Virus record (IMG/VR): IMGVR_UViG_3300038299_000353
Span: 19,211 to 83,210 of that record
Origin: a virus
Taxonomy: Duplodnaviria; Caudoviricetes
Strand: one strand, 5' to 3'
Length of the DNA stretch: 64,000 nt
This document shows positions 1 through 64,000 of the stretch, one piece after another. Both the position numbers and the translations under genes were made by a program. Numbering within the stretch: the first letter of the stretch is position 1; each line of letters opens with the position of its first letter. The notes under the pieces were generated by a model. That model saw only the letters and a list, made by a program, of their open reading frames with translations, was not told where the DNA came from and did not search any database.

Positions 1-2
1 AA

Positions 3-140
3 AAGGAGAGAAAACAGATTCTAAAGATGCAAAAGAGAAAAGACGAAATTTTATCTAAAGACATAGATAGTTTAGATGATATGGATGAATATGTATCTAG
101 AGTATTGGGCATAACTAAATCTGAAATTATTAATCAATAA
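3..140 (+). CDS. 3' end of an ORF running off the window start; possibly terminase small subunit
   Basis: Frame 3 is open from base 3 (KERKQILKMQ...SEIINQ*). Its TAA overlaps the next ATG (TAATG). Function guessed from position only. Confidence 0.5.
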   Translation, partial: KERKQILKMQKRKDEILSKDIDSLDDMDEYVSRVLGITKSEIINQ

Positions 141-1045
141 TGAGATACTCAGAGTTTAAAACGGAAGCAGAGTTTAAAAAGTACTTGCGCAGAGAGAAGA
201 TCTTGATGGCGGAATACTTTGAAAAATTTGAACCACGATATGATTTGTATTCTAATGAAGTTATAAAGTATAAAGATAGGGCTAGTTACTTGTCTACATA
301 TTTTAATGATAAGAGGAATATGAGCAAATGGCTCAAGATTCAAGATAAAGAAACTTCTTTAAATTTTATAAAAAATAGATTTAAATTTAGAAAAGAAAAG
401 GACGAGCTGCAGTTCGTACCGTCTCAAGTGGAGAGCAGAAGCTTAAAAGAAGTTCCATCAATAAATGCATATCCTTATATCAAGGAGGATATCGTATGGG
501 AAGGCTTAAACCTAAAACAAAGATTCATTTATGAGGAAGTAGATTATAAATTTGATAATCTGGACGAAGCTATCATAGGAATCGATACAAGAGAGAAGGA
601 TAGATTAGATTTCAAGGGAATTAAAACTATAAAGCATAAGTTTGATTTTGGAGATTATGGATTTATAAATGAACCCTACTTTTGTAATATATTCTTCGAA
701 AGGAAGTCTATTACAGATTTGTGGGGTACAATGTCTAAAGGCTATGATAGATTCTGTAGAGAAATTGAAAGAGCTAAAGATTCTGGAGCATATGTCATAG
801 TTATGATCGATTATGCTTATAGTAAAGCTACTGGTTACAACTTCAATAAGAGATACTCTAAATCAACATCTAAATTTATTTTTCATAGAATTAGAAAGAT
901 GCTGCAGACGTATGATAACGTACAGTTTGTTTTTTCTGGTGGCAGAGATCAAAGTGAATACTTAATCAAGAAGATAGGCTTAATAGGTGAAAAGGCAAAA
1001 ATGTATGACCTACAGTATCTTTTAGATACTAAAAAAATAAAATGA
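140..1045 (+). CDS. ERCC4/XPF-Mus81-family nuclease domain protein
   Basis: Motifs IDTRE, GDY and ERKSITDL match the ERCC4 signature D-x-RE...GD...ERKxxxD. ATGA overlap with the terminase gene. Confidence 0.8.
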   Translation: MRYSEFKTEAEFKKYLRREKILMAEYFEKFEPRYDLYSNEVIKYKDRASYLSTYFNDKRNMSKWLKIQDKETSLNFIKNRFKFRKEKDELQFVPSQVESRSLKEVPSINAYPYIKEDIVWEGLNLKQRFIYEEVDYKFDNLDEAIIGIDTREKDRLDFKGIKTIKHKFDFGDYGFINEPYFCNIFFERKSITDLWGTMSKGYDRFCREIERAKDSGAYVIVMIDYAYSKATGYNFNKRYSKSTSKFIFHRIRKMLQTYDNVQFVFSGGRDQSEYLIKKIGLIGEKAKMYDLQYLLDTKKIK

Positions 1046-2946
1046 TTGAAAAAGGAAACTTTGGGCTAGAAGCCCCCGACGTAATAGACGAGATGCTTAA
1101 GGTCGAAGGAGACCTAACTGAAGCTGAAGCTTCTGAGATGGTTGCAAGGCTATTAGCATCAAAACCAGGTCTACTTTACAATATGCTTACTGGTGGAGAG
1201 AATCTATTTAGCTTTCAAATAGCCAAAATGGCTGTCTTAGCCAAGAGAGACTTCACCTTAGATGTAAGTGCTAGAGGTGGAGCCAAAACCTTTACTACAG
1301 CAGTATTTGCCCTAATATATGCCATTACTCATCCTGGGATTAAGATTCTAGTACTGGGTCCTACCTTAAGGCAGGCTAAGACTCTATTAAATTACATAAT
1401 GGATATATCCAAAAAGCCTAATGCTTTCTTACTGCGACAATTTCTAACCGACAAGAGTTACAAGAGAGATCCAGATAGATATTCCATAAAAATTGGAACT
1501 GGTATATTTGGTCCAGAGTCAGAGATTTTTGCTATGGCATTGGGTGATGGTAAGAAAATTCGTGGAGCTAGAGCGCAAGTAATTATCCTCGATGAGGCTT
1601 TTGCTATTCCTCAAAACATTATTGACGAGGTTATTGGGCCAATGATGATCGTCAATGCAAATATTTCGGAGAGAGTCGAAACCAAAAAGATAGAGGACAA
1701 GTTGGTGGAAAGCGGGAAAATGAAGAATAGCGAGAGACGTAAATTCGCTAATAATAAGATGATAATGCTATCTTCTGCTTGTTATGAATTTGAGTCATTC
1801 TATAAAAGATTTGAAAGTTATAGGGATAAGATTCTAAACCCAAATATAGATAGAGAAGAAGGGGAGATTACATACGGTATTGTCAACTTGGGTTGGGAAG
1901 CGCATCCACCAGAATTATTGTCGAAGACATTTGTATTAAGGGAACAGGAGTCAATGTCTGAGGATTCATTTAGAAGAGAGTATGAAGCTCAGTTCTCTCC
2001 AGACTCAGCATCTTATTTCAAGATGTCTGTGATGGCGAAGAGAACTTTAGAGCCAGGAGAATATCCTCATGTCGAGATAAAGGGAGATGACCCTTCTAAG
2101 TATTTTTATATTCTTGGGATTGACCCTAATTTTAGCAATTCAGAAACTAGTGACAACTATGCAATGTCTTTGCTTAAAGTGGAAAGAGGTAAGCAGAACA
2201 AAGGGACTTTGGTACATAACTATGCGGTCGCAGGACTTGAGGCAGAAAATATTATTAATTATATAATTTATTTGATCACCCATTTTAATATCGAATATAT
2301 TTGCATGGATTTCGCTGGCGCTAGACAGTCTTTAGATACTTGGAATAATTCCTCTTTATTTAAAGAGAGGAATCTAAAACTGGAAGACTTCGAAGCTAAG
2401 TTTGATTCGGAAAAAGATGTCAGGAATAGCAAGTACTCTTATGATTTAGGTTCTAGAAAGATTGTGCATATCCAAAACTTTAATACTGGATGGATTAGAG
2501 AGGCTAATGAGTATATGCAAATGTGCTTTGACAGAGGAAAGCTATTCTTCGCATCTGCTCCTATTGACAGCGAATTTGAGAGTATGGTAAAGAAAAAGGA
2601 TATTCCTATGGATAAAATATACTATATATATGGACAGGAAAATGAGGACAACTTCAATGAAGAAGATTGGTTGAAGAAAAAGCAGTATGATTTCGTTGAA
2701 CATCAAGTCAGATTAATATCACAATCTAAAACAGAATGCGCAAATGTTAAAATGACTGCGTCTCCTCAAGGGCATCAAACTTTTGATTTGCCAGTAACAA
2801 TGAGAAAGATGAATACGCCAGATAAGCCAAGGAAGGATAGCTATTCGTCACTTTTACTTGCAAATTGGGGCAGAAAATGCTATCAGTTACTTAACGAAAC
2901 GGACGAAGAAGAGGTATCTACTTGGGTTCCTCCTATGATGTTCTAA
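1042..2946 (+). CDS. terL: Terminase large subunit
   Basis: Walker A SARGGAKT, Walker B IILDEA, motif III LSSA, FRREYEAQF, RNase H-like nuclease LGIDP and KDSYS. Confidence 0.93.
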   Translation: MIEKGNFGLEAPDVIDEMLKVEGDLTEAEASEMVARLLASKPGLLYNMLTGGENLFSFQIAKMAVLAKRDFTLDVSARGGAKTFTTAVFALIYAITHPGIKILVLGPTLRQAKTLLNYIMDISKKPNAFLLRQFLTDKSYKRDPDRYSIKIGTGIFGPESEIFAMALGDGKKIRGARAQVIILDEAFAIPQNIIDEVIGPMMIVNANISERVETKKIEDKLVESGKMKNSERRKFANNKMIMLSSACYEFESFYKRFESYRDKILNPNIDREEGEITYGIVNLGWEAHPPELLSKTFVLREQESMSEDSFRREYEAQFSPDSASYFKMSVMAKRTLEPGEYPHVEIKGDDPSKYFYILGIDPNFSNSETSDNYAMSLLKVERGKQNKGTLVHNYAVAGLEAENIINYIIYLITHFNIEYICMDFAGARQSLDTWNNSSLFKERNLKLEDFEAKFDSEKDVRNSKYSYDLGSRKIVHIQNFNTGWIREANEYMQMCFDRGKLFFASAPIDSEFESMVKKKDIPMDKIYYIYGQENEDNFNEEDWLKKKQYDFVEHQVRLISQSKTECANVKMTASPQGHQTFDLPVTMRKMNTPDKPRKDSYSSLLLANWGRKCYQLLNETDEEEVSTWVPPMMF

Positions 2947-2949
2947 TCT

Positions 2950-2977
2950 TTCACATAAAGTCACATTAAATGTAATA
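2950..2977 (+). promoter_or_regulatory. Putative late promoter TTCACA-N15-TGTAATA (portal)
   Basis: Same bipartite motif and spacing recur before several structural genes. Confidence 0.7.
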
Positions 2978-2985
2978 TCTACCAA

Positions 2986-4995
2986 ATGGCAAAAAAGAAG
3001 TACAACTCAAATTCTCTATATCATAAAGATAGAAAAGCATACTATGCTCAGAAAGAAGCGGAAGCTTCTACTCAACAGCCAGAATTAACTTATAACGACG
3101 TCTTCTCTAGCAGAGAAAATATCGAAAAGAGCATTGGGATGGTAGGAGGCAACAGCAGGGGCGGCTCTCTGGGAAGAACTTTCGATAGTGCTTTGGGCGT
3201 TGATAGTGAGTTAGCGGCAAGATTTCCAAACCTAATAGGTAGAGGGACTATTTATCGCAGACACTCAGATGGGTATATTGGCATTCAAGAAGTTGTATAC
3301 TTGTGCCAAAAGGCTTGGGAAGAATTTCAGCTGTTTAGAAATACTATAGAAACTATGGTAGAGTTTTCCGTTTCAGAAATTCAAATCAGCGATAAAAATA
3401 GCTCTGCAAAAGCATTTTGCAAAGGATGGTTAGAAGCCGTCAATATGCAAGGATTCTCTGAGCAATTCTATAGAGAGCTTTACAGGTCTTGTAATCTTTT
3501 TATTTATAAAATAGGTGGAAAGGTAGATAAGAAAGATATTACCAGTTTAAGAGATGTTAAAAGCGGCAGTGTCAATATACCAGTAAAGTATACAGTTCTT
3601 AACCCAGCTCAAGTAGCCCTTGAAGGTGGAGTAACATATGACTCTGCAGTATACAAGATCCTTAGCCCTTACGAAATACAGAGACTTAAAAATCCAAAGA
3701 CTCCAACTGAGAAGGCTATTTTCAACAACTTAGACAAAGACATACAAGTTCAAATACGAAATTATAGTGAAAACTATGGCAGCTCTCAAGAAACTTTGAG
3801 AGTAGCTCTAGAAGATGTTGATTCTATCTTCTACCAAAAACAGGATTACGAATACTTTGCTGTTCCTCTATTCTACGGGGTACTGGATGATATCGAACTA
3901 AAAATGGAAATGAAGAATGCTGATAGGCAGATTATTAGCTCTTTGGACAGTATGCTTCTTCTTCTTACTATGGGAGGGGCTAAGGGCAGAGACGGAACTG
4001 AACTTCCTCCAAATCCTGAGCATATGGCTTATATGAAAACTCTATTTGAGAACAAGAAAGCTCAACGAGTACTAGTGGCCGATTACACTACAAAAGCAGA
4101 ATATGTAATCCCAGATATTGATAAGATCATCGGGAAAGCTAAGTATGAGCAAGTCAACGAAGATATTAGAGAAGGCTTGCAAACTGTATTTGGAGGAAAC
4201 GAAACATTCTCTAATTCGGTTACTAAGGTAAAAATATTTTGCGAAAGACTTCAGAAAGGTCAAAACATATTTAAAAGATGGCTTGAAGACGAGCTTAGTA
4301 ACGTCTGCAAGAAGATGGGGTTTAATGCTAAGCCAACTGTAAAACTTTCTTCCGTAAGTCTAGAAGATGATGCTCAGATGTTTAGAGTTTATACTAGAAT
4401 GGCAGAGCTTGGATTCCTAACTCCAGAAGAGCTGTTCGAAGCAACTAAAAATGGAATGCTTCCGAACTCTCATGAAAGCATTCTTTCTCAGAGAAAGTTT
4501 AAAAAGCAAAAAGAGGAAGATATATATTTCCCTCAAATTTTCAACAATAGTCAATACAATCCTTTGGATGCTGACACGAAAAATACTAACGACAAGGAGC
4601 CTTCTGCTAATCAAGTTGGAAGGCCCCCAAGTAAAGATTCTGGCTTCAATGAAGTTAGACAAAGAAGAGTCGGCAGTATTGAACAGCTTTCAATCAAGAG
4701 TCTTAAAGATGTGTTGTCAGAGTACGACAGCCTTAAGGAAGATACTAATACCTCCTTTGCTAAAAAATACGGGATAGAAGAAGTTAGTGAGAAGCAAAAG
4801 GAAATTACAAAGTCTATAGCTTACAACATATCCAAGAATTATGAAATAAAGGACTGGAAGAAAGCTATTGAGGAAGTTATAGAAAAGAAAATCATATTGA
4901 GTAATACGGATGTTGAAAACAAGATTGAGAGCATTTGTAATGATTTTGAGCTTAGTGACGACTTTATGGGTATGTTGATTTATCACTCCAAATAA
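2986..4995 (+). CDS. Portal protein
   Basis: 669 aa, directly after terL, helical; FRNTIETMVEFS, YTVLNP and C-terminal VGRP motifs typical of portals. Confidence 0.8.
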   Translation: MAKKKYNSNSLYHKDRKAYYAQKEAEASTQQPELTYNDVFSSRENIEKSIGMVGGNSRGGSLGRTFDSALGVDSELAARFPNLIGRGTIYRRHSDGYIGIQEVVYLCQKAWEEFQLFRNTIETMVEFSVSEIQISDKNSSAKAFCKGWLEAVNMQGFSEQFYRELYRSCNLFIYKIGGKVDKKDITSLRDVKSGSVNIPVKYTVLNPAQVALEGGVTYDSAVYKILSPYEIQRLKNPKTPTEKAIFNNLDKDIQVQIRNYSENYGSSQETLRVALEDVDSIFYQKQDYEYFAVPLFYGVLDDIELKMEMKNADRQIISSLDSMLLLLTMGGAKGRDGTELPPNPEHMAYMKTLFENKKAQRVLVADYTTKAEYVIPDIDKIIGKAKYEQVNEDIREGLQTVFGGNETFSNSVTKVKIFCERLQKGQNIFKRWLEDELSNVCKKMGFNAKPTVKLSSVSLEDDAQMFRVYTRMAELGFLTPEELFEATKNGMLPNSHESILSQRKFKKQKEEDIYFPQIFNNSQYNPLDADTKNTNDKEPSANQVGRPPSKDSGFNEVRQRRVGSIEQLSIKSLKDVLSEYDSLKEDTNTSFAKKYGIEEVSEKQKEITKSIAYNISKNYEIKDWKKAIEEVIEKKIILSNTDVENKIESICNDFELSDDFMGMLIYHSK

Positions 4996-4996
4996 C

Positions 4997-5024
4997 TTCT
5001 CAAGATTGGCGTTACCATGTATAT
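4997..5024 (+). promoter_or_regulatory. Putative late promoter TTCTCA-N15-TGTATAT
   Basis: Motif copy; TGTA begins 13 nt before the ATG at 5031. Confidence 0.65.
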
Positions 5025-5030
5025 AACTAT

Positions 5031-6539
5031 ATGCGCTCTTCGTTAAGTGATAAATTCAAATATAAAAGTACTTTCCTTTCTAAGGCAAATGTAGTATCTC
5101 TAACTACCTCTAATCTATCAAAGGCTTCTTTACAAAATTTAAAGGATACTTTGAATGTATCAGAAGGTGACTTTGAGAAAAATCCAGACCTATTATTTCT
5201 TTCTGCGGACTTGTATGTTTCAGACAATGCAAATAAAAATGGAGATCTGGTCGATAGAGAAGGAGCGCTTGAGCTTGCTAAGCAAGTACCTAATAAATAT
5301 TTAAATTTAGAACACGAACAAGATATGATCGTAGGATCTCTGATTAGCCCTTTCTACAGAAAGTATTCTGAAGATAGGGAGATGATAGAGGAGGGTGGCC
5401 TAGAAGACTATGACGGTCCAGTCGTAGTTGGAGGCACTGGATATATCTGGAAAAGTGTTAACCCAGACCTAGCTGAATTTTTAGTTCAAGCTTCCGAAGA
5501 GGATAGCGAAGAATATGGAATGGCTTCTATGTCTTGGGAAGTATATTTCAATGACTTTGAAATCTTAAAGGGATCAAAGTATGTTGCCGAGGGTGACATA
5601 GTTTCTGATAAGAGAGAAATTGAAAAAATGAAACCCTTCTTAAGGTGCTATGGAGGAAATGGAGACTATGATGGTTCTCCTATCTATAGGCTGATAAAAG
5701 GAGAAAAATTATTTTTAGGTGCTGGAATAGTAAAGAACCCTGCGGCTGATGTCAAAGGTATAATTACTTCCGAGTCTAAAATTATTAAAAATAATAATAA
5801 AAAAAATTCACAAACAGTGAAAATAAATGTAAAACCAAATAAAGCAATGAAGATCTCAAATATTACAGATTATAAAAATGCACTAGCTTCTATTACCTCT
5901 GGTGATGAAGTTAATGTAACTACCCTTGCATCTTTGGAAGCGAATTTCGATTCCGTAGTTGATAAAGCTCAAGCTTCCGCTATCGCCGACGAAATTCGTG
6001 CGAAGAGTGAAGAGTTTGCAGCTTCTATCTCCGAAAAGGATGCACTTATCGTACAGGCCGAAGAAGCTCGTGCGACGTTGGAGACGAAAATAGCAGAACT
6101 TGAAGCAGCTAAGGCCGCTCAAGACTCCGAACTTTCTGAAATTAAAGAAAAAGTTGAAGCGCAAGAAAAACAAAGAGTATTCGACGAAAGAATGACTGCT
6201 CTAAGTTCTGAATTTAAGCTTGAAGGCGAAGTAGCGAAGGTTGTTGCTGAAGAAATCAAGGATATAGATGAAGAGCAGTATGACGCTTGGCTTAGCAGAT
6301 TTAAAATTTTAGCTGGAAGTCACTTGAAGGCAGAAGCTAGTGAAGAAGTCTCTCAAGATGAGTCCGATTCAGAAGAAACCGAAGAGTGTGTAGCAGAAGC
6401 TGCGGCGGAAGAAGAAGCAGAGGCGGTAATCACCGAAGCTTCTAATTCAGCAATAGAAGAAGTTACTAACTCTCAACATGAATACAAATCCCTTAAAGAT
6501 GAATTTGAAAACTTCGAATTCGAACTTGCGGGTAAATAA
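5031..6539 (+). CDS. Prohead protease fused to scaffold
   Basis: N-half has NKNGD, LNLEH (His), MSWEV (Ser) and GIVKNPA, like HK97/herpes-fold maturation proteases. C-half is an acidic Ala/Glu coiled coil. Lies between portal and capsid genes. Confidence 0.8.
   Translation: MRSSLSDKFKYKSTFLSKANVVSLTTSNLSKASLQNLKDTLNVSEGDFEKNPDLLFLSADLYVSDNANKNGDLVDREGALELAKQVPNKYLNLEHEQDMIVGSLISPFYRKYSEDREMIEEGGLEDYDGPVVVGGTGYIWKSVNPDLAEFLVQASEEDSEEYGMASMSWEVYFNDFEILKGSKYVAEGDIVSDKREIEKMKPFLRCYGGNGDYDGSPIYRLIKGEKLFLGAGIVKNPAADVKGIITSESKIIKNNNKKNSQTVKINVKPNKAMKISNITDYKNALASITSGDEVNVTTLASLEANFDSVVDKAQASAIADEIRAKSEEFAASISEKDALIVQAEEARATLETKIAELEAAKAAQDSELSEIKEKVEAQEKQRVFDERMTALSSEFKLEGEVAKVVAEEIKDIDEEQYDAWLSRFKILAGSHLKAEASEEVSQDESDSEETEECVAEAAAEEEAEAVITEASNSAIEEVTNSQHEYKSLKDEFENFEFELAGK
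5807..5834 (+). promoter_or_regulatory. Internal late promoter TTCACA-N15-TGTAAAA inside the protease gene
   Basis: Exact motif copy; TGTA begins 19 nt before the in-frame ATG at 5847. Confidence 0.65.
5847..6539 (+). CDS. Nested in-frame scaffold protein (MKISNITDYK...)
   Basis: In-frame Met273 follows an A-rich linker with its own promoter motif; the downstream part is an acidic coiled coil. Confidence 0.6.
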   Translation: MKISNITDYKNALASITSGDEVNVTTLASLEANFDSVVDKAQASAIADEIRAKSEEFAASISEKDALIVQAEEARATLETKIAELEAAKAAQDSELSEIKEKVEAQEKQRVFDERMTALSSEFKLEGEVAKVVAEEIKDIDEEQYDAWLSRFKILAGSHLKAEASEEVSQDESDSEETEECVAEAAAEEEAEAVITEASNSAIEEVTNSQHEYKSLKDEFENFEFELAGK

Positions 6540-6563
6540 AAACAAACATAAAAAAAATAAATT

Positions 6564-7154
6564 ATGGCATATAAAGACCTAATCCTAAAACCAACTCGCA
6601 ACGTTCCTCCTCATAAGATCGTTTCTGAGTTCCGCACGGACTTCACTGGTCAGGCTGGTCATCTCGTTAAGGTTTCTTCGTACGATCCTGACAGTGACAC
6701 TTATTACAGCTCGTCCCCAGTAGGAGGTTCCTATGATGGTATCTACAGCAATCAGCAAGTAGCTCCATATTCAGTCGCTAAAACCGCAGCAGGAGATACT
6801 TCTGCTCAGGTTCTTGGCATCACCCTCGAAGGCACTGCTACTGTAGACGCTAACGGGAATAAAGTCGATGGCTTCAACAAACGTTGGGCTGACGAAAATG
6901 GTTACGTTGCTTCTGGCAAGCCAGTTCAAATTGCTACAGAAGGTCTATTCTGGATTGATGCAAATCAACTCAATGGCGGCATTCCTGCTCCTGGTTCTGG
7001 TCTTAAGGCTGGAGCTGCTGGCACATTTGCTCTTGTTGATACATCTGCTATTGTTGTTACAGGCGCTGTTTCTGCTGCTGCTCTGCAAATCGGCAAAGTT
7101 ATCTCAAGCACTGGCACACGTCAGTCTGATGTTCTAATCCAACTGTCACTCTAA
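6564..7154 (+). CDS. Capsid decoration/cement protein
   Basis: 196 aa, Gly/Ala-rich beta protein just before the major capsid gene; VLGITL...GKPVQIATEG pattern. Confidence 0.65.
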   Translation: MAYKDLILKPTRNVPPHKIVSEFRTDFTGQAGHLVKVSSYDPDSDTYYSSSPVGGSYDGIYSNQQVAPYSVAKTAAGDTSAQVLGITLEGTATVDANGNKVDGFNKRWADENGYVASGKPVQIATEGLFWIDANQLNGGIPAPGSGLKAGAAGTFALVDTSAIVVTGAVSAAALQIGKVISSTGTRQSDVLIQLSL

Positions 7155-7173
7155 AATACAAGTTACTACTAAA

Positions 7174-8313
7174 ATGAAAATTAAACTAAAAGAAAAACCA
7201 GAACAAATCGCCCTTATTAAGGCAATGGGTTCGAGTGACGAGGAAACTTCTGCAAAAGCAATGAAGGTTTTCGCAAACCTAGTTGGCCCTCTTGCAAGAA
7301 AGGTTCTTGACGAAACTAATATCATCGATTCTTTGTATGATACTATTTCCGTTGGAGAGTTTGAGCCTCGCACTATTCCTCTCGATGATTTTTATAACGT
7401 CGATAAGCCAGATTATGTTCGTGTAACATTCTCTAGCCAACCAGGCGATCTTGCATACAGCCAATTGACTGGTGCTGATGACATCCCCTTCACTACTTTC
7501 GTAGTTACAGCTGCTATCGCAATGTATCGCAAGTATCTTAAGGCTGGACGTATTCAACACGCTGAAAATGGTATTCGCAAGATGATCAACGAAGTTCGTT
7601 TCAAGATGAAGCGCCAAGGCATCCAGCCAATCCTTGATTCGGTTGCTAATGTTCAAACTAACGGTCAGTATCACGTTACTCGTTCGCACCAAGCTGGCAG
7701 ATTCGTTCTTGCCGACTTGAACCGACTCGAAACTCTTGCTTCTCGTATCGTTACTTCTGCTCTTGGCGGAACTCCTAACGCTTCGGGCGCTCGTGGCATT
7801 ACTGATATGCTAGTTTCTCCTGAAATCGTTGAAGACATTCGCGCTATCGCTTATAACCCAATGAATACTGTTGCTGCTGATGGTGGCGCTCCTGCTAACA
7901 CAGAGGACGGCATTGCTGCTCCTGAGTCGCTTCGTAACGAAGTGTATGGTGCTGCTGGTATCCCAACCCTGTATGGTTGCAACATCATCCAAATGGTTGA
8001 AATGGGCGTAGGTCAGGACTTCAACACTATCTTCGATGCGTTTGCAGGTAATAACGCTTATGTTGATAATGCTGGTACTGGTACTGCAGTCTTCAATGGT
8101 GCTACTGAGCAAATCGTTCTTGGTATCAACAGATCTGTTGATGTTAACGGTCTTGTTAAAGTTGAAATCAACGACAGTGAAAGTGGTTCAACATTCAATG
8201 CTCTTCCTGACAACCAGTTTGTTGCCAGAGAAGGTAAGGTTGGATTCTACGGAACAACTGAAGCAGGTTATCTTAGCGTTGAGCCAAGAAACCTCTTCGC
8301 TATCGCGATCTAG
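7174..8313 (+). CDS. Major capsid protein (HK97 fold expected)
   Basis: 379 aa, canonical position, strongly biased codons (CGT/CGC, GGT, ATC), followed by a strong terminator. Confidence 0.82.
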   Translation: MKIKLKEKPEQIALIKAMGSSDEETSAKAMKVFANLVGPLARKVLDETNIIDSLYDTISVGEFEPRTIPLDDFYNVDKPDYVRVTFSSQPGDLAYSQLTGADDIPFTTFVVTAAIAMYRKYLKAGRIQHAENGIRKMINEVRFKMKRQGIQPILDSVANVQTNGQYHVTRSHQAGRFVLADLNRLETLASRIVTSALGGTPNASGARGITDMLVSPEIVEDIRAIAYNPMNTVAADGGAPANTEDGIAAPESLRNEVYGAAGIPTLYGCNIIQMVEMGVGQDFNTIFDAFAGNNAYVDNAGTGTAVFNGATEQIVLGINRSVDVNGLVKVEINDSESGSTFNALPDNQFVAREGKVGFYGTTEAGYLSVEPRNLFAIAI

Positions 8314-8332
8314 AACTAATAAAATCAAAACT

Positions 8333-8361
8333 AATCCCGCCAGAAATGGCGGGATTTTTTT
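8333..8361 (+). terminator. Rho-independent terminator after capsid gene
   Basis: AATCCCGCCA-GAAA-TGGCGGGATT hairpin followed by a T run. Confidence 0.9.
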
Positions 8362-8379
8362 GTGTCTAAGTTTAGAATT

Positions 8380-8407
8380 TTCCCAAAAGTACGCTACACC
8401 TGTATAT
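8380..8407 (+). promoter_or_regulatory. Putative late promoter TTCCCA-N15-TGTATAT
   Basis: Motif copy right after the terminator; TGTA begins 13 nt before ATG 8414. Confidence 0.65.
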
Positions 8408-8413
8408 AATAAT

Positions 8414-8737
8414 ATGGAAAAAATTAATGGAAAAATTAATGGCAGCGATACTTTGGTAAGCGCTTTGGGTAATAAAAAGTCAGTAGCAGGTGTTTCTCAG
8501 TTTTTGGATTATAAAATTCTTATTAGTAAGATGCCTATGGAAAAACTATATAGGCATGGTTTAGAAGAATTTGGTATTAAGCCAAACAGATCCTTGAAAG
8601 GTAGAGAAACTTTTGAAAAAAAATGCTTGGCTGCATTCAGAAAATCTACTGGTCAATTGATGAATCAAGATTTATCAAAAAAGCTGACTAAGACCAAACA
8701 AAAGAAGCTAGATGAAGTTCTGAAGAAGGGGATTTAA
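8414..8737 (+). CDS. Small basic late protein, unknown function (start revised from 8036)
   Basis: The track start overlaps the capsid gene and crosses the terminator; ATG 8414 follows a promoter motif. Confidence 0.7.
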   Translation: MEKINGKINGSDTLVSALGNKKSVAGVSQFLDYKILISKMPMEKLYRHGLEEFGIKPNRSLKGRETFEKKCLAAFRKSTGQLMNQDLSKKLTKTKQKKLDEVLKKGI

Positions 8738-8738
8738 T

Positions 8739-8766
8739 TTCTTTGTAGGGTTTTTTAACTGTAATA
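8739..8766 (+). promoter_or_regulatory. Putative late promoter variant TTCTTT-N15-TGTAATA
   Basis: Same TTC-to-TGTA spacing; TGTA begins 13 nt before ATG 8773. Confidence 0.55.
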
Positions 8767-8772
8767 ATAGTT

Positions 8773-9228
8773 ATGTCTACGTACCAATTAACAGGAGTTG
8801 CTTATGAGCTTCATCAAGAGTTAAATTTCCCTAGCGAACCAAGTCAAAATAGAATAAACCTTTGGCTAGAATATAACGTCGGGAAATTAAACAATAAGAT
8901 TTCTACTAACTACAGTTTAAATTCTGGAGAATATGTACCTCTATTACATCAAGACGAAAAAGACATCTTAAAGTCTCTATACTATGTTGAGTATTATACA
9001 AATCTATCTAGGGATATCTTAATAAAAAGCTCTAGTGGCGGAAACATTATCTCTATAAAGGATGACGAAAGTTCAGTTACTTTTGAAAGGAGTAGGGACT
9101 CATCTGTGGAGATATATAAAATTGCTAGAGATATGGATAACAGGTCTACGGATTTAGTAAATCTATATAAACATAATAGGTCTGGACCAAGAGACCCTCA
9201 AGAGAATTTAACTGGCTTCAAGTATTAA
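8773..9228 (+). CDS. Putative head-tail adaptor
   Basis: Position after capsid; helical with ISIKDDESSVTF hairpin typical of adaptors. Confidence 0.55.
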   Translation: MSTYQLTGVAYELHQELNFPSEPSQNRINLWLEYNVGKLNNKISTNYSLNSGEYVPLLHQDEKDILKSLYYVEYYTNLSRDILIKSSSGGNIISIKDDESSVTFERSRDSSVEIYKIARDMDNRSTDLVNLYKHNRSGPRDPQENLTGFKY

Positions 9229-9671
9229 TGATAGTATTGACCGACAGTCAGCAAGATAGTGTTAATGATGGAATGATGAGTTTGCATAATTTTTTTGCTA
9301 GTAAAAACAAATTATTTGCTATCAAAAAAGGTACTACTACTGTTATTAGTGAGAGTAGCGCTCATAACTCTTATTATCAAAATAGCATTGAGAATAGTAA
9401 AACTGTTGAAACTCAAACCAGTGGAATGTTTTTGGCTAGGGCATATTATCTAGACAGGGGTACTGAATTTAAACCAATAGACGGCAATCAGGGTAGTGTT
9501 GCAGCAAGCCCTAGAATTAAGCTAGTAACTGATATAACGGGAAGAGATTTTTTAGAAGACTCAAAGGACGTTTATTGGGATGAAGAGTTTTATGATTTAA
9601 TTTCAGAACCAAGAAGACACGGCTTGCTGCAAAACAACTTCTACACTTACTTCCTAGAGAAAATCAACTAA
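9228..9671 (+). CDS. Putative head closure (stopper) protein
   Basis: Synteny, 147 aa, beta-rich, TAATG coupling. Confidence 0.5.
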   Translation: MIVLTDSQQDSVNDGMMSLHNFFASKNKLFAIKKGTTTVISESSAHNSYYQNSIENSKTVETQTSGMFLARAYYLDRGTEFKPIDGNQGSVAASPRIKLVTDITGRDFLEDSKDVYWDEEFYDLISEPRRHGLLQNNFYTYFLEKIN

Positions 9672-10237
9672 TGGCAATCTTCAAGGCACAGATAAATAAG
9701 AAAATTACGAAAGCACTAACTGGAAGAAAGGCTAGGTCTAGCGCAATAAAAAAAATGTCTGCCGATTTCAAAAGATCTAAGAGACAGTTCTTGTCGGAGG
9801 TTGGCTCTGATAGGTCGTCACAAATGGTTCAGTCTGATGATAAAACAAGAGGTTACTTCGGCTTAGAGCCATCACAAAATCCAGTACAAGATATAAAAGA
9901 ATCTTTCGAAGAAAAAATTCAACTGAATACTAGGCCTAGCACTACTAGAGATAAAAATAGAGCATTTTACAAGTTTCAAATACAATATCCATCAAGGCCA
10001 GAAATTTATAATGATGATCGATTGAGTCTACCGTGGACTGCAAAGACTTGGGTGCAAGCGTTGCAGGAGGGGTTAGGAAGTATTGAAAAATTCTTATTTA
10101 AGCCAGGTGCTGGTAGGTCTGAGCTTGGTTATCAGATTAAAAACTCAATAAACAGGCAGAGCGAGCCAAGAGATGGTTCGTATCTAGACAGATTAAGAAG
10201 TCTTTTTGAAACAAAACTCAGAGGGGGAAATAGATGA
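9671..10237 (+). CDS. Putative neck/tail-completion protein
   Basis: Basic 188-aa protein in the neck cluster; translationally coupled. Confidence 0.45.
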   Translation: MAIFKAQINKKITKALTGRKARSSAIKKMSADFKRSKRQFLSEVGSDRSSQMVQSDDKTRGYFGLEPSQNPVQDIKESFEEKIQLNTRPSTTRDKNRAFYKFQIQYPSRPEIYNDDRLSLPWTAKTWVQALQEGLGSIEKFLFKPGAGRSELGYQIKNSINRQSEPRDGSYLDRLRSLFETKLRGGNR

Positions 10238-11070
10238 TACCGCAATACGATCATAAGCTAGGGTCTTACTTTACTCTATATCTAGAAAACAGGCTCTTAG
10301 AGAAGGGGCAGGCTTTTACTAATACTACTGGAATCTTTTACCCAAACGATCAAAATAATATTAATGGACTAACCTTTTCAAATAGTCCTTATGGTCAGTG
10401 GGTTTATGATCACTCAATTACTGGTGCTATAATTCCAAGTGGAGTTTATGTAAATGGTGAAGAGGTGAATAGGGGTACTAGTGGATTGTCTATAGACTTT
10501 TTAAATGGTGGCGCTTATCATGAAGACTTTGGAGACTCACCAGTGTCGGGAGCATTCGCATACAAGGACTTTAACGTATACTTTAAACCAGAAAATGAAA
10601 CTCAGGTTTTATTGAGAGAAGCTTTTAGATCCAAGGACCCATTAAACTTTTTAACTGGATCGAATAATTTAAGAATAAATGCCCCATGCATTATAGTCAG
10701 TTCTAAGAATAGCTCTAGCGAGCCTCTCGCATTTGGTGGCCTAGATGAAGTAACTTATAACTTACAGACTTTAGTTTTAACTGATAATTACTATGATTTG
10801 GATGGAGCTTTATCTATATTTAGAGATTTGAGGGAAAATTACTTTTCGGTAGGAGGCTTTGAAAAAATACCTTGGGACTTTAAGGGTGACTTAAAAGATC
10901 CAGAATATAGCTACAATGATATCAACGCAGCATTTAGCGGTGGGTATGAAAAAGCTTATATTGATAAGGTGACTATAAACTCTACAAATAGTGTAGATAA
11001 TGAATTTTCAGAGTTTAATATAGGCTATGCAGAATTTTCGATTATAGCCTATAGGTTTCCAAGAAAATGA
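10234..11070 (+). CDS. Putative tail terminator/neck protein
   Basis: Directly before the tail tube gene; PCIIVS...PLAFGG pattern; several S/T-G sites. Confidence 0.55.
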   Translation: MIPQYDHKLGSYFTLYLENRLLEKGQAFTNTTGIFYPNDQNNINGLTFSNSPYGQWVYDHSITGAIIPSGVYVNGEEVNRGTSGLSIDFLNGGAYHEDFGDSPVSGAFAYKDFNVYFKPENETQVLLREAFRSKDPLNFLTGSNNLRINAPCIIVSSKNSSSEPLAFGGLDEVTYNLQTLVLTDNYYDLDGALSIFRDLRENYFSVGGFEKIPWDFKGDLKDPEYSYNDINAAFSGGYEKAYIDKVTINSTNSVDNEFSEFNIGYAEFSIIAYRFPRK

Positions 11071-11098
11071 TTCACAGTCTCGCAAATAAAATGTATTA
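11071..11098 (+). promoter_or_regulatory. Putative late promoter TTCACA-N15-TGTATTA (tail tube)
   Basis: Exact motif copy in the intergenic gap. Confidence 0.7.
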
Positions 11099-11127
11099 AC
11101 TATTATAACCCAACCTTTTTTAAAACT

Positions 11128-12357
11128 ATGGCAAAAAGAATTCAAACAAGATATGAAAGTGCTGGCCTCTTTGTAGGCCCTTCGCCAGCAACTGGCAGAC
11201 ACTTTGCAGATGGTCTTTACGGTTACACCACTCTATTAAGTGGATCAAGCGGTGATAACCAAATCAGACCACTATTCAGAGTACAGTCGTTCTCCGACTC
11301 TTTCGACAACCCTCTTCAGAACGTTAATCAATTTGGACAAGCTACTACTCTTGCCAAATTAGCTACTTCTGCACCGACCCCAACCTTCGATTTCACGTAT
11401 TTCACTAATAATGGATTGAACGAAGCTATTCTGGGCTTTCCAGTGTCCCTTGATGCTAGCACTGTTGCTGGAAATACAACTGGCTTGAGAAATTGCCTGT
11501 CTGGATTCTTTGATTCTACAAATGATTCCAAGAACTATTTCGCGCAATTCGTCCCAGAAGGTAAGTCCGTTTATGGAGATACCTCTGCAGATGACCTAGA
11601 CTTCGTAGTTTGCCTTTCAAATGGCTTCATTACTAATTATGAAGTTAGCGCAAGTGTTGGCGGGTTCATGGAATCTACAGTTTCTGTTGAAGGTTCTAAT
11701 TACGTAGTTAATTCTAATAGTACTGGCAACATTTCTCCAGCAATTTTCCCAGAAAATGGAGACAAGGTTACTGGGTGGCAATATGATATTCCTGCAATCT
11801 CACAAGACTCCACTGGAGCTTTTGCTGGTGCAGGTTCTACAATGCCAGCGGTCATCAAACAAGGTGGAATTAAGCTTAACATCAGCACTCTTTCGGGTAA
11901 CATGGGTGTTAACATTACAGAATCGAATATCAATTCGTTTTCCGTTAGCGTTCCAGTTGCTCGTGACAACCTTGAAAGACTAGGAAGTCAATTCGTTTTT
12001 GCTCGCCCATTGCAAACACCAATTGATGGAACAGTAAGCTTCGATTTTAATGTCACTGATATGACGACAGGTTCTCTTGTTGATCTATTCAACGGCACAT
12101 CGAACACTGAGTTTGACTTTAGTATTGTAACTGCTGGAAGTACTGGTAATTCGGTAGATACAGATCAATTCGCTATTGTTGTTAGAGGTGCTACCTTCGA
12201 ATCGGAAAATACATCTCTTGATATCGGATCTGCAAGAAACGGTTCTGTAACATTCCAAGTCCCACTTGGTACTGTTGATGAAACTGGAAAAGGCATATTC
12301 TTCAGCGGAGCCGCTACAGAAGCAGATCGTAACGCGAGATACGCAGGTCGTTCATAA
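11128..12357 (+). CDS. Major tail tube protein
   Basis: 409 aa beta-rich, RVQS...NQFGQ, followed by a terminator and the tape measure; no sheath gene seen. Confidence 0.75.
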   Translation: MAKRIQTRYESAGLFVGPSPATGRHFADGLYGYTTLLSGSSGDNQIRPLFRVQSFSDSFDNPLQNVNQFGQATTLAKLATSAPTPTFDFTYFTNNGLNEAILGFPVSLDASTVAGNTTGLRNCLSGFFDSTNDSKNYFAQFVPEGKSVYGDTSADDLDFVVCLSNGFITNYEVSASVGGFMESTVSVEGSNYVVNSNSTGNISPAIFPENGDKVTGWQYDIPAISQDSTGAFAGAGSTMPAVIKQGGIKLNISTLSGNMGVNITESNINSFSVSVPVARDNLERLGSQFVFARPLQTPIDGTVSFDFNVTDMTTGSLVDLFNGTSNTEFDFSIVTAGSTGNSVDTDQFAIVVRGATFESENTSLDIGSARNGSVTFQVPLGTVDETGKGIFFSGAATEADRNARYAGRS

Positions 12358-12381
12358 ATTTTAAATATTCATTTAAAAAAC

Positions 12382-12418
12382 AAAGCCCATTGATTTTTTT
12401 ATCAGTGGGCTTTTTTTT
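12382..12418 (+). terminator. Rho-independent terminator after tail tube
   Basis: AAAGCCCATTGAT...ATCAGTGGGCTTT hairpin plus T8 tract. Confidence 0.85.
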
Positions 12419-12437
12419 AGTGTAATAGTATATAGGC

Positions 12438-15400
12438 ATGGCTAGATCTGATTTAGAAATATTAGCGGAAGTAAAACTCTCAAACACAAGAGAGTTTAAT
12501 GCTCAGTTGCGTGGTCTTGAAAAACGTAAAGTTATAATTGACACAAAGCGAAGTGAGCAGGCTTTAGGCAGAATTACAGGCAAGGCAAATGAGTTTACTA
12601 AATCACTTGAAGCTTCTAATGCCCGTGTCATCGCTTTCGGCGCTTCTGTGGCCGTCATTGAAGGGGTAAGAAGAGCCTTCCTAGAATTGGCTACCACCGT
12701 AGTACAGGTGGAAAGTAGCTTGAATGCTATTAACTCCATCTTCGGAAGAAGTAGCGATACGATATCGAAGTTTGGTGACGAGCTGTTTAAGGTTGCTAAG
12801 AATACTGGTCAGGGATTTCAGCAAGTAGCTGAAGCTGCACAGGAATTTGCCAGACAGGGCTTGAGCGTAGAGCAAACTCTAAAGAGAACAAATGACGCTC
12901 TGATATTAACTCGACTAACAACTTTAAACACAGAGAAAGCAATTTCTGGTTTAACTGCGGTTGTTAACGGTTTTGCATCCTCTGCTATAACGACTACTGA
13001 CGTCATAAATAAGTTGAGAGCAGTTGAAACTGCTTTTGCGGTTTCTTCTACAGATCTAATTGATGCGGTTTCTAGATCGGCATCCGTTGCTCAGGATGCT
13101 GGCATATCGTTTGAAGAATTGCTGGGTTTCATTACTGCGATAAAACAAAGAACTGGTTTGGGTGGCGCTACTATTGGTCAAGGTCTGAAGACTGCTTTAA
13201 CTAGACTTAATTTACCTACTAGAATCGCACAGTTGAAAGAACTTGGGGTCGCTGTTGATGAATCTGCCGCAACCTTTGATAACCTAGTAACAGCATCTGT
13301 AGCCATTGATAAAGCTCAAAAGGACGGGAACAGAAGTCTTGCCACTCAAATATCTACAGTTGTTGCTGGCCAGTTCCAGGTTTCAAAATTGTCGGCCCTA
13401 TTTAGAGATTTAGCATCCCAACAAAGTATTGCTGGAGGAGCGACAGACGCTGCGACCAAGGCAACTAATGAAGCTATTCTAGCCAACTTAGCTTACAATC
13501 AAACTATTGAGGGTGTTAGTAAGCAAATCTCTGCCAATATAAGTCAAATTTTTGCAGGCCTTGGCGAGGCTGGGCTTCAAGACTTCTTCAAGTCTATTGT
13601 AACGGATATAAATGTATTGCTAGAAGCTCTTCAAGGCAAAGATATTGGAGGTGGGTCCTTTTTGGCAAACCTTACCAAGGACGTGCTTTTACTAGCTAAT
13701 GATCTTAAGCTTTTAGCGCCACTTGCTGAAGGGTTTGTAAAAGTCTTGACTGGTCCTGCATTTGTAACTGGCTTGGCAATTATTGCCAATACTTTAAAAA
13801 ATGTATTCACTCAGGGTGGCGCAAGTTTACTTCAGCTCAGTGGTATAAACAAAGTTTCAGAAAAACGAATAGCAAATCAGAGAGTTATTCAAAGCTTGTT
13901 AGCTCAAGCTACCTCTTCCGAGTTAAAACAGCTAGAATTAGCAACTTCACAGGCACAAAAAGAACAAATTATATTAGGCTTGCTGACTAAACAACTTGCT
14001 GCGCAAAAAGCCTTAGAATCTAGTTCGATTAGAACTGCGCAAAGCTTGTCGAGGCAGGGTGTATCTCTTGGTGGATCTGTTTTTACTGGAGATGTAAGTA
14101 GGAAAGGAAGAGGAACAAAGGGTTTTGCTGGAGGAACTTTAGGGGGAGCAATAGAAAATGAAAAAAGGGCGATCAGCAATGGCGTTGGTGGAGCTAGTTC
14201 AAACGCGCAAGTAAAAGTAGTAAATTCATTCAATTATGGAAAGGGCAAGATTGGGCCAGCCGTATTGAATAGTGATGAGATTTTAATACCTAATAAGAGT
14301 GGCGACATTGTATTGAATAGAGATATGGCAGGATCTTCTGCTATTAGCTCTATGGGTGGAAACTTTGCCAAAGGCAAGATCCCTATGATCAAGGGATTGA
14401 CCTACAAGGCCTCTCAGGATGGCTTTAGCAAGCTTCTGATGGGTAACACCAAATTTCAGTCTGTAAGCTACTACAGTAAGAATTCTGACTCAGTTAGACA
14501 GCTTACAGGGGTTCAGCATTCATCTATGGTTGGTCAGTCATCTAAGGCTGGAAAGCCGCCTCCTAAGGGGTATTCTAGCTGGAAGCAATACCAAAGGGAG
14601 AATCAGATGGTTACTCTTAGAGGTATGCAGGGTGGCGAACAAGTAACCAAAAATGTAAAACTCTCTAATATAAGAAAGGTTAGAGCTGGGGGAGCTACCT
14701 ATATACCTAATTTTGCAGAAGGCAGGGTCAATATTGGAGATTCCGAAATAAAAAGGATGATGAAGAGGCTGAGATCTGGTCAATCTCTAACAAACAGAGA
14801 TTTGAGAAGGATCGAATCTGGTATTGCATCGGGTCAATCATTTAAAATTCCACCCCTTTTAAGGGATGCTGCGGCTAAGCAGGCTTCGTTTGCAAGTCAG
14901 AAAGCTGCTAGAGGTTCTGGTAGAGCTACACCAAAAACTCCACCAAGCGGTGCTGGTGAAAGGACTAGAATATTTCCGACACGAACATCTTCCGTTAGAG
15001 ATAGTCAAGGGAGATTTGTTGGAACAGGTGGAGCATCAGATGTAAGCTCTTCAGGTTCCAGAGCTTTTAGCACTAATGATTTTCAGCCGCCAGCAGTAAT
15101 ACAGCCAAGTTTAGCCGAGCAGGCAAAAAATGCTCCACCTAAAGCAACTGACTTTAGTAAATCTTTGGAAGAGAGGCAGTACAAGCAATTTAAAAACGAT
15201 TTTACTGCTGGCAAAATACCTAGCGGAGGTGGCGATGACACGTTCAAGAAATTTAAAACAAGGCTGCAGTTTGATCTTATAGAAGCCGAATTAAAAAAAG
15301 AGTCTAAAGCTCAGGGAAGACCTGTATCATTTGCTGAGCTTGGTAGGTCAAAAGAAGGTAGGAAGCTTAGGCAAAATATTGTAAAAGCTGGACTAGTTAA

Positions 15401-18092
15401 TTTTAAGCAAGTTGAAGCCACAACAGCAAGAGCCGTTCAAGATGCTCTTTTGGCTGATGCACAAACACAATTAGAGAAGTCTGGGAAGGGTAGATTTGGT
15501 CTTGATAGTGGCCTAGACAAAAAAGCAAAAGGCATTTTGCAATCACCTTCTGGAAGAAGACTTTCATCAGAATCTAGAGCTAAATTTAACGAATCGGTTG
15601 AATCTAGAAAAATAGCTAGAGGACAAAGACTACAGGGGGCTGGATTTGGACTTAGCTTTGCTGGGGCTTTGGCAGCGCCAGTAGTTGGTCAGGGGATTGC
15701 AAAGGCAACTGGAAATGAAAGGGCTGGGTCAATTGCATCTGGTGCTTTAGGTGGGGCTGCGACTGGAGCAAGTGTGGGTGCATTTTCTGGGAATCCGATT
15801 GGTATTGCAATAGGTGCTGGAGTTGGGGGTATACTGGGTGGAGTTAGTGCTGCGCTTGCTACAGCCAATGATGATGCCAGCAAGTATTCCAAGACTCTGG
15901 GCGAGCAGCAAGATTTTTATAAAAAGAATATAGCTTCTGCACAGGCATATGTAAATGCGCAGTTTAGACTAAATGATGCATTTGAAAGTGGAACTGCATC
16001 AGGAAAACAGATAGCGGCCCTGTTCTCTGATATACAAAGAACGTTTAATGATTTTCAGAACGATCCAAATCTTGGCAAATCAGAAAGAGGGAGAAAGCTT
16101 CAGCAAGACTTTGTTACTGCAACTCCAGAGGCAAGAAGAGAGATATTGGCTGACCTCCAAAGGGAGGGGCAGTCAAAAATAAGGACAGCGTCAACACAGG
16201 CGGCTTTCGACGATTTCGCTACAAAATCTAAAGATAGGAGAGCTACTATAGCGGCGGAGAGAACTACTATTAAGGGTGTCGGTCAATATGCCTTTGGATC
16301 GCCAGTATCAAGAGTAACAAACCAGGCGGAACTTAATCTTAGTAAGATTACAAAAGAAGAGGTATCTCTTTTTGTTGGAGGCCTTCTAGCGGATATAGAT
16401 CTTGACAATGTTGACTTTTCCACTTTAGAGGCGTCTGGAACTAATCTCCAGAAGCTACTTGCGCTGGGTCTTGAAGAGGAAACTGCAAAAGCTTTTGCTC
16501 TTCAGTTCGACGAAAATAGGCTTCTATCAAACCTATTCCAGCAAGAGATTGGAAAAGGCTCCATTAAGACCAATATAATTCAACAGCAAAATACCGCTGC
16601 GATAACAGATGCGAACTTTAAAGTTGCAGGAGCTAACAGAGACTCTGATGATGCTTCATCTAATTTGTTCCAAGCTCAGGCTGGCCAGTCTGCTGCTGCT
16701 AGAATAACGCAAAGGGGTCAAGTTAGTAGAGCGTCCAACCTCAAGCAAAATCAATTGGAGTTTCTTTCTGGTCAGGGCTTTGACCAGACACGTAATAAGC
16801 AGAACCTTCAGATAAGTGATCTGCAAACAGCTCTTAAAAATGGGTTGAAGGATCTTAACTTAGGTGCTTCAGGGGGTGTCCAATCTGCTTTTAAAGATAG
16901 ATTGTCCACATTCACACCAGAGCAAAGAGCTGAGGTTTCCCCTATCTTGGAAAAGGTTGCGAATGAAGGAGCTTCAATTAGCGATATAAACTCTCTAATA
17001 GGAACGACAAAAGATAAGGATTTGAAACAAGAGCTTACAAAGTTGGCAATTAGCCTGGCAGCAAATAGAGATGCTCTTGTCGCAAATACAAATCAGTCAC
17101 TTGCGGATACAGTAGCTATCAATCAACAGCGCGAAAATCAGAGAGTGTCTCAAGCAGCATTAAACGATTTAGGGTCAAAGACGGGAGGTCAGAACCTTTC
17201 ACAATTATTTGGTGAAGATAAGGCGGGTAGTAGTCTTACTGAAGAAATTAGAAAGGGAATGAGAGAAACTTTCTTAGGCTTAGATAGAACGGGTTTGCCT
17301 GGAAGAGATCCAATTAGAGAAGTGCTGGCTGATAAAGATTCTCCAGAGGCTCAAGCATTAAAGGGGGCTTCTGATGTACTTAGAGAGCAGTTCAATCTTG
17401 TTACTAGATCAAAAGGCGAAGGGGGTCAACTAACCGATTTACAGAGTAAAAGAGCTAGGAGCATTTTTGAACGAGAGTTGAGTATAGGGGATCAAACTCC
17501 TGAAGGGCTTGCGGATTTACCTGCAAGATTAGAAAGTGTATTTGACCGTTTATCTGATCAGGGCGTTAAACTGGACTTAGACGAACTAGTTAAGGTTAAA
17601 ACTAATACAGGTGAAGAGATTGGTGGCTTTGAAGTAATCAACCAAGGTTTAGCTGCTGTTGTCGAATCCCTCAAGGTGGTCAGCCCAACATTAGCATCAC
17701 TATTGAGTGATGTTACTCCAACCGAAGGTAGGCTTCCTGGAGCGCCACCAGTTGTAGAAGGAGGTAATCAATCTTCCACCGCAGCAGACTCTGCAGCAAA
17801 TGTATTAGCTGCACTCAAGGTGCAGGAGGCCGCAGCGTTGGTAAATAGAGATGCTATAGCCACTCTAGTAGAACAATTAAATGCAAATACTCTTACTCAA
17901 GAGCAATTTATTAAAGCATCTAGTGAGCTAAGTGAAAGGCTTGCAGAGGGAGTAATTAAAACCACTGATGTTGTTACTAATATAGATATAAAGCTTCCAG
18001 ACGGCAGCATAGCTAGGTTGGGTTCAGTAGAAGAAGCGGTTGAAGAGTTTAGGAGAAATTTAGAATCAATTGTAGACACGATCAGTGATTAA
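12438..18092 (+). CDS. Tail tape measure protein with inserted modules
   Basis: 1884 aa, Ala/Gly/Leu helical. TP901-like core (EAAQEFARQG, AVSSTDLIDAVSRSASVA, IGQGLKT) and Gly-rich hydrophobic segments. Confidence 0.9.
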   Translation: MARSDLEILAEVKLSNTREFNAQLRGLEKRKVIIDTKRSEQALGRITGKANEFTKSLEASNARVIAFGASVAVIEGVRRAFLELATTVVQVESSLNAINSIFGRSSDTISKFGDELFKVAKNTGQGFQQVAEAAQEFARQGLSVEQTLKRTNDALILTRLTTLNTEKAISGLTAVVNGFASSAITTTDVINKLRAVETAFAVSSTDLIDAVSRSASVAQDAGISFEELLGFITAIKQRTGLGGATIGQGLKTALTRLNLPTRIAQLKELGVAVDESAATFDNLVTASVAIDKAQKDGNRSLATQISTVVAGQFQVSKLSALFRDLASQQSIAGGATDAATKATNEAILANLAYNQTIEGVSKQISANISQIFAGLGEAGLQDFFKSIVTDINVLLEALQGKDIGGGSFLANLTKDVLLLANDLKLLAPLAEGFVKVLTGPAFVTGLAIIANTLKNVFTQGGASLLQLSGINKVSEKRIANQRVIQSLLAQATSSELKQLELATSQAQKEQIILGLLTKQLAAQKALESSSIRTAQSLSRQGVSLGGSVFTGDVSRKGRGTKGFAGGTLGGAIENEKRAISNGVGGASSNAQVKVVNSFNYGKGKIGPAVLNSDEILIPNKSGDIVLNRDMAGSSAISSMGGNFAKGKIPMIKGLTYKASQDGFSKLLMGNTKFQSVSYYSKNSDSVRQLTGVQHSSMVGQSSKAGKPPPKGYSSWKQYQRENQMVTLRGMQGGEQVTKNVKLSNIRKVRAGGATYIPNFAEGRVNIGDSEIKRMMKRLRSGQSLTNRDLRRIESGIASGQSFKIPPLLRDAAAKQASFASQKAARGSGRATPKTPPSGAGERTRIFPTRTSSVRDSQGRFVGTGGASDVSSSGSRAFSTNDFQPPAVIQPSLAEQAKNAPPKATDFSKSLEERQYKQFKNDFTAGKIPSGGGDDTFKKFKTRLQFDLIEAELKKESKAQGRPVSFAELGRSKEGRKLRQNIVKAGLVNFKQVEATTARAVQDALLADAQTQLEKSGKGRFGLDSGLDKKAKGILQSPSGRRLSSESRAKFNESVESRKIARGQRLQGAGFGLSFAGALAAPVVGQGIAKATGNERAGSIASGALGGAATGASVGAFSGNPIGIAIGAGVGGILGGVSAALATANDDASKYSKTLGEQQDFYKKNIASAQAYVNAQFRLNDAFESGTASGKQIAALFSDIQRTFNDFQNDPNLGKSERGRKLQQDFVTATPEARREILADLQREGQSKIRTASTQAAFDDFATKSKDRRATIAAERTTIKGVGQYAFGSPVSRVTNQAELNLSKITKEEVSLFVGGLLADIDLDNVDFSTLEASGTNLQKLLALGLEEETAKAFALQFDENRLLSNLFQQEIGKGSIKTNIIQQQNTAAITDANFKVAGANRDSDDASSNLFQAQAGQSAAARITQRGQVSRASNLKQNQLEFLSGQGFDQTRNKQNLQISDLQTALKNGLKDLNLGASGGVQSAFKDRLSTFTPEQRAEVSPILEKVANEGASISDINSLIGTTKDKDLKQELTKLAISLAANRDALVANTNQSLADTVAINQQRENQRVSQAALNDLGSKTGGQNLSQLFGEDKAGSSLTEEIRKGMRETFLGLDRTGLPGRDPIREVLADKDSPEAQALKGASDVLREQFNLVTRSKGEGGQLTDLQSKRARSIFERELSIGDQTPEGLADLPARLESVFDRLSDQGVKLDLDELVKVKTNTGEEIGGFEVINQGLAAVVESLKVVSPTLASLLSDVTPTEGRLPGAPPVVEGGNQSSTAADSAANVLAALKVQEAAALVNRDAIATLVEQLNANTLTQEQFIKASSELSERLAEGVIKTTDVVTNIDIKLPDGSIARLGSVEEAVEEFRRNLESIVDTISD

Positions 18093-18100
18093 TTATAAAA

Positions 18101-19711
18101 GTGAATTTTAATAATGCTAGTTTATTAGGTTTTAAAAAAACAAATCAATTCTTAAATTCCAATTTTAGATTCGGTTCAAGAGTTGAGTATGAGATAGAAG
18201 GGTATTTCATAGATCTTCAAAATGATATTGGTGTAAGCGGATTACTTAGCGCTTCTGAGTTTTTTAGAACTGGTCTTCAAGATTATCAGCCAATAATACT
18301 AAATGGAAATGACTTTGGAAAAGGCAGGGTATTAAGTTTTAGTAATAACGATGCAAACTCTTTACAGTACTCTACTTACAATCTATCAATCGAAGGCTTT
18401 CAATCTGGAAATTTAAGCAATCTTTCTGGCAAATATTATAGCGGATTAGCTCCCTTAGTAACTGGCAACACCATTTTAGAATCGCCATACCTGCTTGAGG
18501 ATTTTTCTGAAGATTTTAATATTAACAGGGACGGTGATCAATTTTCTTATACGCATAGTATAAATATTAAATATGCTAGTGGCGATGGAGTGATAATCAC
18601 CCCTATTCAAAGAGCAAAAGGTTTAGCTGCGGAAATTTTTCAAACAGTAGAAGCGCCCTTTGAGCTTTTAGATAGTTTTCCTGGACACAATTTTTTTACT
18701 GGGGCAATAGACGAGAAATTTAATGAATCCTACGATTTAGTAAACAACTCGGTTAGTATTTCTAGAAAATTTTCTACATATACTTCTGAATTTGAAAAAT
18801 ATTCAGTAAAGCACTCTCAGAATTTCACAAAGCAAACAGACGGGATAATCTCTGTTTCTGAAAATGGCTCAATAAAGGCAAAATCCTTTTCTATAGAAGT
18901 TGATCTATCAGAAGCTATAAAAAGTGAAATAAGCGGATCTTATGGTAGATGTAGTGAAATTTATCTAGCATATGGTAATTCCTCAGCTCTACCTTCTGGA
19001 GCCATTTCTACTTCTCAAAGTATTGATAATTTTGCTGGCGAGGCTAACTACACAATATCCTTTAACGATGCTGATTCTAATTATGGAGAAAATTATATTT
19101 TGAATTCAACACTCTCCATGCAAAGACTAGGAGACATTATGCAGATTTCTGAGGAAGCAAGTATATTGGGAAGAGGCGACTCTGAGGCAGAAAAAATGCA
19201 AAACTCTGTGAATGGCTACAATATAGAAAAAGAAAATATCTTTGGAAGATGTTATAGTTTTTATCAGGAGCAAGGTGGGATTAAAGATTTGAGCCTAGAG
19301 GATTGTTCTTATAATAAAAAAACGAATGGAAGTTCTATAGACTACGACTATACCTTTTCCGATGACTCTTCTCTGGTAAGCGGAAGAAGAGTTTCTATTT
19401 CGGTTAACGATGACGATTCAATTAATGCATTTGCTAATTTCTCCGCCTTGGGTGAGAAGCAATTTGTACAAAAAATAGATACTACAAGCCAGGGATCTAG
19501 AGACTTAAAAATATCTATAAACGGGCAAGAGGAAGATACGCTTTATGATCTTCTTGACCAGGCAAAGGGTGTAGCTAATGAGCATGTAAAGACCTATAAT
19601 GATACTTATATTGATGGCGCAACTTACCAATACAATTTAGAGAAAAATGCATTAGAAGTATCTGTAAAATATAAATTCAACAAACTGGTTAGGAATAGAG
19701 CTACATTATGA
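18101..19711 (+). CDS. Baseplate/distal-tail structural protein A
   Basis: Directly after the tape measure; beta-rich, with recurring S-x-D...Y/F-x-x-S-F units. Confidence 0.6.
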   Translation: MNFNNASLLGFKKTNQFLNSNFRFGSRVEYEIEGYFIDLQNDIGVSGLLSASEFFRTGLQDYQPIILNGNDFGKGRVLSFSNNDANSLQYSTYNLSIEGFQSGNLSNLSGKYYSGLAPLVTGNTILESPYLLEDFSEDFNINRDGDQFSYTHSINIKYASGDGVIITPIQRAKGLAAEIFQTVEAPFELLDSFPGHNFFTGAIDEKFNESYDLVNNSVSISRKFSTYTSEFEKYSVKHSQNFTKQTDGIISVSENGSIKAKSFSIEVDLSEAIKSEISGSYGRCSEIYLAYGNSSALPSGAISTSQSIDNFAGEANYTISFNDADSNYGENYILNSTLSMQRLGDIMQISEEASILGRGDSEAEKMQNSVNGYNIEKENIFGRCYSFYQEQGGIKDLSLEDCSYNKKTNGSSIDYDYTFSDDSSLVSGRRVSISVNDDDSINAFANFSALGEKQFVQKIDTTSQGSRDLKISINGQEEDTLYDLLDQAKGVANEHVKTYNDTYIDGATYQYNLEKNALEVSVKYKFNKLVRNRATL

Positions 19712-21357
19712 CTCCAACTAAAATAATTTACGATAGCTTTGACTTTGGTGATCAACCAACACCATTCTTGAGTAGTCAGGAGAATTTTTTAAAGTATGGG
19801 GAAAACTTTGGGAGTGAGGAATCGTACTCTCTAAATGGTCAGCTTACTGGAAGGGACTTCAATGATCTTAGGTCAGAACAATTGAAGCTGATTAGCGGAT
19901 TTTCAAAAGACTTTGGAACTTTTATAGTTAAGGATTTTAAGCCTTATGAAGCAGAGGTAATGGTAAGGAGTGGAGTAAAGATTGATTCTATCGACTTCGG
20001 GCAAAGCAAATATAATAAAATTATTGATTATAATATTAGTTTTACTGCTTACCCAGTAGATTATTTTGGTGATAATTATGGAGTTATAGATCCAGCGGAG
20101 AGTTGGTCGTTTGAAGAAAGTGATGATGGGATAGTTTCAATTTCTCACCTCATAAGTGCAAGGGGCATAGAAACTCCTCAAGCCGATTCATATGACAAAT
20201 CATCTTCATTACAGAATGCAATAGACTACGTCAAACAAAGGACTGGATCTACTCAAACTTTCATTTCTCCTCATTTTATATGCAAGGATTCGGACTACTC
20301 TTTAAATTTAAATTCTTTGCAAGAAAGTATAGATAGAGTTCAAGGAACTTATAGTGTAACTGAAAGTTACTCTTCTGATTTGTATGGAAACTCTGGTATA
20401 TTAAGATATTCGGCAGATATAGACTCATCTATTGACGCTCCAAATTCTATCTCAATAAAAGGTAGATTAGAGGGAAGCATAGGTGATCCAATATCTATAA
20501 TTAGGGATAGATTTTTAACTTATGATTGGTTCTCTACGGCTAGTGAATTTCTGATAAACCAATTTGGTTCAGCATCTATTGGACAAAAGCCACTGCAGAA
20601 GAATATTACTGAAGACCTATTTAATAACTCTATAAACTTCTCATACTCATTTGGTGATGATGAATCTATACAGGATCAGGTTAGAGTTGATACAGACATC
20701 TCGATCAATAGTGGAACCTCTTTAGTATCCGTTTCTGTAGGAGGATCTGTAACATCATCTGCCGATAAGTCTGTAAGGTCTGGACTTATACAAAGCGCTT
20801 TTGAGGAGATAGATATATTCGATATAGCTAATGGAGAGTTTAATGCTTTTTTCGGAGGAAATGCACCAAAGTCTTTAAGCAATAGAGTTACTGCTGACTC
20901 ATTTTCAAGGGACTCTGATACATACGCTATAAATTTCGATCAGTCATTTGATAATAAAGACGCTCCAGAGGAAGTTTTTTTTAAGGAAGTGAATACATCT
21001 CTATCGTTTACTCCGTCTAAGATTTCTATAGCGTCAAGCCCACTTCCAGGCAAGGGTGGAGAATATGATACAATTGACTTGGAGGTTAAAAACAGAGCAT
21101 ATTTAGACATATCCTTAGATGCTATACTTGAAACTGGAAGTTCTCAGTCTATGGATCAATTGGTATCCTCATTGAAAGATAAGTCGAATGATATACTTAG
21201 CGAATATGGGCAGCTTCAATCTTTAAATTTAGAAGGAGTATCGATTGGTACTGGGGACCCACTATCGATAACTCTAAATTCAAGATACTCTTTTGAAAGT
21301 AATAATAATCTTTTTACGGCTCCCAACTATTCAGTTGTAAATGATTTTAAGGTTTAA
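19708..21357 (+). CDS. Baseplate/distal-tail structural protein B, probable paralog of A
   Basis: Similar size and similar segments (ESWSFEESDDGIVSISH vs EDFNINRDGDQFSYTH; QESIDRVQG vs NESYDLVNN). Confidence 0.6.
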   Translation: MTPTKIIYDSFDFGDQPTPFLSSQENFLKYGENFGSEESYSLNGQLTGRDFNDLRSEQLKLISGFSKDFGTFIVKDFKPYEAEVMVRSGVKIDSIDFGQSKYNKIIDYNISFTAYPVDYFGDNYGVIDPAESWSFEESDDGIVSISHLISARGIETPQADSYDKSSSLQNAIDYVKQRTGSTQTFISPHFICKDSDYSLNLNSLQESIDRVQGTYSVTESYSSDLYGNSGILRYSADIDSSIDAPNSISIKGRLEGSIGDPISIIRDRFLTYDWFSTASEFLINQFGSASIGQKPLQKNITEDLFNNSINFSYSFGDDESIQDQVRVDTDISINSGTSLVSVSVGGSVTSSADKSVRSGLIQSAFEEIDIFDIANGEFNAFFGGNAPKSLSNRVTADSFSRDSDTYAINFDQSFDNKDAPEEVFFKEVNTSLSFTPSKISIASSPLPGKGGEYDTIDLEVKNRAYLDISLDAILETGSSQSMDQLVSSLKDKSNDILSEYGQLQSLNLEGVSIGTGDPLSITLNSRYSFESNNNLFTAPNYSVVNDFKV

Positions 21358-21361
21358 CTAT

Positions 21362-21389
21362 TTCACATACTAGTTAAATGTCTGTATAT
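21362..21389 (+). promoter_or_regulatory. Putative late promoter TTCACA-N15-TGTATAT
   Basis: Exact motif copy; TGTA begins 17 nt before ATG 21400. Confidence 0.7.
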
Positions 21390-21399
21390 AGATATAGGC

Positions 21400-21624
21400 A
21401 TGGAAGAAAAGGATTTTTATTATTTTGAGTTTTTGGGCGAAAGGTGTATCAAGCATTTGTTCAAGGACTTCCTTTATCAATTAGAGGATATACAGGAAAA
21501 GTACTCTATAGAGGACGACGATTTCGAAAAAATAAGAAATCGAGTTTTAGATAAGGGTAATGATACTATTCGTTTCTTTAGGGATCAGGGAGAGAATTAT
21601 ACGAAATTAAACTCAGGAGAATAA
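21400..21624 (+). CDS. Small helical hypothetical protein
   Basis: ORF after a promoter motif; abuts the next ORF in frame. Confidence 0.7.
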   Translation: MEEKDFYYFEFLGERCIKHLFKDFLYQLEDIQEKYSIEDDDFEKIRNRVLDKGNDTIRFFRDQGENYTKLNSGE

Positions 21625-22365
21625 ATGAAAAAATTATTTAGTTTTAAGGAAAAGAATAAGGATAAGGATTACGAGTTCACGCTCAAGCAACCTAATAGAA
21701 CCGAGAGAGAGGAAATGGAGATTTACTACGCAGCCATGCTCTCAAAGTTAATGAACATGGGAGTTCAGACGAAAGCTTCCGTAGATAAGTATTATGCTGA
21801 TAATAGCGATACCGCTCTACCAAAGAAAGATCAGACTTATTATTTCAACCTGCAAAAGGAATTGGCAGAAAGTCAAGAAAAGCTGATTAGAGAAAAATCA
21901 AACTCTGAAAAGAAGTTTGAGCTTTACGCTAAAATTGTGCAGATACAAGAAGATATGCGTAAATTCACATCTTATTATTCTGCAATATATGATAATACGG
22001 CAGAGATTAAAGCCAGAGATAAGACTGTTGACTTCTGTATGTTAAATTACTCTTGTTTGGATGGAGATCCAATTTTTGATGTCGATGAAGAAGATTTTCA
22101 AAAAAGAGCTATATTACAATATGAGAAAGTTGACGATCTAAGGGCTGGAGATGAATCGGAATTTTGGAGTTCAGTTATCGATAGGTTTGTATTTTTGTTT
22201 ACAATATGGTATCTAGATCTCGCTCAGACGGAGGAGGAGTTTCAATCCTATTATGACTCCTACTTTAAAGAAGAGCAAGAGCCTTTGGAGGAAGCTAAAG
22301 AGGAACCTGCAGAAGAAGCTCAAGAGGAACCTTTAGAAGAAGTTTCGAAAAAAAAGGAGGGCTAA
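21625..22365 (+). CDS. Putative tail assembly chaperone
   Basis: Acidic and helical; N-terminal FTLKQPNRTE resembles chaperone starts. Inference only. Confidence 0.45.
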   Translation: MKKLFSFKEKNKDKDYEFTLKQPNRTEREEMEIYYAAMLSKLMNMGVQTKASVDKYYADNSDTALPKKDQTYYFNLQKELAESQEKLIREKSNSEKKFELYAKIVQIQEDMRKFTSYYSAIYDNTAEIKARDKTVDFCMLNYSCLDGDPIFDVDEEDFQKRAILQYEKVDDLRAGDESEFWSSVIDRFVFLFTIWYLDLAQTEEEFQSYYDSYFKEEQEPLEEAKEEPAEEAQEEPLEEVSKKKEG

Positions 22366-23268
22366 TTGAAAGAAGAGTCGAAGCTTCGTTCAGCTCTTTC
22401 TGACATATTAAAAGGCTTCTCTTATTATAAAGATGAAAATTTTTATATTAAGCATTTGACTCTAGACGACTATGTAGATTTTGAATGTGAGTATGATTCT
22501 TTCTACGAAAATCTCAGGAAAAAGAAGCTACTAAATAATGAAGAGCTTTTAGCTCAAGCAAAGTCCAAGGATTTGTGGTCTAAGCAAGAGGATTATGAAA
22601 TTGAAGATTTAGAGCAACTAATAGATCATACTAGGCAAAGCTCTCAGAAGCTTCTTCTTCACTCTCAGAAGAAGATTCAACTAGATTATATTGACGAACT
22701 TGAGCAAAAATTGTTTATTTTAATTAATAAAAAAAATTCTTTTCTAACCCATTCTTGTGAAAGTATCGCCGACAGGAGATTGAATGAATATTATTTATTA
22801 AATAGTCTTTTTAAAGATAAACAATTTGAAGAACCTTTGCTTGGCGAAGACGAGAAGCAGGACCCGTCTTTAGATGTGCAAAAATACTTTAGAATACAGT
22901 CGGAATGTCTTAAAAATATTTCTACGGAAAGTATAAAAATGGTATCTACTAAAGAGTTTTTTACTTCTAGTTGGAGAATATGTAATAATGCTTTTGAGTA
23001 TTTCGGAAAACCGATTTGCAAGCTATCCTTCCATCAAACTAATTTAGCTAATTACGCGAAAACATTTACAACAATCTTTGAGAGGTATCCAAATATAAAA
23101 AGCGAAGATCCTGACGAAATTATTAGATTAGCAAATTCCAGGTCCAAGCTAGAAGAAGTGTCTGGCGGAAAAGATGTAGATGTGGTTGGCATGACGCATG
23201 AAGAAGCCGACAAGATGGGTATAAAGATTAAAGACAGATCTAGGCAATTTTCGCAGGATGCAGAATAA
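22366..23268 (+). CDS. Putative second tail assembly chaperone (TTG start)
   Basis: AAGGAGG 5 nt upstream; FYIKHLTLDD parallels the previous ORF's N-terminus; charged and helical. Confidence 0.45.
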   Translation: MKEESKLRSALSDILKGFSYYKDENFYIKHLTLDDYVDFECEYDSFYENLRKKKLLNNEELLAQAKSKDLWSKQEDYEIEDLEQLIDHTRQSSQKLLLHSQKKIQLDYIDELEQKLFILINKKNSFLTHSCESIADRRLNEYYLLNSLFKDKQFEEPLLGEDEKQDPSLDVQKYFRIQSECLKNISTESIKMVSTKEFFTSSWRICNNAFEYFGKPICKLSFHQTNLANYAKTFTTIFERYPNIKSEDPDEIIRLANSRSKLEEVSGGKDVDVVGMTHEEADKMGIKIKDRSRQFSQDAE

Positions 23269-23286
23269 AAGGTGTAATATAAACAT

Positions 23287-25383
23287 ATGGGCTTAAGGGG
23301 CATAAACTACATTTATTCTGGAATATTAAAACTAGATACAGGCAACATGCCAGTATACTATGACTTTAATAATTTTAGTGATGAATTTTATACTCAGCTA
23401 GTCACACAGTCAGGAAGCCCCTTAATTACGCAAGATTCTTCTTTTATAGTATTAGAGGACGTCGATGTTTCAGGATACAATTCTGTAAACTTTGCTTCTT
23501 TTTTTATTGGGCAAGATATAAATATTTTAAGCTCAAACTCTGCTTCTATAATAGGAAACGTTGATAGCTTTACTGGAAATGGAAATTCTGGAAATTTTAA
23601 TTACGGATATTTAGAAATAAATAATCAACAAGATTTATTCTCTAGAGACTTTACCGTACTCTTGTCTCAGGATAAGCGTTATACTGGAGATGGAGTTTTA
23701 TTTTCTTGTTTTGACGACAACGTTATAAAAAGTGGATATTCTTTTGGGATAAATTCTGCAAATAAAATGTATTTTGAATATTTTGATAATCAAAATCAAA
23801 GATACGATATACAAACTAGCTTGTTGCAGCTATCAGATAAAAACTTAATAGGACTAAGAAAGTTCGATGACTCAATTTACTTTTTAGCTTATAATAATAG
23901 TACGAAATCTTTTGAGAGTGAAATCAAAAGTGTTATATCTGACGAGATTCTTCCTTGTAACAAATTTTTAATTGGTAGTGGGCAAAATCAAAAAAGCTAT
24001 TCTGGCTTTATGGACGATTTTGTATACTTAAATCAAAACATTTCAACTGTAGATGCAAACATACTTGCTTCTGGCTTTTGGTCGGACACTAAGAGTGGGA
24101 TTCCTTTCTTGATAGAGTCTGGAATTACTGGAGGAGTTAGTGGCTATGAATATAATTTAACTGGAGTAACTGGCATACTTTCTACAAGCAGTATTTTGAC
24201 TGGCACTGGATATACTACTGGTTACTCTGACATTTATCAATATGTTATTGAAACGGGAGTTATAGCATCTGGAGAAGAAAAGATAGAGTTCTTACAAAAC
24301 TTACCGCAGTATTGCGTAGGAAACGAAGAAGTTCCAATATATAGAAAGGTTGTTACATTAGATTCAACTGGCGTAATTGGGTTGATTCGTCAATTCTCTG
24401 GAACCGATGAAGTTATCAATGGAACGGATATATATCAAAACGTTAACATCACTGGGTTCTTGTCTAGTGGGTTAAGAGCTACTACTATTTTCAATACTGG
24501 AAACAATGACATTTCTGGACTTAAGAATGTTATGAGTGGCGACAGAAGAAGGCTTTCTGAGTATGGAATGAGCGAAATTACTTATCTTGGCGAGTATTTT
24601 GATCAATCGTTTGGTCAAGAACAGACTGGCATAAATAGCTTCAACTCTTTAGCTTTATATGAAAAAGAAGACGATTATTCTAATGAATTTAGAAATTTTA
24701 ATTTCTTAAATAAGACATCTCTTGCAAGCTTAGATGGGACTGGATTTTCAATTAATCAAGAGTATGATGGGTCCGAATTTAGAGTCTCTTCTAATGGTCT
24801 TTTGAGATTTTCAAACTCTACCATAACATCAGCTGGTCTAGAAAATTTTTATAAATCTGGTTCAATAGAACTAGGTAAGGTAATATTAAGCGGTAATAAT
24901 ACTGGCTCAAAAGTATTTTACGATGCTAATGACTTTGCAGTAAAAAGTGTCTTTAGTGGTAGCAATAATATAAGCGTACACGATAACTTGTTTTTCAAAA
25001 AAGGGTATAAGCTAGCGTCTGGATTGGATTATACTGGAGACGCAATTAACAACTCGTTCACCGCAATAAAAGCATCTGACTCAACTAAAGAAATTTTAGC
25101 TATTGGCTTTAGAGTTCAGAGTGGTCAACACCAGTCTAATGTTATACCATCTTCGGGGAAATTCTTTAGAGACTCCTCTACCAATTATTTTGGTAGGCTG
25201 AGACTGCGCCGTGATCTATATTTAGAGACTAGTGAATCTTCAGACCTAACATCTAATAAAAAGCAGCTTATTCCAAGCGGAGTAAAGTCTCTATTTGTTA
25301 ATAGAAATTATCAGAGCGAGCTATCAACTGGATCAGTATATAGATCTTATCTAACTGGAGCCAGTGGATTTTTCGATCTTTAG
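23287..25383 (+). CDS. Tail appendage protein with LamG/ConA-like domain and S/T-G-rich region
   Basis: FLIGSG...YSGFMDDFVYLNQNIS is a LamG-type C-terminal motif; dense xTG/xSG; TGTAATA at 23273 with TTCGCA at 23250. Confidence 0.65.
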   Translation: MGLRGINYIYSGILKLDTGNMPVYYDFNNFSDEFYTQLVTQSGSPLITQDSSFIVLEDVDVSGYNSVNFASFFIGQDINILSSNSASIIGNVDSFTGNGNSGNFNYGYLEINNQQDLFSRDFTVLLSQDKRYTGDGVLFSCFDDNVIKSGYSFGINSANKMYFEYFDNQNQRYDIQTSLLQLSDKNLIGLRKFDDSIYFLAYNNSTKSFESEIKSVISDEILPCNKFLIGSGQNQKSYSGFMDDFVYLNQNISTVDANILASGFWSDTKSGIPFLIESGITGGVSGYEYNLTGVTGILSTSSILTGTGYTTGYSDIYQYVIETGVIASGEEKIEFLQNLPQYCVGNEEVPIYRKVVTLDSTGVIGLIRQFSGTDEVINGTDIYQNVNITGFLSSGLRATTIFNTGNNDISGLKNVMSGDRRRLSEYGMSEITYLGEYFDQSFGQEQTGINSFNSLALYEKEDDYSNEFRNFNFLNKTSLASLDGTGFSINQEYDGSEFRVSSNGLLRFSNSTITSAGLENFYKSGSIELGKVILSGNNTGSKVFYDANDFAVKSVFSGSNNISVHDNLFFKKGYKLASGLDYTGDAINNSFTAIKASDSTKEILAIGFRVQSGQHQSNVIPSSGKFFRDSSTNYFGRLRLRRDLYLETSESSDLTSNKKQLIPSGVKSLFVNRNYQSELSTGSVYRSYLTGASGFFDL

Positions 25384-25432
25384 TTTGATTAAGTTTAAAA
25401 TGGATTACAATTAAGTGTAATAAGATAAAGGA

Positions 25433-27559
25433 ATGGCGATAAGAAAAACAGACAAGGTTACTTTGAATGGGAGTACTTCAGCGTACGGTGGACTAATAAT
25501 TAGTGCATCTTATTCTATTGGCTTTGGGACGCAAGTCACGCAGTTAACATTAACTGTTTCGAGCGATGATGGCACTTATACTATAAGCGAAGATAGTTTG
25601 AATGTTTTTGATAGTGATAAGATAAGTCTAGGATCAAGAGAACTCAATATGGTTGCGATAGAGTACTCCATAGATAATAGTCTTAGTGGAAGAATTTTGA
25701 CCGTCACTTATAACGACAAGTCAATTCTACTTTTAGATAAAAAATTCGTTGCTTTATTGGGGAGAAATTTTGACGAAACGGCAACGGACGAGTCTTTAAT
25801 ACTAGTTGGCCAAGGATACTTTGCAGTAGAAGAATCGCAAGGCGAAGGAGATACACAATCGATTCCAGTAACTAGATCAACCTCCTCTCAGGATGCCAGG
25901 CAGCTCCCAGATTATTTATATAACCTTAAGGAGCTATTGGAAAAAATTCCAGGGAAAATTGCAAATATAAATACAGCTTTAGTCAGACATGATGATGACA
26001 TATTGAAGGACACTACTGGTACTTTAAGAAGCGTATTAAGTTCTTGGGGTTCCCTATATGGATTTACATTTTTTTTTAATGAGTCTGGTAAGATACAGTT
26101 TATAGATCTTACTGAAAGTATTTCTCCAGTTTTCCCTAACGGAGTTAACTTCATATCTGAAAAAAGCTCATTCTCATTGAGAGATACGATATCAAAAGGT
26201 CACTCCGTTTATTTCGGCAAGGCTGGTAAAGATATAAATGCTGGTGGCGGAAATCAAACAACTATTGGTGGAGGAGGCGGAACTACGTATGGGGAATTTG
26301 AAGAGACATCAGATACACAGATAACACTTTATAGGCCTACTGACAGGCCAGATCAGTATTGGGATAATCCAGGATTTGCTATAAATCTAGGCAAAGCTGC
26401 TGCGATAGGAGAGACTTTTTTTGCTTTCGCTGCTTTGTATTTGTGCAAGGAGTATACATCGGAATATTCAAGTGTATTTGGATATAGTGACGTCAATGTT
26501 TTGAGCGCTAACCAAAAAAAGGCTTTTGATCCAAAGGATGATTTATATCAGGATTATAACATAATCTCATATATTGAGTCAGATAGTTCCGATACGGTCA
26601 CAGTGGAAACTGTAAAGCAAAAATTTGCGCAATTCATGACCTACGAGAATAATCTAGCTAAAGCCCAATATCTTAGATACAATTGGGCTATTGGTGCGGA
26701 TTTAAAGTATGACATAGAGGATACGACTGAATATGTCAATGAGGATCGGAGTAGCAACGCTGAAGGTAATCATAGAATATATGCAACCGTTCCGTGGGAT
26801 TTGGCTTTCGACGTTTATGATAGTGTTAGCTCATTAAATTTAAATAAGTCTGTAATATTTTTAGAAGTAAGTAGTGCCGCTAGATACAGGGCTAGAAATA
26901 ACGGATATAATCCAAATTTGAAGTTTGCAGCAGTTCTTAAGAATATCAACTTCTCTAATATATTCTCAAGAATAAACTTTAAATACGAGAACAAACAGAC
27001 TCTGAGAGTGGAGGGTCAAAGAATCGATAAAAATGGCAACGTTGGTGGTGGGGGAGGAAACAACGAGAATTTTACATCTGCTGTAGAGGCACTAGCTTTT
27101 ACTCAGCCAAGTTATAGTTCTAATACAATTAGGACTGACGTCGATTTGGACACATCACCAAATCAAGTAGCGGGCTTATCAGACATACTTCGAGTAGAGG
27201 GCGACAATGTAAGGCTTGGTGATACTCCTAGAATAGGCGGATCATTAAATAATTATCCAAACTTGGGATATACTATAACGCAGAAAAAGATCGAAAAAAC
27301 TTTTACAATTAACAATATAGATGTACCAGGTTATACCTCTTCTATAGAAAAGGGACTACAAAGCGTAGATATAAGTATTAGTAGCAACGGCGTAAAAACT
27401 ACTTATACGATTGGCAATAGAAACTTTACTTTACCTAGTAAAGAATTACTAACTCAGCCAAGGGGTGCAGTTCTTGTCGGCAATCCAAATTCATCACCTC
27501 CAAAGAAGAATGTGTATTCAATAAAAAGTTCTTTAAATACCCCAAATAAATTCATCTAA
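25433..27559 (+). CDS. Baseplate hub/Tal-like protein
   Basis: GTLRSVLSSWGSLYGFTFF...IQFIDL and C-terminal LQSVDISISSNGVKTTYTIG resemble gp27/gpD-like hubs; TGTAATA at 25416. Confidence 0.55.
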   Translation: MAIRKTDKVTLNGSTSAYGGLIISASYSIGFGTQVTQLTLTVSSDDGTYTISEDSLNVFDSDKISLGSRELNMVAIEYSIDNSLSGRILTVTYNDKSILLLDKKFVALLGRNFDETATDESLILVGQGYFAVEESQGEGDTQSIPVTRSTSSQDARQLPDYLYNLKELLEKIPGKIANINTALVRHDDDILKDTTGTLRSVLSSWGSLYGFTFFFNESGKIQFIDLTESISPVFPNGVNFISEKSSFSLRDTISKGHSVYFGKAGKDINAGGGNQTTIGGGGGTTYGEFEETSDTQITLYRPTDRPDQYWDNPGFAINLGKAAAIGETFFAFAALYLCKEYTSEYSSVFGYSDVNVLSANQKKAFDPKDDLYQDYNIISYIESDSSDTVTVETVKQKFAQFMTYENNLAKAQYLRYNWAIGADLKYDIEDTTEYVNEDRSSNAEGNHRIYATVPWDLAFDVYDSVSSLNLNKSVIFLEVSSAARYRARNNGYNPNLKFAAVLKNINFSNIFSRINFKYENKQTLRVEGQRIDKNGNVGGGGGNNENFTSAVEALAFTQPSYSSNTIRTDVDLDTSPNQVAGLSDILRVEGDNVRLGDTPRIGGSLNNYPNLGYTITQKKIEKTFTINNIDVPGYTSSIEKGLQSVDISISSNGVKTTYTIGNRNFTLPSKELLTQPRGAVLVGNPNSSPPKKNVYSIKSSLNTPNKFI

Positions 27560-27571
27560 AAATAAAAAGAT

Positions 27572-30500
27572 ATGTCATTCTCAATTGGAACCCAGTCAGG
27601 AAACTTTTCTTATCAAGCCTTTGTACGGCCTCAAAGGGACGATCATATTTCATTTGGGTTTTCATTTATAAATACTGGAGATGGCTCTATTGAAGATAGG
27701 ATTGTTTTTAGTGGCGAAAGCGGAAAGCTTTATGATTCTGATAATAACTTTTTCTACTCTTACAAGAATCAAGATACTTTCTCCGTTTCTGGGAATAAAA
27801 TTGGGAATTATAATAATTATTTCGTTAATAATGTACTTATAAATTCTTACCATGAAAATGGCACTGGCTACATAAATAACTTTACTGAAAATGGAGTAGT
27901 TTCGGAACTTAGTTTAATGGGAGTAGAGCCAGTAATTAGTATTAGTGGAATATTCGAAAATAGTAATTTAACTGGAAGTTTAAAGGTTAGCAATAATTCT
28001 AGTGAGGGAATATCATTTAATATATTTTCTGGAAGATTTGAAGAATTATCTAACTTTTTCAATTTCAATACTGGACAAAATACTGGAATAATAGAGGGTC
28101 AATCTAGTAGAGACTTTTTAATTAATCAAATTTCAAATGTTACTACTGGAACTGGAGTACTGATACCAATATCTTTTGTTTCAGACTTTGGAACTTTTAC
28201 AAAAAGCGGCTTAATTAGTTTTACGAGGGAATACGAATACTTATTGAGTTTATTGGGACCAGACTTTTTGGATTCTACTGGAATATTTAATTATAATGTT
28301 TTATTTTCTGAAAGATACGGTCCAAATCTTACAGATGATCCATTCGGACTTCATTTTACATTTGGTAATATTAGTGGCTATAGTGGTTATGCTGACTATG
28401 ATATTAAAACTGGTAAAATAGCTGGGTCAATTCCAGGATTTGATATTTCTAGAAATATAATAGGCACTGGTAATTTAACTGGAATGATTGAGTCCAGCTT
28501 GGGCGGCGGGTATTTAACACTCTCTGGCTATAGCACTGGTCTTGAAATTAATTATACTGGCAATATACCATCTCAGATTTATACTGGAGAAACAGTATTT
28601 GCTACTGGAGAAATGTCGTATCCCTTTTTAACGTCCTCTAGTGGGATTGTAACTGGATTAGATATTGGATTCATAAGGAATGTTAGTGGAGGATATAACT
28701 TCACTGAAACTGGCGCTATTGCATTCACTGGTCAACAATCTCTATTTCCAAGTTTTACGACTGGAATCATACTTAGTGGAAATAATACTGACGGAGATCC
28801 GATAGTAACATCGAAAAATGACTCTCTTTGCTTTTCCTTCGACATTCAGTCGTTTACCGCTACATCAAATCAAACAAGAAATAAGGAATATGCCAGTAGA
28901 TTTAGCGGATTTGCAACTGGCGCATTTGATGGGATTGCGTATTACCCAGGAGATCAGGCTGGCTTAGATATAACCACTACTATTAGTGGATTTAAGGTTT
29001 CTGGAACTCCAGGGGCATTCATAGCGACTGGAACTGGGGTTTTTGACCTCATTGGAACCTTTCCGATGGACACTAAAGATTCCCAAGGAAATTTTGTTAA
29101 TAATGGCTGGACGATAGATCTATCTGACCGAATTTTAACTGGACTAGCAACTGGCTTATTACCAGAAGATCCAAATCTTACTGGATTGGTCGCACTTGGT
29201 ACTGGAGTAACTGGCGCTGGATCTAATCAAACTTCTAATGTTTATTATTCTAATATATTTAGCGGGTTTTCGAGTGGACTTTTTGATGGACAAATGAGAA
29301 TTCCTGCTGACCAAATTGGTTTAATTGGAACAAATATTATTAGCGGATTTAAGTTTTCTGGAACTCCAGGGGCATTCATAGCGACTGGAACTGGGGCTTT
29401 TGATATTACTGGAATCAATAGAATTGATATGAAGTATCCAATACCCGATTACAGTTTGTATGTTAGTACAGAGCTTACTGGACTTGCAACTGGAATTTTG
29501 ACGGAAGATCCAAATTTAACTGGAGCTATATTTAGTGGAATTGGAATAACTGGAATCGAATCTGTATTTACTACTGGAGTTTTGACGGGTAGCGGAATAA
29601 TTACTGGGCAAGCTTCTACATTAGCAAGTGGATTTACTGGAATAGATTTTACTTATAATTACATTGCAAAAGGTAATCTTGTGAGTGGAATGACTAATGA
29701 AATTACTAATGAAGTTACGGGCAAAAGATATGTTGCTACTGATTTGCCAATGCTAGGAAATTATGATTATTTGTTCCGATCTATTCGATTAGGCTTAGCT
29801 TTCAGCGAGAACTTTACTGTTCAAGCACAAGACATTTCTTCTGGATATGTTGATTTTACTGGTCAGTTTCAGTATTCAGGAACTGGCGCATATGTGCATC
29901 CTCAAGAAATTACTGGTATAGGATATACTGGACTTGGCCTCATAGGCTCAATTTCTGAACCAGTAAAAGATATAATTTTCAATGGGGAAAGTGGGGTAAC
30001 TGGTCGATCTCTAACAAACACTGGAGCGCTTATTGACGATAGCATTTCTTTGAATGGAAATTCCTACGGAATCCCCGTTTCCAGCGTTTATACAAGATAT
30101 AATCCCTTTGTTTTTAGTGGGAACAGTGGAATACTTCTATATTCTGATCACACCAACGAAAAAGCCCCTATATTAACATTTTCTGATAACGATGCAAGCA
30201 GGGGTTCATATATTCATAACCCAGTATGGCTCAATAGAAGATTGCTGAGTGGTACTTTCAATCTTGATCCGTCACCCATGAGAGTTGGCATAAGTCCCAA
30301 GTACTTTTTATCTGGAACTGGAGTTTACAAAAGCCAAAAAAGTAGAAGCTACAGAATTACTATTTATACTGGGAATAACTTTGTGGATATGGTCTATAAA
30401 GAAAGTGAAGTCTTAAGCCTTAATTCAAGTACTAATTTCAATCAGTATTTTAGATCTGAGTTTATATCCGAATACGATCCTTTTAATGTCTACTTTCTAA

Positions 30501-32824
30501 TAACTTCAAACACCGAAGATTTGGAACCTAGTGGGTTTAATTATTTCTCTTTTGAGGACACCGACAACAGCAAGAATCCACCTCAGTTCGGCCCTCGTCA
30601 GTTTAATACGTTCTTCGATAGCTCTGGGCAGGGATTTCGCAGCTTTTTAACAAATTACTCTTCACCGACTGATGCTAGCGGATATCTACTATCTGACGAT
30701 CAAATATATCCAACTGGGTCTACATCTAATAGGATCGCCATCGCTCTTCCAAACACCATTAGCGTTACAAGTGGCTTGAATGTATTTCAAACTGGGTTTA
30801 ATATGACTGGATATGCTGAAAATGTCAGCGTTGAGGGTACTGGAATGTCTGGAGTTGGCGGTACTATTGAAGCAACTGGTGAAAATGCTGGATTTTTATA
30901 TGCCCTTCAAGATAAAAATCTTTTTCCTAATACTTCATACCCCAATGAAATATTCACTCAAACGACTGGAAATTTTAATGGCGAGAAAAGTATAAATAAT
31001 TTTGAGATTCCTACTGGAATTTTTGTAGCTAATGAGGTTGGCTTTTTAAGAAAAAGAGTAGACTCTACCAACGTAAAAATCGACGGTTATACATTTGATT
31101 TTTATGAGCGAATACAGCGACTAAGAATAGGCTCTTATCAAAGTAGTATTGAAGAGATTAGCGGTATCATGAAAGCATATTGTGATAGAATTGGGTATAA
31201 TGTATATTTTGGAACTGGCAAAATAGGATTTACTTCTTATCCCGAATTAACTTACCCAGTCGGAGGTGCATTAGGTCTTGGTCTTGGCAGTAGCTCAAGT
31301 ACTGCTTATGCTCCTTGGAGTAAAGATAAGAAATATGCAGTCAGGCAAAGTGGAGGACTTTATACTTTAGTCGAAGGAGGGCGTGTAGACGGTATGCCAA
31401 CAGGGGGGTATCCTACCCAAGGATCAAATCTTCCATATTCAGGTATAATGTCTGGAAAAGTAGCTGCTGAAATTCCAATTACCTTTGCTACTGGATATTC
31501 GTTTTTCAATTCTGGAGTTAGTGGAAATATTTATAGTACAGCTTTTACTGGCATGGAAAATACTACTTCCAAATACTTTATAAGTTCATTAAGTCAAGGA
31601 GATATTTATATAAATCCCTTTACTTCTAGCGGAATAATACCCTCTACTGGATTTGGAACTGGAATAGACCAAATTACGGTACTTGCTGGACAGAAGTCTG
31701 GCGACTTTGTCCCGACCCTTTTAAATATGTTTCCTTTTTCTGGAACTGGAGTAAGGGCATTATCCAATAGCCCACCATTGGGTGGGGATAATGACCTTTA
31801 TGCGGATAACTATATATTTTCGGGCGTTCGTACTGGAATATCATTTGCTACTGGCGATGACAGTACTGGTTCTTTATATAGTATAGCTTATACGGGAATC
31901 CAAACTGGGCCTGCTAGATGGTATATAGATAATTTAGACTTCAATGGCGATATTGTAGACCTAGATGCTACAGTCACTGGCTATGTGCCAACCATAGCAA
32001 GTGGAACTGGAATAGACCCTATTACGATCCTTGCTGGACAGCAGTCTGGCGAATTCGACCAAGCCATTCTCAATATGCTTCCATTTAGTGGAGTGAATTT
32101 GCAGACATTAACCTATGACCAACCAGTAGGAGGGTTTGAGGATTCTTATGCAGATAATTTTATATATTCGGGAGTTAGAAAGGGAGTCAACTTTGCAACT
32201 GGGATATTAACTGGATCGTTCGATTATACTGGGATATTAAACTTCACTCAAAGAAACTTACAAAAAACGGGAGTCAAGATTGGAATTGGAGTAATATCTG
32301 GAAACATTACTGGAATAGTATATCCAGGAAGCGGAGAGTTTAATTTCTCTGGAATTCAAACTGGACTGCCGCAGTTTATAAATTCAGTAGTACCAACAGG
32401 ACAGGAGGTATTTTTACTATCTTCTGGAAATGTTCCTATAACTCCATTCACTGGAAACTTAAATAGCTCTTTTATTGGAACTGGATTTTATACTGATTTT
32501 GTTAATCCTGCTGACTTAGAATCTTTGAGTTACGGCTTCCCTATTCCAAATTATATAAAGACTTTTACTGGAGAGTATGAAATTCTTACTGGTATTAACA
32601 ATACTGGATTTGCTAAATGCACTGGTTTCTTTAATGTGCCTTCTATTAATCTAACTGGCTATTCAGGTTATGTTACTCTCACTGGAGATGATGACTTAAA
32701 TATCCAGATGGTAAAGAAGAAATACTTTGCTGATTCTGTAGATTTAAATATAATTAAATATAGTGGTATCGGTACTTTAGATACATCATACGATAACACA
32801 GGATCTTTAACTTTTATAGGATAA
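27572..32824 (+). CDS. Large (1750 aa) S/T-G-rich tail fibre/baseplate protein
   Basis: Beta-rich; roughly 140 TG+SG dipeptides by hand count; two internal duplications. Confidence 0.7.
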   Translation: MSFSIGTQSGNFSYQAFVRPQRDDHISFGFSFINTGDGSIEDRIVFSGESGKLYDSDNNFFYSYKNQDTFSVSGNKIGNYNNYFVNNVLINSYHENGTGYINNFTENGVVSELSLMGVEPVISISGIFENSNLTGSLKVSNNSSEGISFNIFSGRFEELSNFFNFNTGQNTGIIEGQSSRDFLINQISNVTTGTGVLIPISFVSDFGTFTKSGLISFTREYEYLLSLLGPDFLDSTGIFNYNVLFSERYGPNLTDDPFGLHFTFGNISGYSGYADYDIKTGKIAGSIPGFDISRNIIGTGNLTGMIESSLGGGYLTLSGYSTGLEINYTGNIPSQIYTGETVFATGEMSYPFLTSSSGIVTGLDIGFIRNVSGGYNFTETGAIAFTGQQSLFPSFTTGIILSGNNTDGDPIVTSKNDSLCFSFDIQSFTATSNQTRNKEYASRFSGFATGAFDGIAYYPGDQAGLDITTTISGFKVSGTPGAFIATGTGVFDLIGTFPMDTKDSQGNFVNNGWTIDLSDRILTGLATGLLPEDPNLTGLVALGTGVTGAGSNQTSNVYYSNIFSGFSSGLFDGQMRIPADQIGLIGTNIISGFKFSGTPGAFIATGTGAFDITGINRIDMKYPIPDYSLYVSTELTGLATGILTEDPNLTGAIFSGIGITGIESVFTTGVLTGSGIITGQASTLASGFTGIDFTYNYIAKGNLVSGMTNEITNEVTGKRYVATDLPMLGNYDYLFRSIRLGLAFSENFTVQAQDISSGYVDFTGQFQYSGTGAYVHPQEITGIGYTGLGLIGSISEPVKDIIFNGESGVTGRSLTNTGALIDDSISLNGNSYGIPVSSVYTRYNPFVFSGNSGILLYSDHTNEKAPILTFSDNDASRGSYIHNPVWLNRRLLSGTFNLDPSPMRVGISPKYFLSGTGVYKSQKSRSYRITIYTGNNFVDMVYKESEVLSLNSSTNFNQYFRSEFISEYDPFNVYFLITSNTEDLEPSGFNYFSFEDTDNSKNPPQFGPRQFNTFFDSSGQGFRSFLTNYSSPTDASGYLLSDDQIYPTGSTSNRIAIALPNTISVTSGLNVFQTGFNMTGYAENVSVEGTGMSGVGGTIEATGENAGFLYALQDKNLFPNTSYPNEIFTQTTGNFNGEKSINNFEIPTGIFVANEVGFLRKRVDSTNVKIDGYTFDFYERIQRLRIGSYQSSIEEISGIMKAYCDRIGYNVYFGTGKIGFTSYPELTYPVGGALGLGLGSSSSTAYAPWSKDKKYAVRQSGGLYTLVEGGRVDGMPTGGYPTQGSNLPYSGIMSGKVAAEIPITFATGYSFFNSGVSGNIYSTAFTGMENTTSKYFISSLSQGDIYINPFTSSGIIPSTGFGTGIDQITVLAGQKSGDFVPTLLNMFPFSGTGVRALSNSPPLGGDNDLYADNYIFSGVRTGISFATGDDSTGSLYSIAYTGIQTGPARWYIDNLDFNGDIVDLDATVTGYVPTIASGTGIDPITILAGQQSGEFDQAILNMLPFSGVNLQTLTYDQPVGGFEDSYADNFIYSGVRKGVNFATGILTGSFDYTGILNFTQRNLQKTGVKIGIGVISGNITGIVYPGSGEFNFSGIQTGLPQFINSVVPTGQEVFLLSSGNVPITPFTGNLNSSFIGTGFYTDFVNPADLESLSYGFPIPNYIKTFTGEYEILTGINNTGFAKCTGFFNVPSINLTGYSGYVTLTGDDDLNIQMVKKKYFADSVDLNIIKYSGIGTLDTSYDNTGSLTFIG
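28900..29530 (+). repeat. Internal tandem duplication, 357-bp (119-aa) offset
   Basis: ISGFK(V/F)SGTPGAFIATGTG and LTGLATG..EDPNLTG occur twice; near-identical DNA at 28981 and 29338. Confidence 0.85.
31654..32202 (+). repeat. Second internal duplication, 348-bp (116-aa) offset
   Basis: GTGID(Q/P)IT(V/I)LAGQ(K/Q)SG...YADN(Y/F)I(F/Y)SGVR occurs twice, at 31654 and 32002. Confidence 0.85.
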
Positions 32825-32826
32825 TT

Positions 32827-33174
32827 ATGGCAATAAATAATACAAGTTTAGCAGCATCGTTTATAGAATACGACGTAGATGGAGAAAACCAAGATGGACA
32901 TTTAAACTACTCGATTTCCCCATTAACATCTAGCGAAAAACCAACTCTTAGTATGGACGACGAGAAGAAGTTTAATACGTTTAGAATTCAAGCAGGTTCG
33001 GACAATGGATCAAAGATGTTTAATATAGACATGAATCTAGAAGATTTAAAAGCTGTTGCAGATGCGGCGGATAAGGATATAGAGATGAAATTTAGAACAT
33101 TGAAAGTATGCAATAATGGGTCAGAGGCTAACATAGTGGTCCTTTGCAGCCAAGCTTTTAGAGTAGACCCCTAG
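32827..33174 (+). CDS. Small tail-associated protein
   Basis: 115-aa ORF between two large structural genes. Confidence 0.6.
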   Translation: MAINNTSLAASFIEYDVDGENQDGHLNYSISPLTSSEKPTLSMDDEKKFNTFRIQAGSDNGSKMFNIDMNLEDLKAVADAADKDIEMKFRTLKVCNNGSEANIVVLCSQAFRVDP

Positions 33175-33182
33175 TATACAAT

Positions 33183-35432
33183 ATGGCTGACGAAGACGTA
33201 TACTTTAGAATTCGTGGAAACCCAATAGTCCTTGGGCAGTCCACTAACTCAGGTGGTGACAAATCTGAGAAAGAGGAAAAGTCTAGAACCGTTCGAGTAA
33301 ATGTTCTTATTGGAGACACTATGTCTTTTACTTTCGATACGCTTGATAGCGTTGCCAATAATGGACTTCAGGGAAATTTTCAATTAGATGCTGGTAGAAG
33401 TGGAATTGAATTTTACGACCAAGAGGAAGATCAAGTAATAAGCAGCTTTAAGCTTCCAAAGGAGCCTACTGAACAAGATGCAGAAGGTAATAGTACTAGG
33501 TATTTTGAAAATAAAACTCTCTTGGTAAGAGCAGTAGAAGGTTTAGATCTTGATGGCGCAGTAACGGTAACGGTTCAATTTAACGGAACTGTAGAAACTC
33601 TTAACTCTGGGTTTGATTTTTATACTCTTGATGAGTGTTGCGATTGCGCTCTTCTTCCGAGTATAGATTCTAGAGGTTGCACCGTTTATTGCGAATGTCC
33701 GAAACCTGCTGAATGTGACGACGACGTAGAATGCGATTGCAATAGTATTTGTGATTCATCTGCCCCTATATGGCAAAATGACGCTTATACAAATGGAGAA
33801 GGGGAGTGTACCCAAGGCTGTGAAGATAATAGCGATTGCTGTACGGATGACGAAAATGATTTTAGGTGTGTAGAAGGAAAATGCGAAATAGCTACCGAAT
33901 GCCCATGCCCACCAGGGCAAAAATGTGTAGATCGAAAGTGTGAGGATGATCCTGATAATCCTAACCCTGACCCTGACCCTGACCCTGACCCTGACCCTGA
34001 TCCTCCTGGTATTGGACAAGTATACATGATGGTTCAAAAGGTAAGGGTAGAGCTTAACAAGGTTAAATATGGTTGGGATCAAATCGGACAGGTTGCAGGT
34101 GAAGTTTTTTATAAGAACTTTACAGATCAGACTATCATGTTTAGGCGATACAGAACCATTGACGTTGATGAGGGTTGTGCAAATTTTGAGGGATATTGGT
34201 ATAGTGAGTACGGAAGGGAGGATGGTGATAGAGGACCCTGTGGAATTAATAATAGTGATCCCGATGGAAACCCAGTAAATGGAGATGGATCATTTGCCAG
34301 GGCATTTGTACAGCTTGAGGGTACTAATTATAGACCTCCAGATGAATTAATATACGACCAGGGTATTTTCGATACTCCTTATAGGAGCGCCCGTTTAAAG
34401 ACTATTATAAGAGGCGCGACTCTCCAGTCTTCATTTGACACTTATAAGGGCTTTCCAAAAAATGGAGTTTTAAAAACAGTAACTTTTAATGAAGATGGGT
34501 CTAGATCGACTGACGTTAAAAGAGGGGAAAATGTAAATTCTGACGCAGGCTCTAGCTTTGCGACAAATGGTTTTGAGGAGAAGATTCAATACTATTTTGT
34601 AAAGGCTATAGAAACTAGTACTTCTAGTTCATCGAGTTTTGTGACAGCAGACGAAAGGGGTGACGATCTTAGTATTAGTCAAACCACTTCCACTGACCAA
34701 ATCACTATATCTGAAAAAGATACTTATGTAGATGGAAGAACTTCAAATGAAAATTTTGTTGGTACTACGCCCTCTCAGACAACTATACCTTGGTCTAGCG
34801 TACCCTATGATACTAGAATTGTAAATGTAGACGGAGTGAGTCCTAATGGAACTATATATCCTATTCAACTTCAACAGAAGATAGTCGTGACTGATGTGTA
34901 TACAACTAGTTTGTATGATGAAGCAACCGACGTATACATAAGTGGTCCTGGCAGCATAGCAACATTCGAGACGCCTGATGCTATATTTGACCAGAACCCA
35001 GATGATGTAGCAGGTTACTGTGAGACTTGGGAAGACTGCAATACAGGTCAGGACTGTAGAAATAATAAGTGCGTTACAACTTTAACGCAACCATGTAATA
35101 ACAATTCCGATTGCCCAGAAGGGCAGAGTTGCGATAGCGGAAAATGTAGGGGATCGCTTGACGTAGACTGTGACGATCCTTCGGACTGCCCTACAGGGAG
35201 CCAATGCATAGATGGAAAATGCAATACGAATAATCCAGATGGTCCAGATGGTCCAGATGGTCCAGACGGTCCACCACCAGTCGAACCTCCTGTTGATCCT
35301 AATGATCCTGACGATCCTCGTAACTGTGACGGACCGTGTCCAAATGGACAGATATGTGTAGATGGTTCCTGTGTGGATGATTGCCCAGAAGCACAGCCAC
35401 CATTACCAAATTCAGTAATAGTAATACAATGA
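33183..35432 (+). CDS. Cysteine-rich modular protein, likely tail-tip/receptor-binding
   Basis: Repeated C-x4-DC-x2-G-x2-C-x4-C modules, PD and PDG linkers, last large gene of the structural operon. Confidence 0.7.
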   Translation: MADEDVYFRIRGNPIVLGQSTNSGGDKSEKEEKSRTVRVNVLIGDTMSFTFDTLDSVANNGLQGNFQLDAGRSGIEFYDQEEDQVISSFKLPKEPTEQDAEGNSTRYFENKTLLVRAVEGLDLDGAVTVTVQFNGTVETLNSGFDFYTLDECCDCALLPSIDSRGCTVYCECPKPAECDDDVECDCNSICDSSAPIWQNDAYTNGEGECTQGCEDNSDCCTDDENDFRCVEGKCEIATECPCPPGQKCVDRKCEDDPDNPNPDPDPDPDPDPDPPGIGQVYMMVQKVRVELNKVKYGWDQIGQVAGEVFYKNFTDQTIMFRRYRTIDVDEGCANFEGYWYSEYGREDGDRGPCGINNSDPDGNPVNGDGSFARAFVQLEGTNYRPPDELIYDQGIFDTPYRSARLKTIIRGATLQSSFDTYKGFPKNGVLKTVTFNEDGSRSTDVKRGENVNSDAGSSFATNGFEEKIQYYFVKAIETSTSSSSSFVTADERGDDLSISQTTSTDQITISEKDTYVDGRTSNENFVGTTPSQTTIPWSSVPYDTRIVNVDGVSPNGTIYPIQLQQKIVVTDVYTTSLYDEATDVYISGPGSIATFETPDAIFDQNPDDVAGYCETWEDCNTGQDCRNNKCVTTLTQPCNNNSDCPEGQSCDSGKCRGSLDVDCDDPSDCPTGSQCIDGKCNTNNPDGPDGPDGPDGPPPVEPPVDPNDPDDPRNCDGPCPNGQICVDGSCVDDCPEAQPPLPNSVIVIQ
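33965..34000 (+). repeat. (CCCTGA)6 microsatellite encoding a Pro-Asp linker
   Basis: Six perfect 6-bp copies. Confidence 0.95.
35235..35270 (+). repeat. (CCAGATGGT)x4 repeat encoding a PDG linker
   Basis: Three perfect copies plus CCAGACGGT. Confidence 0.9.
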
Positions 35433-35791
35433 TTTGCGAAGAAAAAGAAACTATTTGTAATACCTGCCCGTTGAAAGCCAATAAAGTCTGCATCAAGTGG
35501 ACTAAGGTTTGTGTGGGTATGAGGTGTCCAATAAATGCATTTGAGGATAAAAGTGCCATAGGAAGGCTAGTGAACTGGTCGATAAAACCCGTGCAGAAGA
35601 TTGAAGTTGAGAAAGCTCCAGCGAATTTAGAAGATATATTCTTTGGAATAAAAAAAGGAAAACTTCCTGATAAGTACAAAGATTTGAAAATATCATATCT
35701 TAACGATAAAAACAATTTGGGCAAAGGCTGCTCACAGTGCAAGCTTAACGGATTGATAAGCCAATACAAAAAAAAGATAGCAAGTATTTAG
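35429..35791 (+). CDS. Small Cys-rich protein with two CxxC motifs (start revised from 35381)
   Basis: ATGA overlap with upstream stop; CNTC...C...C...CP and GCSQC. Confidence 0.65.
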   Translation: MICEEKETICNTCPLKANKVCIKWTKVCVGMRCPINAFEDKSAIGRLVNWSIKPVQKIEVEKAPANLEDIFFGIKKGKLPDKYKDLKISYLNDKNNLGKGCSQCKLNGLISQYKKKIASI

Positions 35792-35804
35792 CTTGCTATC
35801 TTTT
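35772..35804. terminator. Bidirectional terminator at the convergent strand switch
   Basis: AAAAGATAGCAAG-7 nt-CTTGCTATCTTTT perfect inverted repeat with A and T tracts on either side. Confidence 0.8.
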
Positions 35805-35829
35805 GGTTATTTTTATATTTTTTTTAAAA

Positions 35830-36171
35830 TTATTGCATCAACTTTTTAAGTGTTGCAAATAACAATATTTGCAAGAAGTATATATAGGGCAAGTACATTG
35901 CACTGCCTCCTATAAGGGTGAGTACTACTGATATCCAAAAGCCTATGCAGATGGGACACATTAGTAATGAGGCAATACTGAAATCCGTCTTAAGAATCTT
36001 AAAATCAAACTTCATTGCTATAAACTCATTGATATTTGAGCTATCCAGATCTGTTTTAAATAAAGTATTAATAAAATGGATTTTAAAGTCGCTTAAAAAC
36101 CAAATAGTAAGAACTAAGCATCCTGATATGGATAAGTAGACAATTAGGGGGAAATTACAAATAGTATTCAT
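35830..36171 (-). CDS. Small membrane protein with CPxCxGFW motif (DUF1360-like)
   Basis: Hydrophobic segments plus LLMCPICIGFWIS. Confidence 0.6.
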   Translation of the reverse strand: MNTICNFPLIVYLSISGCLVLTIWFLSDFKIHFINTLFKTDLDSSNINEFIAMKFDFKILKTDFSIASLLMCPICIGFWISVVLTLIGGSAMYLPYIYFLQILLFATLKKLMQ

Positions 36172-36174
36172 ATT

Positions 36175-36876
36175 TTATTGATTTAGTCTTTTAATTTTAG
36201 AAATAAGCTCAGTTGCTTTTACCTTCTTTACGCTTTCCCAATCTCCATACTCAGCCCATTCGTCATATTCGCTTGGCTTAATCCAGGCTTCTTTTGGATG
36301 AGACTTAACTCTGTCCCTAAGAAACTGCTTGAATTCATCGAAGGATGTAATGGACAGCTTCTCCTTGGAGGCCTTTCTCAAGGTGAAGATTGGGCCAGTA
36401 GGAGCGCCAATAGAAAGAGTCGATGTATCATTCTCTTTTGGAATCTCCCCAATTTCATCAGCTCCAAGCATCGAGATGTTGAAATATGCTTTTACGGCTC
36501 TGACAAAAGAACGATTTTCTGCAATAGGACCTAAGTAATATTTTGCAAAAGAATTTGTATTGCAATAGTGAGCATCACCAATTCCGCTAGTAACTTTTCC
36601 ACTTGACCACTTGATCTTACAGCATAGTCCAGTGTAGGATTCATGAGATTGACCAATGGGTTCATAGTCAATTGACTCAAAGCCCTCTTCGTGCAAAATA
36701 TCTTTGAAGAATTGCAGGAGAATGATTTTAAACTTTTCGTCAACAGACTCTAAAACTTCCTTTTCCTTTTTCTTGGAAATTTTTTCGCTGTCTATTTTAC
36801 CATAGCTCTTGGCCATTTGTTTATTCAGAACCAAAAACTCTGGATTATCTTCTAAGTGTTTTTTCCAATCAATCAT
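36175..36876 (-). CDS. Putative single-strand annealing (Rad52/Sak-like) protein
   Basis: GIGDA...IAENRSFVRAVKAYFNISMLGADEI resembles the annealase core; lies in the recombination region. Confidence 0.4.
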   Translation of the reverse strand: MIDWKKHLEDNPEFLVLNKQMAKSYGKIDSEKISKKKEKEVLESVDEKFKIILLQFFKDILHEEGFESIDYEPIGQSHESYTGLCCKIKWSSGKVTSGIGDAHYCNTNSFAKYYLGPIAENRSFVRAVKAYFNISMLGADEIGEIPKENDTSTLSIGAPTGPIFTLRKASKEKLSITSFDEFKQFLRDRVKSHPKEAWIKPSEYDEWAEYGDWESVKKVKATELISKIKRLNQ

Positions 36877-36877
36877 A

Positions 36878-37225
36878 TTAACTTTCTAATAGTTTCTGCA
36901 CTTCTTTTTTGCTAAGGAACCAAAAGTCATAAAAAATGCCAAAAGCCTCTTGGGTTATATCATCATCTTCAATAGATGAATCGAAATTTGATGAGAAAGC
37001 AACAGTTGAGTTGAAAACATCTTCTGGCTCATCCTCGTCTTCATCAAAATCAAATTGAACGCCAACGTCCTCCATTTCAATAATTTTAACTAAACATGGA
37101 AAATCTTCTGGGACATCCTCAGAAAAGAATACTTCTTTGTTATTTATTTGGCAATCTTCTGCCATCATAAGCTTCATATCTTCGAACTCCTCTTTACTTT
37201 TAACTACTGTGCTATTTTTAATCAT
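36878..37225 (-). CDS. Acidic hypothetical protein
   Basis: Asp/Glu-rich ORF with its own TTGACA-type promoter. Confidence 0.65.
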   Translation of the reverse strand: MIKNSTVVKSKEEFEDMKLMMAEDCQINNKEVFFSEDVPEDFPCLVKIIEMEDVGVQFDFDEDEDEPEDVFNSTVAFSSNFDSSIEDDDITQEAFGIFYDFWFLSKKEVQKLLES

Positions 37226-37231
37226 ATTTAT

Positions 37232-37259
37232 ATATTGTTTAGGATTGTTATTTTGTCAA
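37232..37259 (-). promoter_or_regulatory. Sigma70-like promoter TTGACA-N16-CAATAT
   Basis: -10 element ends 6 nt before ATG 37225. Confidence 0.55.
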
Positions 37260-38414
37260 GTTTTTTTTGATGATTCTAAAAAATTGTACTTCTTCCATGA
37301 AATCTTCATCCATCTCTTTAAATTTAACACAATTATCTTCTAGAGATTCAATGCTTTCATCGGCAATCATAGATTGTTTAGATGTAAAGACCTTGCCGTT
37401 ACTTAAAATGAACTTATTCGAAATGTAAAAGCAATCAGAATTAAGACCATCGATGCTAACTGAATCAATCTTCTTTAGGTGGACCTGGCCTATGTCTAAA
37501 AACATGAATCTTATTTTGTCTATATTTTCTACATCATCCGACCATAACTTACAATCTATACCAATATTCAAAAGACTTTTGACGTAATCTTTATTAGCAT
37601 CAAGCGATACTTTGAAGTTGATATTTGAGACATTGTCTCTACAAATTTTGTACAACCTTATTTCGCTTTCTTTAGAAGTGATGATAGAACATTTGACCTT
37701 TTTCAATAAACTAAATAAAACATTATCATTGCATTCATAGTCGCATCTAATTGTTGGCTCAACGTTATTAAGGATATTTGCGTCTACGTCTAAATTCGGG
37801 ACAATTTCTATTATTTGTTGCGGATAAAATTTACCAGTAAAGATAGTTTCTTCGTCGCTACTCTTTTTAATTCTAAGAGCTTCGTAGACTTTATTTACAA
37901 TGTCCTCTACCTTTATCATGTTAATCGTCTTATCAGGCTCATTAGAAGCGAAGGAGGGGTTGTTCCCATTTCTATGCGAAGAGATCAAATGCGTATTTTC
38001 AGATTTAAAATAAGGTCCATGATTCTCTGGAGTAGTTGGGCCATATACGGAGACTACGGGAGTTTCGTGAAGTCCAGACAAATGTACAGCAAAGGAATCA
38101 TTACCCAAATGAAGGCTGCTGTTTCTTAGTATGTAATTGGTTTGATGCAAGCTAGTTTTGCCAATAAGGGATTTCACGAAAGGGATATTTAACCCCTCTG
38201 TTCCTATGTGCAATATTTCATATCCAGCATCATGCAGATCCTTTTTAATGTATTTTAATACATCAATCCAGTAATCATAATTCTTACTACTCATCCCAGA
38301 TGAGGTCTGTATAGTAATATACTTTTTAGGTGTTGGATAGAAGAATTCTAGCGGCTTGCATTTTCTGATTTTAAAGCCAGAATTTAAAGAGTAGGTTTTT
38401 AACAATGAGGGCAT
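37248..38414 (-). CDS. GT9 (heptosyltransferase-like) C-terminal domain plus extension
   Basis: SKNYDYW, LIGKTSLHQT, HLGNDSFAVHLSG...VSVYGPTTP are GT9 donor-binding motifs; the N-terminal domain is missing. Confidence 0.8.
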   Translation of the reverse strand: MPSLLKTYSLNSGFKIRKCKPLEFFYPTPKKYITIQTSSGMSSKNYDYWIDVLKYIKKDLHDAGYEILHIGTEGLNIPFVKSLIGKTSLHQTNYILRNSSLHLGNDSFAVHLSGLHETPVVSVYGPTTPENHGPYFKSENTHLISSHRNGNNPSFASNEPDKTINMIKVEDIVNKVYEALRIKKSSDEETIFTGKFYPQQIIEIVPNLDVDANILNNVEPTIRCDYECNDNVLFSLLKKVKCSIITSKESEIRLYKICRDNVSNINFKVSLDANKDYVKSLLNIGIDCKLWSDDVENIDKIRFMFLDIGQVHLKKIDSVSIDGLNSDCFYISNKFILSNGKVFTSKQSMIADESIESLEDNCVKFKEMDEDFMEEVQFFRIIKKNLTK

Positions 38415-40333
38415 TATAGTTCTGGGTTGTTGTTTGAAAGGTAATTTAAGTGCTTTTGAGTTGATACTGTTGGCATGATGAATACGTCAGCTATATTCTT
38501 TTCGCTACCTGCTCCAATTACAAAAAGCTCTTGCTCTAATTGTGGATAAAATGGTATCATTTTATCTACAAAGTCGCAGCCAACAAACACTTCAAAGTAT
38601 TTTGGGTCAGTGCAAACAATAATGTTATGCTCTGGATATTGCTTTCTAACTCCCTCTAGAAGACTGAGAGAGATAATAGTATCGCCCAAGCTCTCCTTGA
38701 TTACGAACAACACGTTCTTTTTGCCATTTTTAGGCAAGAGATCTTCTATGTCGCGACCCTTGGAAGCTTCTTGTTTTTCAATATTTTGTTGAGAAATATT
38801 ACGAAATAGGGAAGCGATGCTACTATGGTCCTCTCCCTGCTCAATTCTTTGCATCCAGTGCCTCATTCCAGCCTCATCTGGATACTCTGCTCCAAGATAT
38901 CCCAAGTAGAGACTGCGTATGAAATCCTCTCCAGTTAAATTAAGATTCACTTCAAAGTTTGGATTTGACCCGTCTTCGTCATCAAAAGAAAAGTCAGTAT
39001 AATCTACTTCAGGCAAAGAGTCGAAGATTTCCATCCATTTGGCGGCAATAACTTTGCTATCATATCTTTCCTTAGCCCATTTGATGGATTTGACTTTTAT
39101 TTCATTCTTATCTTTTTCTGACATTGTTTCGATCTTTTTAATAAATTTAACAATGTCATTGATATTTGGCTCTGCTTTCACGAATCCAGTTTGACACTCT
39201 CCACTTTCAATATGTCTTATTTCGAAAACTGAATCACAGGCAGTATACTCTGACCCACAAGAATAAGAAACAGTAGCAAGCGGAAGCCCACACATCATAG
39301 ACTCTGCGTTACAAAATTCAAACCCACCACTAGTAAAAACTGAAATACACGCATCTGCGACTCCATAAATCTTACACATGTCCTCATCTGTGACTCCATT
39401 CCCAACAGAAGAAGAGTCTACACATTTCTTATTCCCGCAACATCCGCAGTCTTTCTGCTCTCCAACGTACCTACTAATTTTAAACTCCTTACATTTATTG
39501 CAAACATAAGTGGTTAGAATATCTTCTGGATCAATTTCCAGAGACTCGATGATACGAGTTAGCGGCCAGCCTTCTGTCCAGCTACAATGGAACAGTAGCT
39601 TAGATTTGCTTTTTGGGTTCTGCAACTTATGACTTTTAAAAGCCTTTAGGATAGAGTCGTACTTTTTTCTAAGTTGATTACGTCCAAGGTAAAAGAATAA
39701 AGTACAGTCTTTTTCGATCCCAAATTTCTTTCTTAACTCTGACTTTTGTAACTTAGAAATTGGCTTGTAGCACTCTCCATCTACAGCTCCATTAACAGTA
39801 CCTAGATTATATCTAGAGGAAAAATCCTCTTTATCAAAAACCTTTTTAATTTCTTTTTCACCAAAGCTTGCCCAAGAATAAAAGTTAGAGTTCTTTGCTT
39901 GCTGTATAGCTTCGGGCAAGATTGGAACTGAATCTATAGTAACGTGACTAATTAGATTAAGATGTTTTGCCCACTTAGTATCGCAAAACTTATCTGGGGG
40001 AAAAGCCCAAATATCATCAGAACACCATAAAATATCAGGCTTTTCATCCTTAACTATCTGCTCGACTCTATATCCTCCATATGTAGCCATGCGAGAAAGA
40101 TGTGGGTCAGACTGTATTTTTTGAATATCTGCTGGATTACTGGGAATAGAACCAAGAGTTTTCCAGGGATACTTATCTAAGTTATGATCATTCTCGCTAA
40201 CTCCAGAGCAGTAATGTACTATCTCGTACTTGTCTAAAGGATAAATCTCCTTTAGAATAGCTTTCAAGTTTCGAGATAAACCAGTTTTAATAAAAAGAGC
40301 GTTGGTGAGGAATATGATTTTCTTTTTCTTCAT
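38414..40333 (-). CDS. Multidomain GT4 glycosyltransferase with Zn ribbon, DUF4214-like helix and GT9 N-terminal domain
   Basis: LGRNQLRK, GGFEFCNAESMMCGLP (GT4); CNKC...CGCC; FIRSLYLGYLG...DEAGMRHW; KNVLFVIKESLGDTII...KQYP (GT9 N-half). ATG 40333 preferred. Confidence 0.82.
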   Translation of the reverse strand: MKKKKIIFLTNALFIKTGLSRNLKAILKEIYPLDKYEIVHYCSGVSENDHNLDKYPWKTLGSIPSNPADIQKIQSDPHLSRMATYGGYRVEQIVKDEKPDILWCSDDIWAFPPDKFCDTKWAKHLNLISHVTIDSVPILPEAIQQAKNSNFYSWASFGEKEIKKVFDKEDFSSRYNLGTVNGAVDGECYKPISKLQKSELRKKFGIEKDCTLFFYLGRNQLRKKYDSILKAFKSHKLQNPKSKSKLLFHCSWTEGWPLTRIIESLEIDPEDILTTYVCNKCKEFKISRYVGEQKDCGCCGNKKCVDSSSVGNGVTDEDMCKIYGVADACISVFTSGGFEFCNAESMMCGLPLATVSYSCGSEYTACDSVFEIRHIESGECQTGFVKAEPNINDIVKFIKKIETMSEKDKNEIKVKSIKWAKERYDSKVIAAKWMEIFDSLPEVDYTDFSFDDEDGSNPNFEVNLNLTGEDFIRSLYLGYLGAEYPDEAGMRHWMQRIEQGEDHSSIASLFRNISQQNIEKQEASKGRDIEDLLPKNGKKNVLFVIKESLGDTIISLSLLEGVRKQYPEHNIIVCTDPKYFEVFVGCDFVDKMIPFYPQLEQELFVIGAGSEKNIADVFIMPTVSTQKHLNYLSNNNPEL

Positions 40334-40339
40334 TTTCAA

Positions 40340-40367
40340 ATTATAGATTTAAACTTTAATTTAACAA
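40340..40367 (-). promoter_or_regulatory. Sigma70-like promoter TTGTTA-N16-TATAAT
   Basis: Consensus -10 ends 6 nt before ATG 40333; lies just after a terminator. Confidence 0.6.
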
Positions 40368-40368
40368 T

Positions 40369-40399
40369 AAAAAAGCCAGCCATCTTTCGATAGCTGGCT
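40369..40399 (-). terminator. Terminator after ssb-like gene
   Basis: Minus strand AGCCAGCTATC-GAAA-GATGGCTGGCT-TTTTT. Confidence 0.85.
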
Positions 40400-40428
40400 A
40401 GTTTTTATATTAACCCACCTTGACCTTA

Positions 40429-41073
40429 TTAAAACGGCAGATCGTCGTCGGAACTAAGCGGATCGCTTGATTCAGCGAATTGATCTGGAGCTTCCTTCTC
40501 TTCCTCTTGAAAAGCTGGTTTGCTATTCCCTTCGAACTGCTCAAAGAATGAAGAGGCTACGTCCCATAGGAAAGTCTCTGGTTCGGACCAATCCCACTCT
40601 TCCTTGCCACGAACAACCTTTTTGTTCGGAGCGGGAAGGCCATTTGGATTATCTTTCGTATATGCAAACTTCACAAAACCTCCATTTTGTTTGATTAGCA
40701 TTACAGGACTCTTATCTTGCTTATCTGGAAAGCATACTAATTCTATTTCCTGAGAGACTTCAATATTTGGAATTCGTTTTACGAAAGCATCTCGGAGTTT
40801 GGAATTCCAAGGAAGCTTGACGATATACGATTCTTTCCCATCTTCAAGATTAATAGAGATTTGATCACCATAGTCTCCGCTTTCGACAGAACCTCCAGAG
40901 ATCTTACCAGTAACGCTACCGTACTGAAGCTCATATACATCAGAGCCTTCGTTAGGTCCATTTTTAAGGGTGCGAGATACTGCTCCTTCTGTGCCTTCTG
41001 GGACACGTTGTGAAATCTTCCCACCGACTACTGTCAAGTAGGTAGATGATTTAGTTTGTTTGTTTAGTGCCAT
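40429..41073 (-). CDS. Single-stranded DNA-binding protein (putative)
   Basis: Beta-rich body and acidic tail ending DDDLPF; own promoter and terminator. Confidence 0.7.
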   Translation of the reverse strand: MALNKQTKSSTYLTVVGGKISQRVPEGTEGAVSRTLKNGPNEGSDVYELQYGSVTGKISGGSVESGDYGDQISINLEDGKESYIVKLPWNSKLRDAFVKRIPNIEVSQEIELVCFPDKQDKSPVMLIKQNGGFVKFAYTKDNPNGLPAPNKKVVRGKEEWDWSEPETFLWDVASSFFEQFEGNSKPAFQEEEKEAPDQFAESSDPLSSDDDLPF

Positions 41074-41134
41074 AATTTTGTATTATTTTTTTGTATTATT
41101 ATTTGTTATTTATTGTTTGTTGTTTAGATGCCCT

Positions 41135-41162
41135 ATGTTAGGACAAAGTTATATAATGTCAA
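41135..41162 (-). promoter_or_regulatory. Sigma70-like promoter TTGACA-N16-TAACAT
   Basis: Upstream of the ssb-like gene. Confidence 0.6.
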
Positions 41163-41563
41163 GTATTTTTTTGTCTTATATTTGTGCTAGAAAATCCTGG
41201 AATTCGTTTTATGATTCTTACTTCTCCTCCCCAGTATTTACACTCTTTGTGACCAACTACTTTTTCTAGCGGATAGTCATCGCCAACAAATATTATTTTG
41301 GGTTTAATTTTATTAATCAGGTCTATGGGGCTGTCTTCTATGAACGAATGAATTTCATTTACTCCAAAATTTCTAATCTTCTTTTTTCTTTCATCAATGC
41401 AAGAGAGCAAAAGTCTTTTGTTTTTTATAATATATCTATCTGAGTTAAGAGCAACATGGAGAATATCGCATTGCTCCATAGCTGTCTTTAAAATATATTG
41501 ATGACCTTCATGGAATCCATCAAAGCATCCAGCTATAAAACCTGCGATGGGGTTATGAGTCAT
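41159..41563 (-). CDS. HldE/RfaE domain II-like nucleotidyltransferase (heptose-1-P adenylyltransferase-like)
   Basis: GCFDGFHEGH (HxGH), VALNSD, LINKIKP...GDDY, GFSST; adjacent to the domain I gene. Start revised to 41563. Confidence 0.82.
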   Translation of the reverse strand: MTHNPIAGFIAGCFDGFHEGHQYILKTAMEQCDILHVALNSDRYIIKNKRLLLSCIDERKKKIRNFGVNEIHSFIEDSPIDLINKIKPKIIFVGDDYPLEKVVGHKECKYWGGEVRIIKRIPGFSSTNIRQKNT

Positions 41564-42353
41564 TAAGCTCTGTTTCTGAAACAGAAACAACTCCTCTCTT
41601 TGATACAGCTATTGATGCGACTTGATTTGCGAATGAAAGGCTTTTATTAATATTGGCACAGCGCAAGTATTCTGCTACAAAGCCAGCTAAATAGCTGTCA
41701 CCAGCTCCAGACACGCAGTTAGCTTCGACTTCTTTTGTTTTAATGGTAGAGTCAGTATTGAAGTGATAAACCCCCTTCTCGCCCAACGTGACGAATAAGT
41801 TAGTTTTCTTGAGCAGGGTACTAACTTGTTTCCCAAGGTCATAAGGAAGAAAATTTTCATCAAATTCTTTTTTATTAATTTTTATAAAATCTACATACTT
41901 GATCCAGTTTCCAGCTTTCTTTTTTGTATCTATAATAATTTTGCATGAGAATTTTTTACGAATATCATGTATAAGGCTTTCAGTAATAAATCCCTTGCAG
42001 TAGTCTGAAATTACAACCATATCTATAGGTTCACTGCATTTGCTCGAAGATATTGATTGAATCAAGCTCTCAAGACTAAGGGGCTTGCAGGGGCTTTCTT
42101 TGTCTAATCTTGCAATATGTTGCCCAGAACTTTTATGCACGTATCTGGTTTTAATGATTTCGTTGTCTTGATGGACGAATAAAATTTTATCACACCCCAA
42201 TGACTTTAAGTTGCTTACTACGTTAGCTGCTCCTCCATCATTCTTTTCTCTGAAAATTTCTTTTATTACTGGGCAGCAAGCTTCTGGAGAAAGCCTGTCG
42301 GAAGAACAGTAAATAAATTCGTCCTTTATAAATTCTCCAATAACTAAAATCAT
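41553..42353 (-). CDS. HldE/RfaE domain I-like PfkB kinase (heptose-7-P kinase-like)
   Basis: ILVIGE...DRLSPEA, GGAANV, KTRY, ISDYCKG, SGAGDSY. Confidence 0.85.
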   Translation of the reverse strand: MILVIGEFIKDEFIYCSSDRLSPEACCPVIKEIFREKNDGGAANVVSNLKSLGCDKILFVHQDNEIIKTRYVHKSSGQHIARLDKESPCKPLSLESLIQSISSSKCSEPIDMVVISDYCKGFITESLIHDIRKKFSCKIIIDTKKKAGNWIKYVDFIKINKKEFDENFLPYDLGKQVSTLLKKTNLFVTLGEKGVYHFNTDSTIKTKEVEANCVSGAGDSYLAGFVAEYLRCANINKSLSFANQVASIAVSKRGVVSVSETELNDS

Positions 42354-43405
42354 TTAGAGCCTTTCCATTCCAAGAATTCAACAGAGTTTGTGAATTTTGG
42401 ACATCCTTGCCATGACTTCTTTTCTACAAGGCTTTGATCCTTATCTTTAAAATCTTCCTCGTCCCTTGTACTTTTTATAATATTGCCATCTTCATCTTTA
42501 AGAGTCCAGTAATCGTATGGCCATTTTTCAGAACATACGTAATATGGCTTGCCTCTCTTTTCTACATTCTTATGAGTGTCTGAATAGGAGTGTCCAGGAT
42601 ATTTTCCATAACCGCATACGATAGAACCAGAGAATGTACCATCCTTTGGATAGCCTTTGTCTGCTGCCATATTGTCATACATGTTTAGCTCGTCAAAGTT
42701 TCTTAGGTATACGTAAAGATCAGAGAGCCAAGATTCAAACCCCTCTAAAACTTCATCGGTGACTTCTACTCTTTGGTCTGGCTTATCTGGAAATCTAAGA
42801 AAAACAAACTCAACAAAGGCAGTCATATCTTTAGCTTTCTTAGCCCAGAGAATATAGGACAGAGCCTGAACACTGAACTCCAACTCTACATCTTGTTTTT
42901 TCTGAGCAGAAGATTTATAATCAACAATTCTATATTTTTTGCCACGGCTAGAAGGCTTATCAATCTTGCCTCTCAACTCATAAGGCTGATCTTCAGTACC
43001 CTTTAAGTAAAACATGGTTTCTAGATTTTCATAGTCAACCTTATAGCCTTTGCAGTAAAAGTCATAATTCAAACCTACGAAAATCATTTCGCAAATCATC
43101 TCAAAATTATTCTGACCCTTATCATCTAGCTCCTCCATGTTGAAGCCAGACATCATAGAATTGATTAAATCAATAAGCTTCTTATCTTTTAGGATAGACC
43201 CTTCTTCTAGAATTTGGTCAACTCTGTCCTTATGCTTTTCTTCGATAAGCATTTCGAAAATGTCATGACATATCGTGCCTCTTAAAGCTCCATAATTTTC
43301 TTTATCTGGAGTCTTGTTCAAATACTTTGCATAATAAACTAAACTGCACTTCTGATATGTTTCAATCTTGGAGGCGCTTAATACATGTTTTGTTGGCTTA
43401 TCCAT
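42350..43405 (-). CDS. PD-(D/E)XK exonuclease (RecB/Cas4-like)
   Basis: LSASKIETYQKC, RGTICH, GKID, IVDYKS, QALSY, and C-terminal cysteines. Confidence 0.85.
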   Translation of the reverse strand: MDKPTKHVLSASKIETYQKCSLVYYAKYLNKTPDKENYGALRGTICHDIFEMLIEEKHKDRVDQILEEGSILKDKKLIDLINSMMSGFNMEELDDKGQNNFEMICEMIFVGLNYDFYCKGYKVDYENLETMFYLKGTEDQPYELRGKIDKPSSRGKKYRIVDYKSSAQKKQDVELEFSVQALSYILWAKKAKDMTAFVEFVFLRFPDKPDQRVEVTDEVLEGFESWLSDLYVYLRNFDELNMYDNMAADKGYPKDGTFSGSIVCGYGKYPGHSYSDTHKNVEKRGKPYYVCSEKWPYDYWTLKDEDGNIIKSTRDEEDFKDKDQSLVEKKSWQGCPKFTNSVEFLEWKGSK

Positions 43406-44405
43406 TAGATAAAACCCTTCCTACGTTTATCTCTTTTTGACTCATCCTTTGTTTAGTATCTGATTTTGCTCTAATATATTTTTCTCTGAATAAAGTTATT
43501 ATATCATCTGGATCTGATTTGAAAAAGTTTTTTATATTACTTTTATCATCTGAAAGATCATTGCATGAAGGAGTTTTTATCTCTAAGTTGTGAGGTTCGA
43601 AATACTCAAACAGTTTTGTATAATTTTTTACTGCTGCATTTTGACCATTAAACTTACTATCCTTATTATAGCAGATAGTTATTAGGCTAGGATTGACTCC
43701 CAATATAAAAGACATCATAGGCTTGCTAATATTTAGACCCATAGTTGGAAGTACGTTAGTGATGCCCTCGTCATAGCAAGCAACACTATCGCTTGGTCCT
43801 TCTACAAGAATCAAATGAGAGTTCTTTAAAATAGATTTTAAAATGGGAAACTCATCATTCTTTTTATTGTAAAGTCCAAATAAGAAATTTGTAGACTTCC
43901 CTTCGTGCTTATACTTTACACCGTGCTTTTCAGTAAGATCTCTTCCTGTAAAACCTACAATTCTTTGATGCCTGTCGAAGACTGGCCATACGTATCTCTG
44001 GTAAAGCTTTCCGCTATGAGAAGCACCGCCTTGAAAGAAGTCTAGCGTTTCTTTAGACACTCCCCTATTCATCCAGTAAGAGTGTTCTGGCAAGAGATGT
44101 AGTAAGGAGTCTTTTGACCAAAACTTTACTTCATTCTCGTCATTGATGATATCCAGATCTAAAGAAGCGATTTTATTTATAACCGCCTTGTCTGGCTTTT
44201 TGCCAGTCATCTTTTCAATCAAAATCTCAATAGGAAAATTCTCGTTTATTGACCAATCTGTAGTCCAGCCATTCTTCAGATTTATAGAGGCTCCAGAAGG
44301 GTTGTCGCTATTTCTATAAGTTGGGCAGAATTGAGCAAAGCCAGAGTCATTAACGCTGATGACTTTTACCCCTATTTCGTCTAAAATGTCTTTTACTGAG
44401 TTCAA
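43398..44405 (-). CDS. DNA primase (DnaG-like, TOPRIM)
   Basis: RYVWPV...IVGFTGR, KYKH, LVEGPSD; adjacent to the helicase. Confidence 0.85.
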   Translation of the reverse strand: MNSVKDILDEIGVKVISVNDSGFAQFCPTYRNSDNPSGASINLKNGWTTDWSINENFPIEILIEKMTGKKPDKAVINKIASLDLDIINDENEVKFWSKDSLLHLLPEHSYWMNRGVSKETLDFFQGGASHSGKLYQRYVWPVFDRHQRIVGFTGRDLTEKHGVKYKHEGKSTNFLFGLYNKKNDEFPILKSILKNSHLILVEGPSDSVACYDEGITNVLPTMGLNISKPMMSFILGVNPSLITICYNKDSKFNGQNAAVKNYTKLFEYFEPHNLEIKTPSCNDLSDDKSNIKNFFKSDPDDIITLFREKYIRAKSDTKQRMSQKEINVGRVLSNG

Positions 44406-45889
44406 AGTATTGCCTCTCTAGTTGAATTGTTGTTTCCTGAATTGCCATTAGCAAGCAGTTCGAGATACTCTTGAACAGCTCTGCCATCTCCTCCATCTTC
44501 GAATCTAAAGTTGTGGAAATTTAGATTTATCCAATTGGAGCAATATTTATTATTGATCTTAACTGGATTCTCGAACTTCCATCCATCTTTACCTAGCTTT
44601 CTGAATTTAACTGGTATTAAAGCATGAGTTCCAAATCGATCTACTGGTTGCTCAGCTTTTTCATCCATAGTCTTTTTCTTGATTAGACCGACGAAGGTTG
44701 ATAGTTGTTGAATGTAGTCACTTTCTGCTAAAGATGAGTCGTCATCTTCTCCATGTCGGTTTCGTTGAGCGCCGAAAAGAAATGTTGCATTGGAGTTTTG
44801 CTTGATCTCATCTTTTAAAATATCTAGAGTTCTAGCTATATCAAATCGAGCATGCTTAGGGTTAGCTAAGCCATCTCCAGTAATCTTAAGATAATCAAAG
44901 ACAACGATGGCTGGATTCTCTTTGCCAACATGCTTACGTATCCATCTTCGAAAGATAGATCGAATTTCAATCGCATTCATTCCTGGAATATAAACGTGGT
45001 GGAAGTTATCAGTAGAGGAGCTACTTTTAAGAACCGTTCTAATTTTATTAACGGCATCTTTATTCTTAGCCCATTCACCACTTTCAATGAGATAAGGGTC
45101 TACATCTGCAACCAAAGCGGCCCACCGCAATGCTTGCTCTTTATGCTCCATTTCTGTATCAAGATATAAAACTGGAAGCTTTTTACCGTCAATAAAATTC
45201 TCTTTAATTTGATTTGCACATTGTTGCGCTAAACTAAGTAAAGCGCCAGATTTGCCATGAGAAGGCCTACCAGCAAAGCAATAGCTGTCCTTTGGGCGAA
45301 ACCCACTAAAAGCCTCATTGAAGGTTGGCCAAGGAGTTTTAATTATATAGTTAGCCTTATCGTCATGAAGTGTTGCCTCAACAAGGTCGTATGCAACTGA
45401 AGCAATATTTATTGGTTCATTCCTACTTATGATATTTTCGCCATTTTCAGAGAACTTGCTCTCAATGGATGCCATGAAGTCAGATAGATTGCTGCCACTA
45501 TATTGAGAAGCAATCTCTGCAATCTCATTAGAGTTTACAATTACATTTCTCTTTATCCGTAAAATTACTAGCTCTTTTGCAGCATCCACAGTCGCCTTTT
45601 CAGACAGGGGAGTTAGCAACATATTGTCGATAAAGTCCTCTACGTTACCCGACATTAAACTTATGCCACTACTTTTGCATCTAGCAGAAATTATGGCTGC
45701 ATCAAGAGAGAGACCTTCTTCTAATAGACTTTTGCAAATACGGAATAGCGACCTTGAGTCAGTGTCTTTAAAGTCTTCCTCACTAATAAATTCAGAAAAC
45801 TCATCCCATACTTTATCTGAGTTATATATCAATCCAGATATAAACTTGCGTTCTAGTGCTTTGTTCTTGGGAAGTTCTACGTTTGTCAT
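44402..45889 (-). CDS. dnaB: Replicative DnaB-like helicase
   Basis: N-terminal DnaB domain, Walker A GRPSHGKS, LDTEM, VFDYLK, AQRNR. Confidence 0.88.
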   Translation of the reverse strand: MTNVELPKNKALERKFISGLIYNSDKVWDEFSEFISEEDFKDTDSRSLFRICKSLLEEGLSLDAAIISARCKSSGISLMSGNVEDFIDNMLLTPLSEKATVDAAKELVILRIKRNVIVNSNEIAEIASQYSGSNLSDFMASIESKFSENGENIISRNEPINIASVAYDLVEATLHDDKANYIIKTPWPTFNEAFSGFRPKDSYCFAGRPSHGKSGALLSLAQQCANQIKENFIDGKKLPVLYLDTEMEHKEQALRWAALVADVDPYLIESGEWAKNKDAVNKIRTVLKSSSSTDNFHHVYIPGMNAIEIRSIFRRWIRKHVGKENPAIVVFDYLKITGDGLANPKHARFDIARTLDILKDEIKQNSNATFLFGAQRNRHGEDDDSSLAESDYIQQLSTFVGLIKKKTMDEKAEQPVDRFGTHALIPVKFRKLGKDGWKFENPVKINNKYCSNWINLNFHNFRFEDGGDGRAVQEYLELLANGNSGNNNSTREAIL

Positions 45890-45897
45890 TGGAGTTG

Positions 45898-45925
45898 AAT
45901 ATGGGCAATTTCTTTAGCATGTCAA
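45898..45925 (-). promoter_or_regulatory. Sigma70-like promoter TTGACA-N16-CATATT (helicase operon)
   Basis: -10 ends 8 nt before ATG 45889; -35 overlaps the terminator T tract. Confidence 0.6.
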
Positions 45926-45963
45926 ACAAAAACTCCCGAAAACTGAAAGTCAGTAATCGGGAG
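45923..45963 (-). terminator. Terminator after the phosphoesterase gene
   Basis: CTCCCGA-TT-ACTGA-CTT-TCAGT-TT-TCGGGAG followed by TTTTTGTTT. Confidence 0.7.
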
Positions 45964-45982
45964 CAAAGTTGATCAATATGTT

Positions 45983-47272
45983 CTAGACGTTATAGTAAAA
46001 GTTAGCTACTTCTCCAAGCGACTCTTCATAGAGAAAAGCTGTAGCTGAGCGAACATTCCCCACATACCCTTTATTGGAGTGCCAAGCATCTGGGGCGCAT
46101 AGAGATGGAAGTATCCTGACTTTAACTCCATTATATTCTTTCATTTCTGTGCCATGAAAGTGACCAAGGTGAGCAGTTCTAAACTTACACTTAGAGAAGT
46201 TTGCGTTCTCTGTAGCCATGAGAAGAGGTAGGTTAGCTGCCTTTTCTTCGTTGCCATGAGTAAATAGAATTAGATTTTTTCCAAAGGTAACATACTTTCT
46301 AGAAGTAGGCGAGTTGTCAATTTTGACAGCATCATTGTTTCGATACCAAGCGCTTAAGAATTCTCCAAGATAAAAACATCTCTCGAAATCATGATTTCCT
46401 GGAACAATAATTATATCTACATTTACCTTTTTCGATAGCTCATCAACCACTTCTGCAATCAAATTGCAACCAACTTGAAAAGACTTCGGCCATCTTGAGT
46501 CATCATCCTGCCTAGTACCCTTTGTAGTCATCCCAGATAGACCCTCTGAATTAAAGAAGTCATTTCCAACGGGAAGCACGATTCTATCAACAGATTTTAA
46601 ATCGACCTTAGAAACCAGATAATGCATGGCTTCTTTGAAGAGGTTGCTGGCAATCTTAATATCATAATCTTCATAGCCAGTTTCTTTGCCCCAACACAAT
46701 TTGCTTAAATGCAGATCTGGAATAGATATTTCATAGATGTGTTGACCAGCAGAATTTCTTTTTTGTACTGGTCTAGAGATGTTATTAAGCTCCTCCTTGA
46801 AGAGTTTGATTACTTCTTTGGCATTTACTGTTTCCTTCTTCTTTAGCCATGCCTTTACTTGATAGAGCGGAGAGTGTCTCATCTCTCCGTCATTGCCTTT
46901 AGCTGCGACCTCCCATTTATTTACTACATATCTCTCAATCTCCCAAATATCTAGGTCAATCTTGCATACTTCGATAAGATCCTCAAGAGTTCTAATGTTA
47001 GAAGATTTAGACTCTGCCGTGGCCGAATCTTTCTTTTCGTCAAAAGTAGCCTTTTCAGGATTAATAGGCTCTTCGCTTTTACTTTGTTGCGGAGAGTAAT
47101 CCGCGTCAAAATTTTCATCCCATATATTTTTAGCTCTAACCTTTGAAGCAGTTTCTTTTAATCCTGTTTCAGACATGATATGTCTAGCCACTTCCATTCT
47201 ACTGCAACCATCCTTGTAAAGATCGATACAATCCTTTGTCAACTTTTTGTCTTCCATACTCATATTATACAC
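45983..47272 (-). CDS. Calcineurin-like metallophosphoesterase with N-terminal HTH-like region
   Basis: PDLH, GND, GNHD, THG and GHFH motifs; true start may be 47263 or 47257. Confidence 0.85.
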   Translation of the reverse strand: MYNMSMEDKKLTKDCIDLYKDGCSRMEVARHIMSETGLKETASKVRAKNIWDENFDADYSPQQSKSEEPINPEKATFDEKKDSATAESKSSNIRTLEDLIEVCKIDLDIWEIERYVVNKWEVAAKGNDGEMRHSPLYQVKAWLKKKETVNAKEVIKLFKEELNNISRPVQKRNSAGQHIYEISIPDLHLSKLCWGKETGYEDYDIKIASNLFKEAMHYLVSKVDLKSVDRIVLPVGNDFFNSEGLSGMTTKGTRQDDDSRWPKSFQVGCNLIAEVVDELSKKVNVDIIIVPGNHDFERCFYLGEFLSAWYRNNDAVKIDNSPTSRKYVTFGKNLILFTHGNEEKAANLPLLMATENANFSKCKFRTAHLGHFHGTEMKEYNGVKVRILPSLCAPDAWHSNKGYVGNVRSATAFLYEESLGEVANFYYNV

Positions 47273-47681
47273 TTTCTATTGAATCCTTAATAAAATTAAA
47301 GATCTGTTCATTTGTTAGTTTTAGTGTTTTCTCATCGATTTCGATATATTGAAAACCATTCATTTCGCACCATTCAATCTTTTTAAAGTCCCTTTCTAGG
47401 GATCGTAAAAATTTTTGCCTATCCTTGTGGAAAAACTCATTGTATGTATCATGCTGTTTTGGGGAAACTTCAATTACTGTTGAAGTTGTAAAGTTAATTA
47501 GATCGACCCTAAGCTTACTACTTGGTATATAAAGTTCTTCGTGAACATCTTGGAAGCACCAAAGAGGTTTAACGATGTCCTTTATTCGTTTTTGAGGTTT
47601 TGATACGGACCTATCCCAATCAATTTTACTCTTTGCAAAAGACTTGTTTACATCTTTGCCGAATATATCCTTTATCTTCAA
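47265..47681 (-). CDS. Vsr/DUF559-like PD-(D/E)XK endonuclease
   Basis: EE...LRVD...IEVSPKQH...FFH...RDFKK..WCEMNG. Confidence 0.7.
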   Translation of the reverse strand: MKIKDIFGKDVNKSFAKSKIDWDRSVSKPQKRIKDIVKPLWCFQDVHEELYIPSSKLRVDLINFTTSTVIEVSPKQHDTYNEFFHKDRQKFLRSLERDFKKIEWCEMNGFQYIEIDEKTLKLTNEQIFNFIKDSIESV

Positions 47682-48781
47682 GAGAGCAGGGATTGAAATT
47701 TTTCAAATAAATACTTTTTAGCAATCTCATTCTCTTCTAGCCAGTCTCTAAGCTTCTGTTCGCCTTGAAGCTTAAAATCTTCAGAGTTTTCTGGGATTAG
47801 AGAATTTAATTTTGCCTCTTCAAGGAATTCGCTGCTAAAAGATAGCCAAGCCCCAGCCTTCTTAACAAATCCCCATTCCATCATAAGGCTGGCAATTTCA
47901 TACTCAAGCCAAACACTTCCAGATGTCCCAGTAGAATTGTATTTAATAGGATATTTAACGGATAAGGTTCTCTCTTTATCAGTTTTAATAACGTTCACTT
48001 TACACCAGTGACCAGAAGGATCGTTTGGATCTCCAATCAAGTCTGATTTATACTTTGGCTGAAACTCAAGGAAGATTGTTGGATAGTGATCTTGCGCTGC
48101 ACCACCAGATGCGCTGGAAAGTTGCGGAGAACCCTTTTCATACGGGTTAATTCTAATAGTTGAACGAACTTGACCTATAAGGCCACATACATGGCCGAAT
48201 TTGGACATAGCGAGTGATACACGACTAAGGAAGTCAGAAGTTATCAGGGCGGCTCCTGCGACCTTCTCAACGGCTCCAGAGGCCTTCTCTAGGTCTTCTC
48301 TTCGCTTTAGACCATTGGTGGAGTCAATGACGAAAAAGTATCTCTTGTTTTCTGGGTTGTTGCGAATCAAACTTCTTACTAGATCGAATACAGCTTCGTA
48401 TACTTGACACTCAAAAACAAAAACTCCTCCATCTTCCCATGCCTCTGGGTCATGAGTAAATTTCAATCCAGAACGCCTCTTAGTTTCTTTGCCTAACCTA
48501 CCCTCTGCTAATACCCAAATGCATCTTGCGTTTTCTACTCCGTGTAGGAAGTTCTTAACATCTTCTAACATTTGAGAAGTCTTGCCACCTCTACTGACTC
48601 CAGTGTGACGTATGATTCCTGGGGTAATCTTTCCAACGTGTAAGTCAAGCAATAGACTTCCCTGAGTAACACTAAAGTCAACAGACTCGTCAAAATTAAA
48701 GTGATCATCCTTGTTCTGTTTTAAGAACGAGGTTAATTGAGATGTGGGGTCCATACCCTCTTTTGTTTTTTGCTTGGCCAT
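47678..48781 (-). CDS. RecA/UvsX-like recombinase
   Basis: SLLLD, Walker A GVSRGGKT, FVIDS, IGQVR, SGG, KKAGAW. Confidence 0.85.
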   Translation of the reverse strand: MAKQKTKEGMDPTSQLTSFLKQNKDDHFNFDESVDFSVTQGSLLLDLHVGKITPGIIRHTGVSRGGKTSQMLEDVKNFLHGVENARCIWVLAEGRLGKETKRRSGLKFTHDPEAWEDGGVFVFECQVYEAVFDLVRSLIRNNPENKRYFFVIDSTNGLKRREDLEKASGAVEKVAGAALITSDFLSRVSLAMSKFGHVCGLIGQVRSTIRINPYEKGSPQLSSASGGAAQDHYPTIFLEFQPKYKSDLIGDPNDPSGHWCKVNVIKTDKERTLSVKYPIKYNSTGTSGSVWLEYEIASLMMEWGFVKKAGAWLSFSSEFLEEAKLNSLIPENSEDFKLQGEQKLRDWLEENEIAKKYLFEKFQSLLS

Positions 48782-49386
48782 TATTTTAAAAAATTCATAA
48801 TTGTTTTAGGTTCTGTAAGCTCGATCTTTTCTGCGACGAACTCATCTTCAAGAATATAGTTAGGCTTTATTTCTGGAATGTCAACATTATTATAATAATA
48901 CTTTTTTAGGTTTTCTCTAACAAATTTTTCCCCCTTGTCAGTTAAAAACCAGTGCAGTGAATTCAACTCGAAGCCAAGTGTTAGAAATTTCCAAAAGTTA
49001 AAATCATCTCCATAGTTATTATACATCCTTATGAATGCAATTTTCTCTGACTTCATTTCTTCACGAGACAAGGCCTTCTTTTTCTTGATAAATTTACTTG
49101 AACAGTATTCAAAAGAATCTTTCAAGAAGGACAGGTCAATCTTTTTTACATTTTTGGGTCTCTTTATCTTTAATCCGTCTTCCGTTTCTACAGTAGCATC
49201 AAACTCAATAAGATTACTTGGCTTAATGCTTAAACTTTTAAAAGATTTTAATAAAGAAAATTCGTAAGAGCTACATAAGAACTGATCGTCTGCATAAAGA
49301 TCTATGAAAAGCATTTTTGGCGCTATTCCATATTCTCCCTTTTTACATATATTCCCTTTGTATATTCCCCTGATTCTTTTACTCAT
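48781..49386 (-). CDS. Hypothetical protein
   Basis: 201-aa ORF coupled to the RecA-like gene; promoter TTGACT-N16-CATAGT at 49422-49395. Confidence 0.65.
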   Translation of the reverse strand: MSKRIRGIYKGNICKKGEYGIAPKMLFIDLYADDQFLCSSYEFSLLKSFKSLSIKPSNLIEFDATVETEDGLKIKRPKNVKKIDLSFLKDSFEYCSSKFIKKKKALSREEMKSEKIAFIRMYNNYGDDFNFWKFLTLGFELNSLHWFLTDKGEKFVRENLKKYYYNNVDIPEIKPNYILEDEFVAEKIELTEPKTIMNFLK

Positions 49387-49414
49387 AAAAGATGACTATG
49401 CTAATAGTAATGCA

Positions 49415-50443
49415 TTAGTCAATGATTAAATCATTATCAACCATTCTTTTGACTAGAGTCTCAAAATCTACTCTCTTGATCCAACCCAATTCATTTACAG
49501 CTTCGGATGGATCACCTAGCAACAAGTCAACCTCTGCTGGCCGATAAAACTCAGGATTAACCCTAACAACAGCTTTATCATTACAATATAAAATTTCGCT
49601 TTCTTCTGAGCCAACCCATTCAAAACAGCTGTTATTAATATTCGCATTTTTAAATGCTAAATCAACAAACTCTCTTACTGTGTGAGTTTCGCCAGAAGCA
49701 AGAAGATAGTCTTTGGGATTCTCCTGATTCATCATTAGCCAAACTGCTTCAACAAAATCTTCTGCATGACTCCAGTCTCTCTTGGAGTTCATATTCCCAA
49801 GCTCTAACGGCTTAAAATCTTCTTCACTTTCAATAGACTTCTTGATTCTAGCTACAGCCTTAGTGATCTTTCTCGTTACGAACTCTTCGCCACGACGCTC
49901 CGACTCATGATTAAACAAATAGCCCTGAACCGCATACAGGTCGTATGAGTCTCTCCATACCTTTACTATTTGTCTAGCTGCAACTTTAGCCGCACCATAC
50001 GGACTTCTTGGTCTGGATGGATGCTTGAGGTCTTGTGGGCTATACGCAACATCGCCAAATTCTTCCGAAGATCCAGCATTATAATATCTACAGTTAGGGC
50101 AAAACTTTCTTATCGCCTCAAGTTGACGCATAACGCCTACGGCATTAACATCAAAATGATTTATTGGCATTTTCCAGCTATTTCCTACGAAAGAGTTCGC
50201 AGCAAAATTAATAAAATAATCTGGGTTAATTTCATGGATACATGATGAGATGCTTGGTTCATCCGTCAGATCCATTTCGACCAATTCAAAGCGTGGGTTG
50301 TCGATATGGCTAATATTCCGATGATTTGGTACGCTCAATCTTCTGATTGCTCCAAAAATCTTGTAGTCTGTATTTTTCAACAGAAAATCTACCATATAAG
50401 ATCCAACTTGCCCCGTAACACCAGTAATAATTACTTTCTTCAT
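49415..50443 (-). CDS. gmd: GDP-mannose 4,6-dehydratase
   Basis: ITGVTGQVGSY, AANSFV, AGSSEEFG, PRSPYGAAK, LFNHESERRGEEFVTRKIT, RDWSHAED, RPAEVDLLLGD. Start revised to 50443. Confidence 0.95.
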   Translation of the reverse strand: MKKVIITGVTGQVGSYMVDFLLKNTDYKIFGAIRRLSVPNHRNISHIDNPRFELVEMDLTDEPSISSCIHEINPDYFINFAANSFVGNSWKMPINHFDVNAVGVMRQLEAIRKFCPNCRYYNAGSSEEFGDVAYSPQDLKHPSRPRSPYGAAKVAARQIVKVWRDSYDLYAVQGYLFNHESERRGEEFVTRKITKAVARIKKSIESEEDFKPLELGNMNSKRDWSHAEDFVEAVWLMMNQENPKDYLLASGETHTVREFVDLAFKNANINNSCFEWVGSEESEILYCNDKAVVRVNPEFYRPAEVDLLLGDPSEAVNELGWIKRVDFETLVKRMVDNDLIID

Positions 50444-50479
50444 ACGGAAGATGATATTGAGATTAGAGCAATGGAACAA

Positions 50480-50809
50480 CTATTCTTTGTATTCTTTTAG
50501 CATTCTTTCTATAATTCTTGTGCATACTAAGTAAGAAGATGTAAAATTTTCCTTATTGTTTATCATGGATTCAAGTTTTTGACTTCTAGCAAACTTATTC
50601 TTATATTTAACCATACCTTCGTAGGAAATACATAGAGCGGAGTATAAGTCCAGAACTCTATCGTCTGTTCTGCGATCTACGCTCCACTTATGCGTATCCA
50701 TAACGGTGTCTCGCGATTTAATGATAACATCGAGACACCGATTTATGGAAGGTAGGGAATCTTCCTTGAGTAGATCCATCTCCTCCTTATTTAGTATATC
50801 ATCCTTCAC
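50480..50809 (-). CDS. Hypothetical protein
   Basis: 109-aa ORF overlapping the nrdA stop. Confidence 0.6.
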   Translation of the reverse strand: MKDDILNKEEMDLLKEDSLPSINRCLDVIIKSRDTVMDTHKWSVDRRTDDRVLDLYSALCISYEGMVKYKNKFARSQKLESMINNKENFTSSYLVCTRIIERMLKEYKE

Positions 50810-52445
50810 AGGAAGTACAGTTATTAATCTTCCGACTTAATTCTTGAGAGGGATTAGCACTTCTTTGATAATAGAACGTTTTAATTCCAGACTTCCAGCC
50901 AAAAATCAACAAGTCGCTAACATCTTTGGGTTTTACCTCTGGTCCAATCATTAAATTGAGGGACTGGGATTGGTCTATAAACTTTTGCCTAGAAGATGCT
51001 TGAATAACAATGTCTTTTTGAGATATCTCCCCAAATGTTTTAAATACATTCTTCTCCTCTTGACTTAAGAAGTCTAGGTGTTGCACTGATCCACCATGCA
51101 GTAAGATTGATCTCCAAGATTCTGGACTATTCTCACCTTTAGATTCTAAAAGTGACTTCAAGAAAGGGTTTTTATAAGTAAAATTTCCTTTAGCCAGTTT
51201 TTTTACAAAGTAGTTACTATTCAACGGCTCAATAGACGGAGATACTTGACCCAGAATGAAAGAGGATGATGTTGTTGGGGCTATTGCTAGTCTAGTAACA
51301 TTTCTTATTCCTTTACCCTTTAGCATTTCTGGTTCACCAAACTTATCAGCCATCTCTTTTGATGCTTTTAGTGATCTACTTTCTATTTCACTCCAAATTG
51401 AACTGTTAAGTATATTTGCCTCTAGACCTTCAAAGGAAATGCCTTTAGATTGAAGTAGAGAATGCCAGCCCAAAGCTCCCATACCCAAAGCTCTTTGAGA
51501 TTTAGCGAACTTGTGCGAAGATTCCATGTGCTTGATATTCTCAGTCTTATCAACAAACTCCTGATTAACTGCATCAAGAAAATATGTTAGAGTTTCTACT
51601 GCATCAGTTTCTTTAATTTCGTCCCAGTGTAGTAAATTTAAAGAAGATAATACACAGACAAAAGACTCGTTTTCATTAGAGCTAAGGCAAATTTCAGAAC
51701 AAAGGTTAGAACTGTTTATCTTTCTGTCAAGATCTTGATATATCTTGGGCGAGTTATTGTTGACCGTGTCAGAGAAAAAGATATAAGGGTAACCGCTCTC
51801 GAAGCGCTTCTTTATAATCTTACCCCAAACCTTTCTTTTGTCTTTATCTCCTGCAATCATTGACTCCATCCAGTCATCGGTGATCGTAACCCCAATGCTC
51901 ATTTTTTGAATAGGATGTCCATCGTCTCTAATCTGCAAAAACTCTTCAATGTCAGGATGCTCAACGGGAAGATAAGCAGCAAAAGATCCTCGCCTTGCAG
52001 AACCTTGACTAACGACTTCAGCGATTTTGTCAAAAATTTCCATGAAATGGATTGGTCCCGACGACTCGCCACCAACAGAAATATTTTTACCTCTAGCTCT
52101 AAGCTCTCCGAAAAATCCAGAAGTACCACCTCCCATTTTAGACATAATGCCCACCTCGGAAGCTTTATCTAAGATCGACTCCATAGTATCCGATACGTGA
52201 GAATTAAAGCATGACACTGGAAGACCTCTCTTGTTACCAAAGTTGACCCATACAGGGGTAGATAGGGAGTAAAAACCTTTAGACATATAGTCTAAGAATT
52301 TTTCTGCAAACCCATCTACACCAAGAATCTTCTCAGCATTTTCGGCAATCTCAGAAATTCTACCTTCTGGGCTTTGACCCTTTTTTAAATAACCTCTAGA
52401 AAGAAATGTTCTAGAGTCTTCGTTTAACCAATAATATTTTTCCAT
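50799..52445 (-). CDS. nrdA: Class I ribonucleotide reductase alpha subunit, no ATP cone
   Basis: VSCF, GGGT, RRGS, SNLCSEI, IAPTTSSS, QSLN, KTFYY and C-terminal CTSCEG. Confidence 0.95.
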   Translation of the reverse strand: MEKYYWLNEDSRTFLSRGYLKKGQSPEGRISEIAENAEKILGVDGFAEKFLDYMSKGFYSLSTPVWVNFGNKRGLPVSCFNSHVSDTMESILDKASEVGIMSKMGGGTSGFFGELRARGKNISVGGESSGPIHFMEIFDKIAEVVSQGSARRGSFAAYLPVEHPDIEEFLQIRDDGHPIQKMSIGVTITDDWMESMIAGDKDKRKVWGKIIKKRFESGYPYIFFSDTVNNNSPKIYQDLDRKINSSNLCSEICLSSNENESFVCVLSSLNLLHWDEIKETDAVETLTYFLDAVNQEFVDKTENIKHMESSHKFAKSQRALGMGALGWHSLLQSKGISFEGLEANILNSSIWSEIESRSLKASKEMADKFGEPEMLKGKGIRNVTRLAIAPTTSSSFILGQVSPSIEPLNSNYFVKKLAKGNFTYKNPFLKSLLESKGENSPESWRSILLHGGSVQHLDFLSQEEKNVFKTFGEISQKDIVIQASSRQKFIDQSQSLNLMIGPEVKPKDVSDLLIFGWKSGIKTFYYQRSANPSQELSRKINNCTSCEG

Positions 52446-52450
52446 TAATT

Positions 52451-53419
52451 TTAAAATAAATCGTCTTCATCAAAAGACTTGTTTCCTTTGCTGTATTCCA
52501 CTGGACGAGAGTTAAAGAAATCCGTAGCTGAATTACCTAATACCTCTTCATCGAACCAAAGTGTACTCTCCAATTGTTCACTGTCAACTTCAAAAATCTT
52601 TTTGTAGCCAATTTGTTCAAGAGAATCATTTAACCTACTTTTTACGAACTCTTTGAGCAGATCTGAAGACAGCCCCTCTTCTTTAATCCCATTGATCATC
52701 CATTCAATAATTTGAGACTCTGCCTTAAAAGCCTCTTCTGCTTCATGTAGGATTTTGTCTTCTAGATCTTTATCAAAAAGTTCTGGATGCTCTTTACGAA
52801 TAACATTGACTAACTTAATGCCTATCTTTGCGTGGATATCTTCTTCTCTAGCAGTATATGCTGTTTGCTGATTAGTATCCTTGAGTAAGTTCTTTTTGCC
52901 AAACCAGTTTATGATATAAAATTGAGAGAATAGGCTCACATTTTCTACAAAAAGAGTAAATAGTATCAAAGCATAAACGAACTGTTTTTTAGAGTCCTTA
53001 TAATATCTATGAGTATACTTCTTTAGGTACTTAACTCGACCATCGATCCAATCTAGTTTAAGATTTTGCTCGAATACGTCATCCAAACCAAGCACTTCAA
53101 TCAGGCGCTCATATGCGTTGTTGTGAATTACTTCGATATTGCCCATGACGTAACCCATATCTCTAATAGATGGATGAGGAAGATTGTCTCCAATCTTAGC
53201 CCAGAACGTCTTAACGGCTATCTCTATCTGCCCTATGGCTGATAAGGCTCTAATAATAATCTCCCTTTCTTGGTCAGTCATGTTGATCTTGTAGTCTTGA
53301 ACATCGGACGTAAAGCTAAATTCTTTATCTGTCCAATGTCCTTCCCACATTGCTCTCATAAATTCCTCTGTCCAAGGATAGTGATCTGGTTTTCTTGCGA
53401 TTTGTTCTTCGAATATCAT
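52451..53419 (-). CDS. nrdB: Ribonucleotide reductase beta subunit
   Basis: EVIHNNAY, ENVSLFSQF, EEDIH, DFFNSRPVEY. Confidence 0.95.
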   Translation of the reverse strand: MIFEEQIARKPDHYPWTEEFMRAMWEGHWTDKEFSFTSDVQDYKINMTDQEREIIIRALSAIGQIEIAVKTFWAKIGDNLPHPSIRDMGYVMGNIEVIHNNAYERLIEVLGLDDVFEQNLKLDWIDGRVKYLKKYTHRYYKDSKKQFVYALILFTLFVENVSLFSQFYIINWFGKKNLLKDTNQQTAYTAREEDIHAKIGIKLVNVIRKEHPELFDKDLEDKILHEAEEAFKAESQIIEWMINGIKEEGLSSDLLKEFVKSRLNDSLEQIGYKKIFEVDSEQLESTLWFDEEVLGNSATDFFNSRPVEYSKGNKSFDEDDLF

Positions 53420-53528
53420 TTGTTTTTTTATTTTGTATGTTAGGGCAATAGGTAATTACATCTTTCAAAAAACTTTTGCAAGAAGTTTAAAAGAAATAAA
53501 ATTATAGCTCTAAATTGTGTAACGGAAT

Positions 53529-53702
53529 TTACTTTACCGTACTAGTAAAAACAAATATTCTTTTTTCATTTTCGTAAATATGTTCGAAGTCATTAATCTT
53601 TGGATATCTAAAAGGGGAACCATCTCTATGGACAATAAAGTCCACTTCTCTGGTCTCAAATTTCCCATCGACCTCTACTTGCATTTCTTTTTTTTCTTTC
53701 AT
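53529..53702 (-). CDS. 57-aa hypothetical protein missed by the ORF track
   Basis: Hand translation MKEKKEMQVEVDGKFETREVDF...FTSTVK*; same strand as neighbours; TTGACA at 53795-53790 upstream. Confidence 0.6.
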   Translation of the reverse strand: MKEKKEMQVEVDGKFETREVDFIVHRDGSPFRYPKINDFEHIYENEKRIFVFTSTVK

Positions 53703-53823
53703 TTTTATTTGGTGGTGTTTTTTATTTTGGATATTTTATCCAACTGCTGCAATTGTTGCAGCCCTTATGTATGATGAAAATATTGGAGTTGTCAAAGATA
53801 ATTTTAACTTAAACTTTAAATAT

Positions 53824-54588
53824 CTAATCTTCATAGACTATATTCGGTTTGATAAGATTGTTTCGATGATAAAAATCATCATTCAACTTAACCTCTCCAT
53901 CTTCCCATTTGTATGAGCAGCCATGATTATGAATGTTTTGATATTCTATTTTGAGCTTATTTCTTTCTGTATTAGTCCAAGTAAAATGTGGAACCCATGC
54001 GATGGACTGTGGAATAACTTTATTGGACAGGGATTTGTAATTCAACTCACTTCCATCTTTAGAGATGTAAAGTAAGTCGTTATCAAAATAAAAATGAGAG
54101 GCTTTTAAACCCCTTGCGTTTACTTTGAATATTCTTGGTGGAGTAAAAGGCTCTATCAAGTAACCATTACCAACGAAATTTTTGTAGCTTATAGCCCACC
54201 AATCAATAAATTCAGAATTCTCTACATAATTAATAATGTTTTCTAAATCCAATTTGCTGAATTTTTCATCAGAATCAATCAAGAATATTAAGTCGCAGTC
54301 ATTTTCGAGAAGAGGCTTCAGGGCGAAGTTTCTCGCTTCAGCATCTGTTATGTATTTGGGATCACTAATCAAATAATCAATATCACCATTTTTTAACTTA
54401 CCTTTTAAAATACTAGTAGTGCCATCGTACTTTATACCTTTATCTTTATATTCGAGAAAAGGTACTGAAACAGCACTAATAATATGACCATACTCCTTAC
54501 AAAAAGGAACAAGGTCCTGTAAGCAGCCATCAAGAAACTCTTCTTGATTGAAAGCACAAAGCATAAAACCTATTTTCATAGCCACCAA
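53824..54588 (-). CDS. GT2-like (GT-A) glycosyltransferase
   Basis: CAFNQEEFL, ARNFAL, LIDSDE (DxD), PRIF. Likely start at MKIGF (about 54579). Confidence 0.8.
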   Translation of the reverse strand: MVAMKIGFMLCAFNQEEFLDGCLQDLVPFCKEYGHIISAVSVPFLEYKDKGIKYDGTTSILKGKLKNGDIDYLISDPKYITDAEARNFALKPLLENDCDLIFLIDSDEKFSKLDLENIINYVENSEFIDWWAISYKNFVGNGYLIEPFTPPRIFKVNARGLKASHFYFDNDLLYISKDGSELNYKSLSNKVIPQSIAWVPHFTWTNTERNKLKIEYQNIHNHGCSYKWEDGEVKLNDDFYHRNNLIKPNIVYED

Positions 54589-55355
54589 TCTAAAATATAA
54601 TCTGATCTGCCATCGTAGTTAGGGGAGTCTAATCCTTCTATTGGCATGGAATAATTGCATGGGATAAACCCACAGTCTTGAATTTCCTTTTTATTGACAT
54701 ACAGCATTTCTAATGTTTCTGGAAAGTCCATGTATCTTGGACAATGGTTATTCCCATGAGCATGGAATAGTACAAAGTGCTTATTGAGCCAGTTTAAGAA
54801 CTTTTCTTTTTTAGGCATATCCTTTTTTATGTCTAAAATTTTCTGCAACACATTCCATTCTGGCGGATGCTCTTCAATGAGGCCATGACACTCAAAGGAT
54901 ATTTGAGATATGTGTTTTGAAATTATATCTAAATTATCTTCCATGAAAATGTCATATTCACATCCATCTATATCCATCTTAATAGTATACTTACTTTCGT
55001 TGGATTTGAATATCTTATCGAAGTGGGATTTAAAATTATCTTTAGTAACAAACTCCTTATAGAAGGATGCGTTATCAGGAAGATTTTTTCTAGCTGGGTA
55101 GCCGTCTATGGAGCCGTCATACATATGAATTTCTTCACAGATTTCAAAAACATCCTCTTCAAAAGAGCATCCATTTGGATCGCTATTTATGCCATAAGAT
55201 AAAACTCTTGATCCTTCAAAAATCTCCTTAGCCATAACATAGCTGCCATCTTTTTGCCCATATCGAACTCTAGTTAATCCAGATATGTCATTAGGCGTAA
55301 TTAATTTCTTAAGGCTAGAATACTTATTAGGACTTTTTTCATCAAAGTAAATCAT
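54576..55355 (-). CDS. FkbM/Methyltransf_22-like SAM methyltransferase
   Basis: RYGQKDGSYV, LSYGI, SFE, KMDIDGCEY, QISFECH, HAHGNN. Confidence 0.75.
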   Translation of the reverse strand: MIYFDEKSPNKYSSLKKLITPNDISGLTRVRYGQKDGSYVMAKEIFEGSRVLSYGINSDPNGCSFEEDVFEICEEIHMYDGSIDGYPARKNLPDNASFYKEFVTKDNFKSHFDKIFKSNESKYTIKMDIDGCEYDIFMEDNLDIISKHISQISFECHGLIEEHPPEWNVLQKILDIKKDMPKKEKFLNWLNKHFVLFHAHGNNHCPRYMDFPETLEMLYVNKKEIQDCGFIPCNYSMPIEGLDSPNYDGRSDYILDWWL

Positions 55356-56107
55356 TTAGTATTCTCCTTTGCAAACTCTTCTGAGCCAATGTGGGTAGCA
55401 TTAATCGTATTAGGATCAAAGAAAGCAAATGGGGTATTCACTGTTGCAAAAAGCCCCTTCATGAACATGCCGCTAAGTAATTCGCAATGGGATTTGAATC
55501 TCAAATCATTTCTGTTGATCTGTCTAACTGCCGCATACCAGTCTCTAGTCCTCATTAGAGTTGGCTGAAATGTTATTGTTGGACCATATTGAGTATAATC
55601 TTCATTTTGAATATATATATCTTTTGTTATTTTAGATGCTTTGGATAGGTCTGTGTTTGTATCAGCATTGATTCTAACACAAAGGATATCCTTGTTGCCC
55701 TTCATCAATCTTATGCCTTCCTGAAGGAGGTACATAAGGGGCTTTTGGGTATTTATAATCCAATCATCTTCATGGAAAAGAATAAACTCATTATCGTGGA
55801 CAGAGTCTTGGTTCATTAGGGTCTCCATATCTTTGAAATACTCAACTGCATGATTATTGTTTTTTCTATTCCAGTTGCCTTTTGTTGTAGATACGTCAAT
55901 TTGCTTTGATTCGAAAAAAGATTTTAAATCCTCGCACTTGTCTTCACCTTCTTGGCTATCACATACCTTTATGTGGGCAGATTTGTTAGAAAAACAACCT
56001 TCGTCAATCTTAGAAAGATGATCAACTGTATCTTTAGCACAATCTTTGTAGCCAAAATGACCTTTGGTTGTTGTATACAATGTTAATGATATGGGTAAGC
56101 TATTCAT
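55352..56107 (-). CDS. GT-A-fold glycosyltransferase
   Basis: FILFHEDDW, TFQPTL, THIG; located in the GT cluster. Confidence 0.7.
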   Translation of the reverse strand: MNSLPISLTLYTTTKGHFGYKDCAKDTVDHLSKIDEGCFSNKSAHIKVCDSQEGEDKCEDLKSFFESKQIDVSTTKGNWNRKNNNHAVEYFKDMETLMNQDSVHDNEFILFHEDDWIINTQKPLMYLLQEGIRLMKGNKDILCVRINADTNTDLSKASKITKDIYIQNEDYTQYGPTITFQPTLMRTRDWYAAVRQINRNDLRFKSHCELLSGMFMKGLFATVNTPFAFFDPNTINATHIGSEEFAKENTK

Positions 56108-56112
56108 GATAA

Positions 56113-56895
56113 TTATAAAAAATCTATTTCAATGTTATGTTTAAAAGTTTCTCTTGATTCTAAATCTTTTTTAGATATTTCAACCTCTTGAATACTTTCT
56201 CCTTTACGGTTTTCCCAATGGGGTTTCCACCAAGAATTAATTTTCGACCTTCTATCTATATCTATATAACCTAAGTGCCAAATGAAAGGATTATGCAGCT
56301 GGCAATATCTGAGAGGATCTATTTGATAATGATGGCATATGTCAATATATGGAACTAAATTATCATCTTCATCGAGAAGTTCGCAGGTATCTGATTTCTC
56401 TATATCAATTTTACCATCTTGCTTTCTAGCAAAAGAGACTACTCCCCTCTTAGTACCCTCTTTCTTACATATATACCATTTTTTATTGATAGAGGAATAT
56501 TCATAATAAGATCCATAAAGATCAATAACTGGAATGAATAAGGATTTTACACTCTCATTTGACAAAAGAGTTTCTGCAAAGCTTTCCCAGGCTTCTGGCT
56601 TTCCGCCCATTCTCTCGTCTAAATCACACTGAACGACAATTTCGTTAGAAGAGTTTTGATGCGAGCTATTTTTAAGCTTACCATCAAACTCAGGATCTTC
56701 CAGTGAAAAATCTTCCTCAATTATCTTTATAGGTTTAGAACTTTCGAGTTCCTTTAGGATTTGTAGAGAGTTGTCTCTAGAGGGTATAGTACTTATGACA
56801 ATTTCATCTACGTACAATTCCCAGTTTTTAATTGCAGAATGAATGTCAAAGTCATTAGACTCTATGTTAAATGCGCTAGTTGCTAGAGATATCAT
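56113..56895 (-). CDS. GT2-like glycosyltransferase
   Basis: VDEIVI...SRDNS, QCDLDE (DxD), IWHLGY. Confidence 0.78.
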   Translation of the reverse strand: MISLATSAFNIESNDFDIHSAIKNWELYVDEIVISTIPSRDNSLQILKELESSKPIKIIEEDFSLEDPEFDGKLKNSSHQNSSNEIVVQCDLDERMGGKPEAWESFAETLLSNESVKSLFIPVIDLYGSYYEYSSINKKWYICKKEGTKRGVVSFARKQDGKIDIEKSDTCELLDEDDNLVPYIDICHHYQIDPLRYCQLHNPFIWHLGYIDIDRRSKINSWWKPHWENRKGESIQEVEISKKDLESRETFKHNIEIDFL

Positions 56896-57761
56896 ATAGG
56901 CTTTATGTTTTCGTAATCGTGATTGTCTAAAATATCTACTTCACCTAGTATTTTATTTCTATAGAAGTCATTAAGAATTTTCTCTTTATTGATAAGATCT
57001 TTAGTATCTTGATGCATGTCCTGCTCAAAGAACTCAAGGACTGAGTCGTAATTGAATTCAACCCCTTTGCTTAACAGGTGATTTCTAAAATCATGTCTAT
57101 TCTCTAACCTAATTCTAGTAAGTCCTTCATCTTTCTCAGTGCCTAAATAGCACTGCATAGTGTTATCGATTAGATAATATCTAAAAAAATGTTCTACAAA
57201 ATGAAGCTTATCTCTCTCGTTTGGTCTGGTGTTTGTGAAGTATTTTGAACTGTCTTCATAGCCCGCAATCTGCGTAAGCTCAGCAGCTCTATTCATAGGT
57301 CTGATGCATTCATGAGTTCCGTTTTCATATTTCATCCATTCGTTTTTTCTAAAAATAAAACCCTTGCCATGAAGAAAGACTCCCTCAAGGTCATTGTCTA
57401 ACATTGATTTTCTAATCTTCGGAAGATCTATTGTGCAGAAATTTTCTGTCATATTTTCCAATGAGTCTAAAACTACAAAGAAGTCTCCAGAATTCATCAA
57501 TGGGTCAAACAAATATCTATTCCTAGAAAAATCATATCTTCTAATCCAATCAAAAATATGAATTTTACCTTGTCCCCTATTTTCATTTAGCATGCTAAAT
57601 AACTGGCTTTCCTCTTCAGTTAGGAATGGTCCACTCTTATGGAGAACAATATTCAATCCATCGAAATACTTAGCAATAGGGATAATGTTATTTTTTACGG
57701 CTTCAATAGCTGGGCCATAAGTAAGTCCGCATAGCCAAATTTTATTTTTAATCGGTGTCAT
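56892..57761 (-). CDS. GT2-like glycosyltransferase
   Basis: YDFSRN, VVLDSLE (degenerate DxD), YENGTHE. Confidence 0.65.
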   Translation of the reverse strand: MTPIKNKIWLCGLTYGPAIEAVKNNIIPIAKYFDGLNIVLHKSGPFLTEEESQLFSMLNENRGQGKIHIFDWIRRYDFSRNRYLFDPLMNSGDFFVVLDSLENMTENFCTIDLPKIRKSMLDNDLEGVFLHGKGFIFRKNEWMKYENGTHECIRPMNRAAELTQIAGYEDSSKYFTNTRPNERDKLHFVEHFFRYYLIDNTMQCYLGTEKDEGLTRIRLENRHDFRNHLLSKGVEFNYDSVLEFFEQDMHQDTKDLINKEKILNDFYRNKILGEVDILDNHDYENIKPI

Positions 57762-58590
57762 TTTTTATGTCTTCTCTAATTTTTGATTCCACGATTTCAT
57801 TGGTAATAATGTTGTCTCTCCAAGCCTCTGGTACATAGCCCCTTTCGTTGTTTTTCCACCTAGGAAAATCTCCTTTTATCAATCTATCCCACTCCTCTTC
57901 GTTAAGAGGTGGATAAACCTCATGCCTATTCTTCGGGGGGTCAGTAAGAATCCACATCTCCTTGGTCCAGCAAGAATGTTTTAAAATGCAAGGGTCTTCT
58001 TGTGACAATTCTCTTACTGAGTAATAACCTTCGTCAGAAAATACTGTTGGCCTAACATGAGCTATAATGCAATTATTATCTGCAAAAAAATCTTGAACCC
58101 ATTCTTCTACATACTTTTGATCATTCGTGATTCCTGGTCCACCTAAAGTAGGTTTTGGAATTCTTTTATAGAATTCCGTTTTCATCATATTAGCTCTTTC
58201 TGAGAATTTTCCATTCCCTTGATTTCCAGCCAAGTCAATGCAGTGGTATTCGTCCAAAGCTCTAATCATCCCATTCATTGAATCTGCGTCAATCTTTTGA
58301 TTTAGCCTTTGATCGCTTTGGACGTATATCAAATATGGAGTTTTGCAATAATCATACATTTGAACGGTAGCTGGGCCACAGCCAAGATTACTATCGTTTA
58401 TAATTAACTCATCAATTAGCCCATCGTTCAAGAATTGTTTACTATAACTTTTTGGAGTTCCGTTGTCGATAAATAAAATATTAACATCTATTAAAAGATT
58501 TTCAGCTAGGGACATTAGTAGCTCCCTTGACTCGCTCTCTTGAAAAAAGTCAAGAATCCCAATCGTTACCTTATCTGTAAAATCTTCCAT
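57748..58590 (-). CDS. GT2-like glycosyltransferase
   Basis: FIDNGT, NLGCG, YLIYVQSD. Confidence 0.72.
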   Translation of the reverse strand: MEDFTDKVTIGILDFFQESESRELLMSLAENLLIDVNILFIDNGTPKSYSKQFLNDGLIDELIINDSNLGCGPATVQMYDYCKTPYLIYVQSDQRLNQKIDADSMNGMIRALDEYHCIDLAGNQGNGKFSERANMMKTEFYKRIPKPTLGGPGITNDQKYVEEWVQDFFADNNCIIAHVRPTVFSDEGYYSVRELSQEDPCILKHSCWTKEMWILTDPPKNRHEVYPPLNEEEWDRLIKGDFPRWKNNERGYVPEAWRDNIITNEIVESKIREDIKNDTD

Positions 58591-58692
58591 AAACTTTTAT
58601 AGTCATATTATGTTTTAAAAACAATTCTTTTTTAGAAAACTTGTTTTCTTATTTATTTCTTTAGAAATAAATCTTTATTCTACTCTGTATTC

Positions 58693-58738
58693 TATGGTAA
58701 ACCATAGGGTTTGGTCAGGGTAAACCTATAGGTTTAGT
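58693..58738. repeat. Palindromic iteron-like repeats next to an AT-rich tract; candidate origin/operator
   Basis: CTATGGT-AA-ACCATAG and AAACCTATAGGTTT; GGTAAACC...GGTTT occurs twice. Confidence 0.55.
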
Positions 58739-59027
58739 CTAAATAGGTAGATTTTAATACTCTGGTTCTGCCATCAAAGCACACTTGTTTGATTAAATTG
58801 AGTTTCTTGAGCTTGCAAATTGTATTGGTTATTGTTTGAGGGCTTGTGTTGAATTTTTTGGCTAAAAATGCGTTTGATGCCCAGCATCCTCCCTTGTCGT
58901 CATCGTCTAAGTTAAATATTTCTGCCCATATGCATTTTTCCATCCAAGTTAAGTTCTCATTTTCCCAAATGCTTTTTGGTATCCAAGTGCCTTTCCAAGC
59001 ACGTTTAGGTTGTTTTTTATCTTCCAT
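58734..59027 (-). CDS. Winged-HTH protein like phage replication initiator N-termini (HTH_36-like)
   Basis: GTWIPKSIW...LTWMEK...GCWASNAFLA...TITNTICKLKKLNLI...FDGRTRVL. Start revised to 59027. Confidence 0.75.
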   Translation of the reverse strand: MEDKKQPKRAWKGTWIPKSIWENENLTWMEKCIWAEIFNLDDDDKGGCWASNAFLAKKFNTSPQTITNTICKLKKLNLIKQVCFDGRTRVLKSTYLD

Positions 59028-59033
59028 TTGTGA

Positions 59034-59098
59034 ATGATATAAAATACTTTTAAAAAAAGTCAACTTTTTATTGACATTTGTAAGTTTTAATGTACCTT
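59034..59098. promoter_or_regulatory. Divergent sigma70-like promoters at the strand switch
   Basis: Minus strand: TTGACT (59063-59058)-N18-TATCAT, 6 nt before ATG 59027. Plus strand: TTGACA (59071)-N16-TACCTT, 7 nt before ATG 59106. Confidence 0.65.
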
Positions 59099-59105
59099 AC
59101 GAAGA

Positions 59106-59630
59106 ATGATTGATGATCTATCTGATTTAGAGCTTACTGAAAATATAAAAAAGGGTATTGACGTAAACAACTGTTTGAAAAAATTACAAGAGAGGCACAG
59201 TGGAATCTTTTATAAAAAGGCCAATGCTTACTCTGGAATAATGGAGATTGAAGATTTAAAGGAAAATCCTTTAAGTTTTTTTTATGATGCTGCAAAAGAG
59301 TTTGATGTTAGTAGGAGCAAATTCTCAACCTGGATAGGCAATAAAGCATTTTGGACTTGTCAGAGCCTTTGCAGCTCAAAGAAATATTTCGTAGAAATAG
59401 AGGACAACCACTTAGTACACATGCCCAATTACGGCAAAAGGGAGTTATTGAGTTATGTTGAAAATGATATTCAAAATGAAGAAAATAGAGAAATTTTAGA
59501 AAAAAGGTTGTCAGGAATGACATTTTCAGAGATAGCTAAAGACATGAATGACAAATATTCTGGCGAATGGATTCGTCAAAAGTACAATAGAATTTTAGAT
59601 AGATATAAACAGATTTTAAATAATGAGTAA
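59106..59630 (+). CDS. Phage-encoded sigma70-family factor (regions 2 and 4)
   Basis: AAKEFDVSRSKFSTW (region 2.3-2.4 pattern) and EILEKRLSGMTFSEIA...SGEWIRQ (region 4 HTH). Confidence 0.85.
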   Translation: MIDDLSDLELTENIKKGIDVNNCLKKLQERHSGIFYKKANAYSGIMEIEDLKENPLSFFYDAAKEFDVSRSKFSTWIGNKAFWTCQSLCSSKKYFVEIEDNHLVHMPNYGKRELLSYVENDIQNEENREILEKRLSGMTFSEIAKDMNDKYSGEWIRQKYNRILDRYKQILNNE

Positions 59631-60735
59631 TTTTAGTTTACAGGTCCCCATTAATGGCACTAGCTTAGGTCAAGTATCTACCAATCTTCTATATGAGCTA
59701 TTCTCTAGAAAGCTGGAGCCTAATATTTTTCCAATAGCTGGAATAGATCTATCTTCTTATGAAGATATCATTCCTGAACAGTTCATGGCTTGGTTGCAAT
59801 TGTGTACTCAAAAATCATTGAAAGACTTCAAGAGAACTGAACCGTCCTTGAGAATTTGGCACATCAATGGCTCTCAAGATTCAATCAGTAAAAACCCCTT
59901 CCTTTATTTTTTCCATGAGCTAGATCAACTTACTGCGACTGAAAAAAATATTTTAAACTCCTATGACAAAGTTGCATCACCTTGCTCTTTCACCGAAGAG
60001 GTCTGCAAAGAATATGGAGTTGATAACCACAAAACAATTAACTTAGGTTACAACTCCCTTGCTTTTAAAGAGACTGAAGTTAAAAAGTATGAAAATAATG
60101 AAATTGTAATTGCTTTGGCTGGTAAATTTGAAAAAAGAAAGCATACTGCTAGTATCATTAATTTGTTAAAAAATAAATTTGGGAATGATAAGAGATTTAA
60201 GATACATCTTCATATATTCAATCCCTTTTTCCATCAAGATCCGAATAAATCTATGGAGATAAACAAAATGAAAGTAGTCGAGGCTTGTGATGGAGATGTT
60301 CCCCATAACATGATCTTTATGCCCTACTTTAGAAAGTTAACGGAGTTGAATCAAGCATATAATATTGCAGACATTGTTGTTGATGGAAGCGGTGGAGAAT
60401 CTTGGTCTCTACCTTCTTTCCATATGGCTGGACTCGGCAAGCAATGTGTAGTTAATTTTAATTCTGGAATTAAAGAGTGGGCAACTGATAGTAATTCTAT
60501 TAAAGTGGCTCCTAATGGTAAAATTTCAGCAATCGATAATCTTTTCTTTCAACAGGGGTCTCCATTTAATTGCGGAAATATTTATGATTTAGATATAGAA
60601 AATATGTCTACTTCATTAGATTCTGCCGTTAAAAATGTCCTTGATGGGAAAATTAATGAAGGCGGCAAAAAGCTGCCATCTCAATTCACAGATGCAAAAT
60701 TCTGTGACGAAATACTAGAACTAATAAAAATATAA
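59623..60735 (+). CDS. GT4-family glycosyltransferase
   Basis: TSLGQ, GKFEKRKH, YNIADIVV..SGGESWSLP. Confidence 0.8.
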   Translation: MSNFSLQVPINGTSLGQVSTNLLYELFSRKLEPNIFPIAGIDLSSYEDIIPEQFMAWLQLCTQKSLKDFKRTEPSLRIWHINGSQDSISKNPFLYFFHELDQLTATEKNILNSYDKVASPCSFTEEVCKEYGVDNHKTINLGYNSLAFKETEVKKYENNEIVIALAGKFEKRKHTASIINLLKNKFGNDKRFKIHLHIFNPFFHQDPNKSMEINKMKVVEACDGDVPHNMIFMPYFRKLTELNQAYNIADIVVDGSGGESWSLPSFHMAGLGKQCVVNFNSGIKEWATDSNSIKVAPNGKISAIDNLFFQQGSPFNCGNIYDLDIENMSTSLDSAVKNVLDGKINEGGKKLPSQFTDAKFCDEILELIKI

Positions 60736-60941
60736 TGAATACAAGTACTATTAAATCAAAAGTAACAAAGTCTCACGGTAAATTTATGAGAGTAAGTCTA
60801 CAAAATTCTAAAGTTTCCGAATGCTTCATGGGTAAAGTTAAATCTATTGGAGAAACGTTCGTAACCTTTGATCGCTTCTCTGGAAAGCGTGGAGAAATTA
60901 AAGTCCATCGAAACTCAATCAAGAGTCTTGCTGTAGTGTAA
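60735..60941 (+). CDS. Small basic beta-barrel (Sm/SH3-like) protein
   Basis: 68 aa with alternating beta pattern; followed by a terminator. Confidence 0.55.
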   Translation: MNTSTIKSKVTKSHGKFMRVSLQNSKVSECFMGKVKSIGETFVTFDRFSGKRGEIKVHRNSIKSLAVV

Positions 60942-60946
60942 TCGAT

Positions 60947-60976
60947 GGCCTTCCTTCGGGAAGGCCTTTCTTTTTT
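60947..60976 (+). terminator. Terminator with cUUCGg tetraloop
   Basis: GGCCTTCC-TTCG-GGAAGGCC-TTTCTTTTTT. Confidence 0.92.
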
Positions 60977-60995
60977 GCAATATTATTGTGTAAAA
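60968..60995 (+). promoter_or_regulatory. Putative late promoter variant TTCTTT-N15-TGTAAAA
   Basis: Same spacing as the other copies; TGTA begins 15 nt before ATG 61004. Confidence 0.5.
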
Positions 60996-61003
60996 TACCT
61001 ATT

Positions 61004-62041
61004 ATGGACACTCGTAATTTTTTAAAAAACGGAAAACAAGTATTGGAAGTATCTTTCTCAGAAGATGAGCTATGTTTTATAGAGATGAGTGAAGCGTCTC
61101 TTGCAGAATCCTTGAAAAAGAAGGTAAAAGAACATAACGAAAAAGTCGGAGACGACAAAAGAAAGAGAGTTACCCTCTCTAAACTAGAAGCGGTATATAA
61201 AAGAGGAGTGGGAGCCTATCGAACAAACCCTCAGAGTGTTAGACCAAGCGTAAAAAGCTCGCAGCAATGGGCTATGGCGCGAGTCAATTCCTTCTTGCAT
61301 GCATTAAGAAATTTAAAATACAAAAGTGGAAAACACGACACTGACTTATTGCCAAAGAGCCACCCAATGTCTGGTCCCTCTGGAAAAGATGGTAGACCTA
61401 AAAAAGCCTCTAAAGAAGCTCCTGAAGGTTATCACTATATGCCTGATGGAAAATTAATGAAAGACTCTGATCATAATGGTGCGGCAAAGTGTAAAGCTGG
61501 AATGGAAGATTATATTTTTTCTACTCCAGAAGGCGCAAGAAAAAAATCAATTCAAATTGGTTTTAAGGGAGAAATTCACACAGACAAAATGGCTGACGGA
61601 ACTCCTATGTATTTTCCAGGACCAAACGAAGACGTTTTCCAAAAATGGTTTAACGAAAATGATTCCCATGATTCTTCTTATAACAAACCAAAGAGTATAA
61701 TGTCTAGTGATTGTGACGATGATTTGGATATAGATGGAAAAGAAGTTGATTCCTTTACCTTTGCGGCTGAATTGAAAAAGGGTGTCAAATTGAATAAACC
61801 ATTTAGAACACCAAAGGGTCCAAAGAAGTTTTCGGTGTATGTTAAAAACGAAAAGGGAAATGTAGTAAAGGTGAATTTCGGAGATCCTAATATGGAAATA
61901 AAGAGAGATGATCCAGCTCGCAGAAAGTCATTTAGAGCTAGGCACAAGTGCGACACAAATCCAGGTCCCAAATACAAAGCCCGCTACTGGTCCTGCAGAA
62001 TGTGGGAATCTGGAGAAAGCGTTAAGGATATTATATCTTAA
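61004..62041 (+). CDS. Mosaic multi-module basic protein, possibly virion-internal
   Basis: Modules VYKRGVGAY...QWAMARVNSF, APEGYHYMPDGKLM, FSTPEGA...GFKGEIH and LNKPFR...FGDP...RRKSFRARHKC...YWSC. Start revised to 61004. Confidence 0.65.
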   Translation: MDTRNFLKNGKQVLEVSFSEDELCFIEMSEASLAESLKKKVKEHNEKVGDDKRKRVTLSKLEAVYKRGVGAYRTNPQSVRPSVKSSQQWAMARVNSFLHALRNLKYKSGKHDTDLLPKSHPMSGPSGKDGRPKKASKEAPEGYHYMPDGKLMKDSDHNGAAKCKAGMEDYIFSTPEGARKKSIQIGFKGEIHTDKMADGTPMYFPGPNEDVFQKWFNENDSHDSSYNKPKSIMSSDCDDDLDIDGKEVDSFTFAAELKKGVKLNKPFRTPKGPKKFSVYVKNEKGNVVKVNFGDPNMEIKRDDPARRKSFRARHKCDTNPGPKYKARYWSCRMWESGESVKDIIS

Positions 62042-62079
62042 ATAATTGGAATAAGGTTGAAATTATAACATAATGATTT

Positions 62080-62460
62080 ATGCCAGAATACATTTACAAA
62101 CATCCAGAAAGAGAAGAGTATATTGAGTTAATTCAATCGGTGAACGATGAACATGTTTTTCATGATGAGGATGGCTTAAAATGGGATAGATCCTATACTC
62201 CAATAAACTTCAGTACTCATAGTAAAATCGACGCCTTCGACAAAGTAGCCTTTACTGATAAGACTGGAAAAATGAAAGGCACATATGGAGATATGTTGGA
62301 CTACTCTAAAGAGCTTAGCATAGAAAGAGAAGAGAGGCTTGGATATGATCCAGTCAAAAAATCATATTTTGAAAAATATGAAAAAGAAGTAGGTAATAAG
62401 CACGTTGAAGATAAGCCAAAGACTAACTTAGAAAATGATTTTGCTAGTATTATAGACTAA
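62080..62460 (+). CDS. FmdB-like N-terminus protein lacking the Zn cysteines
   Basis: MPEYIYKH start pattern. Confidence 0.5.
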   Translation: MPEYIYKHPEREEYIELIQSVNDEHVFHDEDGLKWDRSYTPINFSTHSKIDAFDKVAFTDKTGKMKGTYGDMLDYSKELSIEREERLGYDPVKKSYFEKYEKEVGNKHVEDKPKTNLENDFASIID

Positions 62461-62569
62461 CCTATAAATTATGGTGTAATAAATATATGGTTATATTTAT
62501 TAAAATATTTAATAAGGCTCTATTTTATTTTTAATTTTTATAAAAATTAATTTAAATATTTATTACACT

Positions 62570-63193
62570 ATGGCAGACAAAAAAATATCACAACTAACAG
62601 AATTAACTTCAGCTGACGCAGTAACTGACTTCTTGCCAGTTGTAGACTCTAGCGCAGATGAGACTAAAAAGATTAGATTTAGTAATTTGCCACTAAGCGA
62701 TTCGGCTGCAAGATCTACGTATCCATTCACTACAGACTTTCACGGTGCTGTGGAGCAAACTCGGAATATCACTGCTCCGTTGGTTTATATTACTGGTTAC
62801 GGCGACGACGACACTTTGACTAGTATCTATATTGGGAGCAATGTTCCCAGCATCGGGACATCCGCATTTATTCGTTGTGATCTCTTGAGTGATGTAACCA
62901 TTCCCAACAGCGTCACCAGCATCGGTCTAAACGCATTTCGAAGCTGCACTGTCCTGAATAACTTAACCATTCCCAACAGCGTCACCAGCATCGGGGATAG
63001 CGCATTCAAAAACTGCGTTAACTTACAGACAATTAACTGCAACGTAGATTTTTCTATTATAAATGTTCTAGCTAATGTTTTCAATAACACACCTTCTCCT
63101 CTTACTATAAACGCGCCATCTGGACTGGGTTGGACAGCTGGATCTGGTCAAACAATTGGCGGGAACACAAACGTTACCGTTAACATAATATAA
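62570..63193 (+). CDS. BspA-type (LRR_5) leucine-rich-repeat protein with MADKKISQL N-terminus
   Basis: TIPNSVTSIGxxAFxxC 23-aa repeats. Confidence 0.88.
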   Translation: MADKKISQLTELTSADAVTDFLPVVDSSADETKKIRFSNLPLSDSAARSTYPFTTDFHGAVEQTRNITAPLVYITGYGDDDTLTSIYIGSNVPSIGTSAFIRCDLLSDVTIPNSVTSIGLNAFRSCTVLNNLTIPNSVTSIGDSAFKNCVNLQTINCNVDFSIINVLANVFNNTPSPLTINAPSGLGWTAGSGQTIGGNTNVTVNII

Positions 63194-63211
63194 AGTCAAT
63201 TCAGAACCACA

Positions 63212-64000
63212 ATGGCAAACAAAAAGATATCAGAACTCACAGAACTAACCTCAGCTGAATCAGCAACTGATTTTTCACCAGTTGTAGACTCTAGTGAAAG
63301 TAAAACTAAAAAAATTAAATTAGCCAACTTTCCTCTGAGTGATGCCTCCAAAAATAACGCATACCCATACACGATAGATGTACAGAATGGCGTAGAGCAA
63401 ACTAGAAATCTTACGACGATTACTTCTTCAGATGGGTATAGTTATACAGGCCAACCAAGCAGTATTTACATTGGAAGTAACGTAACCACCATTGGGAGTT
63501 TCGCATTTCCGTTTGCTCCATTTACGAGCGTCACCATCCCCGACAGCGTCACCAGCATCGGGAGTTACGCATTCGTCGGAACTAATCTGACTAGCGTCAC
63601 CATTCCCGACAGCGTCACCAGCATCGGGTCTAACGCATTCTCTTACTGCAGCAGCCTGACGAGCATCACACTTCCAAATAATGTTGATTTCACCAGCATC
63701 CAGGATGGAACTTTGGGAGGCTGCAGCGACCTGTCGAGCGTCACCATTCCCGACAGCGTGACCAGCATCGGGAATGCCGCATTCAGTGGCTGCACTGACC
63801 TGCCGAGCGTCACCATTCCCGACAGCGTCACCAGCATCGGGTCTAACGCATTCTATTACTGCAGCAGCCTGAAGAGCATCACACTTCCAAATAATGTTGA
63901 TTTCACCAGCATCGGTGATAGCGTATTCCGATCAAGCGGCCTGACGAGCATCATCATTCCCGACAGCGTCACCACCATTTTCTTTGGCGCATTCTTTGAC
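63212..64000 (+). CDS. Second BspA-type LRR protein, partial (runs off window; absent from ORF track)
   Basis: Hand translation MANKKISELTELTSAESATDF...TIPDSVTSIGSYAF...; open to base 64000 with about eight repeats. Confidence 0.88.
   Translation, partial: MANKKISELTELTSAESATDFSPVVDSSESKTKKIKLANFPLSDASKNNAYPYTIDVQNGVEQTRNLTTITSSDGYSYTGQPSSIYIGSNVTTIGSFAFPFAPFTSVTIPDSVTSIGSYAFVGTNLTSVTIPDSVTSIGSNAFSYCSSLTSITLPNNVDFTSIQDGTLGGCSDLSSVTIPDSVTSIGNAAFSGCTDLPSVTIPDSVTSIGSNAFYYCSSLKSITLPNNVDFTSIGDSVFRSSGLTSIIIPDSVTTIFFGAFFD
63593..63913 (+). repeat. 108-bp direct repeat (63593-63700 and 63806-63913)
   Basis: Copies differ at two positions only (TCT/TAT and ACG/AAG). Confidence 0.9.

What the first reader, a model, noticed from the sequence alone, without database searches (positions are those of the whole stretch)
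62570..64000. Tandem LRR genes built from homogenised high-GC cassettes with variable positions
Seen: two paralogs share an AT-rich N-terminus (MAxKKISxLTELTSA...DF.PVVDSS..TKKI). They then switch to BspA repeats whose DNA scaffold ACCATTCCC(A/G)ACAGCGTCACCAGCATCGG is nearly identical at 62897, 62966, 63533, 63599, 63743, 63812 and, more loosely, 63953. Residues in SIGxxAFxx vary freely. GC is 39/60 at 63721-63780 against 19/60 at 63301-63360. A 108-bp block is duplicated with two mismatches. Identity at synonymous sites implies ongoing recombination or conversion. Inference: a shuffleable receptor-binding repertoire, loosely analogous to variable LRR receptors, using repeats acquired from a higher-GC source. 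The array may continue past the window.
Basis: partly seen in the sequence, partly recalled or inferred. Interest (0 to 1): 0.72.

Follow-up and report, generated by a model that had tools for sequence, protein, structure and literature searches.

The report
Hypervariable LRR tail-fibre gene array
An uncultured marine phage carries a row of fibre-like genes whose outer part is built from leucine-rich repeats, and this locus differs in repeat number and content between otherwise nearly identical phages, as expected for host-recognition genes.

Summary
Two co-oriented genes (62570-63193, 207 aa; 63212-64000, cut by the record's end) share an AT-rich N-terminus. Both then switch to BspA-type LRR_5 repeats whose third-codon GC is 0.63, against 0.29 expected from the phage's own codon use.

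The window is the end of an 83-kb fragment of a tailed marine phage. The first 40 residues are a module that other viral contigs place on proteins matching tail-fibre or virion-structural families. I therefore read these genes as fibre or receptor-binding proteins with an LRR distal domain; this is inferred, not shown.

A record that is 97-99% identical upstream drops to 70-83% at this locus. Relatives carry three such genes of 230 / 354-610 / 198-1187 aa. They differ by whole-repeat indels, one of exactly 23 aa, and by a swapped C-terminal cap.

"Homogenisation" is not supported. Repeat units are no more alike within a gene (0.60) than between phages (0.61). Only one recent three-unit duplication is near-identical.

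No reverse transcriptase or DGR signature was found, and nothing suggests VLR-like assembly.

The 23-nt core recurs mainly in Verrucomicrobiota and related (PVC) bacteria. That fits a higher-GC origin, but the best match is 78%, so the transfer is neither recent nor resolved.

Verdict: a new variant of a known kind.

The parts
62461..62569 (.). AT-rich intergenic region with imperfect inverted repeats. It is the left edge of the variable island and a likely promoter region (inferred).
   Evidence: Inverted repeats at 62471-62512 / 62530-62571. Identity to the close relative is 96.2% up to 62490 and resumes at 81.6% from 62567. No promoter-like site above shuffled expectation.
62570..63193 (+). 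Gene 1, 207 aa, complete: N-terminal module, neck, 3 LRR_5 units and a C-terminal cap.
   Evidence: ORF. PF13306 at 1.3e-22. AlphaFold2 model with mean pLDDT 86.1. LRR_5-type solenoid resembling 4h09, 4fs7, 4cp6 and 6mlx.
62570..62689 (+). Gene 1 N-terminal module (aa 1-40), MADKKISQLTELTSAD...D..PVVD.S...TKKI. Putative virion-attachment adaptor.
   Evidence: Conserved in 31 aligned viral proteins, after which the sequences diverge. Carriers elsewhere match tail-fibre or virion-structural PHROGs. Low model confidence, pLDDT 52-80.
62810..63040 (+). Gene 1 LRR units (aa 81-157), GC3 0.558.
   Evidence: One 23-aa unit fewer than in relatives L006 and L013.
63041..63190 (+). Gene 1 C-terminal cap (aa 158-207), GC3 0.26. 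'...INCNVD...SPLTIN.P.G.GWTAG.GQTIGGNTNVTVNII'.
   Evidence: The same cap type ends LRR proteins in L004, L005, L006, L009, L014 and L016. No DNA match in the 137 bacterial loci.
63212..64000 (+). Gene 2, at least 263 aa, truncated by the end of the record: N-terminal module, neck and at least 8 LRR units.
   Evidence: Full-length relatives are 354, 556 and 610 aa.
63212..63331 (+). Gene 2 N-terminal module (aa 1-40).
63458..64000 (+). Gene 2 LRR units, GC3 0.667.
63593..63700 (+). First copy of the 108-nt duplicated block, part of a 213-nt three-unit segmental duplication.
63806..63913 (+). Second copy of the 108-nt block. It has 2 mismatches, both non-synonymous.

Best explanation
These are the first two genes of a three-gene operon-like array of fibre or receptor-binding-type proteins. 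The phage is an uncultured tailed marine phage of about 37% GC.

Each protein has four parts:
- a conserved 40-residue N-terminal module, which I infer docks it to the virion;
- a short neck;
- a BspA-type LRR_5 solenoid of variable length;
- a C-terminal cap.

The locus is a hypervariable island. It diversifies in three ways:
- in-register gain and loss of 22-25-residue repeat units and multi-unit blocks, by unequal recombination or slippage between the conserved 29-60-nt scaffold stretches;
- replacement of whole alleles and caps by recombination with related phages;
- amino-acid change concentrated at four exposed positions per unit.

The GC-rich synonymous sites are an inherited template sequence of this repeat family. 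Its core is shared with LRR_5 genes of higher-GC Verrucomicrobiota and related (PVC) bacteria. They are not a product of this phage's codon usage or of ongoing homogenisation.

Shown: domain identity, composition, strain-to-strain variation, and absence of RT in the DNA held. Inferred: virion attachment, receptor binding, the recombination mechanism, and a foreign origin of the repeats.
For: Phage identity: TerL, an 1884-aa tape measure, DnaB, primase, RNR and a UvsX-like recombinase.

Domain: LRR_5 at 1.3e-22 and 1.3e-51. The fold resembles solved LRR_5 surface proteins.

N-terminal module:
- 74 representatives in 1.84 billion proteins.
- I scanned 61 of the 74 and left out 13 short ones. Of the 61, 31 carry LRR_5, 5 carry the 'phage tail repeat' PF12789, 1 carries YadA head repeats and 1 a lectin-like domain.
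- Of 53 module-bearing ORFs from 79 viral loci (21 near-duplicates, already-analysed relatives or short ORFs left out), 7 are LRR proteins. Of the other 46, 25 match PHROGs of category tail or virion structural protein, 4 match only unknown-function families and 17 match nothing.

Hypervariable island:
- G001 is 98% identical over 15,854 nt, 97% over 1,800 nt and 99% over 950 nt upstream.
- Identity is 96.2% over the last 6,394 nt and falls to 70-83% from gene 1 onward.
- Flanking genes have dS 0.05-0.18 and dN at most 0.012. Gene 1 has dS 0.39 and dN 0.115. The gene 2 N-terminus has dS 0.45 and dN 0.125.

Cassette variation:
- An exact 23-aa unit indel in gene 1.
- Gene 2 homologues of 354, 556 and 610 aa share their ends and differ by internal repeat blocks. 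One has the other cap type.
- Gene 3 is 198, 338 or 1187 aa.
- A recent 213-nt duplication lies in the window.

Variable positions: entropy about 3 bits and pN 0.56-0.70 at four positions per unit, against pN of 0.05 or less at I, V, I and F.

Composition:
- GC3 is 0.634 observed against 0.287 expected.
- LRR ORFs exceed other ORFs in 19 of 19 viral loci (17 distinct contigs), with a median difference of +0.16.
- Candidate structural genes, including the tape measure, show no such bias: C/(C+T) is 0.24-0.36 against 0.62 in gene 2.

Not a chimera: contigs from other runs bridge the AT-rich/GC-rich junctions, for example X4 at 62991-63562 with 0 differences. The same architecture occurs in contigs from several metagenomes.
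Against: - The genes lie about 27 kb from the tail module (window 12438-35432) and beyond the replication genes. They sit beside glycosyltransferase-like genes. In relatives a sulfotransferase follows the array. That context could also suit a non-virion role.
- The two PHROG families the proteins match (35892, 18805) have no known function.
- No virion proteome, no host and no binding data exist.
- The N-terminal module is modelled with low confidence and has no relative among solved structures by sequence.
- The tail-fibre labels of other carriers come from their non-homologous downstream parts. The loci were found with peptide patterns such as MANKKISE, so conservation of that stretch is partly ascertained.
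- Oligomeric state was not tested.
- I could not map the variable positions onto a face of the solenoid, because no coordinates were available to scripts.
Confidence: 0.6

Rival explanations
1. The LRR proteins are not virion parts. They are made in the infected cell as adhesin-like or host-mimicking surface or secreted proteins: a moron or cell-surface remodelling module, together with the neighbouring sugar-modifying enzymes.
For: They are located away from the tail module, next to glycosyltransferase-like genes. A sulfotransferase lies downstream in relatives. The closest solved folds are bacterial cell-surface LRR proteins. The PHROG families are of unknown function.
Against: The bacterial-type N-terminus is replaced by a hydrophilic 40-residue module. 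Elsewhere that module heads proteins matching tail-fibre or virion-structural families, in 25 of 46. The module was not found in 4 LRR-rich bacterial genomes. Strain-level hypervariability is the pattern reported for host-recognition genes of marine phages (PMC3909814; abstract and passages read).
Confidence: 0.2
2. Targeted hypermutation by a diversity-generating retroelement, or another dedicated diversifier, creates the variable positions. The codons there keep their third base (NNT NNC ... NNT NNC) as DGR targets do.
For: In 50 phage units, third-base conservation at the variable codons is T 92%, C 70%, T 44% and C 78%, while bases 1-2 vary. The two mismatches of the 108-nt duplicate are both C in one copy against A in the other. 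The records are only 49-58% complete.
Against: No RVT_1 match in G000, G001, G002 or G003. No repeat pair shows adenine-confined mismatches: the highest share is 0.62 (8 mismatches) and 0.59 (27 mismatches), among 20 pairs. Variation is spread over dozens of units in three genes and not confined to one 3' variable region. Third-base conservation at variable codons is no higher than at scaffold codons (82-98%). A young repeat family with selection for amino-acid change therefore explains it.
Confidence: 0.04
3. The GC-rich third positions reflect translational selection for C-ending codons in a highly expressed structural gene, and not foreign ancestry.
For: Nearly all scaffold codons end in C: AGC, GTC, ACC, GAC, ATC, TTC, TGC.
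Against: Candidate structural genes of the same phage, including the tape measure, have C/(C+T) of 0.24-0.36 and GC3 of 0.24-0.36, against 0.62 and 0.54 in gene 2. The N-terminus and cap of the same genes have GC3 of 0.26-0.34. Some scaffold codons are fixed on A or T (ATT, GCA), so the pattern is position-specific and not compositional.
Confidence: 0.05
4. Assembly artefact: bacterial LRR DNA was mis-joined to a phage contig at a repeat.
For: The contig ends inside the repeats. Counting the window, 5 of 14 pattern-bearing viral contigs end inside an LRR ORF. Logan contigs fragment into pieces of 84-477 nt in this region.
Against: The same N-terminus/LRR/cap architecture, with the same composition jump, occurs in independent contigs from other metagenomes. 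Contigs from runs of other studies cross the junctions: X4 at 62991-63562 with 0 differences and X3 at 63011-63553 with 11 differences. The reading frame is continuous through every junction.
Confidence: 0.02

Closest known systems
BspA-type LRR_5 (PF13306) cell-surface proteins of bacteria, e.g. solved structures 4h09, 4fs7, PcpA 4cp6, TpLRR 6mlx
   Same: The same repeat family by HMM and the same fold. The consensus is ..IP.SVTSIG..AF..C..L.. in units of 22-25 residues. The 23-nt DNA core of the unit is identical to many copies in Verrucomicrobiota and Lentisphaerota genomes.
   Different: The N-terminus is a phage fibre-type module and not a secretion signal. This rests on sequence inspection; no signal-peptide predictor was run. 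The genes sit in a 37%-GC phage. The phage units have their own synonymous consensus outside the core: GCA against GCG, ACC against ACG, ATT against ATC. The cap sequences have no DNA match in the bacterial loci.
Modular phage tail fibres and receptor-binding proteins with a conserved N-terminal anchor and exchangeable distal domains; 'metaviromic islands' of marine phages (Mizuno et al. 2014, PMC3909814)
   Same: A conserved N-terminus with a variable C-terminal part. There are several paralogues in tandem. The locus is the most divergent one between nearly identical genomes.
   Different: The distal domain is an LRR solenoid whose length changes by whole units. No characterised LRR receptor-binding protein turned up in my paper searches. 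The genes lie outside the tail module.
Uncharacterised 'leucine-rich repeat protein' or 'BspA family' entries of uncultured phages in BFVD/UniProt, and PHROGs 35892 and 18805
   Same: Structural matches at E 5.7e-6 to 1e-3 to such entries from uncultured Siphoviridae and Myoviridae. PHROG matches reach 1.4e-46.
   Different: Those entries carry automatic names only. None comes with a described function, an array structure or strain comparisons in what I saw.
Diversity-generating retroelements
   Same: A phage ligand-binding protein with variation focused on a few codons that keep their third base.
   Different: No RT, no TR/VR pair and no adenine-specific pattern. The fold is LRR and not the C-type lectin or Ig fold of known DGR targets; that last point is recalled, not tested.
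Variable lymphocyte receptors of jawless vertebrates
   Same: LRR units serve as the variable scaffold, and the number of units varies.
   Different: There is no incomplete recipient gene and no flanking silent cassettes. Each gene is complete, and the variation is between genomes and not somatic.

Membership tests
Pfam LRR_5 (BspA-type LRR) | Match to PF13306 above the gathering score (27.7 bits) | tested here: met
   80.5 and 174.2 bits. Three matches in the record, all at this locus.
Pfam LRR_5 (BspA-type LRR) | Right-handed LRR solenoid fold like the solved members | tested here: met
   The model has pLDDT 86.1. Foldseek probability is 1.00 to 4h09, 4fs7, 4cp6, 6mlx and 4gt6.
Bacterial BspA-like surface protein | Secretion signal and/or cell-surface anchoring domain | not tested
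   No signal-peptide tool was available. By eye the N-terminus is hydrophilic and is the fibre-type module.
Phage tail fibre / receptor-binding protein | N-terminal region shared with proteins annotated as tail fibres | tested here: met
   25 of 46 non-LRR carriers of the module match tail or virion-structural PHROGs. PF12789 is present in 5 of 61 representatives. The annotations are family labels, not experiments.
Phage tail fibre / receptor-binding protein | Encoded in or next to the tail/baseplate module | tested here: not met
   The tail module is at window 12438-35432. The LRR genes at 62570 onward follow the replication and sugar-enzyme genes.
Phage tail fibre / receptor-binding protein | Most variable locus between closely related phages | tested here: met
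Phage tail fibre / receptor-binding protein | Present in the virion and binds a host receptor | not testable with these tools
   No host or particle data.
Phage tail fibre / receptor-binding protein | Oligomer (usually trimer) | not tested
   The homotrimer job was never accepted because the queue was full.
Diversity-generating retroelement target | Reverse transcriptase nearby | tested here: not met
   0 of 4 records match PF00078. The records are 17-89% complete, so absence from the whole genome is not shown.
Diversity-generating retroelement target | Template/variable repeat pair differing only at template adenines | tested here: not met
   Across 20 repeat pairs, the highest one-base share is 0.62.
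Concerted evolution (gene conversion among repeats) | Units more alike within a gene or genome than between genomes | tested here: not met
   0.599 / 0.58 / 0.609 for 233 / 289 / 1248 unit pairs. The exceptions are recent block duplications at 91-97%.
VLR-like cassette assembly | Incomplete recipient gene flanked by silent donor LRR cassettes | tested here: not met
   All LRR DNA in the window and in relatives lies in complete genes, each with its own start, N-terminus and cap.

The most novel reading that the evidence does not exclude
The phage fibre genes and the surface LRR_5 genes of a marine PVC (Verrucomicrobiota-type) host draw on one shared pool of repeat cassettes. The nearly invariant 23-29-nt scaffold would act as a recombination handle. 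The phage, which encodes a UvsX-like recombinase and exonucleases, would use it to copy host repeat units into its receptor-binding genes. That would explain why the internal units stay GC3-rich in every phage lineage, while the N-terminus and cap have the phage's own composition.
Probability: 0.1. Interest if true: 0.75.

Novelty: new variant of a known kind. Interest (0 to 1): 0.45.

Why it matters
Host-recognition genes decide which bacteria a phage can infect, and for most marine phages they are unknown.

This locus offers a tractable candidate: a small, modular protein (207 aa in gene 1) with a predicted rigid LRR scaffold. Natural variants differ by whole repeat units and at four positions per unit.

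If these are receptor-binding proteins, LRR solenoids would join beta-helices, C-type lectin folds and Ig-like domains as phage recognition scaffolds. The 40-residue N-terminal module would become a useful marker for finding fibre genes in uncultured phages.

GC3 of the repeats is about twice that of the rest of the same gene. This is also a clean example of compositional mosaicism inside a gene. It hints at exchange of repeat DNA between phages and PVC bacteria.

Tried and rejected
- DGR: searched for RT in four records and for adenine-specific repeat pairs. Nothing found.
- Translational-selection explanation of the codon bias: rejected by comparison with candidate structural genes, including the tape measure.
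- Concerted evolution: rejected.
- Recent transfer from a sequenced bacterium: the best DNA match is 78% over 325 nt, to a 6.1-kb contig of an Opitutia MAG. The other matches are 68-72%. The N-terminus and cap have no match in the 137 bacterial loci.
- The N-terminal module was not found in four LRR-rich bacterial genomes. The tool notes that an empty answer shows little.
- Cultured relatives: TerL reaches only 24-28% identity to Clostridioides and Bacillus phages, so there is no host clue. LRR hits in GenBank phages are under 60% identical and unannotated.
- No tRNA genes. Promoter and terminator scans are at the shuffled expectation.
- The N-terminal profile has no match among PDB sequences. 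Pfam on the N-termini alone gives only chance-level hits.
- Contig laying: many joints between scaffold copies carry other letters in between, and a 41-kb contig in run X1 carries a variant gene 1 start (13 differences in 141 nt). At 90% likeness in metagenomes these may come from other phages or organisms, so I do not count them as within-population shuffling. The runs are contigs and not raw reads, so repeat-number variants within one population could not be tested.
- The homotrimer prediction was never run because the queue was full.
- Earlier notes of this scan: none exist for this genome.
- Papers: three searches found no described LRR_5 tail fibre. The nearest was a vibriophage tail-module protein with weak LRR similarity (PMC10945359; passages read).
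Full report
**What the window is.** The window is bases 19211-83210 of an 83,210-bp IMG/VR virus record classed as linear, with CheckV completeness 58%. The window's end is the record's end. The record has 37.5% GC. PHROG scans identify a large terminase, an 1884-aa tape measure, DnaB, primase, exonucleases, a UvsX-like recombinase, ribonucleotide reductase and several sugar-modifying enzymes. It is therefore a tailed phage. Its terminase is only 24-28% identical to any GenBank phage. It has no tRNA genes. Near-identical DNA is held by seawater and marine metagenome runs.

**The observation.**
- ORFs lie at 62570-63193 (207 aa) and 63212-64000 (open at the record's end).
- Their 5' parts are 77% identical over 136 nt.
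- The 29-nt scaffold is exact at 62897, 62966, 63599 and 63812, and has one change at 63533 and 63743. The GC counts of 39/60 and 19/60 are exact. A 108-nt block (63593-63700 against 63806-63913) has two mismatches. Both are non-synonymous.
- Both proteins match Pfam LRR_5, the BspA type.
- The composition jump sits at synonymous sites. GC3 is 0.33 for all CDS, 0.27 in the gene 2 N-terminus, 0.667 in the gene 2 repeats, 0.558 in the gene 1 repeats and 0.26 in the gene 1 cap.
- For the same amino acids, the phage's own codon usage predicts GC3 of 0.287. The observed value is 0.634.

**What the proteins are.** An AlphaFold2 model of gene 1 (mean pLDDT 86.1; the N-terminal 50 residues are weak) is an LRR solenoid. 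Its best solved matches are bacterial LRR_5 surface proteins. Its best viral matches are unnamed 'leucine-rich repeat' or 'BspA family' proteins of uncultured phages.

The informative part is the N-terminus. A search with residues 1-85 of gene 2 against 1.84 billion representatives found 74 proteins. I scanned 61 of them and left out 13 short ones.
- 31 carry LRR_5.
- 5 carry the 'phage tail repeat' family, 1 carries YadA-head repeats and 1 a lectin-like domain.
- 11 large proteins matched only internally, and I set those aside.

In IMG/VR, 79 loci encode the module. I scanned 53 module-bearing ORFs and left out 21 near-duplicates, already-analysed relatives or short ORFs.
- 7 are LRR proteins.
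- Of the other 46, 25 match PHROGs labelled tail fibre, minor tail or virion structural protein. Four match only unknown-function families and 17 match nothing.

An alignment shows about 40 conserved residues, MANKKISEL..L.......D.LP.VD.S...TKK..V.NL, after which the proteins diverge completely. This is the architecture of modular fibres: a common adaptor with exchangeable distal domains. I therefore read the LRR genes as fibre or receptor-binding proteins.

This is inference by shared module. The fibre labels belong to the non-homologous parts of the other proteins. The loci were found with peptide patterns from this very N-terminus. The genes lie about 27 kb from the tail module.

**The locus in relatives.** Record G001 (78 kb) is 98% identical over 15,854 nt, 97% over 1,800 nt and 99% over 950 nt upstream. 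It is 96.2% identical over the 6,394 nt ending at window 62490. From 62567 onward identity is 70-83%.

Flanking genes have dS of 0.05-0.18 and dN of at most 0.012. Gene 1 has dS 0.39 and dN 0.115. The gene 2 N-terminus has dS 0.45 and dN 0.125. The raised dS means the alleles are older than the flanks. That points to allele replacement by recombination and not only to fast local mutation.

Relatives carry three tandem genes, 12-18 nt apart:

| Record | Gene 1 (aa) | Gene 2 (aa) | Gene 3 (aa) |
|---|---|---|---|
| L163 | 230 | 610 | 338 |
| L162 | 230 | 556 | 198 |
| L160 | 230 | 354 | 1187 |
| L159 | 244 | at least 400 | not held |
| Window | 207 | at least 263 | not held |

- Gene 1 of the window lacks exactly one 23-residue unit present in L006 and L013.
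- Gene 2 homologues share about 180 N-terminal and about 130 C-terminal residues and differ by internal blocks of repeats. L162 ends in the alternative cap type.
- Downstream of the array, relatives have a sulfotransferase and a DUF4376 protein. From memory, DUF4376 occurs near tail-fibre assembly genes. That is a lead, not a test.
- Contigs of 4 of 4 laid runs continue past base 64000 with ten letters and then another scaffold copy. Gene 2 therefore goes on.

**Is it homogenised?** No. I took 60 units of 69 nt from the window, L006, L013 and L007. Mean identity is 0.599 within a gene, 0.58 between genes of one phage and 0.609 between phages. High identity occurs only in recent block duplications: 97% in the window, 91% twice in L006 gene 2. 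Many units have their best match in another phage. This is birth and death of units plus allele exchange, not concerted evolution.

Variation is concentrated at the two residues after SIG and the two after AF (about 3 bits; pN 0.56-0.70). The scaffold residues I, V, I and F have pN of 0.05 or less. The pN/pS ratios at the variable sites are about 0.9-1.9 but saturated. I claim only that these sites evolve at or above the neutral rate.

**Where the GC-rich scaffold comes from.** The exact 29-mer occurs in 13 other viral contigs. In 19 of 19 viral loci (17 distinct contigs) the LRR ORFs have higher GC3 than other ORFs, with a median difference of +0.16. The bias is therefore a family trait.

It is not expression-linked codon bias. 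Candidate structural genes, including the tape measure, have C/(C+T) of 0.24-0.36, against 0.62 in gene 2. It is also position-specific and not compositional: ATT, GCA and NNT codons are as fixed as the C-ending ones.

By their titles, assigned to phyla from my own knowledge:

| Group | Loci |
|---|---|
| Verrucomicrobiota lineages | 96 |
| Other PVC (9 Lentisphaerota, 2 Kiritimatiellota, 1 Sedimentisphaerales) | 12 |
| Other phyla | 11 |
| No taxon name | 18 |

. Several loci share a contig. Their median GC is 0.58.

In both phages and bacteria the peptide IP(D/N)SVTSIG is written almost only as ATY CCC RAC AGC GTC ACC AGC ATC GGG. Both serines are AGY in all but 2 of the 746 bacterial serine codons and in every phage one. 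Proline is mostly CCC and rarely CCG, and glycine is mostly GGG and seldom GGC. That looks like descent from one template and not convergence on GC-rich codons. The bacterial units were, however, ascertained with this very pattern.

Outside the core the phage units have their own consensus: Ala GCA against GCG, Thr ACC against ACG, Ile ATT against ATC. The best bacterial DNA match is 78% over 325 nt. A higher-GC, PVC-like origin of the repeats is thus plausible. It is not recent, the donor is unresolved and the direction is not proven.

**Alternatives.**
- DGR: no RT in four incomplete records and no adenine-specific repeat pair.
- VLR-like assembly: no silent cassettes, since every LRR stretch lies in a complete gene.
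- Chimera: contigs from other studies cross the composition boundaries without differences.
- A non-virion role remains the main rival, because of the gene neighbourhood.

**Comparison with what is known.** Variable tail-fibre genes as 'metaviromic islands' between nearly identical marine phages are described in PMC3909814 (abstract and passages read). LRR proteins in phages exist as automatic annotations. My three paper searches found no characterised LRR_5 fibre.

The new elements here are:
- the LRR solenoid as the exchangeable distal domain of a fibre-type module;
- length variation by whole units;
- the three-gene array;
- the sharp intragenic codon mosaic with a core shared with PVC bacteria.

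**Verdict.** This is a new variant of a known kind, of moderate interest.

Noticed in passing
record bases 582-13331 (upstream of the window; L003): A cluster of small genes has raised GC3 (0.42-0.56) and C-ending bias, unlike the rest of the phage. It includes two 267-aa DUF932 paralogues, a DUF3846 protein and a GP88-family protein. It may be a second compositionally foreign region.
   Followed up: partly
window 28858-29057 / 29215-29414 and 31654-31854 / 32002-32202: Internal direct repeats of about 200 nt at 72-73% identity lie inside the 1750-aa gene (27572-32824) of the tail region. That protein has no Pfam or PHROG match.
   Followed up: no
window 55338-56108: One segment is only 87% identical to the close relative G001, within a stretch that is otherwise 97-99% identical. 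It covers the 251-aa ORF at 55352-56107, one of six adjacent minus-strand genes without PHROG matches. This may be a second variable spot.
   Followed up: no
whole record: Shine-Dalgarno-like 4-mers upstream of 82 crude ORF starts number 11. Random 17-mers give 11.0 +/- 3.1. The phage seems not to use SD sites. From memory, that is typical of Bacteroidota hosts, among others. It is a weak hint because the start codons were not curated.
   Followed up: partly
L014:1-6228: A protein of more than 2076 aa in a 59-kb viral contig strings together four LRR modules. Each is preceded by a '...DWGDGS.D...' domain and closed by the same 'SPLTINVP.GT.GW.AGTG..IGGNTNVTVNI' cap. An N-terminal 'GDWAVF' repeat region comes first.
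   Followed up: no
window 60986-62041: The 351-aa protein just upstream of the array matches DUF5824 (2.2e-7) and, weakly, DUF5754. It also matches PHROG 7595 of unknown function.
   Followed up: no
L162/L163, downstream of the array: In relatives a sulfotransferase (PF13469, 3.6e-16) and a DUF4376 protein follow the third LRR gene. They are almost identical between L006 and L013, which marks the right edge of the variable island.
   Followed up: partly
L012 (G003, 31,961-bp record, GC about 0.50): An LRR_5 protein with the same scaffold has a hydrophobic, signal-peptide-like N-terminus instead of the fibre module. The record may be a prophage or bacterial fragment.
   Followed up: no
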